64,000 nucleotides of DNA from Rubripirellula sp. (lineage in GTDB: Bacteria; Planctomycetota; Planctomycetia; Pirellulales; Pirellulaceae): the NCBI GenBank assembly GCA_965216875.1, contig OZ244207.1:4768001-4832000 (forward strand), read 5' to 3'. Position numbers and translations under genes: made by a program. This document shows, in pieces, positions 1 to 64,000 of this stretch; position 1 is the stretch's first letter; each line of letters begins with the position of its first letter. Under the pieces are notes generated by a model that did not search any database, was not told the DNA's origin, and saw only the letters and a list, made by a program, of their open reading frames with translations.

Positions 1-249
1 AGAATTCGCCACATGATGGAGCAGGAAGTTGATGTCACCACGCTACCTCCTGAACTACCTTTGACGAGCCGCGAAGCACAAGTGTTGCGGCATGTCGCCC
101 TTGGCTTGAGCAACAAAGAGATTGCGAGCTCGCTAAGGATCAGCGTTGAAACGGTCAAAGAGCATGTGCAAAACGTATTGCGCAAGTGCAACGCCAATGA
201 CCGGACCGACGCTGCCGTTCGCGCCGTCAAACTCGGCATCGTAGACTGA
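1..249 (+). CDS. LuxR/NarL-family response regulator, C-terminal HTH (5'-truncated by window edge)
   Basis: LTSREAQVLRHVALGLSNKEIASSLRISVETVKEHVQN is a LuxR HTH signature; the frame is open to position 1. Confidence 0.88.
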   Translation, partial: RIRHMMEQEVDVTTLPPELPLTSREAQVLRHVALGLSNKEIASSLRISVETVKEHVQNVLRKCNANDRTDAAVRAVKLGIVD

Positions 250-277
250 GCGGAAGCATCATGGCTTTGTAGGCTTT

Positions 278-504
278 GTAGGTCATGCTGTGCATGACAC
301 CCCAGTGATATGTGGGGCATGACTTACAACGCGCCCCTACTCATGAGCCGAACAACGTAGCTACGCTCGCCAGAGCGTGGTCGTAGCGAGAACCGCCTTC
401 TGGCGAAGGTAGCTACGGGCCTTTCCGCCTAAAGGCGGGACTACGAACGGATCGTGAGCTTTACACGACTCAACGTAGAACCACCTTCTGGCGAAGGTAG
501 CTAC
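278..504. repeat. Mixed REP mosaic: family A (278-298 plus a degenerate inverted partner), B1/B2 doublet (357-380, 393-416), C inverted (425-445), B2 inverted (481-504)
   Basis: GTAG-tagged hairpins GTAGGTCATGCTGTGCATGAC, GTAGCTACGCTCGCCAGAGCGTGG, CCGCCTTCTGGCGAAGGTAGCTAC and CCGCCTAAAGGCGGGACTACG all recur elsewhere in the window. Confidence 0.88.
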
Positions 505-523
505 GGCACGGGGCAGTGTACAA

Positions 524-1801
524 CTACGCCTCGAGCACTTCTTTGCCGACCCACGGCTGGAGCGATTTTGGAATCGCGATGCTTCCGTCGGCTCGTTGAT
601 GGTTTTCCAATACCGCGATCATCGCTCGGCCTGTCGCAATCGCCGTTCCGTTGAGGGTGTGGACGAACTCGGTCCCTTTCTTGCCCGGCGTTTTGAAGCG
701 AACATTCAGTCGACGAGCTTGGTAGTCCGTGCAATTGCTTGTGCTGGTCACTTCACCCCAAGCACCGCCTTCACCGCGGCCCGGCATCCAAGCCTCCAGG
801 TCAAACTTGCGATAGGCTGGTCCGCCAAGGTCACCGCTGGCCGTATCGATCACGCGGTAGGGGACTTCGAGAGCGTCAAAGATCTCGCACTCGAGTTCAC
901 GCATCTCGTCATGCAGCGCGTCACTTTGATCGGGTGCCGCGAACGCAAACATCTCTACCTTGCTGAACTGATGGACTCGGTACAAGCCCTTCGACGCCCG
1001 TCCGGCGGCACCCGCTTCGGTTCGGAAACAATGGCTGAGACCGCAGAGGCGAATCGGCAGTTGTTCCAAATCGACGGTTTGTCCCGACATCATGCCGCCG
1101 AGTGTGATTTCGGCGGTCGCAACGAGATTCAGTTCGGTGTTTTCGATCGAATAGATCTGTGTCTCGGGTCCACGCGGGTTGAAGCCGGTACCCTGCAAAA
1201 TGCTTGTGAGTGCGAGGTCAGGTGTTGCCACCGGCGTGAAACCTCGATCGGCTAGAAAACTGACCGCAAATTGTTGCAGGGCGAGGTCGATTCGAACGGC
1301 AGCGTTGCGCAGGAAGTAAAAACCAGCACCAGCGACACGAGCGCCGCCCTCGAAATCAAAGAGGTCGTGGACTTCGCCTAGTTCCAAGTGATCCTTGGCC
1401 TGAAAGTCAAACTCAGGCTTGGACGTTTTGCCAAACGACAACTCTTTCGCGTCATCCTCGCCACCGGTCGGGACGTTGGGGTGAGTCAAGTTGGGAATGA
1501 TCGTTTGCAAGCTGACGATCTCTTGATCAAGTTCGTCATGTTCCTTTTGCGCCGCGTCTTTGGCTTCGCGCAGTCGGCGTCCTTCTTCGATCAACGCCTG
1601 ACGTTCCTCGGCATCCTTGGCTTTGCCAATCTGCTTGCTAACGGTATTGGCCTGTTGGTTAAGGTCTTGGGCGAGTTGCAGCTTTTCGAGTCGATCTTTG
1701 TCAAGTTGAACGATGCGATCGACGTCACAGTCGACGCCGCGACGCTCGCAGTTTTCGCGAACGAGATCAGGGTTTTGAATGATGAATTTGCGATCGAGCA
1801 T
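524..1801 (-). CDS. serS: Serine--tRNA ligase
   Basis: MLDRKFI start, N-terminal coiled coil, FRTEAG...GLYRVHQFSKVE motif 2, SNCTDYQARR, HTLNG motif 3. Confidence 0.98.
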   Translation of the reverse strand: MLDRKFIIQNPDLVRENCERRGVDCDVDRIVQLDKDRLEKLQLAQDLNQQANTVSKQIGKAKDAEERQALIEEGRRLREAKDAAQKEHDELDQEIVSLQTIIPNLTHPNVPTGGEDDAKELSFGKTSKPEFDFQAKDHLELGEVHDLFDFEGGARVAGAGFYFLRNAAVRIDLALQQFAVSFLADRGFTPVATPDLALTSILQGTGFNPRGPETQIYSIENTELNLVATAEITLGGMMSGQTVDLEQLPIRLCGLSHCFRTEAGAAGRASKGLYRVHQFSKVEMFAFAAPDQSDALHDEMRELECEIFDALEVPYRVIDTASGDLGGPAYRKFDLEAWMPGRGEGGAWGEVTSTSNCTDYQARRLNVRFKTPGKKGTEFVHTLNGTAIATGRAMIAVLENHQRADGSIAIPKSLQPWVGKEVLEA

Positions 1802-1830
1802 TTTTCTATAGCAAGCGTGCGTGTGGCTTC

Positions 1831-3204
1831 TTAAACAAGTTTTCCAATTTCGTCCCAGAGCATGGCTGACGCGCGAATCCCGCGGTGGTAATCAGCGACT
1901 CGGAACTTTTCGTTAGGACTGTGCAGGTTGTCGTCGTTCAATCCCCATCCGATCAGCAGACAATCGCAACCGAGGACTTCTTGAAAGCGGGCGACAATCG
2001 GAATCGAACCACCTTCGCGAATCAGGACGGGTGCAACACCAAATGCAGATTCGACGGCGTTGGTGGCCGCTTTAACAAACTGGCTTTCGGTGTTGGCAAG
2101 CATGCCGGGGGCGCCGTGATCGCGATGCAGGGTCCAACGAACGCCCGTCGGAGCATGCTTGGCGAGGTGTTTTTCAATTGCGTCAGAAATTTTGACCGGA
2201 TCTTGGTCGGGAACCAATCGGCAACTGAACTTGGCCGACGCGGTCGCCGGAATGATCGTTTTGACGCCTTCGCCCTGATGGCCACAGGTCAAACCATTGA
2301 CATCGAATGTGGGCCGAGCCCAACGGCGCTGGTTTGTCGTAAAACCCGTTTCACCAAAGAGTGCATCGACACCGACCGACTCGGCGTACTCACCGTCGTC
2401 ATGGGGAAGCTGCGCCCATGCGGTCGCTTCGCTTTCGCTCTGCGTGCGAACGTCATCATAGAACCCTTCGACTTGAATTCGGCCTTGGTCATCAACCATC
2501 GACGACAGCATGTGACTCAGAGCGATCGCTGGATTCATCACCGTACCGCCAAACGAGCCGCTGTGCAGATCTTGGCTGGGCCCATCCACCTGCAATTCGT
2601 AGGTCGCGATGCCTCGCAATCCGTACGTGATCGCCGGCTGGCCATCGGCATACTGGCTGCTGTCGCTGATAACGACACAATCGCACGCGAGACGCTCGCG
2701 CAATTCGGGCAACATACGATCCAGATTCTCGCTGCCAACTTCTTCTTCACCTTCGATCAAAAACTTGACCTGCAGGGGCAACGTTTTTCCTGCGGCCATC
2801 CACTCACAAACGCTTTGAATGTGGGTCAGCACCTGGCCTTTGTCGTCGGTTGCACCGCGGGCGTAGAGGTTGCCATCACGCACGGTCGGCTCGAAGGGGC
2901 CGGAAATCCAATCTTCGAGCGGTTCGGGGGGCTGGACGTCATAGTGTCCATAAACCATCACCACGGGCGCACCAGGAACGGGTGGCGTCTGTGCGAGCAC
3001 CATTGGATGGCCTTCAGTGGCCACGATTTCCACTTCCAGTCCCGCCGCAGAGAACTTTGCAGCCACCCAGTCGGCCGCTTTGCGAACATCCTCTTTTCGG
3101 GACGAGTCACTGCTAATGCTCGGGATTTTCAGCCACTCAGACAGCTCGTCTAGATGACGCGATTCGGCGTCGGCAAGCTGATCCATCAAGGATGGTTGGG
3201 ACAT
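1831..3204 (-). CDS. M20-family dipeptidase (ArgE/DapE-like)
   Basis: YGHYDVQP, ARGATDDKG, EGEEEVGS, DLHSG, GGSIP and HSPNE motifs. Confidence 0.93.
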   Translation of the reverse strand: MSQPSLMDQLADAESRHLDELSEWLKIPSISSDSSRKEDVRKAADWVAAKFSAAGLEVEIVATEGHPMVLAQTPPVPGAPVVMVYGHYDVQPPEPLEDWISGPFEPTVRDGNLYARGATDDKGQVLTHIQSVCEWMAAGKTLPLQVKFLIEGEEEVGSENLDRMLPELRERLACDCVVISDSSQYADGQPAITYGLRGIATYELQVDGPSQDLHSGSFGGTVMNPAIALSHMLSSMVDDQGRIQVEGFYDDVRTQSESEATAWAQLPHDDGEYAESVGVDALFGETGFTTNQRRWARPTFDVNGLTCGHQGEGVKTIIPATASAKFSCRLVPDQDPVKISDAIEKHLAKHAPTGVRWTLHRDHGAPGMLANTESQFVKAATNAVESAFGVAPVLIREGGSIPIVARFQEVLGCDCLLIGWGLNDDNLHSPNEKFRVADYHRGIRASAMLWDEIGKLV

Positions 3205-3418
3205 GGGCCAAACTTATCGATTGGGTGATTGGGACAAAGACTGCGGGAAAGCGAAGCACAGCTCGCCCCGTGATCGCATTAAAAAAGGACTGCCTAGCGG
3301 CCGCCAGCTGCGCTACAATATATCGACATTGTTGGCAGCGAGAATGACGGTGAAATCCGTCCCCACCGCTGCTGACAGTACCGATGGGGTCCGAAGAAGT
3401 GGAGGAGCATGATCAGCA

Positions 3419-3763
3419 ATGGCAGATCAGCAGACTATGGTGGCTGAGCCACACGTCGAGACCAAGAAACAGCAGCGACGCAAACCGAAAAAACAACCTC
3501 GCTATCACGTCGTTTTGTGGGACGATTCCGACCACAGCTACGACTACGTTGTCTTGATGATGAAGCAACTGTTTCGGCATCCCATTGAAACGGGCTTCCA
3601 AATCGCCAAAGAGGTTGATCACAGCGGTCGTGCAATCTGCCTGACCACCACTTTGGAACACGCCGAACTGAAACGTGACCAGATTCGCGCGTTCGGCAAA
3701 GACGAGCTGATCGCTAGCTGCAAAGGCAGCATGTCGGCAACGATCGAACCGGCTGTTGAGTAA
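3419..3763 (+). CDS. clpS: ATP-dependent Clp protease adaptor ClpS
   Basis: PRYHVVLWDDSDHSYDYVV...VDHSGRAIC, 114 aa; GGAGG SD upstream. Confidence 0.9.
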   Translation: MADQQTMVAEPHVETKKQQRRKPKKQPRYHVVLWDDSDHSYDYVVLMMKQLFRHPIETGFQIAKEVDHSGRAICLTTTLEHAELKRDQIRAFGKDELIASCKGSMSATIEPAVE

Positions 3764-3907
3764 AGCCGAACCGGTGATCGTGCTGACGACACCGTGATCA
3801 ATACAACCAACAAACAAGATGTGTCGCAACTGCTTGTCCTCAAGCTGTGCAACCAACGATGAAAGAACGCACTGGCATCGCAGCTCAGTGCAGGGAATGT
3901 TTGAGGA

Positions 3908-5218
3908 ATGAGTGCCAAACTTCGCGTTGCAACCCTCGGTTGCAAAGTCAATCAGTACGAAACCGAATTGGTCCGCCAAGGACTTCAGCAAATCGGGTAC
4001 AGCGAACCGGCCGATACGGAACCTGCCGACGTGTGCTTGGTCAACACGTGCACGGTCACCAACGAAGGCGATTCGAAAAGCCGACAGGTGATCCGCCGAA
4101 TGCATCGTGACAATCCCGACGCCAGGATTGTCGTGATGGGATGCTATGCGACGCGTGCTCCCGAAGAAGTTGGTGCGCTTCCCGGCGTTGTCGATGTCGT
4201 CACCGACAAACGTGAACTGCCGGACTTGATGACCCGCTTTGGTGTGATCGACGTGCCGACGGGCCTTTCCGGTTTCTCAGGTCGGCAACGAGCCTACGTG
4301 AAGGTCCAAGACGGATGTCTTTTGCGATGCAGCTATTGCATCATTCCCCATGTCCGCCCTGACCTTACCAGTCGCCCCCCAGAACACATCGTCGATGAAG
4401 TTCGCAGCCTAACGGAAGCGGGGCATCGCGAAGTCGTCCTGACGGGCATCCATCTTGGTCACTACGGCGTCGAGTGGAACAAGAGCAAGCCGAAAGAGGA
4501 ATGGGTCCGCTTGGCGCATTTGCTGAGACGCCTTTGCGAATTGCCTGGTGCATTTCGAATCCGGCTCAGCAGCATCGAAGCGACTGAGGTGACACGTGAG
4601 TTGATCTCGGTGATGGCCGAGCATTCGGATCGGATTGTCCCACACCTTCACTTGTGCCTTCAAAGTGGAAGTGACGCCGTGCTGCGTCGAATGCGGCGCC
4701 GCTGGGGAGCCAAGATGTTCCTCGATCGTTGCCGCTTGCTACGTGAGTCGCTTGATGAACCAGCCATCACCACCGATGTGATTGTCGGTTTCCCTGGTGA
4801 GACCGAAAACGAATTCCAGCAAACGCTCGATACCTGTCGCGAAGCGGGCTTCTCAAAGATTCACGCGTTTCCGTTCAGCGCGCGGCGTGGAACGCCAGCG
4901 GCCGACATGGCCGACCAAATCCCCAAAGCCGTTCGCAGCGAGCGTGTTTCGATCTTGAGTGATCTCGAATCGGAACTTCGACGCGATTACTACGATCGGC
5001 TGGTTGGCCGACAGCTTGAGATGCTCGTCGAAACATCGTCGCCGGTCGTGGGGATCGGAAGCGAAGCAAGTGGCACGGGTATCGCGAAAGGCACGACTTG
5101 CCGTTACGCGCCGGCCGAGCTTTCACACGACGCGGACCGTCTCCCTAAAGAAGGTTCGATGTTAAACGTTAAAGTCACTGCAACGGACGGCGAGAAGTTG
5201 ACGGTCGATTTGGTGTAG
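3908..5218 (+). CDS. mtaB: tRNA t6A37 methylthiotransferase MtaB (radical SAM)
   Basis: TLGCKVNQYET, NTCTVT, KVQDGCLLRCSYCIIP (CxxxCxxC), LTGIHLG, HLHLCLQSG. Confidence 0.93.
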   Translation: MSAKLRVATLGCKVNQYETELVRQGLQQIGYSEPADTEPADVCLVNTCTVTNEGDSKSRQVIRRMHRDNPDARIVVMGCYATRAPEEVGALPGVVDVVTDKRELPDLMTRFGVIDVPTGLSGFSGRQRAYVKVQDGCLLRCSYCIIPHVRPDLTSRPPEHIVDEVRSLTEAGHREVVLTGIHLGHYGVEWNKSKPKEEWVRLAHLLRRLCELPGAFRIRLSSIEATEVTRELISVMAEHSDRIVPHLHLCLQSGSDAVLRRMRRRWGAKMFLDRCRLLRESLDEPAITTDVIVGFPGETENEFQQTLDTCREAGFSKIHAFPFSARRGTPAADMADQIPKAVRSERVSILSDLESELRRDYYDRLVGRQLEMLVETSSPVVGIGSEASGTGIAKGTTCRYAPAELSHDADRLPKEGSMLNVKVTATDGEKLTVDLV

Positions 5219-5242
5219 CGTTGTAGTGAGCGCATTCGGCTC

Positions 5243-5460
5243 GTAGCTACCTTCGCCAGAAGGTGGTTCCCACGATGAGGCCGATATCCGCTGTCACCAC
5301 GCTCTGGCGAGCGTAGCTACGAACGTGCTAGGCCCGGCCGCTCACGCGTCGCGGCTCATTTGAATGAACTGGAAGCTCGGCAGGAGCCTCGCCCTCCCGA
5401 GAATTCTCTCGTTGCCTCTTTCGAATATGCGAGGCCCGACGCTAGCGCGTTCGGCTCACG
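5243..5460. repeat. Mixed REP mosaic: B2/B1 doublet (5243-5266, 5297-5320), D-like (5331-5358), E (5375-5398), D (5433-5459)
   Basis: Recurrent palindromes; family D overlaps the TGA stop of the convergent ECF gene. Confidence 0.88.
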
Positions 5461-6007
5461 CTTCGCGCATCTTCGCTCGGGCGCGTGTCAGAACGGGGCC
5501 GATGCTGTTTTCGCTCATGCCAACCACTTGGCTGATCTCGGCATACGTCTTGCCTTCGAGGTGATACATCCGCACCACGTTGGCTTCTTGTGGGTCGAGC
5601 CGCATCAGCAACTTCTGGACTTCTTCTTGATCTTCGATCCGATCAGGCGTTTGGTCCTTGGCAACACGATCGTGCACGACCGAACCAATCGCAGCACCAT
5701 TGCGTCGGTTGGCCACCAACCGACGAGCGATCACGCGGCGGGCGATCACGGTCAAATAAGTCGCGAGCGAGCAATTACGACGAAACCGTCGCAGCACGCC
5801 AAAGTCGCTGGCAACGATGGTCAGAAACACTTCCGCAACCAGATCGTCTCGAGTTGACGCATCAAGCTGAATCCCGCGCGCGGCCGCGGTGTGATTGGCA
5901 ACGTGGACGACCAGACCGAGAAATCGATCAACAAAGTCCTGCCAAGCACGCGGAGCCCGATCGAGGCACCGCTGCAGCAAAAGACGATCGACCTCGGAAA
6001 GACTCAC
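5456..6007 (-). CDS. ECF-type RNA polymerase sigma factor
   Basis: Sigma2 (AWQDFVDRF...DDLVAEVF...LATYLTVIARR) and sigma4 (LEGKTYAEISQVVGMSENSIGPVLTRAR). Start trimmed to GTG 6007 by inference; the track ORF starts at 6202. Confidence 0.88.
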   Translation of the reverse strand: MSLSEVDRLLLQRCLDRAPRAWQDFVDRFLGLVVHVANHTAAARGIQLDASTRDDLVAEVFLTIVASDFGVLRRFRRNCSLATYLTVIARRVIARRLVANRRNGAAIGSVVHDRVAKDQTPDRIEDQEEVQKLLMRLDPQEANVVRMYHLEGKTYAEISQVVGMSENSIGPVLTRARAKMREA

Positions 6008-6358
6008 AGGAGTGACACCACAGTAAAAAGTTGCATTGCCTGAACACTGCCTTGGCAGGCGAACCAGCGATTTAGCGGTCATGCATCGATCGCATGAGCC
6101 GCATGCGAATCCGTTCCGAGCTGTTTCAGCCAGCGTTACGACCGGTAACGTCGGAGTGACCGGAAAAACTGGCTTTCTGCATAGTAGGTAGGGAAACCTC
6201 AAATCGCAAGGTTTCCCCCACCAGGCGGATGCTTTCGGAGCCTTTTTTCATGGGAAATGTATCGTTTCGGTAACCCCCACTTTTTGCCGAAGGTCAGATC
6301 GTGGCCTAGCCTTTGACATTGCTTGAAACTCTCGTTCTAGACGCTTTGTGCAATCCGA

Positions 6359-8647
6359 ATGACCGATACAAACGCAACGGGTGGATCCCCTACGATCGCC
6401 GGCGCACCCGCAACCACCACAGGCGCAGCGAACCTACCGGTAGCTGCTGTCGAACAGGGTCAAGCTCGAGTGGGGCAACTCCTTGCGGTTCTTCAAGAAT
6501 CCGCGCCCGCCGCGGCCGAAGTCAAACGGCCCGACGCGCACGCGACTTTTGAAAACCAATTGGCGGTCGTCCGACTTGGGATGGCCACGTCGCTCTTTTA
6601 CGCGCTTCGCGCCAAACACCGCGCGACCGCTGCGCACTCGTTGCGAGTCGCGCTGACCTGTTCGGCCTGGGCAAGTCGCCTCGGCCTGGACGAACAAACT
6701 CGCGATCGTATCGAAGTCGCCGCCTTGCTTCACGACATTGGCAAGATCGGTATCCCCGATCGCATTCTTCGAAAACCAGGCAAGCTGACCGTCGACGAAC
6801 AATTGATGATGGACGGCTGCAACGACCAGGCTTGCGAAATCCTTCGTGGATGCACGAGCGATGTTGACTTGCTTAGCATCGTCGCCCACGCCAATTCTTG
6901 GTTCGACAGCCGCCGGCAAGGTGACGGACCTCGTGGCGCGGCATTACCCATTGGCGCACGCATGTTGGCCATCGCCAACGCGTTTGACGCCATGACGACC
7001 GACAGCGTCTATCGCCGCGCGATGAGCCGCGAACGAGCGATTCAGGAACTGTTTCAAGGCAGCGGCACTCAGTTCGACCCGGATTTGATCGCCGACTTCA
7101 GCCACATGTTGGAACAAAAGCCCGAAATGCTCCGGGGCGCCATCGTCGATCGCTGGCTGCAAAAACTGCAACCCAGCTCGGGCGATGCTCTTTGGAATTC
7201 CTCCGGCTTCGCCTCGGGTGAACGGTCCACCTACGTCGTCCGCCGTGAAACCTTGTTCGTCAACCAACTGCTAAGCAACACAAAAGATGGCGTCGTGTTT
7301 ACCGACACGGAAGGAACGATCACGCAATGGAATGACGTGATGCACGACCTGACAGGTATCGCTCCCGAAGCGATTCTTGGCAAATCGTGGTCCGATAAGT
7401 GCATCGGTTTGCAGGAGTGTGCGAGTGACGACGAAGAGAGTAGCGATAGCGACGAAGCACAAGCCAGCGACACAGCCTGCCTGGTCGCCGAATGCCTTCA
7501 CAGTAACGCACGCGTCGCGCGGCCGATGACCTTGCAACGGCCTTCGGGTAACCCGTCGCCAGTTCACGTTCAGGTCGCCCCGGTGCATGGCAGCACCCCC
7601 GGCACGCATGGAACGGTCATCATTATTCGCGACATGACCGACCAAGCTGAAATGGAAGAGCAGCTCGAAACGCTTCATCACAAAACCACGATCGATCCGC
7701 TGACGGGTGTTGCCAATCGAGCACACTTTGATGAAGCCATTCGTGAACTCGTCGCCAAAGGTACGGCAGGTGGCGAGACCTTCAGTTTGATCATTTGTGA
7801 CATTGACCATTTCAAGCGAGTCAACGACGTTCACGGTCATCCGGCCGGCGACGAAGCACTCGTCAGTTTCGCGGCGGTCCTCAAGAGCCATAGCCGCGAC
7901 GGTGACTTGGTCGCACGGTATGGCGGCGAAGAATTCCTGGTGCTTGCGAGCAAGTGCGACAACGCCACCGCCACTCACAAAGCGGAAGCCATTCGCAGTT
8001 CTCTCGAGGCAACGGCCCTACCAAGCCTTGGGGGTGAAGCGGTCACGGCGAGCTTTGGCGTCACCGAATTCCAGCCAGGTGATACGGCCGAAACCGTTCT
8101 TTCGCGTGCTGACCGTGCCCTGCTGAAGGCGAAAGACAATGGGCGCAACCGGGTCATTCAATTTGGCAGCGGCGGTGTGGCCGAATCCAAGAGCGAGACT
8201 CCCAAGCGATCATGGCTCGGCTGGTTCGACACGGACCAAGAAGTCTGTGAGAGCGATTTCGATATCGTCACGCCCGTTCCGGTCGATCTCGCGATCGAAA
8301 AACTGCGTGGATTCATCGCCGACCACAATGCCGAGATCATCAACGTCAGCGAAAACCAAGTTTCACTCAAAGTCAACGCGATCTGCAGTGCGGGTGGACG
8401 CCGACGGGTCGACCAACAGATCGCCTTGCGTGCCCAGCTTACCCTGAGTGAATCGTTCGTTCCCGGCAAAATCCCTGTCGATGGAACGGCCGAGGACGCC
8501 GGCCCTGGCTTTGTGAAATCAAACGTTCACATCAACTTGCAACCGATCCGAAACCGCGATCGCCGCAGCCGCGAATTGGCAGTTTGCGTCGATCAGGTCG
8601 TCGCCAGTTTGCGAAGTTATCTGATGGGTGAGATTGTCCGAACTTAG
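6359..8647 (+). CDS. Diguanylate cyclase with N-terminal HD-GYP-like domain, PAS domain, GGEEF domain and C-terminal extension
   Basis: LLHDIGKIGIPDRIL (HD), PAS (DGVVFTDTEGTITQWN), DPLTGVANR, DIDHFKRVNDVHGHPAGD, RDGD-LVARY-GGEEF. Confidence 0.92.
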   Translation: MTDTNATGGSPTIAGAPATTTGAANLPVAAVEQGQARVGQLLAVLQESAPAAAEVKRPDAHATFENQLAVVRLGMATSLFYALRAKHRATAAHSLRVALTCSAWASRLGLDEQTRDRIEVAALLHDIGKIGIPDRILRKPGKLTVDEQLMMDGCNDQACEILRGCTSDVDLLSIVAHANSWFDSRRQGDGPRGAALPIGARMLAIANAFDAMTTDSVYRRAMSRERAIQELFQGSGTQFDPDLIADFSHMLEQKPEMLRGAIVDRWLQKLQPSSGDALWNSSGFASGERSTYVVRRETLFVNQLLSNTKDGVVFTDTEGTITQWNDVMHDLTGIAPEAILGKSWSDKCIGLQECASDDEESSDSDEAQASDTACLVAECLHSNARVARPMTLQRPSGNPSPVHVQVAPVHGSTPGTHGTVIIIRDMTDQAEMEEQLETLHHKTTIDPLTGVANRAHFDEAIRELVAKGTAGGETFSLIICDIDHFKRVNDVHGHPAGDEALVSFAAVLKSHSRDGDLVARYGGEEFLVLASKCDNATATHKAEAIRSSLEATALPSLGGEAVTASFGVTEFQPGDTAETVLSRADRALLKAKDNGRNRVIQFGSGGVAESKSETPKRSWLGWFDTDQEVCESDFDIVTPVPVDLAIEKLRGFIADHNAEIINVSENQVSLKVNAICSAGGRRRVDQQIALRAQLTLSESFVPGKIPVDGTAEDAGPGFVKSNVHINLQPIRNRDRRSRELAVCVDQVVASLRSYLMGEIVRT

Positions 8648-8731
8648 GACCACTTGCGAGAGGCTGCCGGACCGCTATCGTGCTGGGTAGATAGACGTTT
8701 ATCTTTGTCCCAAACACGGAGCACTCTCGGC

Positions 8732-9352
8732 ATGTCTTACACCCTGCCCGAACTTCCATACGCATACGACGCACTCGAGCCTCACATCGACGCTCGAACC
8801 ATGGAAATCCACCACACCAAGCATCATCAGGCCTACATCACCAAGGTGAATGCCGCGATCGAAGGGACCGATTTGGCCAGCAAGTCGATCGAAGACCTGG
8901 TTTCGGACCTCGCTTCGGTGCCTGACGACAAGCGTGGCGCCGTTCGCAACAACGGTGGTGGACACGCAAACCACTCACTGTTCTGGACCGTGATGGGCCC
9001 CGGCAAGGGCGGTGCCCCCGCTGGCGATTTGGCCTCGGCCATCGACAGTGCCTTCGGCTCGCTCGATGCGATGAAGGAACAATTCAACGCCGCAGCCGCC
9101 ACCCGCTTCGGTAGCGGTTGGGCTTGGGTCTACGTCGAAGGTGGCCAACTGAAAGTCGGCAGCACTGCCAACCAGGACAGCCCCCTGATGGGTGCCGAAG
9201 TTGCCGGGATCTCGGGAACCCCCATCCTTGGCTTGGACGTTTGGGAACACGCCTACTACCTGAACTACCAAAACCGTCGCCCTGACTACGTCTCGGCGTT
9301 CTGGAACGTCGTCGATTGGGACGCTGTCGCCGCTCGCTTGGCCGCTGCTTAA
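8732..9352 (+). CDS. sodA: Superoxide dismutase (Mn/Fe family, Mn-type signature)
   Basis: [46 protein letters not shown] at 8732. Confidence 0.95.
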
Positions 9353-9385
9353 GTTGGCTCGATTGCGGTCGTGGCCAGATAGTTC

Positions 9386-9545
9386 GTCGTCCCGCCTTTA
9401 GGCGGAAAAGACAGAAGATTCCGGCCAAAGCTCGGTACTACGAACTCTCGGAACAGAAAGCTCGGCAGGAGCCTTGCCCTCCCGAGAATTCGTTCGTTGC
9501 CTCATTAGAAGTGTAGGGCCCGACGCTAGCGCGTTCGGCTCACGC
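9386..9545. repeat. Mixed REP mosaic: C doublet (9386-9441), E (9460-9483), D (9517-9543)
   Basis: Recurrent palindromes; 9451-9545 is a near-copy of 5366-5461. Confidence 0.88.
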
Positions 9546-9581
9546 GGAGGCTGGTCCTGACGGTGGCGTGTTCGGCGCATG

Positions 9582-9620
9582 AAAAAAGCCCAGTGCGGTT
9601 TGCACTGGGCTTTCTTTGTT
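9582..9620 (-). terminator. Intrinsic terminator of rpsA (possibly bidirectional)
   Basis: Perfect 12-bp stem AAAGCCCAGTGC-ggttt-GCACTGGGCTTT flanked by an A6 run and a T-rich run. Confidence 0.85.
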
Positions 9621-9638
9621 TACGACTGACGCTTGGGC

Positions 9639-11432
<1,794 letters not shown>

Positions 11433-11827
11433 AAAGTTTTGTACCAGCAGTTTGAGTTTCGACTGAGATCGAGACCGACGACCAAGTCGACCCTCGGGGG
11501 TTAGAGGAATTGTGGTCTGCCGATCGACATGATCGGCCTATCTACTACGTCGGCAAATTGGCCAGGTGGGTTCGGCCGGGGGGCCTGAAAACCAGCAATT
11601 CTCCGCCGCGAGTAGCCCGGTAACGTATCAGAGGCCGAAAAGTGCCACAACAGCTCTCGACGCAGTTTCACGCATTTCACACGTGATTTGACGGCATTTT
11701 CGTCGGCTCTCGGCATGCGACTTGGATGGTCGCCCCATGGCCGAAATGGGTCCCGCTCGGTATCACTTCAGGAGCGTCTTGATCGCCGAAATCGCCTTCC
11801 CCCATTTGCCCCAGTCTTCCGTTTTCA

Positions 11828-12304
11828 ATGTCAGACTCGTTCCCCCTAAAAATCGCCCTCGGTGGCGACCACGCCGGATTCCCTCTCAAGCAGGCGGTTT
11901 CCGAGCATTTTGGACCGATCGTCACCGAATTGATCGATTGCGGCACCGACGACGAACAATCCTGCGACTACCCCGATTTCGCGATTTCCGTTTCCAGACA
12001 GATCCTCGCTGGAAAGGCTGATCGCGGCATCATCGTGTGCGGAAGTGGCGTCGGAGTCAGCGTTGCGGCCAACAAGATCCCTGGAATCCGAGCGGCAATC
12101 TGCCACGACACCTACTCGGCCCGGCAAGGAGTCGAGCACGACGACATGAACGTCCTTTGCATTGGCGGACGCATCATCGGTTCGGCACTCGCCTTTGAAT
12201 TGGTCAGCGCTTTCCTCTCGGCAACCTACGTTCCCCAGGACCGCCACGCCCGCCGACTCGACAAAGTGCTCGACATCGAACGCCGAGGCCTCGACGCACT
12301 GTAG
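11828..12304 (+). CDS. rpiB: Ribose-5-phosphate isomerase B
   Basis: GGDHAGF, DYPD, CGSGVG, ANKIPGIRAA, HDDMNVLCIG, RHARR. Confidence 0.95.
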   Translation: MSDSFPLKIALGGDHAGFPLKQAVSEHFGPIVTELIDCGTDDEQSCDYPDFAISVSRQILAGKADRGIIVCGSGVGVSVAANKIPGIRAAICHDTYSARQGVEHDDMNVLCIGGRIIGSALAFELVSAFLSATYVPQDRHARRLDKVLDIERRGLDAL

Positions 12305-12315
12305 GCCGGATCAAG

Positions 12316-13680
12316 TGTATAGACCGGGGACATAGGTAACAGTCGTTCGGGCACATGGGTAACACTTTTTGAATCGGCGAGAATCCCTCCAAATGAGGAG
12401 GGATGATGAGCTGGAAGAAGTGTGACCCGATGTCTGAGCGGATGGAATTTGTGAGACTTGCAGACGGTGATGGAGGTAACTTCTCGGCGTTGTGCGAGCG
12501 ATTTGGGGTATCTAGAAAGACGGGCTACAAGTGGCTCAAACGCTGGCGGGAGGAAGGGCAAGAGGGCCTGGAGGATCGTTCGCGTAGGCCCCAAGACTCG
12601 CCCAACAGAACGGAGGATGTGATTGAACGGATGGTCCTCGAGATCCGCAGTGAGCATCCCGCCTGGGGCGGACGTAAGATTCGAAAGCGTCTCGAGAAGC
12701 TGGGAGTCGCTTCACCGCCGGCGGCCAGCACGATTACCGCTATCCTTCACCGACACCATCAGATCAGCAAAGAGGAGTCGTCCAAGCATCGAGCGTTCGG
12801 AAGTTTTGAACGAGCAGAACCTAATGAACTCTGGCAAGTGGACTTCAAGGGAGAATTCAAGCTCAGCAACAAGAAGCTATGTTATCCGTTGACGGTTTTA
12901 GATGATCATTCGCGTTACTCATTGGCGGTGTTCGCTTGCGGGAACCAACAACGCGAGACAGTCCAGAATCACTTTCGTGATGTTTTTTCACGCTACGGTC
13001 TTCCTCACGCGATTTATGTAGACAACGGCAATCCGTGGAGCAACGGTCATCATGAAATGCGACACACTCGTTTTTCAGCCTGGTTGATGCGCCACGACGT
13101 GGGTGTAATTTTTGGGCGTCCTTACCATCCTCAAGGTCGCGGCAAACTGGAGCGATTTCATCGCACACTCAAACTCGAAGCGTTACAGGGCCAACAGTTC
13201 GACACGTTCCACCAGGTGCAGTCACGTTTTGATCCTTGGCGTGAAATGTACAACCACGAACGTCCGCACGAGGCACTTGAGCTGTCGACCCCATCAGAGC
13301 GTTATCGGATCAGTACGCGAAGTTTTCATGAACGGACCGAGCCGTATCAATACAGCGACCGATTTGAGGTTCGCAAGACAAACCGCTACGGCCAACTGAA
13401 CTACCATGGCAACGTGTACCGCGTCAGCGAGGCCTTCATCGATCAGCCCATCGGGCTGAGTGCTACCACAACCGACGGGGTCTGGGACCTGTGGTATTGC
13501 CGCTTCCGGATTGCCCAGCTTGACGAGCGAGGCAAGACAATTCGCCGGCACCAGCCATGCGTCTGAAGCTCGCTACGCTCGCTCCAGCCGCATGGCTGGT
13601 GCCAGATCGCAGGCAACCCTATGCTGCAAAGTGTTACCTATGTCCCCGAACATGTGTTACCCATGTCCCTGGACAATACA
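12316..13680 (+). mobile_element. IS481-family insertion sequence, 1365 bp, apparently intact
   Basis: TGT...ACA ends; 53-bp imperfect terminal inverted repeats (12316-12368 and 13628-13680, 44/53 identical); 5-bp direct repeat TCAAG at 12311-12315 and 13681-13685. Confidence 0.93.
12403..13566 (+). CDS. IS481-family DDE transposase
   Basis: HTH (LCERFGVSRKTGYKW), DRSRRP, rve core WQVDFKG / YVDNG / PQGRGKLERFH, YNHERPHEAL; GAGGAG SD. Confidence 0.95.
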   Translation: MMSWKKCDPMSERMEFVRLADGDGGNFSALCERFGVSRKTGYKWLKRWREEGQEGLEDRSRRPQDSPNRTEDVIERMVLEIRSEHPAWGGRKIRKRLEKLGVASPPAASTITAILHRHHQISKEESSKHRAFGSFERAEPNELWQVDFKGEFKLSNKKLCYPLTVLDDHSRYSLAVFACGNQQRETVQNHFRDVFSRYGLPHAIYVDNGNPWSNGHHEMRHTRFSAWLMRHDVGVIFGRPYHPQGRGKLERFHRTLKLEALQGQQFDTFHQVQSRFDPWREMYNHERPHEALELSTPSERYRISTRSFHERTEPYQYSDRFEVRKTNRYGQLNYHGNVYRVSEAFIDQPIGLSATTTDGVWDLWYCRFRIAQLDERGKTIRRHQPCV

Positions 13681-13727
13681 TCAAGGAGCGACAGCGACGC
13701 AGATCCGGCATCATCCTCAGGGCTCAA

Positions 13728-13974
13728 CCTCGTTACCCCGCTCCGCGTGGTAACGCACACTCGGACGCTCCGCGTCCCCTTTCTTGGCGGTAGCTACCTT
13801 CGCCAGAAGGTGGTTTCCATCGGCAAACCGCTTTGCACGATCACCACGCTCTGACGAGCGTAGCGACGCTGAGTCGTGTAAGGCCCGACGCTAGCGCGTT
13901 CGGCTCACGATCCGTTTGTGGTCCAGCCTTCAGGCGGTCTGTTAGAAGATTCCGTCTAAAAAGCTCGGTACGTC
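13728..13974. repeat. Mixed REP mosaic: F (13728-13777), B2/B1 doublet (13790-13813, 13844-13867), D (13882-13908), degenerate C doublet (13918-13974)
   Basis: Recurrent palindromes matching copies elsewhere in the window. Confidence 0.87.
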
Positions 13975-13985
13975 GAACGGACGCC

Positions 13986-15239
13986 TCAAAACAGCTTCGA
14001 CAGATCGCCATCGAGTTTGCGGGCTTGGTGCGACATCGCCGCGTTGGCCAGTTCGATCGCCACGCGTGACTCCAAGGTCACTCCGGCTCGGACCCCAACA
14101 CAAGGATCGTGGCGTCCTTTCACGAGTTCAAAATCGATCTCTTCCAGATTCTTGCGGACCGACTTTTGCCGTTTGTTGATGGTCGAGGTCGGCTTGAATC
14201 CCACGCGAAACACCAGCGGCATCCCCGTGGTGATCCCGCCAAGCAGCCCGCCGTGACTATTAGCGCCATAGCCATCACTGCGAATCGGATCGTTGTTTTC
14301 GCTGCCCAATCGCTCAATCACATTAGCGCCGGCACCAACTTCACACGACTGCACGGCATTGAGCCCGCCGAGTGTGCCCATGATGCGTGCCTTCAAACTC
14401 TGGTACAGCGGATCACCCAAAAGGGGCGGCACGTTCAATGCCACGACTTCAACCGCAGCACCCAGCGAGTCACCTCTTTTACGTACCTCCTTGATCAACT
14501 CGCCCGCTTCGGATGCAAACGCATCGTCGAGCGAATAGATCTCCGATTGCTCCATTTGGCCAATGACCGACTCGATTGCCTTGCGGTCGATGCTCAAATT
14601 CTCGGAGTCCTGCGCCAGATTTTGGAAATGATCTGACAAACTCTTGTTCGCCTTGAGCGGACCCACCTGGCAAATGGACGACACGATGACCGTTCCGAAT
14701 TTGTCCTGCATCAACATCCGAGCGATCGCGCCGCCGACCACGTCGGTGATCGTCGCGCGGTAACTCGAACGACCGCCGCCACGAATGTCGACCCGTCCTG
14801 CCGACTGATGGAATTTCACCAGGTCGGTGTGGCCCGGCCGCACTTCGCCCTTGAGCCCTTCGAATTGGGTGTAGTCACCTGACTTCTTGGAGGTCGACAA
14901 AACGATCGCTGCGATCGGTTCGCCCGTCGTGTACCCCTCTTCGTAGCCTTCGGTCTCGAACGATTGACCGTCGACTTCGACCGAAATCGACGAACCTCCG
15001 AGCAACTTGTCGTGATCATCTTGGTAGATGCCCGACAGGAAAATGACTTTGTCCTTTTCATTGCGAGGCGTGCCGTGCCGATTGCCCCCAGGGCGACGGC
15101 GATCAAGAAACGCTTGGACGGTTGAGCGGTCAATGTACAAACCGGGCGGACACCCAAACACAATCGTGGTCACAGCCGGGCCATGCGACTCTCCCGCACC
15201 CGCGACGCCGAATAGAGGACCACCCAAGATTTCCATCAA
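13986..15239 (-). CDS. aroC: Chorismate synthase
   Basis: GESHG, RRRPG, RPGHTD, GGGRSSYR, GGLLGGITTG, FKPTST, GRHDPCV. Confidence 0.95.
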   Translation of the reverse strand: MMEILGGPLFGVAGAGESHGPAVTTIVFGCPPGLYIDRSTVQAFLDRRRPGGNRHGTPRNEKDKVIFLSGIYQDDHDKLLGGSSISVEVDGQSFETEGYEEGYTTGEPIAAIVLSTSKKSGDYTQFEGLKGEVRPGHTDLVKFHQSAGRVDIRGGGRSSYRATITDVVGGAIARMLMQDKFGTVIVSSICQVGPLKANKSLSDHFQNLAQDSENLSIDRKAIESVIGQMEQSEIYSLDDAFASEAGELIKEVRKRGDSLGAAVEVVALNVPPLLGDPLYQSLKARIMGTLGGLNAVQSCEVGAGANVIERLGSENNDPIRSDGYGANSHGGLLGGITTGMPLVFRVGFKPTSTINKRQKSVRKNLEEIDFELVKGRHDPCVGVRAGVTLESRVAIELANAAMSHQARKLDGDLSKLF

Positions 15240-15358
15240 CCAACTTTCACATACCGAGACCGAAAGAATTGCCCGTCACCGATCTCACAGCATACCTCGC
15301 CAACGCGATTCGTCGAACCGCACTCCATTTGTCGGCGAAGTGACAGACGCAACAATTC

Positions 15359-15481
15359 GTAGCTACGCTCGCCAGAGCGTGGGAGTGATGGAGCGTGGTT
15401 TGCCTACACAATCCCACCTTCTGGCGAAGGCAGCTCGATCATCGCAAGCATAGTCGCCTTTCGCTCCGCGAAAGTAGCGTA
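15359..15481. repeat. REP mosaic: B1/B2 doublet (15359-15382, 15414-15437) and a single hairpin G (15450-15481)
   Basis: GTAGCTACGCTCGCCAGAGCGTGG, inverted CCACCTTCTGGCGAAGGCAGCT, and CTTTCGC-TCC-GCGAAAG. Confidence 0.82.
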
Positions 15482-15499
15482 ACTGCACCACCAACGCGT

Positions 15500-16942
15500 C
15501 TACGCGAGGATGTCGTGAACGACTCGGCCGTGGACGTCGGTGAGTCGGAAATCGCGTCCGGAATAGCGGAACGTCAAACGCTCGTGATCGATTCCCATTT
15601 GATGCAACACGGTCGCGTGCAAATCGTGGACGTGCGTTCGGTTTTCGATCGCGTGCATTCCGAACTCATCGGTCTTGCCATACGTGACGCCGCCGCGAAT
15701 GCCTCCGCCGGCGAGCAACATTGAAAAACCGGTGTGGTGATGATCACGCCCCGCCTTTTTCATATCCTTCGACTTATCAACCTGAGCATAAGGCGTGCGT
15801 CCGAACTCTCCGCCCCAAATCACCAGTGTGTCCTCAAGCATCCCGCGACTCTTCAAATCGCTTAACAACGCCGCGGTTGCCCGATCGCTATCCGCACACA
15901 GAGTGCGATGCGACGCGTTGTTGTTCTTGTGCGTATCCCAAGGCTGCTTGCTGCCGCTTTTGACATAGAAAACCTGAACCACTCGCACACCGCGTTCGAG
16001 CAATCGGCGTCCCAGCAAACAACTGCGTCCGAATTCGGTATCGCCATAGGACTGACGTGTCGCTTCGGTCTCAAGAGAAATATCAAACGCCTCATTCGCT
16101 TCGGTTTGCATCTGAAACGCAAGTTCCATCGAACGAATGTGTGTCTCGAGCGCGGCTTCACCCTGCCGTCGCTGCAGGTGTGCTGCGTTCAGCTTGCGGA
16201 CCAATTGCAATTGCCGAGCCTGTGTCGTCGCATCCATCGTTGGATGCTTCAAGTTGGCGATCAGCTTGTTGACATCGGTGTGGTTGGTGTTCACCTCGAC
16301 GCCCTGGTGCTGGCCTGGCAAAAACGCGCTCGACCAGAGCTGAGGCCCCACGACAGGCAACCCAGGACACAACGCAACAAACGGCGGCAGGTTTTCGTTT
16401 TCCGTTCCCAAACCGTAGGAAAGCCACGATCCCATACTCGGTCGAGTCGGTTGTTGATGGCCCGACTGCATCAACAGCAAACCAGGCTCATGGTTCGGCT
16501 GGTCAGTATGCATCGAACGCAGCACGCAGAGATCATCGGCATGCTTGGCGAGGTTCGGGAACAGCTCACTCATCACCGTGCCGCTTTCGCCGTGGGCCGC
16601 GAATTTGAAAGGCGAAGGCATGTAGCCGGCAGCGCGATCCTTTTTTGCGATGTCTGATTTGGGCGCGTCCCCTTCGTACTTGGCGAGAGCCGGCTTGGGA
16701 TCAAAGGTGTCCACGTGTGATGGGGCACCATTCATAAACAAAAAGATCACACGTTTGGCGCGTGCTGGATGATGCAACCCATCACCCACACCTTGCCCCG
16801 CCAAAGCGTCTGAAGCCAATGCACCCGAAGCCTGCATTGCCCCCATCATGCCAACCGCGCCAAAGCCGGCGCCACTGCGTGCCAGCATGGAACGGCGAGA
16901 GCAGAGATTCGTCATGGGGTCATTTGGGTTTGTCATGGTCAT
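15500..16942 (-). CDS. DUF1501-family protein (Tat-exported, alkaline-phosphatase/sulfatase-like fold)
   Basis: SRRSML twin-arginine motif, KRVIFLFMNGAPSHVDTFDPKP, WDTH, GEFGRTP, GRDH, GRDFRLTDVHG. Start is 16942, 16936 or 16915. Confidence 0.9.
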   Translation of the reverse strand: MTMTNPNDPMTNLCSRRSMLARSGAGFGAVGMMGAMQASGALASDALAGQGVGDGLHHPARAKRVIFLFMNGAPSHVDTFDPKPALAKYEGDAPKSDIAKKDRAAGYMPSPFKFAAHGESGTVMSELFPNLAKHADDLCVLRSMHTDQPNHEPGLLLMQSGHQQPTRPSMGSWLSYGLGTENENLPPFVALCPGLPVVGPQLWSSAFLPGQHQGVEVNTNHTDVNKLIANLKHPTMDATTQARQLQLVRKLNAAHLQRRQGEAALETHIRSMELAFQMQTEANEAFDISLETEATRQSYGDTEFGRSCLLGRRLLERGVRVVQVFYVKSGSKQPWDTHKNNNASHRTLCADSDRATAALLSDLKSRGMLEDTLVIWGGEFGRTPYAQVDKSKDMKKAGRDHHHTGFSMLLAGGGIRGGVTYGKTDEFGMHAIENRTHVHDLHATVLHQMGIDHERLTFRYSGRDFRLTDVHGRVVHDILA

Positions 16943-16950
16943 TCGATGGA

Positions 16951-19065
16951 CTAGTCGATGATGAACATCTCGCTGCTGATCAACAACGCTTGCGCGTAAT
17001 GTTGCCAAGCTTGCGAATCTCCGCCCGCCAGAAACTCTTCGGCCAATGCGTATTCGTGCTGCGAAGGTTTCCGAGCAAACAACACCTGGTAGGCATGCTC
17101 GATCTTCGAATGCTGCGAGCCACCAAAACCATCCAACCTCTCCGCCAGCCGTCGAGCGTTTTCACTGAGGAAGGGGCTATTGAGCAGGAAGAGTTTTTGA
17201 AGCGGTGTGGTGGTTTCGAATCGCATCGCGCTGTGAGCGTTCGGATCGGGAAAGTCGAATCGCGCAAGCATCGGGTTCAAGTCCAAGCGGCTCACCGAGG
17301 CGTACAGCGTCCGCTTGGATGCCTTGGGGTCATCAGGCTGGATCGACTTGCCGCCCAGGTTTCGGTCGAGACGCCCTGTCGAAGCGAGGACAGCATCTCG
17401 ATAGGCCTCGACGCTCATTCGACGCCGGGGCATCCGCCAAAATAGAGTGTTCGATGGATCGAGCTCGCTTTTGCGTGGATCAATCTCGCTCGATTGCTGG
17501 TAGGTTTGCGAAAGCACAATCTCTCTCTGCAACCATTTCAGCGACCAGCCGTTTTCCATGAAACGAACCGACAGATCATCAAGGAGTTTGGGGTGACTTG
17601 GGCGCTCGCCCAACGCACCAAAGTTACTAGGCGTCGCGACGAGCGGCTGCCCCGTCAACTCACCCCAAACTCGATTGACAATCACCCGCGCCGCGAGTGG
17701 ATTGGAACGATCAACGATTGCATCGGCCAACTCGAGTCGGCCACTCCCCGCAGTCAGCTTCGCTGGATCGGATTCGCTCAGCGCTGTCAAGAATCTCCGC
17801 TCGACAACCGGGCCAAGCTTCTTCACATCGCCGCGGATGTAGACATTCAAGTCGCGTGGTTTGCCATCACGCACCACGTGAGTGGCATCTTTCGGGCTCT
17901 TCGCCTGATCACCTTTCTTCTCAACCGAATCATCAAGCGGACGGTTGAACATTTCGGTGCTCGCAAAAACACCTGCTAGCGCGTAGTAGTCCGAAGTCGG
18001 AATCGGATCGAACTTGTGATCGTGACACCGCGCACAAGCGACGGTCAATCCGAGCAGACCGCGTGAAACGGTGTCGATGCGATCTTCCCATTCATCGGCC
18101 ATCACTTCGGGACTGTTGCGACGATAGTATTTCGGTCCAAGCCCCAAAAAGCCGAGTGCGATTTGCGATGCGTCGTCGCTCGCATCGATCAGGTCGGCGG
18201 CAAGTTGTTTGCGAACGAATTGGTCGTAGGGCAAGTCACTGGCAAAAGCATCAACGACCCAATCACGGTAAAGGTAGGCGTTGGGGTAGGTTAACGAATC
18301 GTTGTTGCCAACCTTGTGAGCTTGGTCTTCGGCGAAACGAGCAACATCAAGCCAAAGCCGCGTCCAACGTTCGGCATTTGCCGGCGAGGCTAACAACTGG
18401 TCCACCATTCGCCGTGTTGCGCCGGGTCGATCGTCGGCCAAGAATCCATGCAGTTGCTCGATTGTCGGCGGCAGCCCGGTCAAGTCAAACGACATTCGCC
18501 GCAACAACGTTGCTTTCTCGGCCGGCGGATTGGGGGCAACTCCTGCGGCCTGAAGTTGCGCCAAAACAAAAGAGTCGATCCGACCGTTTCCCCAGTTGTC
18601 CAAGGCCGCGCTGGGTCGATGAGTCGTTGGCGGTTGGAACGCCCAAAAGGACTTGGCCACATCCCAGTCGATTTCACTCGGCTGCAGCGATTCCAAATCA
18701 AGTGCGTTGCGTGGATCTTCGGCCCCCTTGGTGATCCATGTTTCAAAATCGGCAATGATGCGCTCGTCAAGTTTCCCCGACGGCGGCATTTCGATGCCAT
18801 CGTATCGAATAGCCGTAAGCAACAAACTCTTGTCCGGTTTTCCCGGCATCACCGCCACGCCTGAATCGCCACCTCGCAACATCGCGCCGGGGTCATCCAG
18901 TCGCAGACCGCCCATGATGTCGTCCGCTTCACCCGCATGGCACTCGTAACAATGCTCGACCAGGACGGGCCGAATTTTGCGTTCAAAGAACTCGGCTTCG
19001 TCCGCACAGAGCGTGAGACTGCCCCCAAACATCGAGAGCCAAATGATGACGGCTCGGGACACCAT
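16951..19065 (-). CDS. Planctomycete cytochrome c protein (PSCyt1 + DUF1549 + DUF1553)
   Basis: Signal peptide, FFERKIRPVLVEHCYECH, LLRRMSFDLTGLPP, WLDVARFAE, CARCHDHKFDP, NPLAARVIVNRVW, PSHPKLLD. Confidence 0.92.
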   Translation of the reverse strand: MVSRAVIIWLSMFGGSLTLCADEAEFFERKIRPVLVEHCYECHAGEADDIMGGLRLDDPGAMLRGGDSGVAVMPGKPDKSLLLTAIRYDGIEMPPSGKLDERIIADFETWITKGAEDPRNALDLESLQPSEIDWDVAKSFWAFQPPTTHRPSAALDNWGNGRIDSFVLAQLQAAGVAPNPPAEKATLLRRMSFDLTGLPPTIEQLHGFLADDRPGATRRMVDQLLASPANAERWTRLWLDVARFAEDQAHKVGNNDSLTYPNAYLYRDWVVDAFASDLPYDQFVRKQLAADLIDASDDASQIALGFLGLGPKYYRRNSPEVMADEWEDRIDTVSRGLLGLTVACARCHDHKFDPIPTSDYYALAGVFASTEMFNRPLDDSVEKKGDQAKSPKDATHVVRDGKPRDLNVYIRGDVKKLGPVVERRFLTALSESDPAKLTAGSGRLELADAIVDRSNPLAARVIVNRVWGELTGQPLVATPSNFGALGERPSHPKLLDDLSVRFMENGWSLKWLQREIVLSQTYQQSSEIDPRKSELDPSNTLFWRMPRRRMSVEAYRDAVLASTGRLDRNLGGKSIQPDDPKASKRTLYASVSRLDLNPMLARFDFPDPNAHSAMRFETTTPLQKLFLLNSPFLSENARRLAERLDGFGGSQHSKIEHAYQVLFARKPSQHEYALAEEFLAGGDSQAWQHYAQALLISSEMFIID

Positions 19066-19312
19066 GCCACACAAAGCATGGCTTTGTTGTGAGCGGCGAT
19101 TTGTGTGGGTCTTTAAACCAAGCACGGCGCGCGAAGCAGGTTGGAGGGAGGGGTAGAGCAGGGGAGTTCGCTCTGGCAGGACTTTCGATTGTAGTCGATT
19201 CGGTTGCCCGAAACAAAGCGAGTTTTGACGGACGAACCCACCGCCCAGGCTGGCTGTCCCCAATTGTGACGTCTCTTTTTTGGTAAAAACGCGTTACCAC
19301 AACGAGTTTCTC

Positions 19313-19783
19313 ATGTGCACCGTCATCAAACCTCCCCAATCCCTCGACACACTCGACGCGTCACCCAGCATCTTCCTTGCCGGCTCCATCGACCTTGGGC
19401 TCGCCGAGGATTGGCAGGCAACTTTTGCCGAGGCGATGAAAGACGATGTCGTCAACCTTCTCAACCCACGACGCGATCAATGGGATGCGAGCTGGGAACA
19501 GTCGATCGGCAACCCAATGTTTCGCGAACAGGTCGAATGGGAACTCGAAGGCCAGCGCAGGGCCGATTGCATCGCGATGTACTTTGCCCCCAAAACCAAG
19601 GCGCCCGTAACGCTCCTTGAACTCGGTCTGTTCGCGGCAAGTGGCAAGGTGATCGTCGGCTGCCCCGATGGCTATTGGCGCAAAGGCAACATCGAAATCG
19701 TGTGCGACCAATACAAGATCCCGCTACTCCCGTCCCTCGACGACCTCATCAAAGCGGTTCGAAGGTCATGCTCCCAACCGTAG
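19313..19783 (+). CDS. Nucleoside 2-deoxyribosyltransferase-like protein
   Basis: SIFLAGSI, NPRR, QVEWEL, APVTLLELG, GYWRKGNI; the stop TAG lies in a REP. Confidence 0.8.
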   Translation: MCTVIKPPQSLDTLDASPSIFLAGSIDLGLAEDWQATFAEAMKDDVVNLLNPRRDQWDASWEQSIGNPMFREQVEWELEGQRRADCIAMYFAPKTKAPVTLLELGLFAASGKVIVGCPDGYWRKGNIEIVCDQYKIPLLPSLDDLIKAVRRSCSQP

Positions 19784-19835
19784 GTCATGCTCCGCATGAC
19801 AGTGAAATCGGATTGTCATGCGGAGCATGACCTAC
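19780..19835. repeat. REP-A inverted doublet (REPIN-like) upstream of the RAYT
   Basis: GTAGGTCATGCTCCGCATGAC (19780-19800), 14-nt spacer, exact reverse complement (19815-19835). Confidence 0.95.
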
Positions 19836-19843
19836 AAAAAGGC

Positions 19844-19872
19844 TTGCCACGACCTGGCTAGCAAGCGATGAT
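19844..19872 (+). promoter_or_regulatory. Candidate sigma70-type promoter for the RAYT
   Basis: TTGCCA-N17-GATGAT between the REP doublet and the RAYT start; the -10 match is weak. Confidence 0.3.
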
Positions 19873-19908
19873 TCGCATCGGTTCGCGTTATTGGGGGTAG
19901 ATATCGCC

Positions 19909-20484
19909 ATGCCAGAGTATCGTCGTGCATTCGTTCCTGGTGGAACATTCTTTTTCACGGTTGTTGTTCATCAGAGGCGCGACCTGTTTCGCGACCCAGT
20001 CGCCATCGACCTACTCAGAAGCGTCCTGCGGAGATGCTCCCTGCGTTGGCCTACTGAATTCAATGCGTTCGTTCTTTTGCCAGATCATTGGCACACCATC
20101 GTCTCACTTCCTCAGGGTGACGATGAGTACTCCAAACGAATCGGCTGGATCAAAAAGGAGTTTACGAAGCACTGGTTGGCGTTGGGCGGCTCGGAGGGTG
20201 AGATCTCTGATGCAAAAACACGCCAGCGACGACGCGGGATTTGGCAACCAAGGTTTTGGGAACACACGATCGAAGACGAAGCCGACTTCGACAACCACTT
20301 CGACTACATACATTGGAATCCCGTCAAACATGGACATGCGAGTCGCCCGAAAGATTGGCCACATTCAAGTTTTCGTCGATGGGTCGAGAGGGGCGTTTAT
20401 TCAGAAGACTGGGCATCTGGTGCAACCGTCGGAACCCAAGAACCGCCAACAGCAAAGAACGTTCGTGAAGCTGGCGAACCGTAG
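19909..20484 (+). CDS. rayT: REP-associated tyrosine transposase (RAYT/TnpA-REP, YafM-like HUH Y1 nuclease)
   Basis: YRRAFVPGGTFFFTV, VLLPDHWH (HUH motif), IWQPRFWEH, DYIHWNPVKHG (catalytic Tyr), WPHSSF; flanked by REP doublets. Confidence 0.95.
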   Translation: MPEYRRAFVPGGTFFFTVVVHQRRDLFRDPVAIDLLRSVLRRCSLRWPTEFNAFVLLPDHWHTIVSLPQGDDEYSKRIGWIKKEFTKHWLALGGSEGEISDAKTRQRRRGIWQPRFWEHTIEDEADFDNHFDYIHWNPVKHGHASRPKDWPHSSFRRWVERGVYSEDWASGATVGTQEPPTAKNVREAGEP

Positions 20485-20660
20485 GTCATGCTCCGCATGA
20501 CAAAACAACTCTCTGTCATGCGGAGCATGACCTACTGCTTGCGACCAAACATCACAATGTGATGCGGAGCATGACCTACATGTCTAGAATACGCGTGGTT
20601 CTTGATTTTCAAACTCTTTTCAGCGGCTGCGTATTACCCAATCGTCATGCGGAGCGTGAC
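20481..20660. repeat. REP-A doublet downstream of the RAYT plus two decayed copies
   Basis: 20481-20501 and inverted 20515-20535 (13-nt spacer); inverted 20559-20579 with 1 mismatch; decayed copy 20644-20660. Confidence 0.93.
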
Positions 20661-20685
20661 GCCGAATCTGCAATGAGGTCTGCAA

Positions 20686-22527
20686 TTGGAAACGACGGAT
20701 GAGATTGTTGGGCGGCTTCGCCAACACCCAACATCCAGCGGATTGGATGAACATTCACTAAAGCTCATTGCCTCGCGCGCCGAGATCGTCAACGTCGATG
20801 CTGGCGAGCTGCTTCACCGCTCGGGCGAGTCAGTCGACCGAATTCTGTTGATCGACTCCGGGCGACTTCGATTGGAAGTGGTGGTCGGCGAAACGAACAC
20901 GCCCGTCTCCTATTTGTCTGCAGAGCAGCAGTTCGGACTGCTCAGCGTTTTCAAAGACTTTGCTGCGCCCGTCGACCTGGTGGCTGACACTCCATCGACC
21001 GTGTTGGCAATTTCTCGCACCGACGTGCGAGCACTCAGCGACCGATTGCCGCTATGGCGACGCAACCTGGTGCACGCGCTCGGTCTTAATGCCCAGGCCT
21101 TGCTTCCGAGTGGTACAAGTTCCCGGAAGACACATCGAACGTCGGCACTGATTCACTTTCGCCCTCAAACAAGGATCATCACGAGGGAACTCGCACGGCG
21201 TCTTGGCACATCGGGAACCGCCGTCGTTCTCTACACCGATGAGCCGGCAAGTATCGAGTTCCCCAGTGACCATGTGACCGTCAAGTCGATCGCCAGCTCG
21301 AGTGAAATCTGCCTGGCGATCAGTAACATCAAGGCGCAACAGAACCAATCCGATCCTACTCACGTGATCTTCGCCCTGAGCGTCGACTCCGCCTCCGTCG
21401 CATTGGATCCATTGTTGGACGTTTGCGACCGAGCCTATGCTCTGGCGCAACCCAATCACACCTCCACCTCCGAGGATTGGTTTCGCCATATCCGCGATGC
21501 TCGACAGAACACCCAAAACGTGCGGCGTGTCTTGTGTTTGAGCGCTGAGGAATCAGTCGCACCACTGGAACCGAACAGGTCGGCAGAGTCGATCGAGGAG
21601 ATCAAGGTTCACCTGCCAGAACAGGGCGCATCGGAAAGGTTGGTTCAGCTTGGAATCTCCCGACTGTTGCACGATGCATGTGGTGTCCGGCTTGGGATTG
21701 CACTTGGTGGTGGCGCAGCGCGAGGAATGGCGCATCTGGGAGTGCTGCAGACCTTGGAAGAGGCAGGTATTTTCTGTGATGCGATTGCCGGAACAAGTGT
21801 TGGGGCGATGGTTGGCATTGTGCACGCTGGTGGCATCGCCCCCGAAGCTGCAGCTCGTTGTTTCGCCAACGACCTGACCCCCTCGCCGATCGAGCAAAAG
21901 ATCCCCGGCGGAGACGGACTGTACCTGTTGAGGAAGTACCGCACACAGGGCTGGGACTCGATGCTGCGCGTCTATTTGCACGATTGGTGTCTCGAACAGC
22001 TTCCCATTCCCGTCACGAGTGTTTCCGTCGATCTGGTCTCCGGTCAGCAGGTCCATGCGTGTGCTGGGGACGCCGTCCATGCGATTCTGGACAGCATCAA
22101 CTTGCCCGGCCTCAGTCCACCCATTTGTCGCGACGGAAAGGCCTTGGTCGATGGTGGCGTCCTCAACGTCCTGCCCGCCGATGTGCTCGTCCAAAACTAC
22201 AAATGCGACTATGTCATTGCAGTCGACGTTGGTTCAAAACTTTCGGAAGAGTTTGTGGGCAATCGGCCAGACACCGCAACCAGTGAGATGAACACACCGG
22301 GAATCTTCCAAACTTTGATGCGTTCCATGAACGTCCAGAACCGCGACCTTCGAAACATTCGTTCGTGCGTTTCGGACATCACGATCGAACCGCACGTCGA
22401 AAACACCGACGCCGAGGATTTCAAACACGCCGTCGAAATCGCGGCAATCGGAAGAGAAGCCGCCAACGAGATGCTGCCATCACTGCGAGAACAACTCAGC
22501 CGGATCCATCCAGCTCTGCTCCTGTAG
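20686..22527 (+). CDS. cNMP-binding domain plus patatin-like phospholipase (NTE/RssA-like)
   Basis: N-terminal cNMP fold (VDAGELLHRSGE...LIDSGRL...FG); patatin motifs GGGAARG, GTSVG, DGG; TTG start with GAGG SD. Confidence 0.88.
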   Translation: METTDEIVGRLRQHPTSSGLDEHSLKLIASRAEIVNVDAGELLHRSGESVDRILLIDSGRLRLEVVVGETNTPVSYLSAEQQFGLLSVFKDFAAPVDLVADTPSTVLAISRTDVRALSDRLPLWRRNLVHALGLNAQALLPSGTSSRKTHRTSALIHFRPQTRIITRELARRLGTSGTAVVLYTDEPASIEFPSDHVTVKSIASSSEICLAISNIKAQQNQSDPTHVIFALSVDSASVALDPLLDVCDRAYALAQPNHTSTSEDWFRHIRDARQNTQNVRRVLCLSAEESVAPLEPNRSAESIEEIKVHLPEQGASERLVQLGISRLLHDACGVRLGIALGGGAARGMAHLGVLQTLEEAGIFCDAIAGTSVGAMVGIVHAGGIAPEAAARCFANDLTPSPIEQKIPGGDGLYLLRKYRTQGWDSMLRVYLHDWCLEQLPIPVTSVSVDLVSGQQVHACAGDAVHAILDSINLPGLSPPICRDGKALVDGGVLNVLPADVLVQNYKCDYVIAVDVGSKLSEEFVGNRPDTATSEMNTPGIFQTLMRSMNVQNRDLRNIRSCVSDITIEPHVENTDAEDFKHAVEIAAIGREAANEMLPSLREQLSRIHPALLL

Positions 22528-22576
22528 GTCATGCTCCGCATGACATCTTGTGGCTGTCATGCACAGCATGACCTAC
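22524..22576. repeat. REP-A inverted doublet between the patatin and zinc peptidase genes
   Basis: 22524-22544, 11-nt spacer, inverted variant GTAGGTCATGCTGTGCATGAC (22556-22576). Confidence 0.93.
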
Positions 22577-22579
22577 TCT

Positions 22580-23257
22580 CTAATCTCGCGAACCCATGTA
22601 TCGCATGACGTAGTAGAGCAAGGTCATGATCGCTTGCAGGGTAGCGGCGACATAGGTGAGTGCGGCTGCATTGAGCACTTTGGCGACATAGGGTGCCTCG
22701 TTGTCAGCAACGATCCCATGCTCAACCAAGTGGCGTTTTGCACGCGCACTTGCATCAAACTCGACCGGCAGATTCACGACCTGAAAGAAGACAACTGCGG
22801 CAAACAGGATGATGCCGATCAACAACAAGGGTTGCAGATGGAAGATGACACCGAACATCGCCATCGTCAGCCCAATGCCGCTACCAAAGTTGGCCGCAGG
22901 AACAGCCAAATTGCGAATTTGAAGCGGTGCATAGTTCTTGGCGTGTTGAAATGCGTGCCCCGCTTCATGACACGCAACACCAAGAGCCGACAACGATCGG
23001 CCGTTGTAAACATCGGGGCTTAGCCGAAGCACACGATGACGTGGATCGTAGTGGTCTCCCAAGTGACCTTGGATCGGCTCGACACCGACGTCATAGAGCC
23101 CTTCCGAGTCGAGCATTTCACGGGCTGCCTGGGCACCCGACATTCGCGCGGGCATCTCGGACATTTGGGCGAACCGTGACTTCACCTGCCATTGCGCATA
23201 AAGCCCCAGCAAAAGAGGCGGCAAGATGAAAAGGAAATAGATCGGATCGAGCAACAT
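22580..23257 (-). CDS. Membrane zinc metallopeptidase (YugP / Zn_peptidase_2 family)
   Basis: DHYDP, LRLSPDVY, ACHEAGHA (HExxH), LPVEFDASARA, AAALTYVA. Confidence 0.92.
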   Translation of the reverse strand: MLLDPIYFLFILPPLLLGLYAQWQVKSRFAQMSEMPARMSGAQAAREMLDSEGLYDVGVEPIQGHLGDHYDPRHRVLRLSPDVYNGRSLSALGVACHEAGHAFQHAKNYAPLQIRNLAVPAANFGSGIGLTMAMFGVIFHLQPLLLIGIILFAAVVFFQVVNLPVEFDASARAKRHLVEHGIVADNEAPYVAKVLNAAALTYVAATLQAIMTLLYYVMRYMGSRD

Positions 23258-23457
23258 CGTTCTTTCCTAAGTTCCGAACTTCCGAACTGCGAATCACACG
23301 CAAGCCGCAGTGCCAAAACGACAGCAATGCGTTGCGATGATTCTTACGTGCAGCAACTATGGGACCATTCGTACAGGATTCGGAAATCTTGCCGAGTCCC
23401 CTCACGGCATGCGACGCTTTGTGGGATAGCCCGCAATTTTCTGGAAATCGAAACGAC

Positions 23458-26400
23458 TCACTCGCGTGATCCAGGCGTCACTTTCAGAGAAACCGTTTTT
23501 TCCCCACGCTGGACAACGATTTCGACTTCTTCACCGATTTTCAGCGCCTCGATTGCGTAGGTGTAGTCGTAGATGTCTTCGATCTTTCGCCCTGCCAATT
23601 TCACGATGATGTCGCCGCCTTGCACCCCAGCTTCCGCTGCTGGCCCCCCCTTGGAGACTCCGCTGAGCTTGAGTCCCTTAATGTCGCCAGCCACGTAGTC
23701 AGGGATCGTGCCGAGGTAAGCGGTCAATCGAGCACGAGGTGCATCCTTTGGCTTGTCGCCTTCATCCAATTGAAACTCGGGTGCCTTGCTCGCCGTCAAC
23801 ATGCCCCGGGTAATCAAGGCAAACAGACGTGAGATCTTGGCCGCGCCTTCATAGTTCAACTTTTCAGGTGTGTCGCGCGGCGTGTGATAGTCCTCGTGTG
23901 CTCCGGTGAAGCCGGAAAGAATCGGCACGCCACGACCGACAAACGCTGACGCATCGGTCGGCAAACCGGTACTTGTTTTGTCGAGCGACAACTTGAGACC
24001 GACCGGAACGTTTCGTCGTTGAACATCCCCTTCGAAACCTGGCGAACTACCGATGCCTTGGATGACAAGACTCTCGCGCAACCGTCCCACCATGTCGAGG
24101 TTCAAGTAGGCGGCGACAGCGGGCGTCAACATTTGAGCTTGCGCCGATGCGCCGTGACCATGAGCAGCGGCGACATGGGCGTGGGGATCATCGCCTTCGC
24201 CATGCGCGTGACTGTGACCATGAGAGGCTGCCTTGGGCGCATCGGGATAGAGGTCATAAAAGGAACCAACAAAGGCTTGCGAGCCGAACAGCCCCAACTC
24301 CTCGCCACTCCATGCGGCAACCAACAGATCACGCTTGGCCTTCAGGCGTCCCGATGATTTTTCGTTGGCGATGTAGTGGGCGATTTCCATCAAGGCCGCA
24401 ACACCACTGGCGTTGTCATCGGCGCCGACGTGGATCTGATCCCGTTCATCCTCTTTGGCGAGCGAACTACTGCCGCCCCGTCCGAGGTGATCGATGTGGG
24501 CGCCAACGATCACGACCGGATTTGACGCATCAGGCTTGTCACCGGCTGGCAAACGAGCCACCACGTTGCGCCCCGTTCCCTTATTGCGTTTGATACCGAC
24601 GGTTGCGGCAGCCTTGATCTCGGCGATTTCGAAACCCATCTGCATCTCGCCGTTGTCAAAGCTCTTTTGCAACTTGCCGAGGTCTTCATCAGAAGCGTCC
24701 AACATCGTTTGGGCAACTTCGTCGGTGACCGACAGGGCACTCAGGCTGACACTCGCGTGCGACGCGCCACGGTCAAATCGGATCAACTTGTTTTTGACTT
24801 TGCTGGTGGGGCCAGTGACAAAAATGATCCCGCGGGCTCCGAGATCGCGGGCAACGGTTGCTTTGCGCCGTGGGGAACTGAAGCGAGCCATCTGCTGGCG
24901 GCGCTCGGGTGTGATGTCCTGGGGCAGGTCGCGAAACACCAGCACCCATTTGTCGAGCACGTTCAAGTGCACGTAGCTGTCGTACTCGCCTTTTCCGTCA
25001 ACGGGCGGAACTTGCAAACCATAGCCTGCAAAAACAACAGGCCCCAAATCGCTCTCGCCGTTTTGCGAAAAGGTCAGCGGTCGCCAATCTTTGTTGACTT
25101 CAAACTTCTTTTCATCCAACCGAAACTCATTCGCCTCGGTGAGCGACGATCCGGCCGGAAACTCAAACTCTTGAAAGTAGGTTCCGTTTTCGCCTGCCGG
25201 CAAGAAACCCAAACTGTCGAGGTAGGCGGCGACGTAAGCAGTCGCTCGCTTTTCGCCTTGCGTTCCGGTCAGACGGCCGCCGAGCTCGGGACGCGTCAGG
25301 TAGTCGACATGCCGTCCAACATCAGCGGGCGAAAAATCGGGAGTCGAAGCTTCCGCGGCAACCTTGGCTGCTTCGAGATCGCTCCCGCCATCGAGACCGA
25401 GCAAACGTCTTGCTTCGGCGTCGTCCCAGTTGCCCATGAAGATCTGGGAACGTTTTTGTGCCGTGCGATTCGACGTCCACGAAAGAGTCTCGCCGTCGGG
25501 CAGGAAGACAGGCAAGCCATCGAAGCCGTCGGTGTAAGTCACTCGAACCGGCTCGCCTTCACCGTCAGCGCGAACAAGATACAGCTCGAAGTTCGCGAAG
25601 CCATGTTTGTTCGTGGTGAAGATCAGGTAGTCGCCACTGGGATGAAAAAAGGGCGCCCAACTCATCGCTCCGATCCCTGTCAAACGTTTGACATCGGTGC
25701 CGTCGACCTTCATCGAATAGACTTCGGCAGTCGCTCCGTTTTCCGAAAACCTTCGCCAGCAAACGCGTTTGCCATCGGGCGAAAAGAAGGGTCCGCCGTC
25801 GTACCCTGGCACGTCGGTCAGCTGACGCACGTTGGAACCATCGGCATCCATGATAAACAAGTCGATCATGTAGGCCGGATCGATCTCGAATAGTTCGTGC
25901 TCGCGATCGCTCAGTTTGCGTCCGTAGGCATTTCGGTTTGATGCAAAGACAATCTGCTTCCCATCGGGACTGTAGCTTCCCTCGGCGTCATAGCCGCGTG
26001 CATGGGTGAGCTGTTTGTACTCTCCCGAACCCAGGTCCTTTGCATAGATCTCGTAGGTCTCGTCGTAGTCCCAAGCGTAACGGCGTTGCTTTCCCGATTC
26101 GCGGAGTGCGATTTCATCCTTTTGCTTTTGAACCGCTTCGGAATCATCCTGCGTGCTCGCAAAAAGAATACGATCGCCGTCGGGATGAATCCAAGCGCAA
26201 GTTGTCTTACCGCGTCCAGGGGAAACCTTTTCAATGTCGCCTGTTTCCAAGTCGGTGACATAGATTTGATAGAACGGATTGGCTGGGTCGCGTTCACTTT
26301 GAAACACCATCCGTTTGCCATCGGCACTAAAGTAGCCTTCGCCAGCGCGCCGACCTTCGAAAGTGATCTGGCGAGTGTTGGTGATCAGTCGCGATTCATT

Positions 26401-26529
26401 CTTTGCCGCTTCCGCTGCTGCTTCGGCGTTCTCGCCATCCGCCACGTCCTGGGCGGCGAGTTGGACCGACAGCCCAAACGATACGACGAGAGTGAATGTC
26501 GAAAGGCAAAGAATGCGTCGAAAGAACAT
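23458..26529 (-). CDS. Secreted M28 aminopeptidase with TolB/PD40 propeller, PA and PDZ domains
   Basis: Signal peptide; PD40 repeats (GYDAEGSYSPDG, YDGGPFFSPDG); GAHIDHLG, GADDNASG, GEELGLFGS, NLDMVGR, DYHTP; PDZ YLGTIPDY...GGPAAEAG. Start inferred at MFFRR. Confidence 0.9.
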   Translation of the reverse strand: MFFRRILCLSTFTLVVSFGLSVQLAAQDVADGENAEAAAEAAKNESRLITNTRQITFEGRRAGEGYFSADGKRMVFQSERDPANPFYQIYVTDLETGDIEKVSPGRGKTTCAWIHPDGDRILFASTQDDSEAVQKQKDEIALRESGKQRRYAWDYDETYEIYAKDLGSGEYKQLTHARGYDAEGSYSPDGKQIVFASNRNAYGRKLSDREHELFEIDPAYMIDLFIMDADGSNVRQLTDVPGYDGGPFFSPDGKRVCWRRFSENGATAEVYSMKVDGTDVKRLTGIGAMSWAPFFHPSGDYLIFTTNKHGFANFELYLVRADGEGEPVRVTYTDGFDGLPVFLPDGETLSWTSNRTAQKRSQIFMGNWDDAEARRLLGLDGGSDLEAAKVAAEASTPDFSPADVGRHVDYLTRPELGGRLTGTQGEKRATAYVAAYLDSLGFLPAGENGTYFQEFEFPAGSSLTEANEFRLDEKKFEVNKDWRPLTFSQNGESDLGPVVFAGYGLQVPPVDGKGEYDSYVHLNVLDKWVLVFRDLPQDITPERRQQMARFSSPRRKATVARDLGARGIIFVTGPTSKVKNKLIRFDRGASHASVSLSALSVTDEVAQTMLDASDEDLGKLQKSFDNGEMQMGFEIAEIKAAATVGIKRNKGTGRNVVARLPAGDKPDASNPVVIVGAHIDHLGRGGSSSLAKEDERDQIHVGADDNASGVAALMEIAHYIANEKSSGRLKAKRDLLVAAWSGEELGLFGSQAFVGSFYDLYPDAPKAASHGHSHAHGEGDDPHAHVAAAHGHGASAQAQMLTPAVAAYLNLDMVGRLRESLVIQGIGSSPGFEGDVQRRNVPVGLKLSLDKTSTGLPTDASAFVGRGVPILSGFTGAHEDYHTPRDTPEKLNYEGAAKISRLFALITRGMLTASKAPEFQLDEGDKPKDAPRARLTAYLGTIPDYVAGDIKGLKLSGVSKGGPAAEAGVQGGDIIVKLAGRKIEDIYDYTYAIEALKIGEEVEIVVQRGEKTVSLKVTPGSRE

Positions 26530-26588
26530 GTTGGATCCGTCGGTTTTGGGAGGCAGGCGATCCGGCGAGGCAGACCGTACTGCGAATT

Positions 26589-26996
26589 CTAACGAATATT
26601 GCCTGTTCCCAAACCCTGCGCACCGCGAAGGCAGATGAGCCCTTCGCTCCATTGATCGAACTGGCGATTGCGGTGGCCGGCCAAATCAAAGACACGCACA
26701 TCGCTTCGGTTCTTACGCACGTCCTCGCGCACGAGCCCGTATAGATCGCGGTACTCGGCCGGTGCATCGGGCTGGTCGTCGGAGCCGTCTGGCGGCGTCA
26801 CTCGGACAGTGGCTTCAAAACGATAGACCTGCAACCAACCTGGACGTTGCACTGCAACCAAACGGACGTTTTTTAGCTGTGCCGTGTTGCCGTAGTAACC
26901 TTCCTTGGTGAGGTGTTTTCGGATCGCCAGCTCCATCTCGCGATCACCACACCAATCGTTCCAACGCTGAGCCAGATTCTTGAGGAAGCCAAACAT
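26589..26996 (-). CDS. Hypothetical protein (~135 aa)
   Basis: Fills the gap between co-oriented genes and has protein-like composition; start inferred at MFGFL. Confidence 0.7.
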   Translation of the reverse strand: MFGFLKNLAQRWNDWCGDREMELAIRKHLTKEGYYGNTAQLKNVRLVAVQRPGWLQVYRFEATVRVTPPDGSDDQPDAPAEYRDLYGLVREDVRKNRSDVRVFDLAGHRNRQFDQWSEGLICLRGAQGLGTGNIR

Positions 26997-27099
26997 GGTT
27001 TGAAGCGACCGGCAAACGTGTCGCTCGAGAATCGAGGTGCGGCAGCCTTTTGCGTGCCTGATCTTTCTGGGCGACACATCGTCGCCACCCGTCAGATCA

Positions 27100-28137
27100 T
27101 TATTGGCCGGCAGGCAAGTCGAAGTCACCCGTCACATCGCGCCAAACGCAATGGATGTGGTTGGCGGGGTTGCCCTTGGCGTCGGGCTGGGTGTTGACGA
27201 ACTCGATCAGGAACGACTTCCCGCGAACACGGTAGTAGTGACCGATCTCTGGCTTCGTGGCTCCAGCCCAGGCAAAGTGAATGTTGTCCCAACCATCGCG
27301 ATCGATCACAGCACGACGCTCATCGGCAACCTTGTCAGGCACGGCATCGATGTAAACGTTGATCAACTTGCGAAGCTCGCCACGTTGCTTGCCGGTCAAA
27401 TCGGTTTGCGAGATCCCTTCCGGCTTGCCAACCTTCACCTGAGCTTCACCAGCAAAGCGAATCTCCTTCGGTGCCTCTTCGGCGATCATTGCTTTGTCAA
27501 GTTGCGATTCGCTTAGCGAGTTGACCAAGTCGAAAGCCAGCTGCTCCTCTTGTCGCAAAACGCGTGTGCCTTTGCCGACAGGGCCTTCGGCATCATTCAT
27601 GATCGTTGCTGGGTTGGCAGCAAAGAATTGCGGTGTGCTATCAACCACCACACCGCCATTGCAAACGAAGTTCAGCGAAACGTGGTGGCCTTCGAAGCTA
27701 AGTCCCCACGCGCCCGAGTTGGTCGGTTGGCCAAAAATCGTGACGTAGTACTTTTCGGGGTCTCGAGCCCAGCGGCGACCTTCACCCTCGAATTGTCGAA
27801 GCACACCTTCGAGAGCCATGATTTTGCTGGTCTTGTCGTAGCCCGCTTCACTGAGCGCCGCTCGCACCAATCGCAATGCGGCGGTGCGCTGGGCCGTGTT
27901 CATGTCACTGAGCACGAGTCCCTTGCGGGTGTCCATCGGAATGAAGTGCCACTGAACCCGCTTCGGTGTGTCGTAAGGAAGGACGGCCCGCGCCTTTTGG
28001 TCGTCATCAAGCGTGCTTAGAAACGCGTCGGCAAACGTCTTCATCTCGACTGCGGGTGGGTCGCCCACCTTCCATCCGGCGACGGCAATAACCACGAGAG
28101 CGAGACAACCGAGGAGTGCAGGGCGAGCGAAACGCAT
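27100..28137 (-). CDS. DUF3500-family secreted protein
   Basis: Signal peptide; WHFIP..RKG, YYVTIFG.P, FEGHHVSLN, PQFFAANP, HYYRV, HIHCVWRD...DF. Confidence 0.85.
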   Translation of the reverse strand: MRFARPALLGCLALVVIAVAGWKVGDPPAVEMKTFADAFLSTLDDDQKARAVLPYDTPKRVQWHFIPMDTRKGLVLSDMNTAQRTAALRLVRAALSEAGYDKTSKIMALEGVLRQFEGEGRRWARDPEKYYVTIFGQPTNSGAWGLSFEGHHVSLNFVCNGGVVVDSTPQFFAANPATIMNDAEGPVGKGTRVLRQEEQLAFDLVNSLSESQLDKAMIAEEAPKEIRFAGEAQVKVGKPEGISQTDLTGKQRGELRKLINVYIDAVPDKVADERRAVIDRDGWDNIHFAWAGATKPEIGHYYRVRGKSFLIEFVNTQPDAKGNPANHIHCVWRDVTGDFDLPAGQ

Positions 28138-28570
28138 TGAGAGACTTTCTGGCAGCTGGGTGGGGCAAGCGGGGTAGGACAACGAGATAGTGTAGTTGAG
28201 CATGATCCCCGAGGGGACTGGGCTTGAGATCCGACGGGGCGGGCCCCGGATTGCTGGGACAAGCATTGGGTCAAAATCGGCGACCGAGTGGTAATCTCGC
28301 ACAATCTTCATAAATCGGCACGCGAGAGAGTCTGGCCTGTGAATCCCGCGAGTTAACACCGCCACGGTTGTCAGCGGCCCATGCCGAAGCGCGTGCGCGG
28401 CGATCCGATTGAGCCGCGCAGATTGTGTTTGCGCTGCCAACTGATACTCTGATCGCTCACTGGATTCGTTACTGATTCTTGCTCTCTTGCTCGCCAGTCA
28501 ACTTAGAGGACATACCCCAACAGCAAATTGCGGCCCAGCAGCAAATGGTGGCCCAGCGGCGGAAGGTGGA

Positions 28571-30331
28571 ATGAACGAGGAACGGATCTGCTCACTCGCA
28601 TTGGAACACCCGACGCCCCAACGTCGTGCGAGGTTTCTCGACCGCGTTTGCGGCGAGGACTTGAACCTGCGCTCGCGTGTCGAAGCATTGTTGGCCGCCC
28701 ACCAGGTTGGCGACGAGCTCGACGAATTGGTTGAAGCCGCAGAACAGGTTGATGTCGAATACCGGGCGGACGATACCGTTGGCCAAAGCTCGCCCGATGA
28801 CAGCCTCGCCCCCGATCTTATGCAGGTAGGCGACTCCTCGCTTGGAGACGAGCTGACTGGTGGAAGCCATCTCTCTCATCTTTCTGCCGTCAAATCGCCG
28901 AAGACGGCACAGAGCGAACTGTGGACACTCTTGCTCAAGGTGAACGATGTCTCTCGCCTTGGGTTGACGCTTGGCGACTACGAGTTGGTCAAAGTCCTTG
29001 GCCGCGGCGGAATGGGGCTTGTCCTGCAGGCTGTCGATTCGAAGCTCAACCGCAATGTCGCCTTGAAAGTGCTCTCGCCTAGCCTGCTCACCCATTCGAC
29101 CGCTTGCAAACGATTTGTCCGCGAAGCGAAAGCGGTCGCAGCAATCAGCCATGACAACGTGGTCAGCATTCACGCAATCAACGAAAACGCTCTGCCGCCG
29201 ATGATCGTGATGGAGTTCGTCGACGGCGTTTCGCTTGAACAAGAGATCAAACAAAGCCGCGGCAGTTTGAGTGTCCAACGAATCGTCGACATCGCCACCC
29301 AAATTGCAGCAGGACTGGCTGCTGCCCACGAGCGAGGGCTGATCCATCGCGACATCAAACCATCGAACATTTTGATTCAACAAGCAACCGAACGCATCAA
29401 ACTGACTGACTTCGGTTTGGCTCGTGCGGTTGACGATGTCAGCCTGACCAAGACGGGGCAAGTGTTTGGAACGCCGCTCTACATGTCTCCAGAGCAGAGC
29501 CGCGGCCAACGGGTGGATCATCGCACGGACCTATTCAGTCTTGGCGGTGTGATGTATGCCATGTGCACGGGCAAGGCAGCGTTTCGCGCCGACTCCGCGG
29601 TCGCCGTCATCCACCGAGTGATTCACGATGACCCAAGAGCCGTCGAAGACATCAATCCAGACATTCCTATCTGGTTGTCTGCTGTTATTGACAAACTCCT
29701 CGAAAAAGATCCCAACGAACGCTTCGCGTCGGCCGAAGAGGTACTCGAGCAGTTGCAATCGTTTCGACGGTACTTGGCCGCTCCCGATCAAATGCCTCGA
29801 CCGATTCCAGTCGCGACGAGTCGTCGAGATGGCCCGGAACTTGAACGGCATATCCGTCGCAACTGCAACTACGTTGGATTAGTCGGAGGCCTCTCCATTG
29901 TTTGGGGTGTGCTTGGGTTGGTCACCCTTCAACCGGCTTTGAACGCCCTGTTCATCAGCCTCTACTTGTCAACCATCAGCGGGATCCTTGGGCTCTTTGG
30001 TGCCTACCAAATGCTCAAACGTACATCGCATAAATCGGTGGTGATTGGAACAGCCGCACTGTTGCTTCCCGCGAACCCGTTTTCGTTGTTGGGAATTTGG
30101 AAGACGTACAAGATCTTGCGTAAGTTCTCGAGCGACGAGATCAAGAAGACGTTCAAGCCGCAAACTTGGCTCGAGATGCTCAAGTTGCCAGCCGCGTTCT
30201 TGTTCGCGACAGCGTCACTTTACATCTTGGGGATGGTCATCCTTACTATGATGTCGCAGCGCACCGACGTGTCACGGATTCGCACCATTGAAAACGATGG
30301 CAACACTACGATCATCTACCTGGATCGTTAA
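28571..30331 (+). CDS. Ser/Thr protein kinase with C-terminal multi-TM region
   Basis: LGRGGMGLV, VALK, HRDIKPSN, DFGLA, GTPLYMSPEQ, DLFSLG; about 4 hydrophobic segments at the C-terminus. Confidence 0.93.
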   Translation: MNEERICSLALEHPTPQRRARFLDRVCGEDLNLRSRVEALLAAHQVGDELDELVEAAEQVDVEYRADDTVGQSSPDDSLAPDLMQVGDSSLGDELTGGSHLSHLSAVKSPKTAQSELWTLLLKVNDVSRLGLTLGDYELVKVLGRGGMGLVLQAVDSKLNRNVALKVLSPSLLTHSTACKRFVREAKAVAAISHDNVVSIHAINENALPPMIVMEFVDGVSLEQEIKQSRGSLSVQRIVDIATQIAAGLAAAHERGLIHRDIKPSNILIQQATERIKLTDFGLARAVDDVSLTKTGQVFGTPLYMSPEQSRGQRVDHRTDLFSLGGVMYAMCTGKAAFRADSAVAVIHRVIHDDPRAVEDINPDIPIWLSAVIDKLLEKDPNERFASAEEVLEQLQSFRRYLAAPDQMPRPIPVATSRRDGPELERHIRRNCNYVGLVGGLSIVWGVLGLVTLQPALNALFISLYLSTISGILGLFGAYQMLKRTSHKSVVIGTAALLLPANPFSLLGIWKTYKILRKFSSDEIKKTFKPQTWLEMLKLPAAFLFATASLYILGMVILTMMSQRTDVSRIRTIENDGNTTIIYLDR

Positions 30332-30337
30332 CGGTGA

Positions 30338-30568
30338 GACGTTCCGCGTCCTCTTCGCAGGCCAACGTCCGCATGACGGGCTTGCTTGTTAAGTGTCACG
30401 GTCGACCGCTTACGCAATCCCGGCTCACATTGAGCGGCATGACGCTAGCCGCCGGCATTTCATCACCGCAACCTTGAAACGCCCGACGCTAGCGTGTTCG
30501 GCTCACGGGCGAGGACACGACGCGGAGCGTCCGAAGAGTGCGTTACCACGGGGACCGTGGTAACGAGG
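30338..30568. repeat. Mixed REP mosaic: fragments of F and A, D-like copies, D (30481-30507), F inverted (30519-30568)
   Basis: GCCCGACGCTAGCGTGTTCGGCTCAC and GACGCGGAGCGTCC...CGTTACCACGGGGACCGTGGTAACGAGG. Confidence 0.82.
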
Positions 30569-30613
30569 GTTGTGGAACGACGAACCTGGACTTAGAGCAG
30601 CTGAATGCCGAGC

Positions 30614-31420
30614 TCAGCCGAACAGAATCTCTTTGGTTGGCTTCACGCCGTTGTCGGTTCGGCCACGGTAGAGCCCCACCTTTTGAAGCATCGCCAACGT
30701 TGCAAAGGCAGGATTGGTTGTCGCGTATCGCTTCCACAATCGACCTGGCTCGCGAGTCAAACGAAAGAGCCATTCGAGCCCGTTGCGTTGCATCCAAGCA
30801 GGCGCCTGCTCGAGCATACCTGCGTGGAATGCGAACGCAGCTCCCACGGCGATCAGCGGCATGTCGATGTGATCTTTCATCTCATATGCAAAGATTTCTT
30901 GCCGCGGGCAGCCGAGACCAACAAAGCAGATGCCCGCGCCACTCGCTTTAATCTCTTCGGCGAGACGGTCGCGTTCCTCGGCACTGAGCGTACGGAACTT
31001 TGAAGCGCGTCGACCCGCCACTTGCAGTTTCGGGTACTTCTCCTGCAAACGATCTGCGAACTGATCAAGCATCTCCTCGGTTGCACCAAACAGGAACACG
31101 GGAACGTCCTCCTGGGCCGCCGCCTGGCACAGACGCAACGTCAACTCAGGGCCGTACACACGGTCGGTGAGACCACAGCGATGAATGCGATTGAGTGCCC
31201 AACGGACCGGCTGACCATCAGGGCAAACCAAATCGAATTGGTTCAATCGATACTTATGCTCTTTGTCGTTCACGCCCGTCATCACACCGTGAACGGCCAG
31301 CGCCGTAACGGCGAGCGAACGTCGTTGCTGGGCAGCATCAAGCACGCGTTTGACGGCGGCTTCATAGTCAATCGCGTTGACATTGATGCCAAGCACGTTG
31401 CGTTTTCCGAGATCAATCAT
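30614..31420 (-). CDS. WecB/TagA/CpsF-family glycosyltransferase
   Basis: CPDGQPV, RVYGPEL, VGLGCPRQE, VGAAF, APAWMQRNGLEWLFRL..EP.RLWKRY. Confidence 0.93.
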   Translation of the reverse strand: MIDLGKRNVLGINVNAIDYEAAVKRVLDAAQQRRSLAVTALAVHGVMTGVNDKEHKYRLNQFDLVCPDGQPVRWALNRIHRCGLTDRVYGPELTLRLCQAAAQEDVPVFLFGATEEMLDQFADRLQEKYPKLQVAGRRASKFRTLSAEERDRLAEEIKASGAGICFVGLGCPRQEIFAYEMKDHIDMPLIAVGAAFAFHAGMLEQAPAWMQRNGLEWLFRLTREPGRLWKRYATTNPAFATLAMLQKVGLYRGRTDNGVKPTKEILFG

Positions 31421-32445
31421 TTTGCGGATTCAAGTTGTGTCGTCTCGTTCTTTTCGTCAGCCGACGTTTGCGTGTTGGTTGACGCTGGCCGATGGGTTGG
31501 CGTTGTATCCACCTTGGGATCATGCGTTTGCAACTGGTCGACCATGCATCGAACATCAAATGAGTCGCGGTAAAGCTCCAATGCCCAGCGAACGATTCCA
31601 AGCTTCTTTTCGCGCGACATGTTCATGGCTGGAAAGTAAGCCATGTCCGAATCGTCTTCACAGCCGAGGAAATCAGGCGGGTGCAACAACAACGATGGCG
31701 GACACTTCGTCAGGCGGCAAAGAGCCAAAGCCGACCGAAAGTACGCCTTCGCTGCGAGTGTCGAGAAGCTCGCCAAGTAGGTGAAGTAGCTGAAGTGGAT
31801 CGGTGTCCGTGAAAGCGGCATGACCGTGACCGGCATCTCCCAGAGCGTCTTTTGCGAACCTTCGACCTGTCGCACAAACGGACGGTTGGGTTGTCGCAAG
31901 GAGCTGAAACCGCCGTAAAGCTTCTTGGCTTTCTCACGTTGCTCGCCCTTGAGTCCCGACTTGAGCATGAAGACGGCTCGTGCAAGCGGCGCGATCGAGG
32001 TCGGAAAAATCGAAGCGTCGTAAACGTAGTCGTTTTCAGCAAGCACGCTCAAAACGTCGTCGGGGCAACTGAAACCTGGGCCACGAAATCCGAGCGGGCG
32101 TCGCCCCAGGACTTCAACAATCCGTTGCCCGGTCACGTTGATTTCGTCAGCGATTTCCTCGCTCGACATCGTGTGCATCCACGGCAGATGATTGAGCGAA
32201 TGGTTGGCCGGCTCCCAACGATCCAGACGATCAAACGACGCAATCGCATCGCAATCACTCGACTCGACCAAATCACGTCCCACGATGAAGACGGTCAGAG
32301 GCAAATCCAACTCACCAAGCACTTCGACGATTCGATCAACGGCAAGTTGCAAATAGCCATCGCGGTCCATCCAGTCGTCGCGACCGGCGGCGCGCAGGTA
32401 GGCCCACTTGTTGTCGAGATCAAGTGACAAGCTCGCAACACTCAT
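31417..32445 (-). CDS. Polysaccharide deacetylase (CE4 family)
   Basis: LSLDLD, NHSLNH, GFRGPGF, YDAS, LHPPDF; overlaps both neighbours by 4 nt. Confidence 0.85.
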   Translation of the reverse strand: MSVASLSLDLDNKWAYLRAAGRDDWMDRDGYLQLAVDRIVEVLGELDLPLTVFIVGRDLVESSDCDAIASFDRLDRWEPANHSLNHLPWMHTMSSEEIADEINVTGQRIVEVLGRRPLGFRGPGFSCPDDVLSVLAENDYVYDASIFPTSIAPLARAVFMLKSGLKGEQREKAKKLYGGFSSLRQPNRPFVRQVEGSQKTLWEMPVTVMPLSRTPIHFSYFTYLASFSTLAAKAYFRSALALCRLTKCPPSLLLHPPDFLGCEDDSDMAYFPAMNMSREKKLGIVRWALELYRDSFDVRCMVDQLQTHDPKVDTTPTHRPASTNTQTSADEKNETTQLESAK

Positions 32446-33659
32446 TTCGCACCTCGCGGACGTCTTGAATGCTCTGGCTCTTGGTTCATGACATATCGGA
32501 TTGCATCAACCGCTCCGCTTGCCGCCCACTCTGGCGTTCGGTCGGAAATCGACTCGCGACAAGCTTCTCGCATCTCGGCGATCGATTCGGACGATGCGTC
32601 CAAATAGGAATCGATGCTCCTGGCAAGTGACCCGGACACCGTTGGATCGAACTGCCAACCGTTAACGTCGTCGTCGATCAGCGTCGTCACCGCTTGAGCA
32701 TGAACGCTTCCAATGACCGGCAATCCAGCTTGCAGCGCCTCGTTGACGACAACCAACCACTCATCCGCGAGTGTGGGAGCAATCAACGCACCACTTCGGC
32801 TCATCCGCTCGCTCAACTGCGCTGGCGAAAGATTGCCGAGCATGTTGAGCGTCAGGTTTTCTGGCACGTCAAAGGTCTCGATCGAGTCCCGCAGTGGCCC
32901 TTCGCCGGCAAAAGCGAGTTGCAACTGGCGGTCCGGACGTTGACGGCAATAGGCCGCGACCTGCTCAAGCATCGGCAACACACCCTTGCGCTCGCTCAAT
33001 TGCCCAACGCACAACAGTCGACTTCGCGTTTCGTCATCCTGGCGCGTTACCGGAGCAGCGCTCGCCGAACGATCGTCGGCAGCATAAGGCAGGTGGAAAA
33101 GTTTGTTTGGATCAGTGTCAAACGATTCGAGGTACTCGCGGCACGATGGACCGTTGTAGGTCACCGCGTCGGCCGAGCGAATCAATCGCTTTCGCAACTT
33201 GCTGCGGAGCCAACCGCGCCCCTGTTCGGTCCGTTGAGACATGTAGGTGCAAAGGACAAGTTTGCAATCCCGATTGCGTTGGCAATAGAGCGAGGCACCG
33301 GCCGAACGCGCACCGAGCTCGAGCGACATCACGACATCGGGCTTGAGCGATTTCAGTTGCCGTGTGGTGTCGTAAGGAATGTGCACATAAAGCGGATCCT
33401 CGAAGCCAGCCGACCGATGCCGCCAGCTTTGACGCATCGTCCAGGTGTTTTGAACCGTCACGTTGAGGTCGGCCCAATCGAGTTCGAAGTCACGATTCGG
33501 CTCGATCGGCGTGCTAAGCAAGACATGAAAGTCGCGTACCGAGCGCGCGATCGACTGCAAGACACGAACCTGATAAAGCGGGATGTAGTGCGTTAGAAAA
33601 ACGACACGCGCATCAATCACGTCATCAGTCAAATCGCTCGACGAAGATTGTTCGGTCAC
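32442..33659 (-). CDS. GT4-family glycosyltransferase
   Basis: VGQLSERKG, AGEGPLR, DEWLVVVNEALQAGLPVIGS; start inferred at GTG 33659. Confidence 0.88.
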   Translation of the reverse strand: MTEQSSSSDLTDDVIDARVVFLTHYIPLYQVRVLQSIARSVRDFHVLLSTPIEPNRDFELDWADLNVTVQNTWTMRQSWRHRSAGFEDPLYVHIPYDTTRQLKSLKPDVVMSLELGARSAGASLYCQRNRDCKLVLCTYMSQRTEQGRGWLRSKLRKRLIRSADAVTYNGPSCREYLESFDTDPNKLFHLPYAADDRSASAAPVTRQDDETRSRLLCVGQLSERKGVLPMLEQVAAYCRQRPDRQLQLAFAGEGPLRDSIETFDVPENLTLNMLGNLSPAQLSERMSRSGALIAPTLADEWLVVVNEALQAGLPVIGSVHAQAVTTLIDDDVNGWQFDPTVSGSLARSIDSYLDASSESIAEMREACRESISDRTPEWAASGAVDAIRYVMNQEPEHSRRPRGAK

Positions 33660-33664
33660 GAGCA

Positions 33665-34861
33665 CTATTCGCCACCTCGTCCCATCAGCGGCACCACGAT
33701 TGTCTGGGCGATGAGCGTTAGATCTTTGAAAAACCCGTGTTCGTCGATGTAACGCAGGTCGAGCCGCATCCAATCGTCAAACGTTTTAGCGCGAGACTTG
33801 TTGACTTGCCAGTAGCAGGTCAATCCCGGCCGCACGTCCAATCGTCGTCGATGCCACGGTTGGCAGGCGCGAGATTCATGCCAGGGAAGGGGACGTGGTC
33901 CGACGAGTGACATTTCACCTCGAATCACATTCCAAAGCTGAGGCAATTCGTCGATGCATGTCTTGCGCAAAAGATTGCCCACCCGCGTGACGCGAGGATC
34001 CTTGTCCATCTTGAACGCAGGCCCGTCGCGGTGGTTCTGATCTCGCAGCTCATGCTGGACCTGGTCTGCATTGACCACCATCGTGCGCAATTTGTAGATC
34101 GTGAAAGGCTGACCCATGAAACCTTCGCGGGTCTGCTTGTACATCACAGGCCCTTTGTCAGTCAGCTTGATCGCAAGCATCCCGCCAACGATGAACGGAC
34201 TGGTCAAAACCAGTCCTACCGAACCGCCAACGATGTCGACCGCGCGTTTGAGCGACATTTTTGCAATTGGTCGCTCGACCAATGGATCTTCGGAACTGAC
34301 TTGGACGTCGGCGCCTTCGACGCGGTAGGTGTCGGCACTCTGGGGTGCGCCACGGTCACTACTACGCCGTCGGGAACGGTTCGATTTGGACGAAAACGAA
34401 TCTCCATCCGATGAGGAATCATCATCGGGCTCGAAACCTTCGGGATCGTGCACACGCAGCTGCAAGGTCGCCTTCAGGTTGTGCTGCTCGGTCAATCGGG
34501 TCAGACGCTCGAGAGCCGACCGGCCGCCCATTTCTGGAGTGTCGACGAGAAGGACGGCAAGTTTTGATGGCCCAATCAAACCTTTGTGATCGGTCACCCG
34601 CACATTGCGTTCGAGCAGCCGTGCCAACATCCGAGCGCGGCGGCGTCGGTGCGAGTTGCCAGTCAATTCGATCGTGATCAAGCAGAAGGGAATCGATCGA
34701 CGAGTGGCGCGAATACGTTCGCGCGCAACTTCATGATTGAAATCGGCTGCGGAAAGGAACAATGATCCTTGCCGCGTTCTCGCCGACCTTCGATCGATCA
34801 CTTTGTTGATGAATGCTCCGAGCACTTGGTGCAACCCCATGTTGCGAAACCAGTCGACCAT
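33665..34861 (-). CDS. Priming polyprenyl-phosphate sugar transferase (Bac_transf) with N-terminal degenerate GGDEF-like domain
   Basis: KRAVDI, TM segment, F.IYKLRTM, DPRVTRVG..LRKTCIDELPQLWNV..GEMSLVGPRP, RPGLT, LDL.Y. Confidence 0.92.
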   Translation of the reverse strand: MVDWFRNMGLHQVLGAFINKVIDRRSARTRQGSLFLSAADFNHEVARERIRATRRSIPFCLITIELTGNSHRRRRARMLARLLERNVRVTDHKGLIGPSKLAVLLVDTPEMGGRSALERLTRLTEQHNLKATLQLRVHDPEGFEPDDDSSSDGDSFSSKSNRSRRRSSDRGAPQSADTYRVEGADVQVSSEDPLVERPIAKMSLKRAVDIVGGSVGLVLTSPFIVGGMLAIKLTDKGPVMYKQTREGFMGQPFTIYKLRTMVVNADQVQHELRDQNHRDGPAFKMDKDPRVTRVGNLLRKTCIDELPQLWNVIRGEMSLVGPRPLPWHESRACQPWHRRRLDVRPGLTCYWQVNKSRAKTFDDWMRLDLRYIDEHGFFKDLTLIAQTIVVPLMGRGGE

Positions 34862-34936
34862 CCGTGTCGCGGTATCGATGATGCAGTACTAAGTTGTCTT
34901 GGCTGGACGGTTCCAGCCCCAATGGTCACGCGCCAC

Positions 34937-36529
34937 TTAGCGTGGCAGCGTTGCGACTTGCGAATCACCCGATGTCGCATAGTCGTCTTCGTCAATTCGG
35001 TTCTGTTCCCCGTCAATGTCGTTGTCCCCGGCAACGTCGCCAGCTCCGCCGAATTCACTCGACCCTGGCCGCATGCCGGCGGTGTCTCGCAACAACGCTT
35101 GCAGCACGCCCAACGCCAGTCCCAACAAGCTTCCAAGTGACAGCAGAAGTAGTCGTGGAGGCCCCACCTTTTTGAGATTCAGTGAAGCGGTCTGAATCAC
35201 GCTCACATCGGAGAGGTTTTGGTTGTCCAATTCGTGGACCACCCGCGCGTGTTCAAAACTCTTTGCGTGCTCGAGGTAGTTCTTTTCGGCAATGTCGGCG
35301 GCCCAGCCGAGCTGAGACAATTCGATCGCGTCTTCGTTGAGACGCTGCAAATCGGCCTCGGCTTCTTCGAGGCTGGCAACCAACGAGTCGCGGCGACTCT
35401 TCAAGCCAACACTCTTGGCCCGCGCTTTTTGATACTCCGTCTCGAGTTCTTGGCGAACTGGATTGAGTGCTTCGCGTGTGATTTCGCGGTCGGCGCCCTC
35501 GTTTGAAACGATCGCTTCACCCTCGTCGAGATTCGCCTTCAAACGTTGGTAGCGAGGATGATTGGGCGTCACCTTCAACAGCTCTTCGCCTTTCTCCATC
35601 TGTTCGCCGTAGAGCGCGGTGCGCATCGAATCCTTGGCGTTGTTGGCAAGCCCCTTGGTCACTTCCATCGGAACCCAACTATCGACCGTCGCAAGCTGCT
35701 CGGCCAACGACTTGGCGTGACTTTCCGCGTCGGCGAAACTGCTTTCGGCCGAATCGAGCGAAAGTTCAAGATTGACGATTCGTTCCTGAAGGGTCGCCTC
35801 GGCCGAATCAACGCTGAGCCAACCTGACTTGTTGCGAGCCTCCTGCAGACGCCGTCGTGCTTCGATCGCGGCCTGCTCGCTCTTGTAAATCTGTTCTTTA
35901 AAGAAGCTCAAGGAACCTTGCGCACGATGGGCATCAACGTGGTAACGCTGGTACTGAGACATCACCGCCTCAACGATGTCTTGCGCCAAAAGTGGGTCGC
36001 TCCCGCGGGAAACAACCGACACGGTGTACCCATTGCGTGGAATTGAAATCTCTAGCGATTTGCTGACCCTCTTGATCGCCTCTTCTTTGGCTAATTGAGC
36101 CGAGACTTCCTCCGCATCGAGATCCGTTTCCGCAACGCCTCCCGAGATCGCAAGGCTCTGACCTATTCGATCCAGCCATGTGCGCGGTCGATTGATCTCC
36201 TCGACACCAACGATCTCAACGGCCCGTTCGGCAATCGCACGACTGCCGACCATTTCGGCGACGCTCACGACCTCGGCTGCGCGGCTCTCTTGTAATGAAA
36301 TCGACTTCGATGGAAGCGTTGTTGGGTCGAGCGAAACCGCGCCGCGACCAAGGCGGACATACATCAATCCGTCACTGCTGTAGCGGTTGGGCCATACCAA
36401 CAACGTCCCCGCTACAATCACACCCACAACCACCGTTGTCACCACAATCGATCGCCACTGGCGCATCACCGAGCGCATCAAATCGGATGGCGTGACCGAA
36501 GCCCAAGCTTCTGCGGTGTAGCGGTCCAT
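34937..36529 (-). CDS. Polysaccharide co-polymerase / chain-length determinant (GumC-like, no kinase domain)
   Basis: N-terminal TM, P..Y.S motif, long coiled coils, PNHP, P.R + GxxxG C-terminal TM. Confidence 0.85.
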   Translation of the reverse strand: MDRYTAEAWASVTPSDLMRSVMRQWRSIVVTTVVVGVIVAGTLLVWPNRYSSDGLMYVRLGRGAVSLDPTTLPSKSISLQESRAAEVVSVAEMVGSRAIAERAVEIVGVEEINRPRTWLDRIGQSLAISGGVAETDLDAEEVSAQLAKEEAIKRVSKSLEISIPRNGYTVSVVSRGSDPLLAQDIVEAVMSQYQRYHVDAHRAQGSLSFFKEQIYKSEQAAIEARRRLQEARNKSGWLSVDSAEATLQERIVNLELSLDSAESSFADAESHAKSLAEQLATVDSWVPMEVTKGLANNAKDSMRTALYGEQMEKGEELLKVTPNHPRYQRLKANLDEGEAIVSNEGADREITREALNPVRQELETEYQKARAKSVGLKSRRDSLVASLEEAEADLQRLNEDAIELSQLGWAADIAEKNYLEHAKSFEHARVVHELDNQNLSDVSVIQTASLNLKKVGPPRLLLLSLGSLLGLALGVLQALLRDTAGMRPGSSEFGGAGDVAGDNDIDGEQNRIDEDDYATSGDSQVATLPR

Positions 36530-36953
36530 TGATGGAAGCTCTGATTGAGTAACGAAGTCGTGCCCACCCCGATGGCGGTTGACCAGATGCGGCCAAGCGC
36601 AACATTGAAGAAGTGACCGATCGTCCCGAACGTTGTCAGCTCTAGGCTATTCACGCTTTCAAACTAGGACAAATAGGTTATTTCGGGGCCTAAGTTGTAA
36701 TTTGAAAAAAGGGCAAAGTATAGCAATTAGGCGCAATTTAATGCCAAAGCCCTCCCGCTAACCTCAATCCCCGCCGCAGGGGTGACTTGGTGAACATTAA
36801 TCCAGACCAAGAAGCGGCGGTCTGCACACCCCCTCGATTAGCTACCTGAAACAACTCGCGCGATTGCTCAGCTGTCCAGAGCTTGTCGCGCGAAGTCAAA
36901 TTCATCACGACCGTCCCAACCTGCGCATCCCGGTGCCAACGGAGTCCCCTCGC

Positions 36954-37616
36954 ATGCCACTTTCACGAACACCTGAACCACCGATGCCCGATGCGAGCGT
37001 CGAGGCGTTCGAGTACCAGCAGATGGACCACAGCGAGGTGAACCGCAAATTCATCGACGAGCTATTGGCGGGTGGCGAAACCGGGTTCGAAGTGATTGAT
37101 CTCGGATGCGGTCCTGCCCAAATTGCAATTGAGCTTTGCCGACGCGATGCGTCCTACCGAGTGATGGGCATCGACGCCGAAATCGAGATGCTCGAACTGG
37201 CCAAAATGGAAATTGACATGGCCGGGATGCTCGACCAGATCACTCTGGCGCACGCAGACGCCACGTCGATGGACGAGTTCGAGGACGAAATGGCCGATTT
37301 GGTCATGAGCAACAGCCTGATTCATCACCTCGATGATCCGATCGAAGGGCTGAAGTCCTGCGTCCGGCTGGTTCGTCCCGGTGGGCGGCTTTTCGTTCGG
37401 GACTTGGCACGGCCCGATTCGGAAGCGGAAGTCGAGTCGCTGGTGAAGGCCTATACCGAGGGGGAATCGGAATTCGCCACTCAACTGTTTCGCCAATCCC
37501 TGCACGCGTCGCTGACGGCAGATGAAATCCGTAGCCTCATCGGGGGCCTTGGCATCGCGGGCGATCACGTTCAAATGTCAAGCGATCGACACTGGACGCT
37601 CGATTGGCGAAAGTGA
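36954..37616 (+). CDS. Class I SAM-dependent methyltransferase
   Basis: VIDLGCGPA, GIDA..EML, SNSLIHH, VRPGG; GGAG SD before ATG 36954. Confidence 0.88.
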   Translation: MPLSRTPEPPMPDASVEAFEYQQMDHSEVNRKFIDELLAGGETGFEVIDLGCGPAQIAIELCRRDASYRVMGIDAEIEMLELAKMEIDMAGMLDQITLAHADATSMDEFEDEMADLVMSNSLIHHLDDPIEGLKSCVRLVRPGGRLFVRDLARPDSEAEVESLVKAYTEGESEFATQLFRQSLHASLTADEIRSLIGGLGIAGDHVQMSSDRHWTLDWRK

Positions 37617-37643
37617 ACCAACACGCTCAACGCGAGACGCTGC

Positions 37644-38438
37644 ATGCGCACTTACCTGCAACTACTCGACGAAGTCTTGACTCATGGAATTGACCGCGAA
37701 GACCGCACGGGCGTGGGCACGCGTGGCTTGTTTGGTCGCCAAATCCGGTTTGACCTCTCGGAAGGCTTTCCGCTGCTGACCACCAAAGAAGTGCATGTTC
37801 GCTCGGTCATTTACGAACTGCTTTGGTTCCTGCGTGGCGACACCAACGTTAGCTGGTTGAAAGAGAACGGCGTGTCGATTTGGGACGAATGGGCCGATGA
37901 AAACGGCAACCTGGGACCTGTCTACGGACACCAGTGGAGGTCATGGGAAACACCTGGTGGGGAAACGATCGACCAAATCAAGGACGTCGAAAACGAGATT
38001 CGCACCAACCCAAAATCACGCCGCCTGATCGTCTCGGCTTGGAATGTGGCCGACGTGCAACGTATGAAGCTGCCGCCGTGCCATTTGTTGTTTCAGTTCT
38101 ACGTCGCGGGCGATCGGCTGTCGTGCCAGCTTTACCAACGCAGCGCCGATCTCTTTTTGGGCGTTCCCTTCAACATCGCCAGCTACGCACTCTTGACGAT
38201 GATGATGGCCAAGGTCACCGGGCTGAAACCGGGCGACTTTGTTCACACGTTTGGCGACTTGCACCTGTACCGCAACCATTTCCAACAGGCCCGCGAGCAG
38301 CTTTCTCGGCACCCCAAGCCGCTGCCGACGATGAACATCTTGTCGAGCCCCGAGTCGGTCACCGACTTCAACTTCGAAGATTTTCAAATCGTCGACTACG
38401 ACCCACACCCACGAATCAAAGCCCCAGTCGCGGTTTGA
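37644..38438 (+). CDS. thyA: Thymidylate synthase
   Basis: DRTGVGT, FPLLTTK, IWDEWA, LGPVYG, LPPCH, YQRSAD, GVPFN. Confidence 0.98.
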
Positions 38439-38451
38439 GCCGCACAACGAA

Positions 38452-38574
38452 GTAGGCCGGATCGTTTGGTTCGTAGTCACGCCTTTAGGCGGTCTGCGAT
38501 AAGATTCCGGCTGAAGCCGCCCGACCTTCTTCTACCCCGTTCCACCAATCCCACGCTCTGGCGAGCGTAGCTAC
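38452..38574. repeat. REP mosaic inside the thyA-folA pair: truncated H (38452-38463), C doublet (38473-~38520), inverted B1 (38551-38574)
   Basis: GTAGGCCGGATC, GTAGTCACGCCTTTAGGCGG and CCACGCTCTGGCGAGCGTAGCTAC. Confidence 0.82.
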
Positions 38575-38585
38575 GCCAACAAGAC

Positions 38586-39122
38586 ATGCCCCAGGACGAC
38601 TTTCAAAAGAGACTTACTGGGCCAGAAAGCCTGACTTGCGTTGTTGCCATGACGCCAACCGGTGTGATCGGTCGAGATGGCGACATGCCTTGGCGTCTGA
38701 GCAGCGACCTGCGTCGGTTCAAGAAGATGACGATGGGCGGCACGCTGTTGATGGGGCGACGCACCTACGATTCGATCGGCCGACCGCTACCTGGACGGCG
38801 AACGATCGTGATCACGCGCAACGCCGACTGGTCGGCTGACGGAGTCGATCGGGCCAGCAGCCCTGAGGCAGCGGTCGAGATGATCGGCGACAACCGCGGG
38901 TTCGTGGTCGGCGGAGCAGAAATCTATCGACTGCTGCTCCCGCAGTGCCAGTACCTTTGGCTAACCCGCGTCTGGTCCTCGGTCGAAGGGGACACGGTGC
39001 TCGACCTCGACCTGGCTCCCTTTGAAGTCATTTCGTCGATGCGGATCCCAGCATCCCCTCGCGATGACGTGCCGACAGAGTTTTTCCAGATGAAACGAAG
39101 AACAGACCTGGGAGATTCTTGA
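38586..39122 (+). CDS. folA: Dihydrofolate reductase
   Basis: VIGRDGDMPWRLSSDLRRFK..T, MGRRTYDSIGRPLPGR, VGGAEIY, GDT. Confidence 0.95.
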   Translation: MPQDDFQKRLTGPESLTCVVAMTPTGVIGRDGDMPWRLSSDLRRFKKMTMGGTLLMGRRTYDSIGRPLPGRRTIVITRNADWSADGVDRASSPEAAVEMIGDNRGFVVGGAEIYRLLLPQCQYLWLTRVWSSVEGDTVLDLDLAPFEVISSMRIPASPRDDVPTEFFQMKRRTDLGDS

Positions 39123-39331
39123 GAAGATGGGTAGGATTCTGCCCAATCGCACTCCAATCAGGCGAAATGGACGGGTTGAAGCCAATCCGATTGAGCTCGA
39201 ACCGGCACAATTTACCTGAACGACTCAGAGTGCAGTCCACATCAGCGTCCTCACCAAGTGACGCTTGATGCACAACGAAACAACCGAGCGCCGCGTCAGA
39301 AAAATCCTGAGAAAATGGTGTTATGTCCCCA

Positions 39332-39361
39332 TTGAGCAAAAAGGGGGCCAGTCGCTATATT
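39332..39361 (+). promoter_or_regulatory. Candidate sigma70 promoter of the rpsM-rpsK-rpoA-rplQ operon
   Basis: TTGAGC-N18-TATATT about 110 nt upstream of rpsM, followed by a 9-bp hairpin (39380-39401) and an AGGAG SD. Confidence 0.45.
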
Positions 39362-39469
39362 TCGGGATTCTTACCCGAAGGGTCTGCACGCATGTAGGCC
39401 CAAATTCCGAAAGCAGGCCAGCTTTTGGACGTGCCGCAACGCTGACAAGACGATTCCAGGAGTCCCGTT

Positions 39470-39853
39470 ATGCCCCGTTTGATGGGCGTTGATATCCCCA
39501 ACGACAAGCAAATCCAGTATTCACTGACCTATTTGTATGGGATCGGTTTGTATACAGCGCGAGAGGTCTGCGAAAAGCTGGGGATCGACCCAACTCGTCC
39601 GGCACGTGACATCCACGAGGATGAACTCGGTCGTATCGCTGCTCTTTTGGAGCGTGATTACACGGTCGAAGGTCCGCTGCGACGTCAAATCACGCAGAAC
39701 ATCAGCCGACTTCGCGAAGTCAAGGCGTACCGCGGCATTCGTCACCGCGTTGGATTGCCTGTTCGCGGACAACGCACCAAGACCAACGCTCGCACGCGAA
39801 AAGGTCCTCGTAAGACGGTTGCCGGTAAGAAAGGGGTCAAGGACTTGCGTTAG
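39470..39853 (+). CDS. rpsM: 30S ribosomal protein S13
   Basis: GVDIPNDK, LTYLYGIG, YRGIRH..GLPVRGQRTKTNARTRKG. Confidence 0.98.
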   Translation: MPRLMGVDIPNDKQIQYSLTYLYGIGLYTAREVCEKLGIDPTRPARDIHEDELGRIAALLERDYTVEGPLRRQITQNISRLREVKAYRGIRHRVGLPVRGQRTKTNARTRKGPRKTVAGKKGVKDLR

Positions 39854-39954
39854 TCGTTTCCGATCGTCGCCTTTGGACGATCGCAATCGCCGCCGGGCCT
39901 TGAACCGTTTGCACGAAACTCAATCCAACAAAATTCACCAGCAGAGACTTTGCA

Positions 39955-40338
39955 GTGGCAAAGACCAACAAGAAAAAACGAATTCGGCGCAATGTCAGCA
40001 ACGGGATCGCTCACATTCACGCCACATTCAACAACACAACTGTGACCATCACCGATGCCAAGGGCGACACGCTCTGCTGGGCAAGTGCTGGCACGAGTGG
40101 ATTCAAGGGAAGCCGCAAGAGCACCCCGTTCGCAGGACAATGTGCTGCCCAGCAAGCCGCTGAAAAGGCAACCAAGTTCGGCATGCGAGATGTTGAAGTC
40201 CGCGTGAAGGGACCTGGCTCGGGCCGCGAAAGTGCAATCACTTCGCTGCAATCGGCTGGTTTGAATGTCAAGTTGATCGAAGACGTTACCCCGATCCCAC
40301 ACAACGGGTGTCGCCCTCGCAAAAAGCGACGCGTGTAG
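39955..40338 (+). CDS. rpsK: 30S ribosomal protein S11
   Basis: [41 protein letters not shown] start. Confidence 0.98.
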
Positions 40339-40525
40339 TCCTCGACTTTCACCACCGCCGTCGCACTTGCTCGAATGCCTGGGAAAGGCAGACTCGGCAA
40401 ACCACTGCGGCGGACTGCGTAAATTTTGGCCAGGCATTGAGTGACGCACGAGACGTCCACCAACGCTGTCCCTTTCTTTGAATAAACACACTCACCTCCA
40501 CATCCAATCACGAGGTTTGATCACG

Positions 40526-41515
40526 ATGCATATTCGTTGGCGCGGCATGGAGCTCCCGAGCACCCTGGAAGTCGATCGTGATTCGCTAACTGCGACCTAC
40601 GGCAAGTTCACGGCCGAACCGTTCGAACGTGGCTTTGGTGCCAGCGTGGGCAACAGCCTGCGACGCGTTCTGCTCAGCAGCCTGGTCGGTAGCGCCGTCA
40701 CCCAAATCAAAATCCGTGGCGCTCAGCACGAATTCACCACGATCCCCGGTGTACTCGAAGACGTCACCCAAATCGTCCTTAACGTCAAAAGCTTGGTCGT
40801 TCGCAACCACAGCGAAGCGACCCGCGTGATCGCTGTCGAACGCGACACCGCTGGCGTCATCACCGGTGCCGACATCCAAACTGATTCCGATGTCGAGATC
40901 ATCAACAAAGATCACGTGATCGCAACGCTCACCGATGACGTTCCATTCATGATGGAAATGGTTGTCGAAAACGGTCGCGGTTACGTCCCAAGCACCGAGC
41001 ACAGCACGGTCGATCACGAGATCGGCATCATTCCAATCGATGCCGTGTTCAGCCCGATCACTCGCGTCCGCTACTTCGTTGAAGAGACTCGTGTTGGTCA
41101 AAAGACCAACTTCGACAAGCTCAACTTGGAAATCTGGACCGACGGCTCGATCAACCCCGAACTGGCTTTGGTCGAATCGGCAAAGATCCTTCGCAAGCAC
41201 CTCAACCCATTCGTGCAGTACCGCGAGTTGGGACCGAGCATCTTCTCGGCTGCCCGCGGTGGTGCCGGTTCGCCTGAAGCTCAACTCGAAGCCAAGTTGA
41301 ACATGACTTTGGCCGAGCTACGCTTGTCGGTGCGAGCCAACAACTGCTTGGAAAGCGAAAACATCCAAACGGTTCGTGACCTTGTTCAACGAACCGAAGA
41401 CCAGTTGCTTGAAGTGCGTAACTTCGGCGACACCACGCTCAATGAAGTGCGTGAAAAGTTGTCACAGTACGGATTGCACCTCGGTATGCGAGTTCCCAAC
41501 CAGCCAATGTTCTAG
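40526..41515 (+). CDS. rpoA: DNA-directed RNA polymerase subunit alpha
   Basis: [49 protein letters not shown]; start at MHIRW. Confidence 0.98.
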
Positions 41516-41557
41516 TTGGCAGCCAATGTTCTCGTTGGCAGCCGATGGTCGGCTTTT
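41501..41557 (+). repeat. 19-bp tandem duplication at the rpoA stop, followed by a weak terminator-like hairpin
   Basis: CAGCCAATGTTCTAGTTGG (41501-41519), CAGCCAATGTTCTCGTTGG (41520-41538), then AGCCGA-TGG-TCGGCT-TTT. Confidence 0.75.
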
Positions 41558-41612
41558 GGGAATCGCCCAGTTACTTCATTCACCTAACGTTTTTTGACAC
41601 GGATCCACCGCC

Positions 41613-42266
41613 ATGCGTCACCGACGACGAGGCCGCACGCTCGGACGAAGCCCGAGCCATCGCAAGGCGCTGCTTAAGAACCTCGCCAGCGCGCTCTTTT
41701 TGACTGAGCGTGATGCGAGCTTGGACGACAACGCTCCCAAGGTCGCAGGCCGAATCACGACCACCTTGCACAAAGCCAAAGAGGTTCGCCCTCTGGTTGA
41801 AAAGTGCATCACCATCGCCAAGAAATCGATTCCCGCCGCCGAAGAAGCTGCCAAGCTTGAATCGTCGGCCGAGCGTGGAAGCGACGAATGGAAGAAGTGG
41901 CGCAAGAGCGAACAGTGGCGTGAATGGGCCGATGCCCGCGCTCCTGTTGTTGCTGCACAGCGCCGCGTCGTCCAACTGATTGGCGACAAAGAAGCTGCTC
42001 GCATCCTGTTCGACACCATCGCCGAGCGTTACGTCGATCGTCCAGGCGGATACACTCGCATCTTGCGATTGGCCACGCCACGTTTGGGCGACGCTGGCGA
42101 ACGAGCGATCCTCGAGCTGGTCGGCAAGAATGATCGCGTCAAGCGTTCGGCCGAACGACCATCGTTCGATGATGATGCTCCAGCAGCAGTCGAAGACGAA
42201 GTCGCGACCGAAGAAGCTGTCGCCGAAGAGACCACCAGCGAAGAAAAGAGCGACGGCGAAGAGTGA
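41613..42266 (+). CDS. rplQ: 50S ribosomal protein L17 (extended form)
   Basis: MRHRRRGRTLGRSPSHRKALLKNL, ITTTLHKAKE.R, RPGGYTRI, R.GD.G. Confidence 0.96.
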   Translation: MRHRRRGRTLGRSPSHRKALLKNLASALFLTERDASLDDNAPKVAGRITTTLHKAKEVRPLVEKCITIAKKSIPAAEEAAKLESSAERGSDEWKKWRKSEQWREWADARAPVVAAQRRVVQLIGDKEAARILFDTIAERYVDRPGGYTRILRLATPRLGDAGERAILELVGKNDRVKRSAERPSFDDDAPAAVEDEVATEEAVAEETTSEEKSDGEE

Positions 42267-42303
42267 TTCGCCTGAGCTTGTAACTCGCCTTAGAAAAATC
42301 AAA

Positions 42304-42531
42304 GCTCGGCAGGAGCCCCGCCATCCCCAACGGATAGCTGAGGCTTCTGCCGAGTTTTTCGTTAGGTCTATTCAACTTACCTCGTTCCCACGGTCCCCGT
42401 GGGAACGCAATCTGCGGACGCTCCGCGTCCTCTTTGTAGGTCATGCTCCGCATGACAACGCATTCACATTGCGTGTCGCGGGGTGCAAGGTCCGGACTCA
42501 GCAAGGCCCGACGCTAGCGCATTCGGCTCAC
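42304..42531. repeat. Mixed REP mosaic: E doublet (42304-42355), F (42380-42430), A (42436-42456), D (42505-42531)
   Basis: Recurrent palindromes, including an exact REP-A copy 22 kb from the RAYT. Confidence 0.87.
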
Positions 42532-42559
42532 AAAAAACGACAGCGCCGCGTTAGAGAAA

Positions 42560-43873
42560 TCAGCCTGACATGCCCTGTGCCATGCGCCAGGCTCGCTGCT
42601 GCTTTTCGAGACCGACCTCTCGGCTGATTGCAGCCCAACGATCTCTCACGCCTTCAAGGGCCGCGGCCGGTTCCGCATCACCGCTCACGCAACGCAGCAC
42701 TGCCTCGTCGAGCGCGACATAGTACTGGTCCGCAGCATTCATTTTGATCGTCGGCAAGACATTCGAAACCGCTAGTGCCTCGCGGACAACGCTGGCGTAA
42801 CCGACGTCGGCCGCCCCGTCGCCACCTCCGGTGCGTCGATTCAACGTCATCGCGGCAACCTCGCGGCGGGCGAGCTCACTCCCCTCGCCGCCCGCTAGCC
42901 ATCGCACAAACAACTTCGACACGTCTGACTGTCGGCATCGATCTGCAAGTGAGGCGACCAGCGAGTAAGGGTCAAGGACGACTTTGGGAAGCGAGGTGGC
43001 CGGAATCGCTGCGAAGCTATAGTCCTGGTCGGTCGTCACATCGCCCGAAGAGAATCCGATGGCGCCCTTCAAGCGACCGTCGCCAAGAGCTTCCCAAATC
43101 TGATTTGGATTGCTCGGCTCAACTGGACTTCGCTGGACGGTCGTACGCATTTGAGTCAAAACGTCGACGAACGGTTGGTCGGCAATCTTGGGTTCAAAAT
43201 TCTGCAAACCGAACAACCAACCGCGGGAGAGTGTCGATGCTGCGCGCCAAAGGAACATCGTTCCCGCCCACCCATCGGCAAGTGGTTCGGCGACCGCTCC
43301 GCCCAGCGATTCGCCCCACTGATCATATTCCTGCCACGTCGCCGGACTCGCCGCTTCGTCTGCTGAGATGACCGAAGGCTGTCGCCCTCCAAGCGGCAGC
43401 CCAACGATCGAACTACCGTGACGCATCACGCCATTTCTAAGCGAGGCCAGAAAGGCGCCACCACTTTGTTCGGCAAGCTTCACTTCGCTTTCGGCCAGGT
43501 CATAGATCCGGCCTTTTCCCTCGAGCTCCGTGACGGCCATCAGGGGGTAAATCAGGACGTCTTGTTTCTCACTTGCCTCGATCAATTTGTCGATCGTGTC
43601 GGTCCCCGTCCTGGACTCCTCGATCAACGTGAACTCCAACGCCTGTGGACTGATCGATGTCCATGCGCGAGCGATCGCATCCTGGTCCGCCTGAGAACCC
43701 CACAGCATCACGCGAAGCGGGACGTCGCTGAATTCGAATTCTGCCTCGCCCGATTCCGACTCCTCGTCTTTCGACTTCGAGCAACCGGCAAGGCCAACGC
43801 CGCTGACCAGGGCTGCCGATCCGGCGGCAAGAACTTGGCGGCGGCTGAATTGATGAACCGATCGATCCGACAC
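42560..43873 (-). CDS. Extracellular solute-binding lipoprotein (sugar SBP-like, Tat-type signal)
   Basis: SRRQVL twin-arginine motif plus LAGC lipobox; PATWQEY, F.RWLAG, Y..ALD patterns typical of SBPs; divergent sequence. Confidence 0.7.
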   Translation of the reverse strand: MSDRSVHQFSRRQVLAAGSAALVSGVGLAGCSKSKDEESESGEAEFEFSDVPLRVMLWGSQADQDAIARAWTSISPQALEFTLIEESRTGTDTIDKLIEASEKQDVLIYPLMAVTELEGKGRIYDLAESEVKLAEQSGGAFLASLRNGVMRHGSSIVGLPLGGRQPSVISADEAASPATWQEYDQWGESLGGAVAEPLADGWAGTMFLWRAASTLSRGWLFGLQNFEPKIADQPFVDVLTQMRTTVQRSPVEPSNPNQIWEALGDGRLKGAIGFSSGDVTTDQDYSFAAIPATSLPKVVLDPYSLVASLADRCRQSDVSKLFVRWLAGGEGSELARREVAAMTLNRRTGGGDGAADVGYASVVREALAVSNVLPTIKMNAADQYYVALDEAVLRCVSGDAEPAAALEGVRDRWAAISREVGLEKQQRAWRMAQGMSG

Positions 43874-44051
43874 GATGAATCTCTTGTTGGGTTAACGTTG
43901 GCGCGTTCCGGGAGCGCGGGTTTGACACATCTGATCTTTTTACGCAATGGGGCGGTCGCCAGTTCATCCCTTTGGCGGCTAAAATCCCGGCTCAAACATG
44001 ACAGCGGCGTAAAATCTGAATCCCGATTGAAAACAGGCTGAGCGAGAGAAC

Positions 44052-45575
44052 ATGAGCTACTACCTCGGAATCGATATTGGCACTAGCGGAACGAAAACCC
44101 TGCTCATCGACCAAGCAGGCAATGTGCTGGCCGAGGCAAACGCTGAATACCCGCTGCATCAGCCCAAGCCTGGCTGGACCGAGCAAGACCCCGAGGATTG
44201 GTGGAAAGCGACCGTCAAGACGGTTCGTGCGGTCGTCAAAAAAGCGAAGCTCAAACCAACCGACGTGCGTGCGATTGGACTCAGTGGCCAAATGCACGGC
44301 AGCGTCTTCCTGGACAAGAACGACAAAGTGATTCGGCCCGCGCTGCTGTGGAATGATCAACGGACCGCTGCCGAATGCGATGAAATCACTTCGGCAGCCG
44401 GCGGTCGCAAAGCGCTGATAAAGATGGTCGCCAATCCAGCGTTGACCGGATTCCAGGCTCCCAAGATCCTCTGGCTGCGCAACAACGAGAAACGCAACTT
44501 CGATCGACTCGCCAAGGTCCTGCTTCCCAAAGACGATATTCGACGTCGACTCACTGGCGATTATGTCACCGAGGTGAGTGATGCCAGCGGAACATTGCTG
44601 CTTGATGTCGTTCGTCGCAACTGGTCCAAGAAACTGCTCTCAAAGATTGGCCTCGACACCGACTTGCTTCCAAGCGTGGTCGAAAGTGACGAAGTCACCG
44701 GAACGCTAACGCCAGCAGCCGCGAAAGCACTTGGCCTTTCGACCGAGTGCAAAGTCGTCGGCGGTGCAGGGGACTGTGCCGCGGGCGCCGTCGGTAACGG
44801 CGTCGTGAAGAAAGGGGTCCTCAGCACATCGATCGGCACCAGCGGCGTGATGTTCGTTCACAGTGACGAACCACAGTACGATGCTTCCGGCCGACTGCAT
44901 ACGTTCTGTCACGCGGTCAACGGCAAGTGGCACATGATGGGCGTCAACTTGACCAGCGGCGGGTCGCTGCAATGGTGGGTTGATTCAGTCATCCAGGGTC
45001 TGACCGGGTTCTCGGCAAAGAACCGCTACGAAGCGGCCACTGCGGAAGCGGCCAAGATTGCCGCCGGAAGTGATGGCCTTGTCTTCTTGCCCTACCTCAA
45101 CGGCGAACGTACTCCACATGCCGACCCCAACGCGCGTGGCGCTTTTGTTGGGATGAACCTAACTCACCAGCGCGGACACATGACAAGAAGCGTGATGGAA
45201 GGCATCACCTTTGCACTGCGTGACAGCCTCGAAATCATCACGTCACTCGGCGTTCCCGTTCGCCAAATCCGCGCTTCGGGCGGCGGCAGCAAGAATCCAC
45301 TTTGGCGTCAAATGCAAGCCGATGTCTTCGGCAAAAAGATCACCACCTTGGAAGTCGAGCAGGGCCCAGCCTTTGGTGTCGCTCTGCTCGCAGCGGTCGG
45401 CGACGGAGCCTACAAGAATGTCGAAGCAGCGTGCAAAGCAACCATCAAAGTTGCCGATGAAACACCCGCTGATCGAGCAGCCGTCAAGAAATACAACCAA
45501 CTATTCCCTGTCTACCGCGACCTCTACGGCAAGCTGAGCGAATCGATGCATCAACTTGCCGATCTTCAGTCGTGA
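44052..45575 (+). CDS. xylB: Xylulokinase (FGGY family)
   Basis: GIDIGTSGTK, GLSGQMHG, LWNDQRT, SDASGT, GTSG, LPYLNGERTPH, GGGSK. Confidence 0.93.
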   Translation: MSYYLGIDIGTSGTKTLLIDQAGNVLAEANAEYPLHQPKPGWTEQDPEDWWKATVKTVRAVVKKAKLKPTDVRAIGLSGQMHGSVFLDKNDKVIRPALLWNDQRTAAECDEITSAAGGRKALIKMVANPALTGFQAPKILWLRNNEKRNFDRLAKVLLPKDDIRRRLTGDYVTEVSDASGTLLLDVVRRNWSKKLLSKIGLDTDLLPSVVESDEVTGTLTPAAAKALGLSTECKVVGGAGDCAAGAVGNGVVKKGVLSTSIGTSGVMFVHSDEPQYDASGRLHTFCHAVNGKWHMMGVNLTSGGSLQWWVDSVIQGLTGFSAKNRYEAATAEAAKIAAGSDGLVFLPYLNGERTPHADPNARGAFVGMNLTHQRGHMTRSVMEGITFALRDSLEIITSLGVPVRQIRASGGGSKNPLWRQMQADVFGKKITTLEVEQGPAFGVALLAAVGDGAYKNVEAACKATIKVADETPADRAAVKKYNQLFPVYRDLYGKLSESMHQLADLQS

Positions 45576-45813
45576 GCCGAACGCGCTAGCGTCGGGCCTT
45601 ACAGGGGAAGTACCGGCTAGCCGCGATCGCGTAAGCGGCCGGACTTTCCACTCCGACCATCAGCCGCAACGCGATAGTGTGCGGTTCCTTCAGTCAGCCA
45701 ATCATCGAAAACCACGAGCGATCGCTCGACGGCTGATGTTGCCGCTTGTAGTACCGAGCTTTAGCCGGAATCTTCAGGCGTTTCCACCTTAGGACGCCTG
45801 AAGACAGTACTAC
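45572..45813. repeat. Mixed REP mosaic: D (45572-45598), an ATCAGCCG...CGGCTGAT imperfect doublet (~45659-45737), C doublet (45748-45813)
   Basis: GTGAGCCGAACGCGCTAGCGTCGGGCC overlaps the xylB stop; GTAGTACCGAGCTTTAGCCGG...GTACTAC. Confidence 0.82.
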
Positions 45814-45839
45814 GAACCGACCACAATCCGACGACGCGT

Positions 45840-46769
<930 letters not shown>

Positions 46770-46991
46770 GAATCAAATCCTATAACGAGCGAATTCAATC
46801 CCACGAATGGCATCTCGCCGTGACGTGGGACGTGGGTGGGTAAGCTGGGAAGGAAGGTCAAATTGTAACCGGTCGCTATCCGGTATCCACCTCGCCAAAA
46901 GTCGTGTCAGGCAAATTCTCTTCTTCATTCGCGTAGGGGGTGTGAGCTTGCATGCACCATCGATTTTGGCCGCTCTCACATGATCCAAACG

Positions 46992-48221
46992 CTACTCGAT
47001 GCCGGTGTAGATCGCCTTGAACAACTCTTGAGCGAGCTGTGGCTGGGTCGGGACACGTTGGCGAATCACAATTTGAAACATGCGTTCGTCCGGGACTACG
47101 CAAAAGTCTGTCGTCGCATAACCAGCCCACGAATATTGCTTGGCCTCTTTCACGTTCTCGCCATCGCCGATTCGCACATCTTTGATCGCGAACCCTAAAC
47201 CAAATTTGAATCCTCCAGCGACTCCGTCAAGCTGGTCGGCAAACATCATGTCCAGCGTTTCTAGTTTGAGAATCTGGTTGCCTTCAAACTCGCCTCCATC
47301 GACGAGCATTTGGCAAAAATGCGCGTAATCGTCGATTGTCGAAACGAGGCCACCGCCACCGGATAGAAACTCAAAGCCACCGTTAAACGGACTTGTCGTC
47401 GCCTTGTCGATCACAACCAACTTGCCATCTTTCATTGTGTGACACGATGCAAAGCGGCCACGTTTCGGTTCAGGAACAGCGAATCCAGTGTCAACCATAC
47501 CCAGCGGCTCGAAAATGGCTTGCTGCATGTATTGGTCGAGCGGTTTACCCGACCAGATCTCGATCAACCGGCCCAGCACATCGGTGTTGAGTCCATAGGT
47601 AAACCGTTCGCCGGGATGGTGCATCGCTGGGATTCTTGCCAACGCTTCGGACAACTCTTCGATAGACATCGACGGTGGCATCATTCCCGCGGGAGGTTGA
47701 TAGATGATCCCTTCTTCGCGATACCGTTTCTTCAAGACTTCGCTGATACCACCGTCGTATGCGTAACCGGTGGTGTGTCGAAAAAGGTCGCGCACCGTCA
47801 ATGGACGACGCGGAGCAACCAGCTCGTATTTCTCGCCAACTTTCTCGTAGGCCTTCGAGTCCGCAAACGCAGGAATGTACTTTGACAAAGGATCGTCGAG
47901 TTTGAACTTGTCCTTGTCGAACAACGTCATCGCAGCAACCGACGTGATCGGTTTGGTCATCGAGTACATCCTGACGATCGTGTCGCGTTGCATCGGCAAC
48001 GCGTCCTCGACATCACGCTCTCCAATGACCTGGAAGTGAACTTCTTTTCCGTCACGTACGACCAAGTGCATTGCACCGGCAACGCGTCCTTGACGAACCT
48101 CCTTTTCGAGTTTCGCACTGGCTTCTGCGAACGGTTTGGGTTCAATCGTTTGACCAAAAGAAGAAGTGCAAACGGTTGCCATCAAGCAACAACTCAACAA
48201 GCAGCTCATTCCGCGGTTCAT
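46992..48221 (-). CDS. Serine hydrolase (beta-lactamase class C / AmpC-like family)
   Basis: SMTK (SxxK), LFRHTTG, PGERFTYG, SGGGGLVST..DY, WAG; start is ATG 48221 or GTG 48281. Confidence 0.88.
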   Translation of the reverse strand: MNRGMSCLLSCCLMATVCTSSFGQTIEPKPFAEASAKLEKEVRQGRVAGAMHLVVRDGKEVHFQVIGERDVEDALPMQRDTIVRMYSMTKPITSVAAMTLFDKDKFKLDDPLSKYIPAFADSKAYEKVGEKYELVAPRRPLTVRDLFRHTTGYAYDGGISEVLKKRYREEGIIYQPPAGMMPPSMSIEELSEALARIPAMHHPGERFTYGLNTDVLGRLIEIWSGKPLDQYMQQAIFEPLGMVDTGFAVPEPKRGRFASCHTMKDGKLVVIDKATTSPFNGGFEFLSGGGGLVSTIDDYAHFCQMLVDGGEFEGNQILKLETLDMMFADQLDGVAGGFKFGLGFAIKDVRIGDGENVKEAKQYSWAGYATTDFCVVPDERMFQIVIRQRVPTQPQLAQELFKAIYTGIE

Positions 48222-48277
48222 CGCTAACCTATCTTTTTTGGGCTTCGAGAGGATTTTCGTAGGTGACGGACAATCGG

Positions 48278-49876
48278 TCACCCAAGTGGTGATGGCGGCA
48301 GGGTGATGACAAACCGAGCACCGCCGATGGGTGCCGTATCGACGGCTACCGTGCCGCCATGCTTGCGAATGATTCGCTCCACCAAAGCAAGTCCCAATCC
48401 TGTTCCGGTTTCGTTGTTGCCTTCTAGTCGCACAAAAGGCTGAAAGACCCGATCGCGGTCTTCATCCGAGATGCCTGGCCCGTCGTCATCGACAACGACG
48501 CGGGTCACTTGCCCCTGTTGCTCGACAAACACCTCGACTCGCGATTTGGCGAAGCGGGCGCCATTGCGAAGCAGGTTACTCACCGCACGCGCAATCCCAA
48601 TGCGGTCACCCACGACTTCCAATGCCTTTTCTTGCTGAGTTTGTTCGATCGCAACATTGGGAAAAAGTGGTTGATTGACCTCGACAAGCTCATTGACCAT
48701 CTCATTGATTGCCAAAGACTCGACATGCTGGCTCACGTCGTTCGATTCGGCGCGGACATAGGTCAACAATTCGCCGACAAGATCATCAAGCTGCTGTGTC
48801 GCATCGTCGACCGCATCGAGTCGCTGACGCCGTTCTTCGTCCGACTTTGCAGCTTCGATCAAATCCGCTGCAAAGCGAATGCGTGCAAGCGGCGTGCGCA
48901 ATTCGTGTGATACCGCCTGCAACAACTCACGTTGTGACCGAATCAGCGCCTCCGTCCGTTCGGCCATGAAGTTGAACGAATGCGCGAGCGGACGCACCGC
49001 TTGGACATGAGTTTCGGTCACGCGAGCTTCGAGGTCACCGTCGGCAATCGAAATTGCAGCTTCTTCGACATGTCGCAACTGTCTCGCCACCGGGCGCAGC
49101 AAGAGTGCGATTGCGAGTGCTGCAGGCAGCAACACGAGCGCCAAGGTCGTGGCTGCCGCTCGTTGCTCAATTCGCTGGAAGTTTGGAAACGGTCCAAACC
49201 GCAATGCGTTGGATTCGGATTCAAGCGACGTCGCCGCGTAGTACTGCTCGCCACTTCCATCAAGTGACCCGTTGAAAAACGCGACACGAGCACCGCGCGC
49301 CAGGCGACCGGAAACAGGCGGGGGCAACTCGGACCGTGCCACCACGTCGACCGGGATCTCAAACATCGAGCGAACCGCCTCAAGTTTGTTGGGATCCACC
49401 TCGCCTTCGACTTCGGTTTCGACCGCCGCCAACCTCATCCAACCACTGATCGAATCTTCGATTTCACGTTGCCGATAAGACGGAAACGGCCCTAACCAAA
49501 CACACGATTCTTCCGCTTCGAAATCAGACTCGATTCGGGCTACCACAAAATGTTGGTCGCCAACGCGTTGGTACGCCACACTTTTTCCAGCCCGAAACGC
49601 CTGCTCGACTTCCGGCGAAATGCCAGCGACTGGGCGGACGCCAACCGGATAATCGAATTGCTGGTTGATCCGTTTAAGGGACTTTTGTCTTGCCTCCTGG
49701 TCTTCGACCACAGCAAGCTCGCTAGCGACCAGCCGAGCGCCGCCCGAATGCGCTTCGAGAATAACCCGAGCCAAGTCTGCGTCGCTACGTTGTTGATGAA
49801 CGACGCCGTGGATGTACCATGCCAGCGAAAGAACCGCCAACACACCCAAATAGATTCGTATGAAGAGCCAGGTCAT
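48278..49876 (-). CDS. Membrane sensor histidine kinase (HAMP-HisKA-HATPase, RstB-like)
   Basis: Two TMs, HAMP, H-box VSHELRTPLARI, NLLRNG, DDDGPGI, GTGLGLA, GGARF. Confidence 0.92.
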   Translation of the reverse strand: MTWLFIRIYLGVLAVLSLAWYIHGVVHQQRSDADLARVILEAHSGGARLVASELAVVEDQEARQKSLKRINQQFDYPVGVRPVAGISPEVEQAFRAGKSVAYQRVGDQHFVVARIESDFEAEESCVWLGPFPSYRQREIEDSISGWMRLAAVETEVEGEVDPNKLEAVRSMFEIPVDVVARSELPPPVSGRLARGARVAFFNGSLDGSGEQYYAATSLESESNALRFGPFPNFQRIEQRAAATTLALVLLPAALAIALLLRPVARQLRHVEEAAISIADGDLEARVTETHVQAVRPLAHSFNFMAERTEALIRSQRELLQAVSHELRTPLARIRFAADLIEAAKSDEERRQRLDAVDDATQQLDDLVGELLTYVRAESNDVSQHVESLAINEMVNELVEVNQPLFPNVAIEQTQQEKALEVVGDRIGIARAVSNLLRNGARFAKSRVEVFVEQQGQVTRVVVDDDGPGISDEDRDRVFQPFVRLEGNNETGTGLGLALVERIIRKHGGTVAVDTAPIGGARFVITLPPSPLG

Positions 49877-49998
49877 GATCGGAAGAAGGGTTGATGTCGC
49901 GCGCGTCCACCAGGCGTGAACCAATTCACATTCTAACTTGCGAATTGCTCACCATCGCCCGCAGGGGATCGATCGCGTTACCATCCGATACAGGTAAA

Positions 49999-50646
49999 TC
50001 AGGAAGCTGGAGGCTCCGCGATGTAAATCATCGACTCAGGATGATCGTGACGCCATTTTCGAAGCGGAACTCTCGTGAACGGAACGTCCTTGAGCGGCAA
50101 TGCCTTTGAAGTCTGCCCATAGCGTTTGCCATTGAAAACCATGACCATTTGCTGGTCGATATCGATACCACCCACGCCTAGTGAAAGCAGTCCTTCATTT
50201 TCGTCATCACTCAACACCCGAACACAATCGCGTGCGTCGCAGTACGTGACTGACAACGGCTGATGATTCAAAACGAAGTTTGCGATGTGGCGCTGTGGCG
50301 AACACATTGACTCAATCACAAACGCATACGCTTCGCCATCGATATCAACCCCAATCACCTCGGTCGACTCGGGAAGCTCGACGTCGTCAACGGGTACGAG
50401 CGCTGGTTGGTCAACGCCCGGAAAGTCGACGAGGATTTCGAGTGGCCGATAGTGCTCACCGCCGTCCATGATATCCACGAGACGCCGATGCTCCGCTTTT
50501 TCAGCAGCGATCTGTGCCGCCGTCAACGGACGCACTCGATGACTCGACGTCCAATGATCACGCGCACTCAACTCATGGTCGGCTGCCCAATAGACACCCA
50601 ACGCAACAAGAAGAGCAGCAATCAATACTCGGTGATACCGTTGCAT
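49999..50646 (-). CDS. DUF3179-like exported protein
   Basis: N-terminal TM; P.VDQP, VIGV.IDGEAYAF, SVTYC, W...HP.S motifs. Confidence 0.6.
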   Translation of the reverse strand: MQRYHRVLIAALLVALGVYWAADHELSARDHWTSSHRVRPLTAAQIAAEKAEHRRLVDIMDGGEHYRPLEILVDFPGVDQPALVPVDDVELPESTEVIGVDIDGEAYAFVIESMCSPQRHIANFVLNHQPLSVTYCDARDCVRVLSDDENEGLLSLGVGGIDIDQQMVMVFNGKRYGQTSKALPLKDVPFTRVPLRKWRHDHPESMIYIAEPPAS

Positions 50647-50854
50647 CTATCGTTTTTTGTGAACCGTGAAAGTAGAACAGGCTCGCCTCGAAGGTGAGCC
50701 GTTTGAACCCCAATTCATCCCTGTGGTATTCGTTTTCTGAGCGATAATCTTGCGAGTTACTCTCACATCGCAAATTGCAGCCCGACCACATGACGGGAGC
50801 AGCCTTCCCCCACATATAGATTATGGGACGCCGCCAACCCTAGGGAGAGAATAA

Positions 50855-52378
50855 TTACTCCTCAGAAGGCCGTTTAGCCGAAACCATAGCACCAACGAGA
50901 AAGATTGCCATGGTGCCTATCACAATCGTCATTTGGGCGTGAAATGGATTACGCAGAGCGGCGGGCAGCGACTGGAGTTTTGGCGAAAGCGTCATCCAGC
51001 CGATCACCATCACACCCACCGCCACGGCAATCATCGCTTCGGCACCGCGCGTCCGTCGAGAGGCGATTCCCAACAGAAACAATCCGAGCATCCCGCCCGC
51101 GAAGATCCCTTGGAACATCCACCAGGTATCGAGGACGCTTTTCTGGCCAATGATCGCCAGCGCCACGAGCGTCCCGATGCAGCCGATCGTAATCGTGGCC
51201 CATCGCAGAACCCCCATCGCGCGCCGCTCGGAAACCTCAGGATCGATGTACCTTTGGTAAAGATCCTTCAACACAACCGTTGCTGATGAATTGAGCGAAG
51301 TATCGATGCTGCTCATAGCGGCAGCAAAGATGGCAGCAATCAACAGACCAGCCACACCGGGCGGAAGATTGTTTGCGATGAAGTACGGTAAGACTTTGTC
51401 GCCAATGTCCGCATCGGTAAGTGTCTCGACATCGACCTCTTTCTCGATCGCAACAGCCGCACGCACTTCGTCGAGCGCGGCCGGCTGCGTGCTGTAGTAA
51501 GAAAACAGCGCTGCACCGATGGCAAAGAACAGAAGCGACACGGGAACGTAAAGCAGCGCGCCCAACCAAACCGATCGCTTCGCTGCGTGCTCACTCTTAG
51601 CGGTGTGGTATCGCTGGACGAAACTTTGGTCGATCCCAAAGTTCGTCAGATTGATAAACAATCCGAACAGCAACACGACCCACACGGTGCTCGTTGTCAA
51701 ATCGAATTCCCAGCTGCCGAGGCTTGTCTTTCCGGCTTCGTAAGCGATCGAAAGTGATTCGGTCGGACCGCCTTCGATGGAAAACAACAACATTCCAAAG
51801 ATCAAAATGGCTCCCGCCATCAAGACAAACGACTGAATGACGTCGGTCCAGATCACCGCTTCAATTCCACCCAGCAGAGTGTACAGCGTGACCATCACGC
51901 CGGTCGCGACAATGATCCCGGCCATGTTCCAACCGGTCAGAGCGTGTAACCCGAGGGCAACGCCGAACATGATCGTTCCCATCCGCGCAACCTGCGTCAG
52001 CAGGTAGCAGACCATTGCGTACGTTCGCGCCCAAAGCCCGAACCGGGCTTCGAAATGGTGGTACGCCGAGAGTTCGCCCGATCGACGGTAAAACGGCACG
52101 AAATACTTCGCTGCGACCCAGGCGGCCAGTGGCAAAGACAATGCAAAGACATAGCCATTGAAGTTGCCGCCATACGCCTTGCCCGGATTGCCCAGGAAGG
52201 TGTTGCTACTTAAGTAGGTGCCGAAAATCGACATCCCGACAGCCCATCCTGGTAAGGCTCCGCCGGCCGCCATGAATTCCTTTGTCGTTCCACTGCGCAC
52301 GACAAAGAAGCAACCAAGGGCAACCACTGCGGCCAGGTAAACCACCAAGACGACAATATCGAGTGAGCTGAGTGAGAT
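50855..52378 (-). CDS. Sodium:solute symporter (SSS family)
   Basis: LPGWAVGMSIFGTYLSS.TFLG.PG, YT..GGIEAVIWTDVIQ, DQSFVQRY, AAAMSSIDTSLNS; start uncertain (see findings). Confidence 0.92.
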   Translation of the reverse strand: MSLSSLDIVVLVVYLAAVVALGCFFVVRSGTTKEFMAAGGALPGWAVGMSIFGTYLSSNTFLGNPGKAYGGNFNGYVFALSLPLAAWVAAKYFVPFYRRSGELSAYHHFEARFGLWARTYAMVCYLLTQVARMGTIMFGVALGLHALTGWNMAGIIVATGVMVTLYTLLGGIEAVIWTDVIQSFVLMAGAILIFGMLLFSIEGGPTESLSIAYEAGKTSLGSWEFDLTTSTVWVVLLFGLFINLTNFGIDQSFVQRYHTAKSEHAAKRSVWLGALLYVPVSLLFFAIGAALFSYYSTQPAALDEVRAAVAIEKEVDVETLTDADIGDKVLPYFIANNLPPGVAGLLIAAIFAAAMSSIDTSLNSSATVVLKDLYQRYIDPEVSERRAMGVLRWATITIGCIGTLVALAIIGQKSVLDTWWMFQGIFAGGMLGLFLLGIASRRTRGAEAMIAVAVGVMVIGWMTLSPKLQSLPAALRNPFHAQMTIVIGTMAIFLVGAMVSAKRPSEE

Positions 52379-52409
52379 GGCTTGATCCTCTCGCCTGGGA
52401 TTCGGACGC

Positions 52410-53984
52410 CTAGCGACCCACTGGAGGCAAATGGTCAACCATCGCCGCATCCGTTCGACGCAATTCGTCAATCGTTGCCGCTCGCATTTTGGTCAAACGT
52501 CTCCGATGATTCGGGTCGAGTGCCAAGTTGTTCAGCTCGTCGGGGTCGCTGTCGAAGTGGTAAAGCTCTTCGACTTCCCCCGGAACAAGATTGCGAATGT
52601 ACTTGTACTCTTCGTCGGCAAGCATGACGTACCAGGGCACGCCTGGCCCGTGAAAGAGTCGCGGATCATCGATCCCCGGAACAACGGCGGTGTCGGAACC
52701 ATATTGTGCAGCGGTGTGCACCAGCATCGCGGGATGTTTCCAACGAGCGGGCTCTTCGGCCAACAACGGGCTCAAGTCGTGCCCGTGCATTTTCCAGGGC
52801 AAATCGATCCCCGCTTGGGCGAAAAAGGTCGGAACCAAATCCGCGCCACTGACGGGCTGATCGACCACACGGCCGGCACACCGATCGGCATCGCGCGCCG
52901 GCAGCCGAATGATCAACGGTGCCCGAACCGTTGCGTCATAAGGAGCAACCTTGGACTTGAAACCATGCTGTCCCCACGCAAAGCCCTGGTCCGACGTGTA
53001 GACAATCAAAGTCTCTTCGTCTTGACCTGACTGCTGCAACGCACGCATCAGACGGCCGACGTTTTCGTCAATGGCCAGCACGCCTTCGTGATACTGGTGA
53101 ACCCAGTCGGCGAGTGGACGCCCCGGCACATCCTTCATACCGACGGGACTTTGTTCGCGTACCTTGCGTTCCACCGGTTGGCCCGACTTTCCAGGCTCCC
53201 AAAACTCCATTTCACGAATGTACTTTGGCTTGCCAGGGCGCGGCGGGTACACATCCTTGGGAACGGGTACGGGTTTCGAGGCGTATTGGCCACGATGCCG
53301 ATCGGCCGGCGTGAACGGTCCATGAACGGCTCCATAACAAAGCCACAAGTACCACGGTTTGTTTGCGTCGCGTCCTTCGCCGTTGATGTAGTCGATCGCC
53401 CAGTCGGTGTACTTGTCGGTCGTGTACCCCTGAACGCGTTTAGGATCGCCGCCATTTTTGACAATGATCTGATCGTCGTAGTAGTTCGGAGCGTTCTCCA
53501 CAAACCGCGGACGGTTCCAAATGATTTGATGATCCCAATCTCGGCCGTACCCATCATCAACACCCGTGTGCCATTTGCCGATGTGTGCGGTTGCGTATCC
53601 CTCGCGGCGAAAAACGCTGGGCCAGAACGGGCACTTTTGCGGATCATACAAACTGCCTGGATACTTGCCTTCCATCCGCATCGACTCGACACCATGCTGA
53701 TGATGCCCAGTCAACAGCGTTGCACGCGAGGGCATGCACCACGAGCCGATATAGGCTCGCTTGAATCGAACACCTTGCTTTGCAAGTGCATCGATGTTTG
53801 GTGTTTGGACCCAATCGAACGATTCGGGATAGCAGCCGACCGTGCGATGAGATTGGTCGTCCGTGTAGATCAAGAGAATGTTCGGTCGTGATCGACCCGA
53901 TTCGTTGGTGTCCGCGCGGGCAACAGCAGCAAAGATGCCGCTGCCTAACAACGCGACCAGGACGCAAACCAAGCGTGCAGACAC
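52410..53984 (-). CDS. Sulfatase (Cys-type, formylglycine-dependent)
   Basis: Signal peptide, RPNILLIYTDD, CMPSRATLLTG (CxPxR), GKWH, SDQG, ELY...DPDE..NLA. Confidence 0.93.
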   Translation of the reverse strand: MSARLVCVLVALLGSGIFAAVARADTNESGRSRPNILLIYTDDQSHRTVGCYPESFDWVQTPNIDALAKQGVRFKRAYIGSWCMPSRATLLTGHHQHGVESMRMEGKYPGSLYDPQKCPFWPSVFRREGYATAHIGKWHTGVDDGYGRDWDHQIIWNRPRFVENAPNYYDDQIIVKNGGDPKRVQGYTTDKYTDWAIDYINGEGRDANKPWYLWLCYGAVHGPFTPADRHRGQYASKPVPVPKDVYPPRPGKPKYIREMEFWEPGKSGQPVERKVREQSPVGMKDVPGRPLADWVHQYHEGVLAIDENVGRLMRALQQSGQDEETLIVYTSDQGFAWGQHGFKSKVAPYDATVRAPLIIRLPARDADRCAGRVVDQPVSGADLVPTFFAQAGIDLPWKMHGHDLSPLLAEEPARWKHPAMLVHTAAQYGSDTAVVPGIDDPRLFHGPGVPWYVMLADEEYKYIRNLVPGEVEELYHFDSDPDELNNLALDPNHRRRLTKMRAATIDELRRTDAAMVDHLPPVGR

Positions 53985-54089
53985 TGTTGACCTTCCAAAA
54001 TGGTGGAATGAGGATTCCGGGGTGGGGTCAACAGTGTAAACGATGCAATGTGCCGCGTGCCGATCAGCGAGCCAATCCCGCGTGAACGA

Positions 54090-55637
54090 CTAGGCGTCGA
54101 CTCCGATCAAATCACATGCCTCGCGGTATCCGGGCGCGGGCGTCCCGTATTCGCTTGCCGAAACACGAGCCAACGCGATCAACTGTCGCCATTGATAGTT
54201 TTCACGAGTGTTGGCGAATTCTTCGGTCGCCGTGCGGAAATACTTTTCAGCATGTAGCGCGCCGTCTTCGCTGGTCGCAAACCTCAGCAACACGTCAAAC
54301 GCTTCGCGTGGCCGCCCACCAGCATCGCCGAATTGTGCGATCGCAGCAGCCGCACGGGCTTGATTGCGATCACGCACCGCCTCATCGGCAGCACGTAAGA
54401 GGGTCGAATGATCTTGAACCGAGCGCAGGTCGTCTTGCCCATAATCCCAGGGCTCGCGGCGCACGCGCGGACTTTGCCCGGCCGAGTGATAGGCTCCTAG
54501 CAAGACGCTGACGATCGCATTTCGCTGATCGCTCACCCGAGCGATGTTGCGCCACGCGTTCGCTGCATCGCAGGCATGAACGCCAACCGACGCACCGTGA
54601 ACGCTGCCTTTGACCTTGTCACCATCTCCATCTTTTGATCGACCCGGATCATGCAAAAGCAATCGGTTTGCGGCGATGGATGTCGCTTCGCCAATCTGGT
54701 CCGGTGAATAGCCATCGGCCAGTGCTTGTGCGGCAGCCTCGGCGGCCTGAGCACGATTGCTCTGGAAAATCGTCCAAGACAGGTCTTCGACCCAAGCGTC
54801 GTCACCTTTGCGAGTTCCCGGTGCCTTCCCGGCCAATCCATGTTGATCCAAGAGTTTTGGAATCAACTTCCAAACCTCGGGGTCGGGGCGGCCTTTGCGA
54901 ATACGCGTCTGCGATGAATCAAGACAGAAACGAACCGACTGGCGAAGCAACGTATTGGCATGCTGTTCACCCACAAGATCAATCGCGACCCATGCGCGCC
55001 AGGCCAACACGACGCGATGCACATTGGTCTCGTCCTGGACCGGGTATTGAACATGGTTGAACTGATTGCCAGGTGCGTTTCCAGCAATCGATGCCATGAT
55101 CGCTTCGGCCGACTTGGTATCGGCGCGACGTGTTGACTGTTGAAGCTCGATTCCCACATGCTTCACGCCATCATGCTTGGCTTGATCCTGTCGCAATAAG
55201 CGTTCACGACTCGAACCGCCGAATTGATGAATCCGATCTGTGTTGCGATACAGCACCTTCAACACCGGAAGCACTCGTCGCTCCGTCGGCAGCTCACGCG
55301 ACATCTCGAGCGACGGAGTGAGCGCCATGAAGGTGTGGTAACCGATGTAGTCATGACCGCCGAACGTTCTTGCATTTGCAAGGCATCCCGCCGCAACGAG
55401 CGTCTCGAGGTCAGTGCCTTGATTGATCTTCTTCAACAACAACGGCTGAAGCTTTGAAAGCGGCGTGTCCTGCATCATCGCGACCAGCGGTTCCATGTCG
55501 CCAAACGTCAAACGCTGTGGCTCTTCGGACGCCAGTGCCGTGTTGATTCCCAGATCACTTGCCAGCGATGTCCCCAACGTTCCAACCAGCATGCCCGTGC
55601 CAACGTTGGACAAGAATTCGCGACGATTGCGTTGCAT
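54090..55637 (-). CDS. Tat-exported hypothetical protein with repeated His-containing helical units
   Basis: NRREFL twin-arginine signal; 515 aa; no recognised catalytic motif. Confidence 0.8.
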   Translation of the reverse strand: MQRNRREFLSNVGTGMLVGTLGTSLASDLGINTALASEEPQRLTFGDMEPLVAMMQDTPLSKLQPLLLKKINQGTDLETLVAAGCLANARTFGGHDYIGYHTFMALTPSLEMSRELPTERRVLPVLKVLYRNTDRIHQFGGSSRERLLRQDQAKHDGVKHVGIELQQSTRRADTKSAEAIMASIAGNAPGNQFNHVQYPVQDETNVHRVVLAWRAWVAIDLVGEQHANTLLRQSVRFCLDSSQTRIRKGRPDPEVWKLIPKLLDQHGLAGKAPGTRKGDDAWVEDLSWTIFQSNRAQAAEAAAQALADGYSPDQIGEATSIAANRLLLHDPGRSKDGDGDKVKGSVHGASVGVHACDAANAWRNIARVSDQRNAIVSVLLGAYHSAGQSPRVRREPWDYGQDDLRSVQDHSTLLRAADEAVRDRNQARAAAAIAQFGDAGGRPREAFDVLLRFATSEDGALHAEKYFRTATEEFANTRENYQWRQLIALARVSASEYGTPAPGYREACDLIGVDA

Positions 55638-55797
55638 CGTTCTGACTCCCGAGATGAAGCGGTAAGAATGGATCTAACTTCCCGAACGCCCCGCCGTTAC
55701 ACCGCCCGATAACGCCTCCTCACACGGCCCGGCCAACCACGCATTCTAAGGCTTGATACGGACCAAACTCAAAGATTTTGGCCGTTCTCGAATTGCC

Positions 55798-56478
55798 TCA
55801 ATCAACCAAATCGCCCAGTTGCTGCCGCAAACGCTTGAGCACCCTCGATTTTGCGACCCGAACGGTCCCCGGACGCATCCCCAGCGATTCGGCGACTTCG
55901 GATGCCGACTTTCCTTCGATCGCAACGCCCCAGAAGGCTTCCCAGGTTTGTGGCTTGAATTCTTCGCGGATCATCTCAATGGCGCGGCGATACAGTTCAT
56001 GTTCGGCACGCAAATCGTCTTCATCATGAATCAACTCATCATCACAGTCCTCAGCTTGACCGAGCCGAAGCTGAGCCTCTGTCCCACCCGCCGCGGCAGG
56101 TTGGCGACCGAGGCGGCGAAAGTGATCCGTGATTTTGTTGCGAGTGATCGTTCGCAACCAACCTCGAAACGTGTCACTGGGGCGGTCTTTGTGAAACGAT
56201 TCGATGCTGCCAATCACCGATCGAAAGACCTCTTGGTTGATGTCCGCGCAATCTTGACTGGCCAAACCCGCCTTCTGGCACCAATAGAAGATCAGGGGCG
56301 AATAGAGGTGCACGAGATCTTTCCAAGCCGGAGTCTCGTTGCGTTTGAGTCGTTCAATCAAACTAAGCGATGTTGCTCCGGCCGATGCACCCGCTGATGC
56401 GCTTGCGGCACCGCCAGATGCACTGGTGCACTCTGAAGCATTGGCGGGCGACGATTCGTTTTCACCACTCTGCTTCAT
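55798..56478 (-). CDS. ECF sigma factor (planctomycete kinase-associated type)
   Basis: TSLSLIERL, AWKDLVHLYSPLI..W, QEVF, FRGWLRTITRNK, sigma4 VRVAKSRVLKRLR; ATGA overlap with the upstream kinase. Confidence 0.92.
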   Translation of the reverse strand: MKQSGENESSPANASECTSASGGAASASAGASAGATSLSLIERLKRNETPAWKDLVHLYSPLIFYWCQKAGLASQDCADINQEVFRSVIGSIESFHKDRPSDTFRGWLRTITRNKITDHFRRLGRQPAAAGGTEAQLRLGQAEDCDDELIHDEDDLRAEHELYRRAIEMIREEFKPQTWEAFWGVAIEGKSASEVAESLGMRPGTVRVAKSRVLKRLRQQLGDLVD

Positions 56479-58409
56479 GGGCGCGCTGCCCCATCGAATG
56501 GACGTCCTGAATTGCGATCACCTCGATAGGCAAACAACAATCCAAACGCCGTCATCACCCCCGCGATCACCATGACCAAGATCGACGCGCCACGAAATCC
56601 ACTTCGCGTACGTGCAATGTCTCGATCGAGTGGCCGAGTCAGACGCAAGACGCCTGCCAAGTCTCCGGTCTTCCAATCGGTCTTGGGCGTCTGCTCATGG
56701 GTGTTGTGACACTGGATGCAACTCTGTTTCATCAGTTGGCCACGCGCATACTTTAGGTACGAACGATCACCGATCGTCACGAACTCAAAGTGTTCCAGCG
56801 CCGCCTCACTCTCTTGCCCCAACTGGCGACTTCGTCGAATCACTTCGTCGAACTCGTCGAGCGTTTCATGCTCGAACCGTTCATCCGGTCGCAGCTCTTC
56901 ACGAAACGAATAAGGACTGAAGATACGAACCTTCACCCCCGTTTCGCGGCGGCTGATCCGTTCGGCCACCTCGATTTGCAGCGTCGCGGGCAACGGCGGC
57001 GGCACTTTCCCAGTATCCTCGCCATGCCCAAAGAACTGTCCTCGCGCATCGCTGTACGAAGCGTTGAACTCCTCAAGCATGTCACAGTAAAGCCGCGCGT
57101 TGTCGAGCGCCATCTCCTGGACGAACCACGTGTTGAGCGATTTGAGGTAGGCGAAACCCGCCATCGATCCGACCAACACACCGATGAACATCGCTGCTGC
57201 GAACGGGTATCGCCGGCACCAACGCCACAGTCGCTCGCGATAACCGATCGGTCGGGCAAGGATGGGAGTCCCCGCCAGAAAACGTCGCAAGTCCTCGGCC
57301 ATCGCGCGAGCCGATTCGTAGCGCCGTGCGGGTGACTTGGACATCGCCTTTTGACAGATCACTTCCAAGTCTCTTGGTATGGAATCATCCAATTGCCGCG
57401 GCGGACGAGGCTCGTCTTCCAAAACCTGAAGCAACAACAGCCGTTTCGTTCCCTGGAAAGGACGTTGCCCGGTCAGCATCTCGTACAGGATCACGCCAAG
57501 ACTGTAGACGTCGCTTCGCGCGTCGGCATGATGGGCAGCACCACTAGCGTGCTCGGGAGACATGTAGGCGGGCGTGCCCATGATCCGCCCGTCGGAGGTC
57601 ATCGACGCGTCGACGGCATCCCGTTTGGCCAAACCAAAATCGGTGATGTGCGGATGCCCGTCGGCGTCGATCAAGACGTTCGAAGGCTTCACGTCTCGAT
57701 GCACCACGCCATGTTCGTGAGCGTATTGCAGCGCGTCGGCAATCTCGGCAATCAGACCGGCCGCTCTCTGGTGCCCCGATCGTCCCGCTTGCAGTCGAGC
57801 CTCAAGCGTTTCACCTTCAACGAATTCAGTGACGAGAAAACAGACTCCATCTTCGGTCTGCCCGGTGTCATGAAGTGAAACGATCGACGGATGCGAAAGG
57901 GGCGCCGCACTCCTTGCTTCACGCAGAAACCGCTGCGCCTCTTCTTCGGTCGCAACGCTGCCGGCGCGTTGAATCTTGACGGCGACAATGCGATCAAGTT
58001 CAGTATCTTTGGCGCGAAACACGTGACCAAAGGAACCAACGCCGATCTCCTCGACCAGTTCAAAACGTCCGAGCCGACATGTTCCCTCGCGCAAAAGACG
58101 CGAATAGTAACGTCCCGCATCAAAGGGAACGTCGACCGAAGAACCGTCATCCAAAGTACGGATGATCGCGTCGGCACTTTTCTTGACGACTTCTTGGGGA
58201 ACGCCGCTTTGACCGTTGCTCGCGACTTCGGAAAGACTGCGAAGTCCCGAAACCAAATCGTCGCCACCGCCTGACTCGAGGGCCTCGAGTGAGGCTTCGC
58301 ACCGCTGACATTGATCGACGTGTGTCGCCACACGTTCAAACTCAGTCGAAGACAAACTTCCAACCGCAAAAGCGGCGAGCTGTTCGGAATCGGGGCAGGG
58401 GTCTTTCAT
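56475..58409 (-). CDS. Ser/Thr kinase with N-terminal zinc finger and periplasmic c-type heme (Tll0287/DUF3365-like) domain
   Basis: HVDQCQRC; IGVGSFG, VAVK, HRDVKPSN, DFGLA, GTPAYMSPE; TM, then CIQCH...W..GD..G, then TM. Confidence 0.9.
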   Translation of the reverse strand: MKDPCPDSEQLAAFAVGSLSSTEFERVATHVDQCQRCEASLEALESGGGDDLVSGLRSLSEVASNGQSGVPQEVVKKSADAIIRTLDDGSSVDVPFDAGRYYSRLLREGTCRLGRFELVEEIGVGSFGHVFRAKDTELDRIVAVKIQRAGSVATEEEAQRFLREARSAAPLSHPSIVSLHDTGQTEDGVCFLVTEFVEGETLEARLQAGRSGHQRAAGLIAEIADALQYAHEHGVVHRDVKPSNVLIDADGHPHITDFGLAKRDAVDASMTSDGRIMGTPAYMSPEHASGAAHHADARSDVYSLGVILYEMLTGQRPFQGTKRLLLLQVLEDEPRPPRQLDDSIPRDLEVICQKAMSKSPARRYESARAMAEDLRRFLAGTPILARPIGYRERLWRWCRRYPFAAAMFIGVLVGSMAGFAYLKSLNTWFVQEMALDNARLYCDMLEEFNASYSDARGQFFGHGEDTGKVPPPLPATLQIEVAERISRRETGVKVRIFSPYSFREELRPDERFEHETLDEFDEVIRRSRQLGQESEAALEHFEFVTIGDRSYLKYARGQLMKQSCIQCHNTHEQTPKTDWKTGDLAGVLRLTRPLDRDIARTRSGFRGASILVMVIAGVMTAFGLLFAYRGDRNSGRPFDGAARP

Positions 58410-58500
58410 CGGATCACTTTGATGGCTCTCGCCGTCAACAAAACGCAACGACACGCTTCACAGAACGTCATTGCGTTACATCCTTTCGCGATTCACATCG

Positions 58501-60102
58501 TTACCATTTTTCCATCCACACAAGGTTGCTCCACCAACCCGTGTCGTTTGACTGCGGTTTGCCGGGGGTGCTTCGGCCATTGCGGATGATGCCGCTAATC
58601 GATTCGACAAGTCGCTTTTCGATCTTCGGATGCGACGACAAGACGTTGCGTTTTTCGCTTGGATCCTCGGCAAGGTTGTACAACTCGCGTTTCTGCTTGC
58701 CACCCTCCATCACCAGTTTCCAATCACCATCACGAATCGCAAACCCGCCGCCAGAACTGTGATGAATCATCGGCGGCCGAGTGGAATCGACCGAACGCGT
58801 CGATTGCGACAACGCATCGTAAAAACTGTGGCTGTCTTCGCCTGCGTGATCAGGCAATTCAACGTCAAGCATTTCGGCAAGTGTCGCGAGCAAGTCCGTT
58901 TGGCAAACAGGTGATTCGTGAGTGGTGCCGCCGCGGACATGGTTCGGCCAGCGGACAAAGAAGGGCACGCGATGGCCGCCTTCGTAGATCGAACGTTTGC
59001 CCTCGCGATAGATTCCATTGCTGTGGTGCCCGAATTTGGGAATCCGTTTCTTCCATGTCGTCTCAGGTCCGTTGTCACTCGAAAAGACGATCATCGTGTC
59101 GTCGGCCAAATCCAGATCATCGAGAACCTTCAAGATCCGCCCGACATGCCAATCGGTTTCGAGTATGAAATCGCCGTAGGCACCGGCATCACTCTTGCCG
59201 CGAAATCTCTCGATTGGAATCACCGGCTTATGTGGTGAAGTGTAGGGGAGGTACAAAAAGAAAGGCTTCCCCGATTTTGCATCGTCCGCCTTGCCTTTGA
59301 TCCAACCGATCGCTTGGTCGGTGAAACGCGTCAAACACTCCGAATCAACAAAGTCGGGAGCCACTTCGAGTTGGCCACGCACCACCCCAAGCTCGTTGGT
59401 CGTCCCTGGCTTGTTAAGTTTCGTGTCATAAGGTGGCTTGATGCGGTAGTCATCAATGGCAATCCCGTTGGGCTTCTTTTGCGTGTACTGCGTCGGTGGC
59501 ACTTTTGCGTAGCGCCCTTCGAACCACGCCAAAACACCGTAATTCATTGACGCGGGAATGCCCCAAAAGTAGTCGAAGCCTTTATCCAGCGGCATGTCAC
59601 GGACCGGCTGGCTCCAATCACGATCCTTTCGGTCTCCGGGAAAGCCCATTCCCAAATGCCACTTGCCCACCATCGCGGTGTGATAACCGTTGTCCCTAAG
59701 AAGTGACGCCAACGTCATACGACCGTCGGCGATCAAGCAAGCTTTCTCCGCACCGTAGACACCGCGTTTCAGAGTCGTCCGCCAACTGTAGCGTCCCGTC
59801 AGCAGGCCATATCGCGACGGGGTACAGACCGTATCGCTGCAATGGGCGTCGGTGAACGTCATCCCCTCGGCGGCCAAACGATCGAGTGCCGGTGTCTTGA
59901 ATTTCGAATTTGGGTTCAGACAACTGGCATCGCCGTAACCTTGATCGTCGGTATAGATCACGATCACATTCGGCTTTTCCGCTGCCTCCAAAGCACCGGC
60001 GGTGACCAGGACACCATGGAGCATGGTCAATAAGATGGCTGCTCGACTTAATCGGAGCTGTTGGCGGCACATTGTTGAATCCAACCTTGAGTCAATGATC
60101 AA
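58501..60102 (-). CDS. Arylsulfatase
   Basis: KPNVIVIYTDDQG, CTPSRYGLLTG, GKWHLG, SDNG, YEGGHRVP, ELYNLAEDPSE; exact start uncertain. Confidence 0.93.
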   Translation of the reverse strand: MIIDSRLDSTMCRQQLRLSRAAILLTMLHGVLVTAGALEAAEKPNVIVIYTDDQGYGDASCLNPNSKFKTPALDRLAAEGMTFTDAHCSDTVCTPSRYGLLTGRYSWRTTLKRGVYGAEKACLIADGRMTLASLLRDNGYHTAMVGKWHLGMGFPGDRKDRDWSQPVRDMPLDKGFDYFWGIPASMNYGVLAWFEGRYAKVPPTQYTQKKPNGIAIDDYRIKPPYDTKLNKPGTTNELGVVRGQLEVAPDFVDSECLTRFTDQAIGWIKGKADDAKSGKPFFLYLPYTSPHKPVIPIERFRGKSDAGAYGDFILETDWHVGRILKVLDDLDLADDTMIVFSSDNGPETTWKKRIPKFGHHSNGIYREGKRSIYEGGHRVPFFVRWPNHVRGGTTHESPVCQTDLLATLAEMLDVELPDHAGEDSHSFYDALSQSTRSVDSTRPPMIHHSSGGGFAIRDGDWKLVMEGGKQKRELYNLAEDPSEKRNVLSSHPKIEKRLVESISGIIRNGRSTPGKPQSNDTGWWSNLVWMEKW

Positions 60103-60193
60103 TCACACGCACCATCCGTCCAGAGGTTCAATCCGTTCGCATGGTCCGAAGACACCGATTCTATTCGAAACCGATCGGCGAGTTTGCACGTCA

Positions 60194-63100
60194 TCAGGGC
60201 GACGCCAAGGACCATGGAACGCCATCGAGCGACTCGTGAAAAACCACACACTGCGGCAACATCGCTTGAAGCTTTTCGGCCCCCGCAGCCGTGATTGCGG
60301 TGTCACCAATGTGCAAAGTTCGCAGGCTCTTCAAATTCCCAAGTTCGGCAACCGCACCATCATCGATGCTGGTTCCGTCAAGTTGCAGGTAGCGAAGTTG
60401 AGTGAGATTCGCAAGTTTTGCCGCGCATTTGTTGGTCACACCGTCGCAAGCACTTAGCACTAGGGTACGCAGACCGCGACTTTTACTTAAGTGCTCAACC
60501 GCATCATCGGTGATCGCGTTTTGAGCCAGATCGAGAAACCAAAGGCTTTGCATCTCGCTGAGAAACTCCAGCATTGCGTCATTTAGCCCGGGACATTGCT
60601 TCAGCGCGAGTGATTCAAGCTGATTCGCGTTCGCTATCTCAGCGATCTCGTCCTGACCCCGAATCATTGAATAGGACAGAGTCAAACTTCGGAGCGTTGG
60701 CAGATGGCGTAAAACACGGAGCTCCGCTTTGGGATCTGCCATCTTGAACCAAGTCAATGATTCAAGCGCATGCACGTCTTCGAGGGCCTCCGCCCCTTTG
60801 ATTTTTGCCAAGCCACCGTCTAAGGAGATGCTCTTCACTGCAAACGCTGAATCTGGCTTTGCCACAATGTTTGCCAACTCACTGTGGGAACCAACCACGC
60901 CGTCGTACTTCAGCGTCCACTCGACGGCCCTTACTTCGCCCGCATCGGGTGCGAGCGTATCGTAGATGACAACACAATTGGGCAGAGCTTTTTGCAGCTG
61001 GAGCAATGCTGGCACTTCACCTTCGTGTTCCGTCAAACAGGAGATTTGCAGCATGCGCAATGACGTGAGTTTGCTGAGCTGTGCGACCAGCTTGTCGTCA
61101 ATTTGTTTTGACCATGCAAGGTGCAGAGAGATGAGCGAAGGGTATTCTTGCAATCGCGCGAGGTCGGACGCTTCGATCAACCCTCGTCCCCCAATCGTCA
61201 ACGAACGGAGATGCGGCAACTCAGCGAGGCGATCAAGCCCCTCGCCGGTGATCCCCGTGTTGTACAGGTTAAGCTTGCGAAGTTCTTTTAGCTTTGCGAT
61301 GTCGATGCAAGCTTGATCATAAAGCCCCGGATTGGAGTAAAACGTTGCATCACGCAGCTCTTTAAGTTCGGCCAGAGCAGCGGCGTTCTTGCCCGACAGG
61401 CTACCAGAAGAAACTTGCAACTCTCGCACCGTCGTCATTCCCGAAAGGACTTCAAACGGGATAGGGGTGCCTCTGCAAACAAAGCGATCAAGCGAAGGGA
61501 TTTCGGCGAGGGCGTTCCACTCCTTTTCGGAGAGGGTCGCCGATGCAATCGTAATCTGCGTGATCGCCGTTCGCCGACCGCTTTCCACGTTAAGTCCACC
61601 ACTGAAGCCTTCGACGGTGCCCAGTTGCACACCGCCGCTATTCCGGACGATTATCTCGGAGACATACCGATGCGGGTCATCCGCTACCGTCGCGACCGGG
61701 GCCTCAAGAGGCTCCAGTGTCACCTTGATCGTCTGCTTGCTTCCAGTTTCAAAAGTGAACTCCTTGGTAAAGGTCTTGAACCCTGCGATGGCAACCTCCA
61801 ACTCGTGCCGCTTTGCATCTGGCGAAATCTCCAGGGTCTGTTCACCAACTCCATCTTTGATCGTGACTTTGTGTTTTCCATCAACAGAAACGATGGCCCC
61901 CTTCAACTCGGGCTGGTCGGTCACGATCACTATCGTGCCTGCAGCCGTTTGAATCCTCATCAAATCAGTCAAACCGAACATCGCGGCGCCTCCGGCGAGG
62001 AGTGCAATCAACCACACGATGGTTGCTCGGCGCCAAAACCAAGTCCTTTGATTCGGTGTGCCACCATTGATCGTGGCCGCGGCTGTCTCAGCCAGCGGAG
62101 GAGTTGCCGATGCTTGGGTTGGAGCCGCCTGCTGTGCGAGGACATCGGTCACGGGAGACTCGCTATGAATGATCGTCTCGAAATCTTGGTCGACCGGAAA
62201 CGTTCCCGGCTCTGTCATCGAAGTCGATCCCGCGTTCACACCAATTTCTTCCAACTCGGTCAAGACTTCAGTCATGGTTTGCTGCCTGGCGTTAGGGTCT
62301 TTGGCCACCATCTTTTGAAAGACGGCATCAACTTGAGCGGACACGTCCTCCCGACTCGCTGCGAGCGACGGAATCGGATGATCTCGGTGAGCGAGAATCT
62401 GCTGAACCAGCGTCGTGGCGCTGTAAATCGGTTTACCGGTGAGTAGAAAGTAAAACAGGCAACCCAAACTGTAGACATCGCTTCTTGCGTCCGCCGCCCG
62501 ACTATCGTTGGCTTGCTCGGGCGGCATGAATTCAACCGTCCCCATTAGCATGCCCGACCGCGTCAACCCTTCTACTGATGCCTCCTCTTCACCAACGCCT
62601 ACTCGAGCCAATCCAAGATCGAGAATCTTGACGATGCATTTTTTGTCAAGCAAGACATTGGCTGGCTTGATATCTCGGTGGATCACTCCTTCGCCATGAG
62701 CGTAGGCAAGTCCATGCGCGACCTGCCAAACAATGCAGAGCGTTTGATCGACCGACAACGGCCCGTAATGGTTGATAAGTTTGGACAGATCGATTCCGTC
62801 GATACACTCCATGACGAAAAAGAACTGCCCATCTTCCTCGCCCGCATCATACGCCGTCACGATGTTCGGATGATCAAGCTTGGCAACCGCGCGTACTTCG
62901 CGGCGAAAGCGTTGGACCGTGGGCTGGTCCTTGGCGACCGCAGCCGGCAACGTCTTCAATGCAACACGGCGCCCCATGTGACGATGCTCGGCCAAGTAAA
63001 CTTGCCCCATCCCGCCAGCACCAATTGCACCCAGGATCAGATAGTCGCAAATCAGTAGCTCGCTCGAGTTGCCCTGGCTGATCAATTGCGCTTGATATTC

Positions 63101-63247
63101 GGTCAGCTTGTTGGTTTGAACCAACGCCGTCACCAGCTCATTGGACGACAGCTTCTCGTTTTCATCGAGAAACGCTCGAATCTCATTTTCCGACATCACG
63201 CCGCAGTGCGAGATATCGCGGATGAGCTGCTTGACCGTGAGCGACAA
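60194..63247 (-). CDS. Ser/Thr kinase with TM segment and extracellular leucine-rich repeats
   Basis: IGAGGMG, HRDIKPAN, DLGLAR, GTVEFMPPEQ; TM; many LxxLxL repeats; TTG start at 63247 with GAGGA SD inferred. Confidence 0.92.
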   Translation of the reverse strand: MSLTVKQLIRDISHCGVMSENEIRAFLDENEKLSSNELVTALVQTNKLTEYQAQLISQGNSSELLICDYLILGAIGAGGMGQVYLAEHRHMGRRVALKTLPAAVAKDQPTVQRFRREVRAVAKLDHPNIVTAYDAGEEDGQFFFVMECIDGIDLSKLINHYGPLSVDQTLCIVWQVAHGLAYAHGEGVIHRDIKPANVLLDKKCIVKILDLGLARVGVGEEEASVEGLTRSGMLMGTVEFMPPEQANDSRAADARSDVYSLGCLFYFLLTGKPIYSATTLVQQILAHRDHPIPSLAASREDVSAQVDAVFQKMVAKDPNARQQTMTEVLTELEEIGVNAGSTSMTEPGTFPVDQDFETIIHSESPVTDVLAQQAAPTQASATPPLAETAAATINGGTPNQRTWFWRRATIVWLIALLAGGAAMFGLTDLMRIQTAAGTIVIVTDQPELKGAIVSVDGKHKVTIKDGVGEQTLEISPDAKRHELEVAIAGFKTFTKEFTFETGSKQTIKVTLEPLEAPVATVADDPHRYVSEIIVRNSGGVQLGTVEGFSGGLNVESGRRTAITQITIASATLSEKEWNALAEIPSLDRFVCRGTPIPFEVLSGMTTVRELQVSSGSLSGKNAAALAELKELRDATFYSNPGLYDQACIDIAKLKELRKLNLYNTGITGEGLDRLAELPHLRSLTIGGRGLIEASDLARLQEYPSLISLHLAWSKQIDDKLVAQLSKLTSLRMLQISCLTEHEGEVPALLQLQKALPNCVVIYDTLAPDAGEVRAVEWTLKYDGVVGSHSELANIVAKPDSAFAVKSISLDGGLAKIKGAEALEDVHALESLTWFKMADPKAELRVLRHLPTLRSLTLSYSMIRGQDEIAEIANANQLESLALKQCPGLNDAMLEFLSEMQSLWFLDLAQNAITDDAVEHLSKSRGLRTLVLSACDGVTNKCAAKLANLTQLRYLQLDGTSIDDGAVAELGNLKSLRTLHIGDTAITAAGAEKLQAMLPQCVVFHESLDGVPWSLASP

Positions 63248-63409
63248 TCGAGTCCTCGTTCTGTTTTGACATTCTGGGGCGGACGACGACGATCCGGACA
63301 ACCAGAGACGATTGTAACCAGAAAGGACTGGCTCGTTATCCTTCTTGCCAGGGGTCGCAAGAAACGAAGCACAAATCGCTCGCCCCGGTATCGCTCAACT
63401 GCCCCCGCA

Positions 63410-64000
63410 CTATTTGTGCAGCTTGCGTTCTTGCTGAACGGTGCGGCGATACTCGCTCGGGGGAACACCGACGAGTTTGCGAAAGGCGACCGTCAAATAC
63501 TCGACGTGCTGATAGCCGGTGCGATCGGCGATCACTTGAAGTGACAAACCGGTTTCCGAAAGCAACTGTTTGACGCGATCGATCTTCAGCCGTGTGATCT
63601 CCTGGTGCGGAGTGCGTCCGAGGTACTTTTGAAATCGGCTCTCCAACACGCGGCGAGATAACGGAACATTTCGCAAGACATCGGCGACGTTGATCCCGCT
63701 ACATGCATGATGGCGAATGAACTGCACCGCCGACGCAACGTATTGGTCATCGATCGCAAGGATGTCAGTCGAACGCCTCGTTTCAACCCCGAGTGGCTCC
63801 ACCAAGAGTGCGTCGGGCTTGACGTCTTGCCCCGACATCATCTGATCGAGCAATTGTGCCGCTTCATAACCCGCCCGCTTGCTGTTGGGGATCACACTCG
63901 TCAACGGCGGCTCAGAGAGTTCACATAACAGTCGATCGTTGTCCGCCCCGATCACGGCAACCTGTTCCGGCACCGCCAGATTGACTTCGCGACAAACATC
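63410..64000 (-). CDS. XylR-like transcriptional regulator (LacI-type binding domain plus AraC HTH), 5'-truncated by window edge
   Basis: VPEQVAVIGADND..LC....PPLTSV, GYEAA..LD, RRSTD, LSRRVLE.RF, GVPPSEYR. Confidence 0.9.
   Translation of the reverse strand, partial: DVCREVNLAVPEQVAVIGADNDRLLCELSEPPLTSVIPNSKRAGYEAAQLLDQMMSGQDVKPDALLVEPLGVETRRSTDILAIDDQYVASAVQFIRHHACSGINVADVLRNVPLSRRVLESRFQKYLGRTPHQEITRLKIDRVKQLLSETGLSLQVIADRTGYQHVEYLTVAFRKLVGVPPSEYRRTVQQERKLHK

Follow-up and report, generated by a model that had tools for sequence, protein, structure and literature searches.

The window analysed here is a stretch of 64,000 nucleotides from Rubripirellula sp. (contig OZ244207.1, positions 4,768,001 to 4,832,000 of the forward strand), and all coordinates refer to it. 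The gene of interest encodes a fusion of a degenerate, small GGDEF-like domain to a priming transferase, and is the second in a co-oriented run made up of a Wzz-type co-polymerase, the fusion, a GT4 enzyme, a deacetylase and a WecG enzyme:

34937-36529, minus strand: Wzz/Wzc-N-type polysaccharide co-polymerase, directly upstream of the fusion (TIGR03007, E 5e-30, below cut-off)
33665-34861, minus strand: fusion gene, degenerate mini-GGDEF plus monotopic phosphoglycosyl transferase (PGT), 398 aa as called
32442-33665, minus strand: GT4 glycosyltransferase (the ORF as listed begins at 33773)
31417-32445, minus strand: polysaccharide deacetylase (PF01522, E 1.7e-11), 4-base overlap with the GT4 gene
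30614-31420, minus strand: WecG/TagA/CpsF glycosyltransferase (PF03808, E 5e-57), 4-base overlap with the deacetylase gene

The co-polymerase gave weak Wzz and GNVR matches and no kinase domain was matched in it, and the probable GTG start of the GT4 gene overlaps the stop codon of the fusion by one base. In 52 related loci (from Pirellulaceae, Rhodopirellula, Stieleria, Rubripirellula and other records, several of them on short contigs) homologues of the co-polymerase were present in 39, of the GT4 enzyme in 28, of the deacetylase in 31 and of the WecG enzyme in 34. No flippase, polymerase or outer-membrane exporter was identified in the cluster; members of flippase and exporter families are encoded at other places in the genome. 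Divergently oriented to the cluster is a methyltransferase-thyA-DHFR run leading into rpsM (36864-39122, plus strand; labels read from translations), a neighbourhood that is kept in relatives (methyltransferase in 37 and thyA in 33 of the 52 loci). Elsewhere the window carries an IS481-type transposase (rve, LZ_Tnp_IS481; 12403-13566, plus strand), a fusion of a cyclic-nucleotide-binding domain to a patatin phospholipase (20686-22527, plus strand), a Ser/Thr kinase fused to a Tll0287-like domain (56475-58454, minus strand) adjoining an ECF sigma factor (55798-56478), and three minus-strand ORFs with no Pfam family at E 1e-5 (437 residues, 42560-43873; 515 residues, 54090-55637; 230 residues, 3413-4105).

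The fusion protein divides into three parts:

34445-34759, minus strand: degenerate GGDEF-fold domain, residues 35-139 (profile matches; model pLDDT 83-97 here)
34313-34438, minus strand: low-complexity linker, predicted disordered, residues about 142-183 (pLDDT <50 at 155-182)
33692-34249, minus strand: Bac_transf (monoPGT) catalytic domain, residues 205-390 (PF02397, E 4.2e-60)

Relatives mostly begin 20 residues ahead of the GGDEF-like domain and their first methionine aligns with V13, so that translation probably starts at the GTG at 34825, giving a protein of 386 aa; residue numbers throughout are those of the 398-aa reading.

A preliminary description of this DNA had taken the protein to be a priming glycosyltransferase, and this identity was borne out on several counts. 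The match to PF02397 scored 202.8 bits against a gathering score of 27, and the hallmarks of a monoPGT, one re-entrant hydrophobic helix and an Asp-Glu dyad (DExxQ), are present, read from motif and hydropathy as a single hydrophobic segment at 207-234 and the pair D304-E305. The dyad is found in 267 of 268 fused proteins, and the top VIA-align matches of the full-length model were WbaP (Z 20.7) and PglC (Z 18.9), both to the catalytic domain. The predicted activity of this half is the transfer of a sugar-1-phosphate to undecaprenyl phosphate. Membership of the large monoPGTs (WbaP/WcaJ/EpsZ) was ruled out, as the protein is without the N-terminal four-helix membrane bundle and nucleotide-binding domain; the NCBIfam large-PGT models matched only residues ~200-396, all below cut-off, EpsZ among them, which ranked second of the NCBIfam models for the catalytic domain. 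Across the fused family the linker varies from 15 to 216 aa (median 67), and the genome encodes four further monoPGTs that have no GGDEF-like domain.

The GGDEF likeness of residues ~35-139, which the preliminary description had read from a residue pattern, is undetectable from the single sequence and emerges with profiles and folds. In a Pfam search with the fusion protein alone the N-terminal domain had no match up to E 5, and BLAST of the domain against a cyclase encoded in the same window (6359-8647) gave nothing significant (best E 2.3). With a family profile built from 34 relatives, nine of the ten PDB sequences matched at E<=10 were GGDEF proteins, the best being GcbC (5EUH, E 3.9e-4). 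In the opposite direction PF00990 matched 12 of the 34 family members at E<=10 (best 2e-4); the fusion protein itself gave no match, and P0144, a distant member with three copies of the domain, passed at whole-protein level. An Atlas search returned mostly unnamed clusters, one of which has GGDEF in 13% of its members and is a lead only.

For the fold searches a model of the domain built from the single sequence was left out as poor (pLDDT 55.8), and a full-length model built from 126 sequences was used (mean pLDDT 86.9, pTM 0.79, disorder at 155-182). With VIA-align this predicted model matched over 30 GGDEF entries at Z 10-17: the best for the N-terminal domain was 6KHU (Z 17.0, rmsd 2.3 A over 120 residues), followed by 6D9M (14.6), GcbC (14.4), PleD (13.8), PelD (10.9) and BcsE (about 9), and polymerase palm folds came after the GGDEF entries, at Z 8.9 and below. 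The top of the Foldseek ranking was the same, and profiles and both structural searches thus confirm the fold. In the model the domain is a shrunken GGDEF, the region after strand 1 being shortened; the C-terminal GGDEF helix is missing and the low-complexity linker occupies its expected place, and some structural alignments reach residues 186-197, immediately ahead of the membrane helix. 6KHU, a 131-residue GGDEF-like protein of Thermotoga maritima, is likewise short and has no GGDEF motif in the alignment; identity to the fusion's domain is 10-15%, and the solved chain has no PGT. BcsE of E. coli cellulose synthesis, another degenerate GGDEF protein, was matched at Z 8.5-9.2 in its c-di-GMP-bound structures. 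It is an accessory subunit of the cellulose synthase complex and, unlike the fusion, contains no priming enzyme.

Both catalytic motifs of a diguanylate cyclase have gone:

34652-34669, minus strand: E65-L-T-G-N-S70 at the place of the lost DxDxFK metal/GTP-binding motif (sequence)
34559-34573, minus strand: G97-P-S-K-L101 replacing GG(D/E)EF, variable across the family (sequence and alignments)

The loss of both motifs, also noted in the preliminary description, holds family-wide: an intact GG(D/E)EF loop was found in 0 of 294 family domains and DxDxFK in 0 of 268 fused proteins. An active diguanylate cyclase was therefore ruled out, the catalytic motifs being absent.

The residues of the c-di-GMP inhibitory site (I-site), by contrast with the catalytic loop, are kept:

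34589-34600, minus strand: R88-V-T90-D91, predicted primary I-site RxxD (120/120 close homologues)
34700-34720, minus strand: E48-x-x-R51-x-x-R54, helix-1 motif, predicted secondary I-site (alignment to 5EUH)
34505-34507, minus strand: R119, candidate third primary-site arginine (120/120 close relatives)

R88 and D91 precede the GGDEF position by nine and six residues, a PelD-type spacing, and the earlier observation that the RxxD lies five residues before GPSKL, as RDGD-LVARY-GGEEF does in the cyclase at 6359-8647, was confirmed. In the alignment to 5EUH, E48, R51 and R54 fall on GcbC E360, R363 and R366. By motif offsets we take R54 to be the equivalent of DgcR R163 and R51 that of PleD R313; R119 is at what is presumably the spacing of PleD R390. 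The GcbC numbering was anchored on Q355, S356 and W361 (PMC4676286). R363 and R366 of GcbC are described as I-site-proximal, with R363 stabilising the c-di-GMP-bound GGDEF dimer (PMC6050961), and c-di-GMP cross-linking through an RxxD and a helix arginine has been reported (PMC8041772).

Conservation was scored first in close relatives, the window protein with 119 of 120 listed homologues (128 found; the near-self P0003 omitted). E48, R51, R54, R88, T90, D91 and R119 were invariant in all 120 rows, and positions 97-101 varied. A wide search of 1.84 billion representatives gave 1118 proteins at E<=0.001, and the best 150 of these were examined: 77 had a PGT domain, 10 another tail, and 63 stopped within 110 residues past the domain (fragments or stand-alone forms). 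The 166 domains of these best 150 of 1118 carried R88 in 162/164, D91 in 165/166, R54 in 154/158, R51 in 153/158, E48 in 152/157 and R119 in 47/127. Both sets had been picked with a profile that contains the scored residues, which calls for a control of bias, and a further search was therefore made in which the query was only the PGT part of P0201, a distant member, the domain then being scored with a profile in which six columns were masked. Of the 120 proteins selected in this way 35 were too short; in the remaining 85 the PGT is preceded by 110 residues or more, and every one of them has the domain. R88 was found in 85/85, D91 in 84/85, R54 in 83/83, E48 in 82/83 and R51 in 81/83, at a mean identity of 37% among 46 non-redundant rows; position 119 was mostly D, K or N. 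These proteins are kin of one query and thus not independent events, and 17 near-identical matches of another architecture with a 30-residue leader (P0282-P0297, P0339) were left uncounted. Retention of the RxxD in orthologues, proposed in the preliminary description as a check, therefore holds in proteins selected by their PGT.

Pooling gave 268 fused proteins with 294 domains, of which 118 were non-redundant (<60% identity) with a mean identity of 29%. D91 and R88 were each present in 116/118 of these, R54 in 114/116, E48 in 112/116 and R51 in 109/116, and all five jointly in 103/116. Together with L105 they fill the six best-conserved columns, and in the columns of the GGDEF loop the commonest residue reached at most 34%. 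R119 was found in 39 of the 118 domains and is invariant only in the Pirellulaceae-like clade. R88 and D91 together with E48, R51 and R54 are thus selectively conserved despite catalytic loss, which rules out a chance motif, and from the alignments the family appears to retain both halves of a c-di-GMP cross-linking site.

Because GGDEF domains have an RxxD by consensus, finding one carries little weight by itself. As a control we took the 40 top-scoring PF00990 domains, one per genome, of which 39 could be parsed. RxxD occurred in 37 of these intact domains, R54 in 36, E48 in 20, R51 in 19 and all five residues in 17, in a set that leans to consensus and in which ungapped motif anchoring misplaces some rows (one on the wrong motif). 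In the genome of the window itself the GG(D/E)EF is intact in 11 GGDEF domains; RxxD is kept in 2 of the 11 and all five residues in none, so that these residues are dispensable for the GGDEF fold. The RxxD is thus ancestral and its mere presence is no proof, and it is readily lost where unneeded, yet the fusion family has kept it. The cyclase at 6359-8647 (plus strand) is one of the two with an RxxD: it has an HD-PAS-GGDEF architecture with an intact GGEEF, no helix-1 arginines, and an HD domain with the HD pair and no GYP motif. A homologue of this cyclase lies beside the cluster in only 2 of the 52 loci; in L034 (9058-11289, minus strand) a 62%-identical homologue comes directly after the fusion gene and convergent to it, and in L032 (12249-13280, plus strand) a matching protein comes after the WecG gene. 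Since PF00990 was found in 301 of the 301 Planctomycetota genomes searched, co-occurrence of the fusion with cyclases is uninformative.

The joint retention of the RxxD and the helix-1 ExxRxxR points to ligand-bridged dimerisation of two chains, as in PleD, GcbC and DgcR. A complex of two copies of residues 28-398 was modelled with four c-di-GMP molecules riding along, the ligand being unscored. The homodimer scored 0.68, against 0.00 for the best of three controls; in the calibration, which was unlike the present job, 20 of 30 pairs of solved structure and 1 of 23 single chains of solved structure reached the mark set for this score. The runs shared at least 51% of contacts with pLDDT of at least 69, and the confident contacts, in both chains, were confined to residues 47, 50-51, 54-55, 57, 88-90 and 106-107, so that helix 1 faces the RxxD loop; none of the confident contacts joins PGT to PGT. 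The pairing through the I-site patch is a model that may echo solved I-site dimers.

The preliminary description had proposed an in-cis c-di-GMP sensor on the transferase. The fused domain stands; bridging between two chains is the better reading than a simple allosteric pocket in cis, the patch being a two-sided cross-linking site made of RxxD and ExxRxxR. The mechanism that we favour would begin with c-di-GMP binding to the degenerate GGDEF domain, which we consider probable. By analogy with PleD, DgcR and GcbC, we infer that each of two bridging sites would hold a dimeric c-di-GMP, with the RxxD supplied by one chain and the helix-1 arginines by its partner, so joining two PGT copies at the cytoplasmic face. 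Dimerisation would then alter the rate of the first membrane step in a surface-polysaccharide pathway, probably upward; this change in PGT activity is a weaker inference than the bridging. Taken as a whole, the proposal that c-di-GMP bridges two fusion chains and switches the priming reaction, probably on, seems to us somewhat better than an even bet. We hold activation about twice as likely as inhibition on three grounds: polysaccharide synthases in known systems are stimulated by c-di-GMP, WbaP functions in dimeric form, and for EpsZ an activation through dimer stabilisation has been proposed (PMC10942596 for WbaP and PMC12802240 for EpsZ). Against this, small monoPGTs such as PglC are described as working as monomers (PMC10942596), and R119 occurs in a minority of domains, whereas binding of c-di-GMP by PelD requires a third arginine, R402, besides R367 and D370 (PMC2170427). 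The variable length of the linker and a dimer model with no confident PGT-PGT contact also count against it, as they show no route from bridging to the active site.

Of the other readings, the one that survives best, although we hold it unlikely, is that c-di-GMP binding governs localisation or assembly (with the co-polymerase, a cyclase or the cell pole) and not catalytic rate. The long and variable linker, a dimer model in which the catalytic domains do not touch with confidence, and the Wzz-type co-polymerase in three quarters of related loci (39/52) are in keeping with it, as is the fact that degenerate-GGDEF receptors such as PopA control localisation; whole-chain pTM (0.79), judged by the sizes of the domains, suggests a defined placement of both domains, and where post-translational control of a priming PGT is known, it is the activity that is controlled. 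A little less likely again is that the Arg/Asp patch is a ligand-independent protein interface, for a homodimer or for docking of a partner, inherited from an I-site. The dimer model shows direct residue contacts at the patch, R119 is not conserved family-wide, and the I-site of GcbC is needed for contact with LapD and proposed to engage LapD itself (PMC6050961); arginines dominating both sides would, however, be expected to need an anionic bridge, and the conserved set is that of known c-di-GMP contacts. We think it improbable that the domain senses another anionic ligand, such as another cyclic dinucleotide, a nucleotide sugar or UMP: residue conservation does not name the ligand, and the accessory domain of WbaP binds uridine nucleotides with a proposed allosteric role (PMC10942596), but the fold and residues here are those of a c-di-GMP I-site, unlike the Rossmann-like domain of WbaP. 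That the domain is no more than a relic or a structural spacer, its motif persisting by descent from a consensus seen in nearly all top-scoring GGDEF domains, is very improbable given five exposed-type charged residues at 94-98% against a mean identity of 29% beside a scrambled catalytic loop, and given that 9 of the 11 cyclases of the same genome have lost the RxxD.

The architecture to which the bridging proposal applies is not peculiar to this genome and spans Planctomycetota and deltaproteobacterial/Thermodesulfobacteriota-type records, with an orthologue in Rhodopirellula baltica SH 1 (P0088). The domain is patchy, present in 13 of 41 genomes among relatives, the window genome included. 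A phylum-wide search gave 60 of 301 Planctomycetota genomes, a figure that is not a count of fusions: the 20 top places of this search comprised 10 PGT fusions, 5 intact cyclases, 2 degenerate GGDEF proteins of other kinds, 2 bare domains (one of them truncated where its contig ends) and 1 place without a match. A PGT tree was made by a quick method and has many open branches, and no origin or order of events was drawn from it; in one well-supported branch the fused PGTs enclose 18 that have no such domain, which could reflect true loss of the domain or gene calls cut short.

Variants of the architecture were also seen. Tandem copies of the degenerate domain, two or three per protein, occur in the PGTs P0141, P0144, P0146, P0185, P0190, P0192, P0204, P0205, P0213 and P0249, with the RxxD kept in most copies, and such copies could cross-link inside one chain. 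Four of the best 150 of the 1118 representatives (P0212, P0214, P0218 and P0229) join the degenerate mini-GGDEF to a PilZ domain (PF07238, E 6e-11 to 8e-10), placing two candidate c-di-GMP-binding modules in a protein of 250-270 residues. In locus L063 the degenerate domain (4880-5260, minus strand) forms an ORF of its own, of 126 residues; after it come a PGT ORF that is partial and a small PGT that is complete. A Wzc-type kinase gene lies alongside, and the arrangement is that of a fusion that has been split or broken.

The fusion can be set beside several characterised systems. PelD, like the fusion's domain, has a degenerate GGDEF fold (4DMZ, Z 10.9, rmsd 3.4 A over 111 residues), no GG(D/E)EF, an RxxD I-site and a gene in a polysaccharide cluster; unlike the fusion it is described as a membrane protein in its own right that has no catalytic role and belongs to a synthase-type pathway, with R402 also needed (PMC2170427). 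In the fusion the domain sits on a lipid-carrier priming enzyme and the extra conserved residues are those of the helix-1 ExxRxxR. GcbC (5EUH), DgcR and PleD share the RxxD and the helix-1 arginines at the same positions, and the predicted dimer of the fusion uses the same patch; these three are active cyclases in which the cross-link serves product inhibition, whereas the fusion has lost the catalytic motifs and its predicted output is a transferase. A regulatory domain fused to a Bac_transf enzyme is already known: in All4160 of Anabaena PCC 7120 (STAS plus Bac_transf), and in XssP, an N-terminal regulatory domain controls polysaccharide formation, with STAS serine phosphorylation, not a nucleotide messenger, as the input and with a different fold (PMC13555669). 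Post-translational control of an initiating monoPGT, with dimer stabilisation proposed, is described for EpsZ-EpsW of Myxococcus xanthus and WbaP of Salmonella (PMC12802240, PMC10942596). WbaP is reported as a dimer and PglC as a monomer; EpsZ and WbaP are large monoPGTs with a four-helix bundle and a Rossmann-like domain, and their activator is a separate phosphorylated receiver, whereas in the fusion there is just one hydrophobic segment, as in a small monoPGT. A full-text literature search found no description of a GGDEF-PGT fusion, the main survey of monoPGT fusions (O'Toole 2021) lying outside its coverage, and the terms GGDEF, diguanylate and c-di-GMP are absent from the main text of a 2024 monoPGT survey (PMC11257628).

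If the favoured mechanism is true, this would be the first case found in which a second messenger binds the enzyme that starts a polysaccharide pathway of the lipid-carrier type. HfsK is reportedly a c-di-GMP effector in holdfast synthesis. According to a 2025 paper, post-translational control of Wzx/Wzy pathways is incompletely understood, and c-di-GMP allostery is given there only for synthase-dependent pathways (PMC12802240). Priming transferases use a limited pool of undecaprenyl phosphate that is common to peptidoglycan. The broadest form of the proposal, that these proteins make up a widespread, unannotated class of priming transferases switched directly by c-di-GMP through a minimal two-sided I-site clasp that dimerises the enzyme, stands in our view at an even chance; if it is true, current family libraries would be missing a portable receptor module for c-di-GMP. 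The family offers a soluble domain of 110 residues with named residues and hence a direct and cheap test, and it may provide a candidate c-di-GMP effector for the planctomycetes, R. baltica SH 1 among them.
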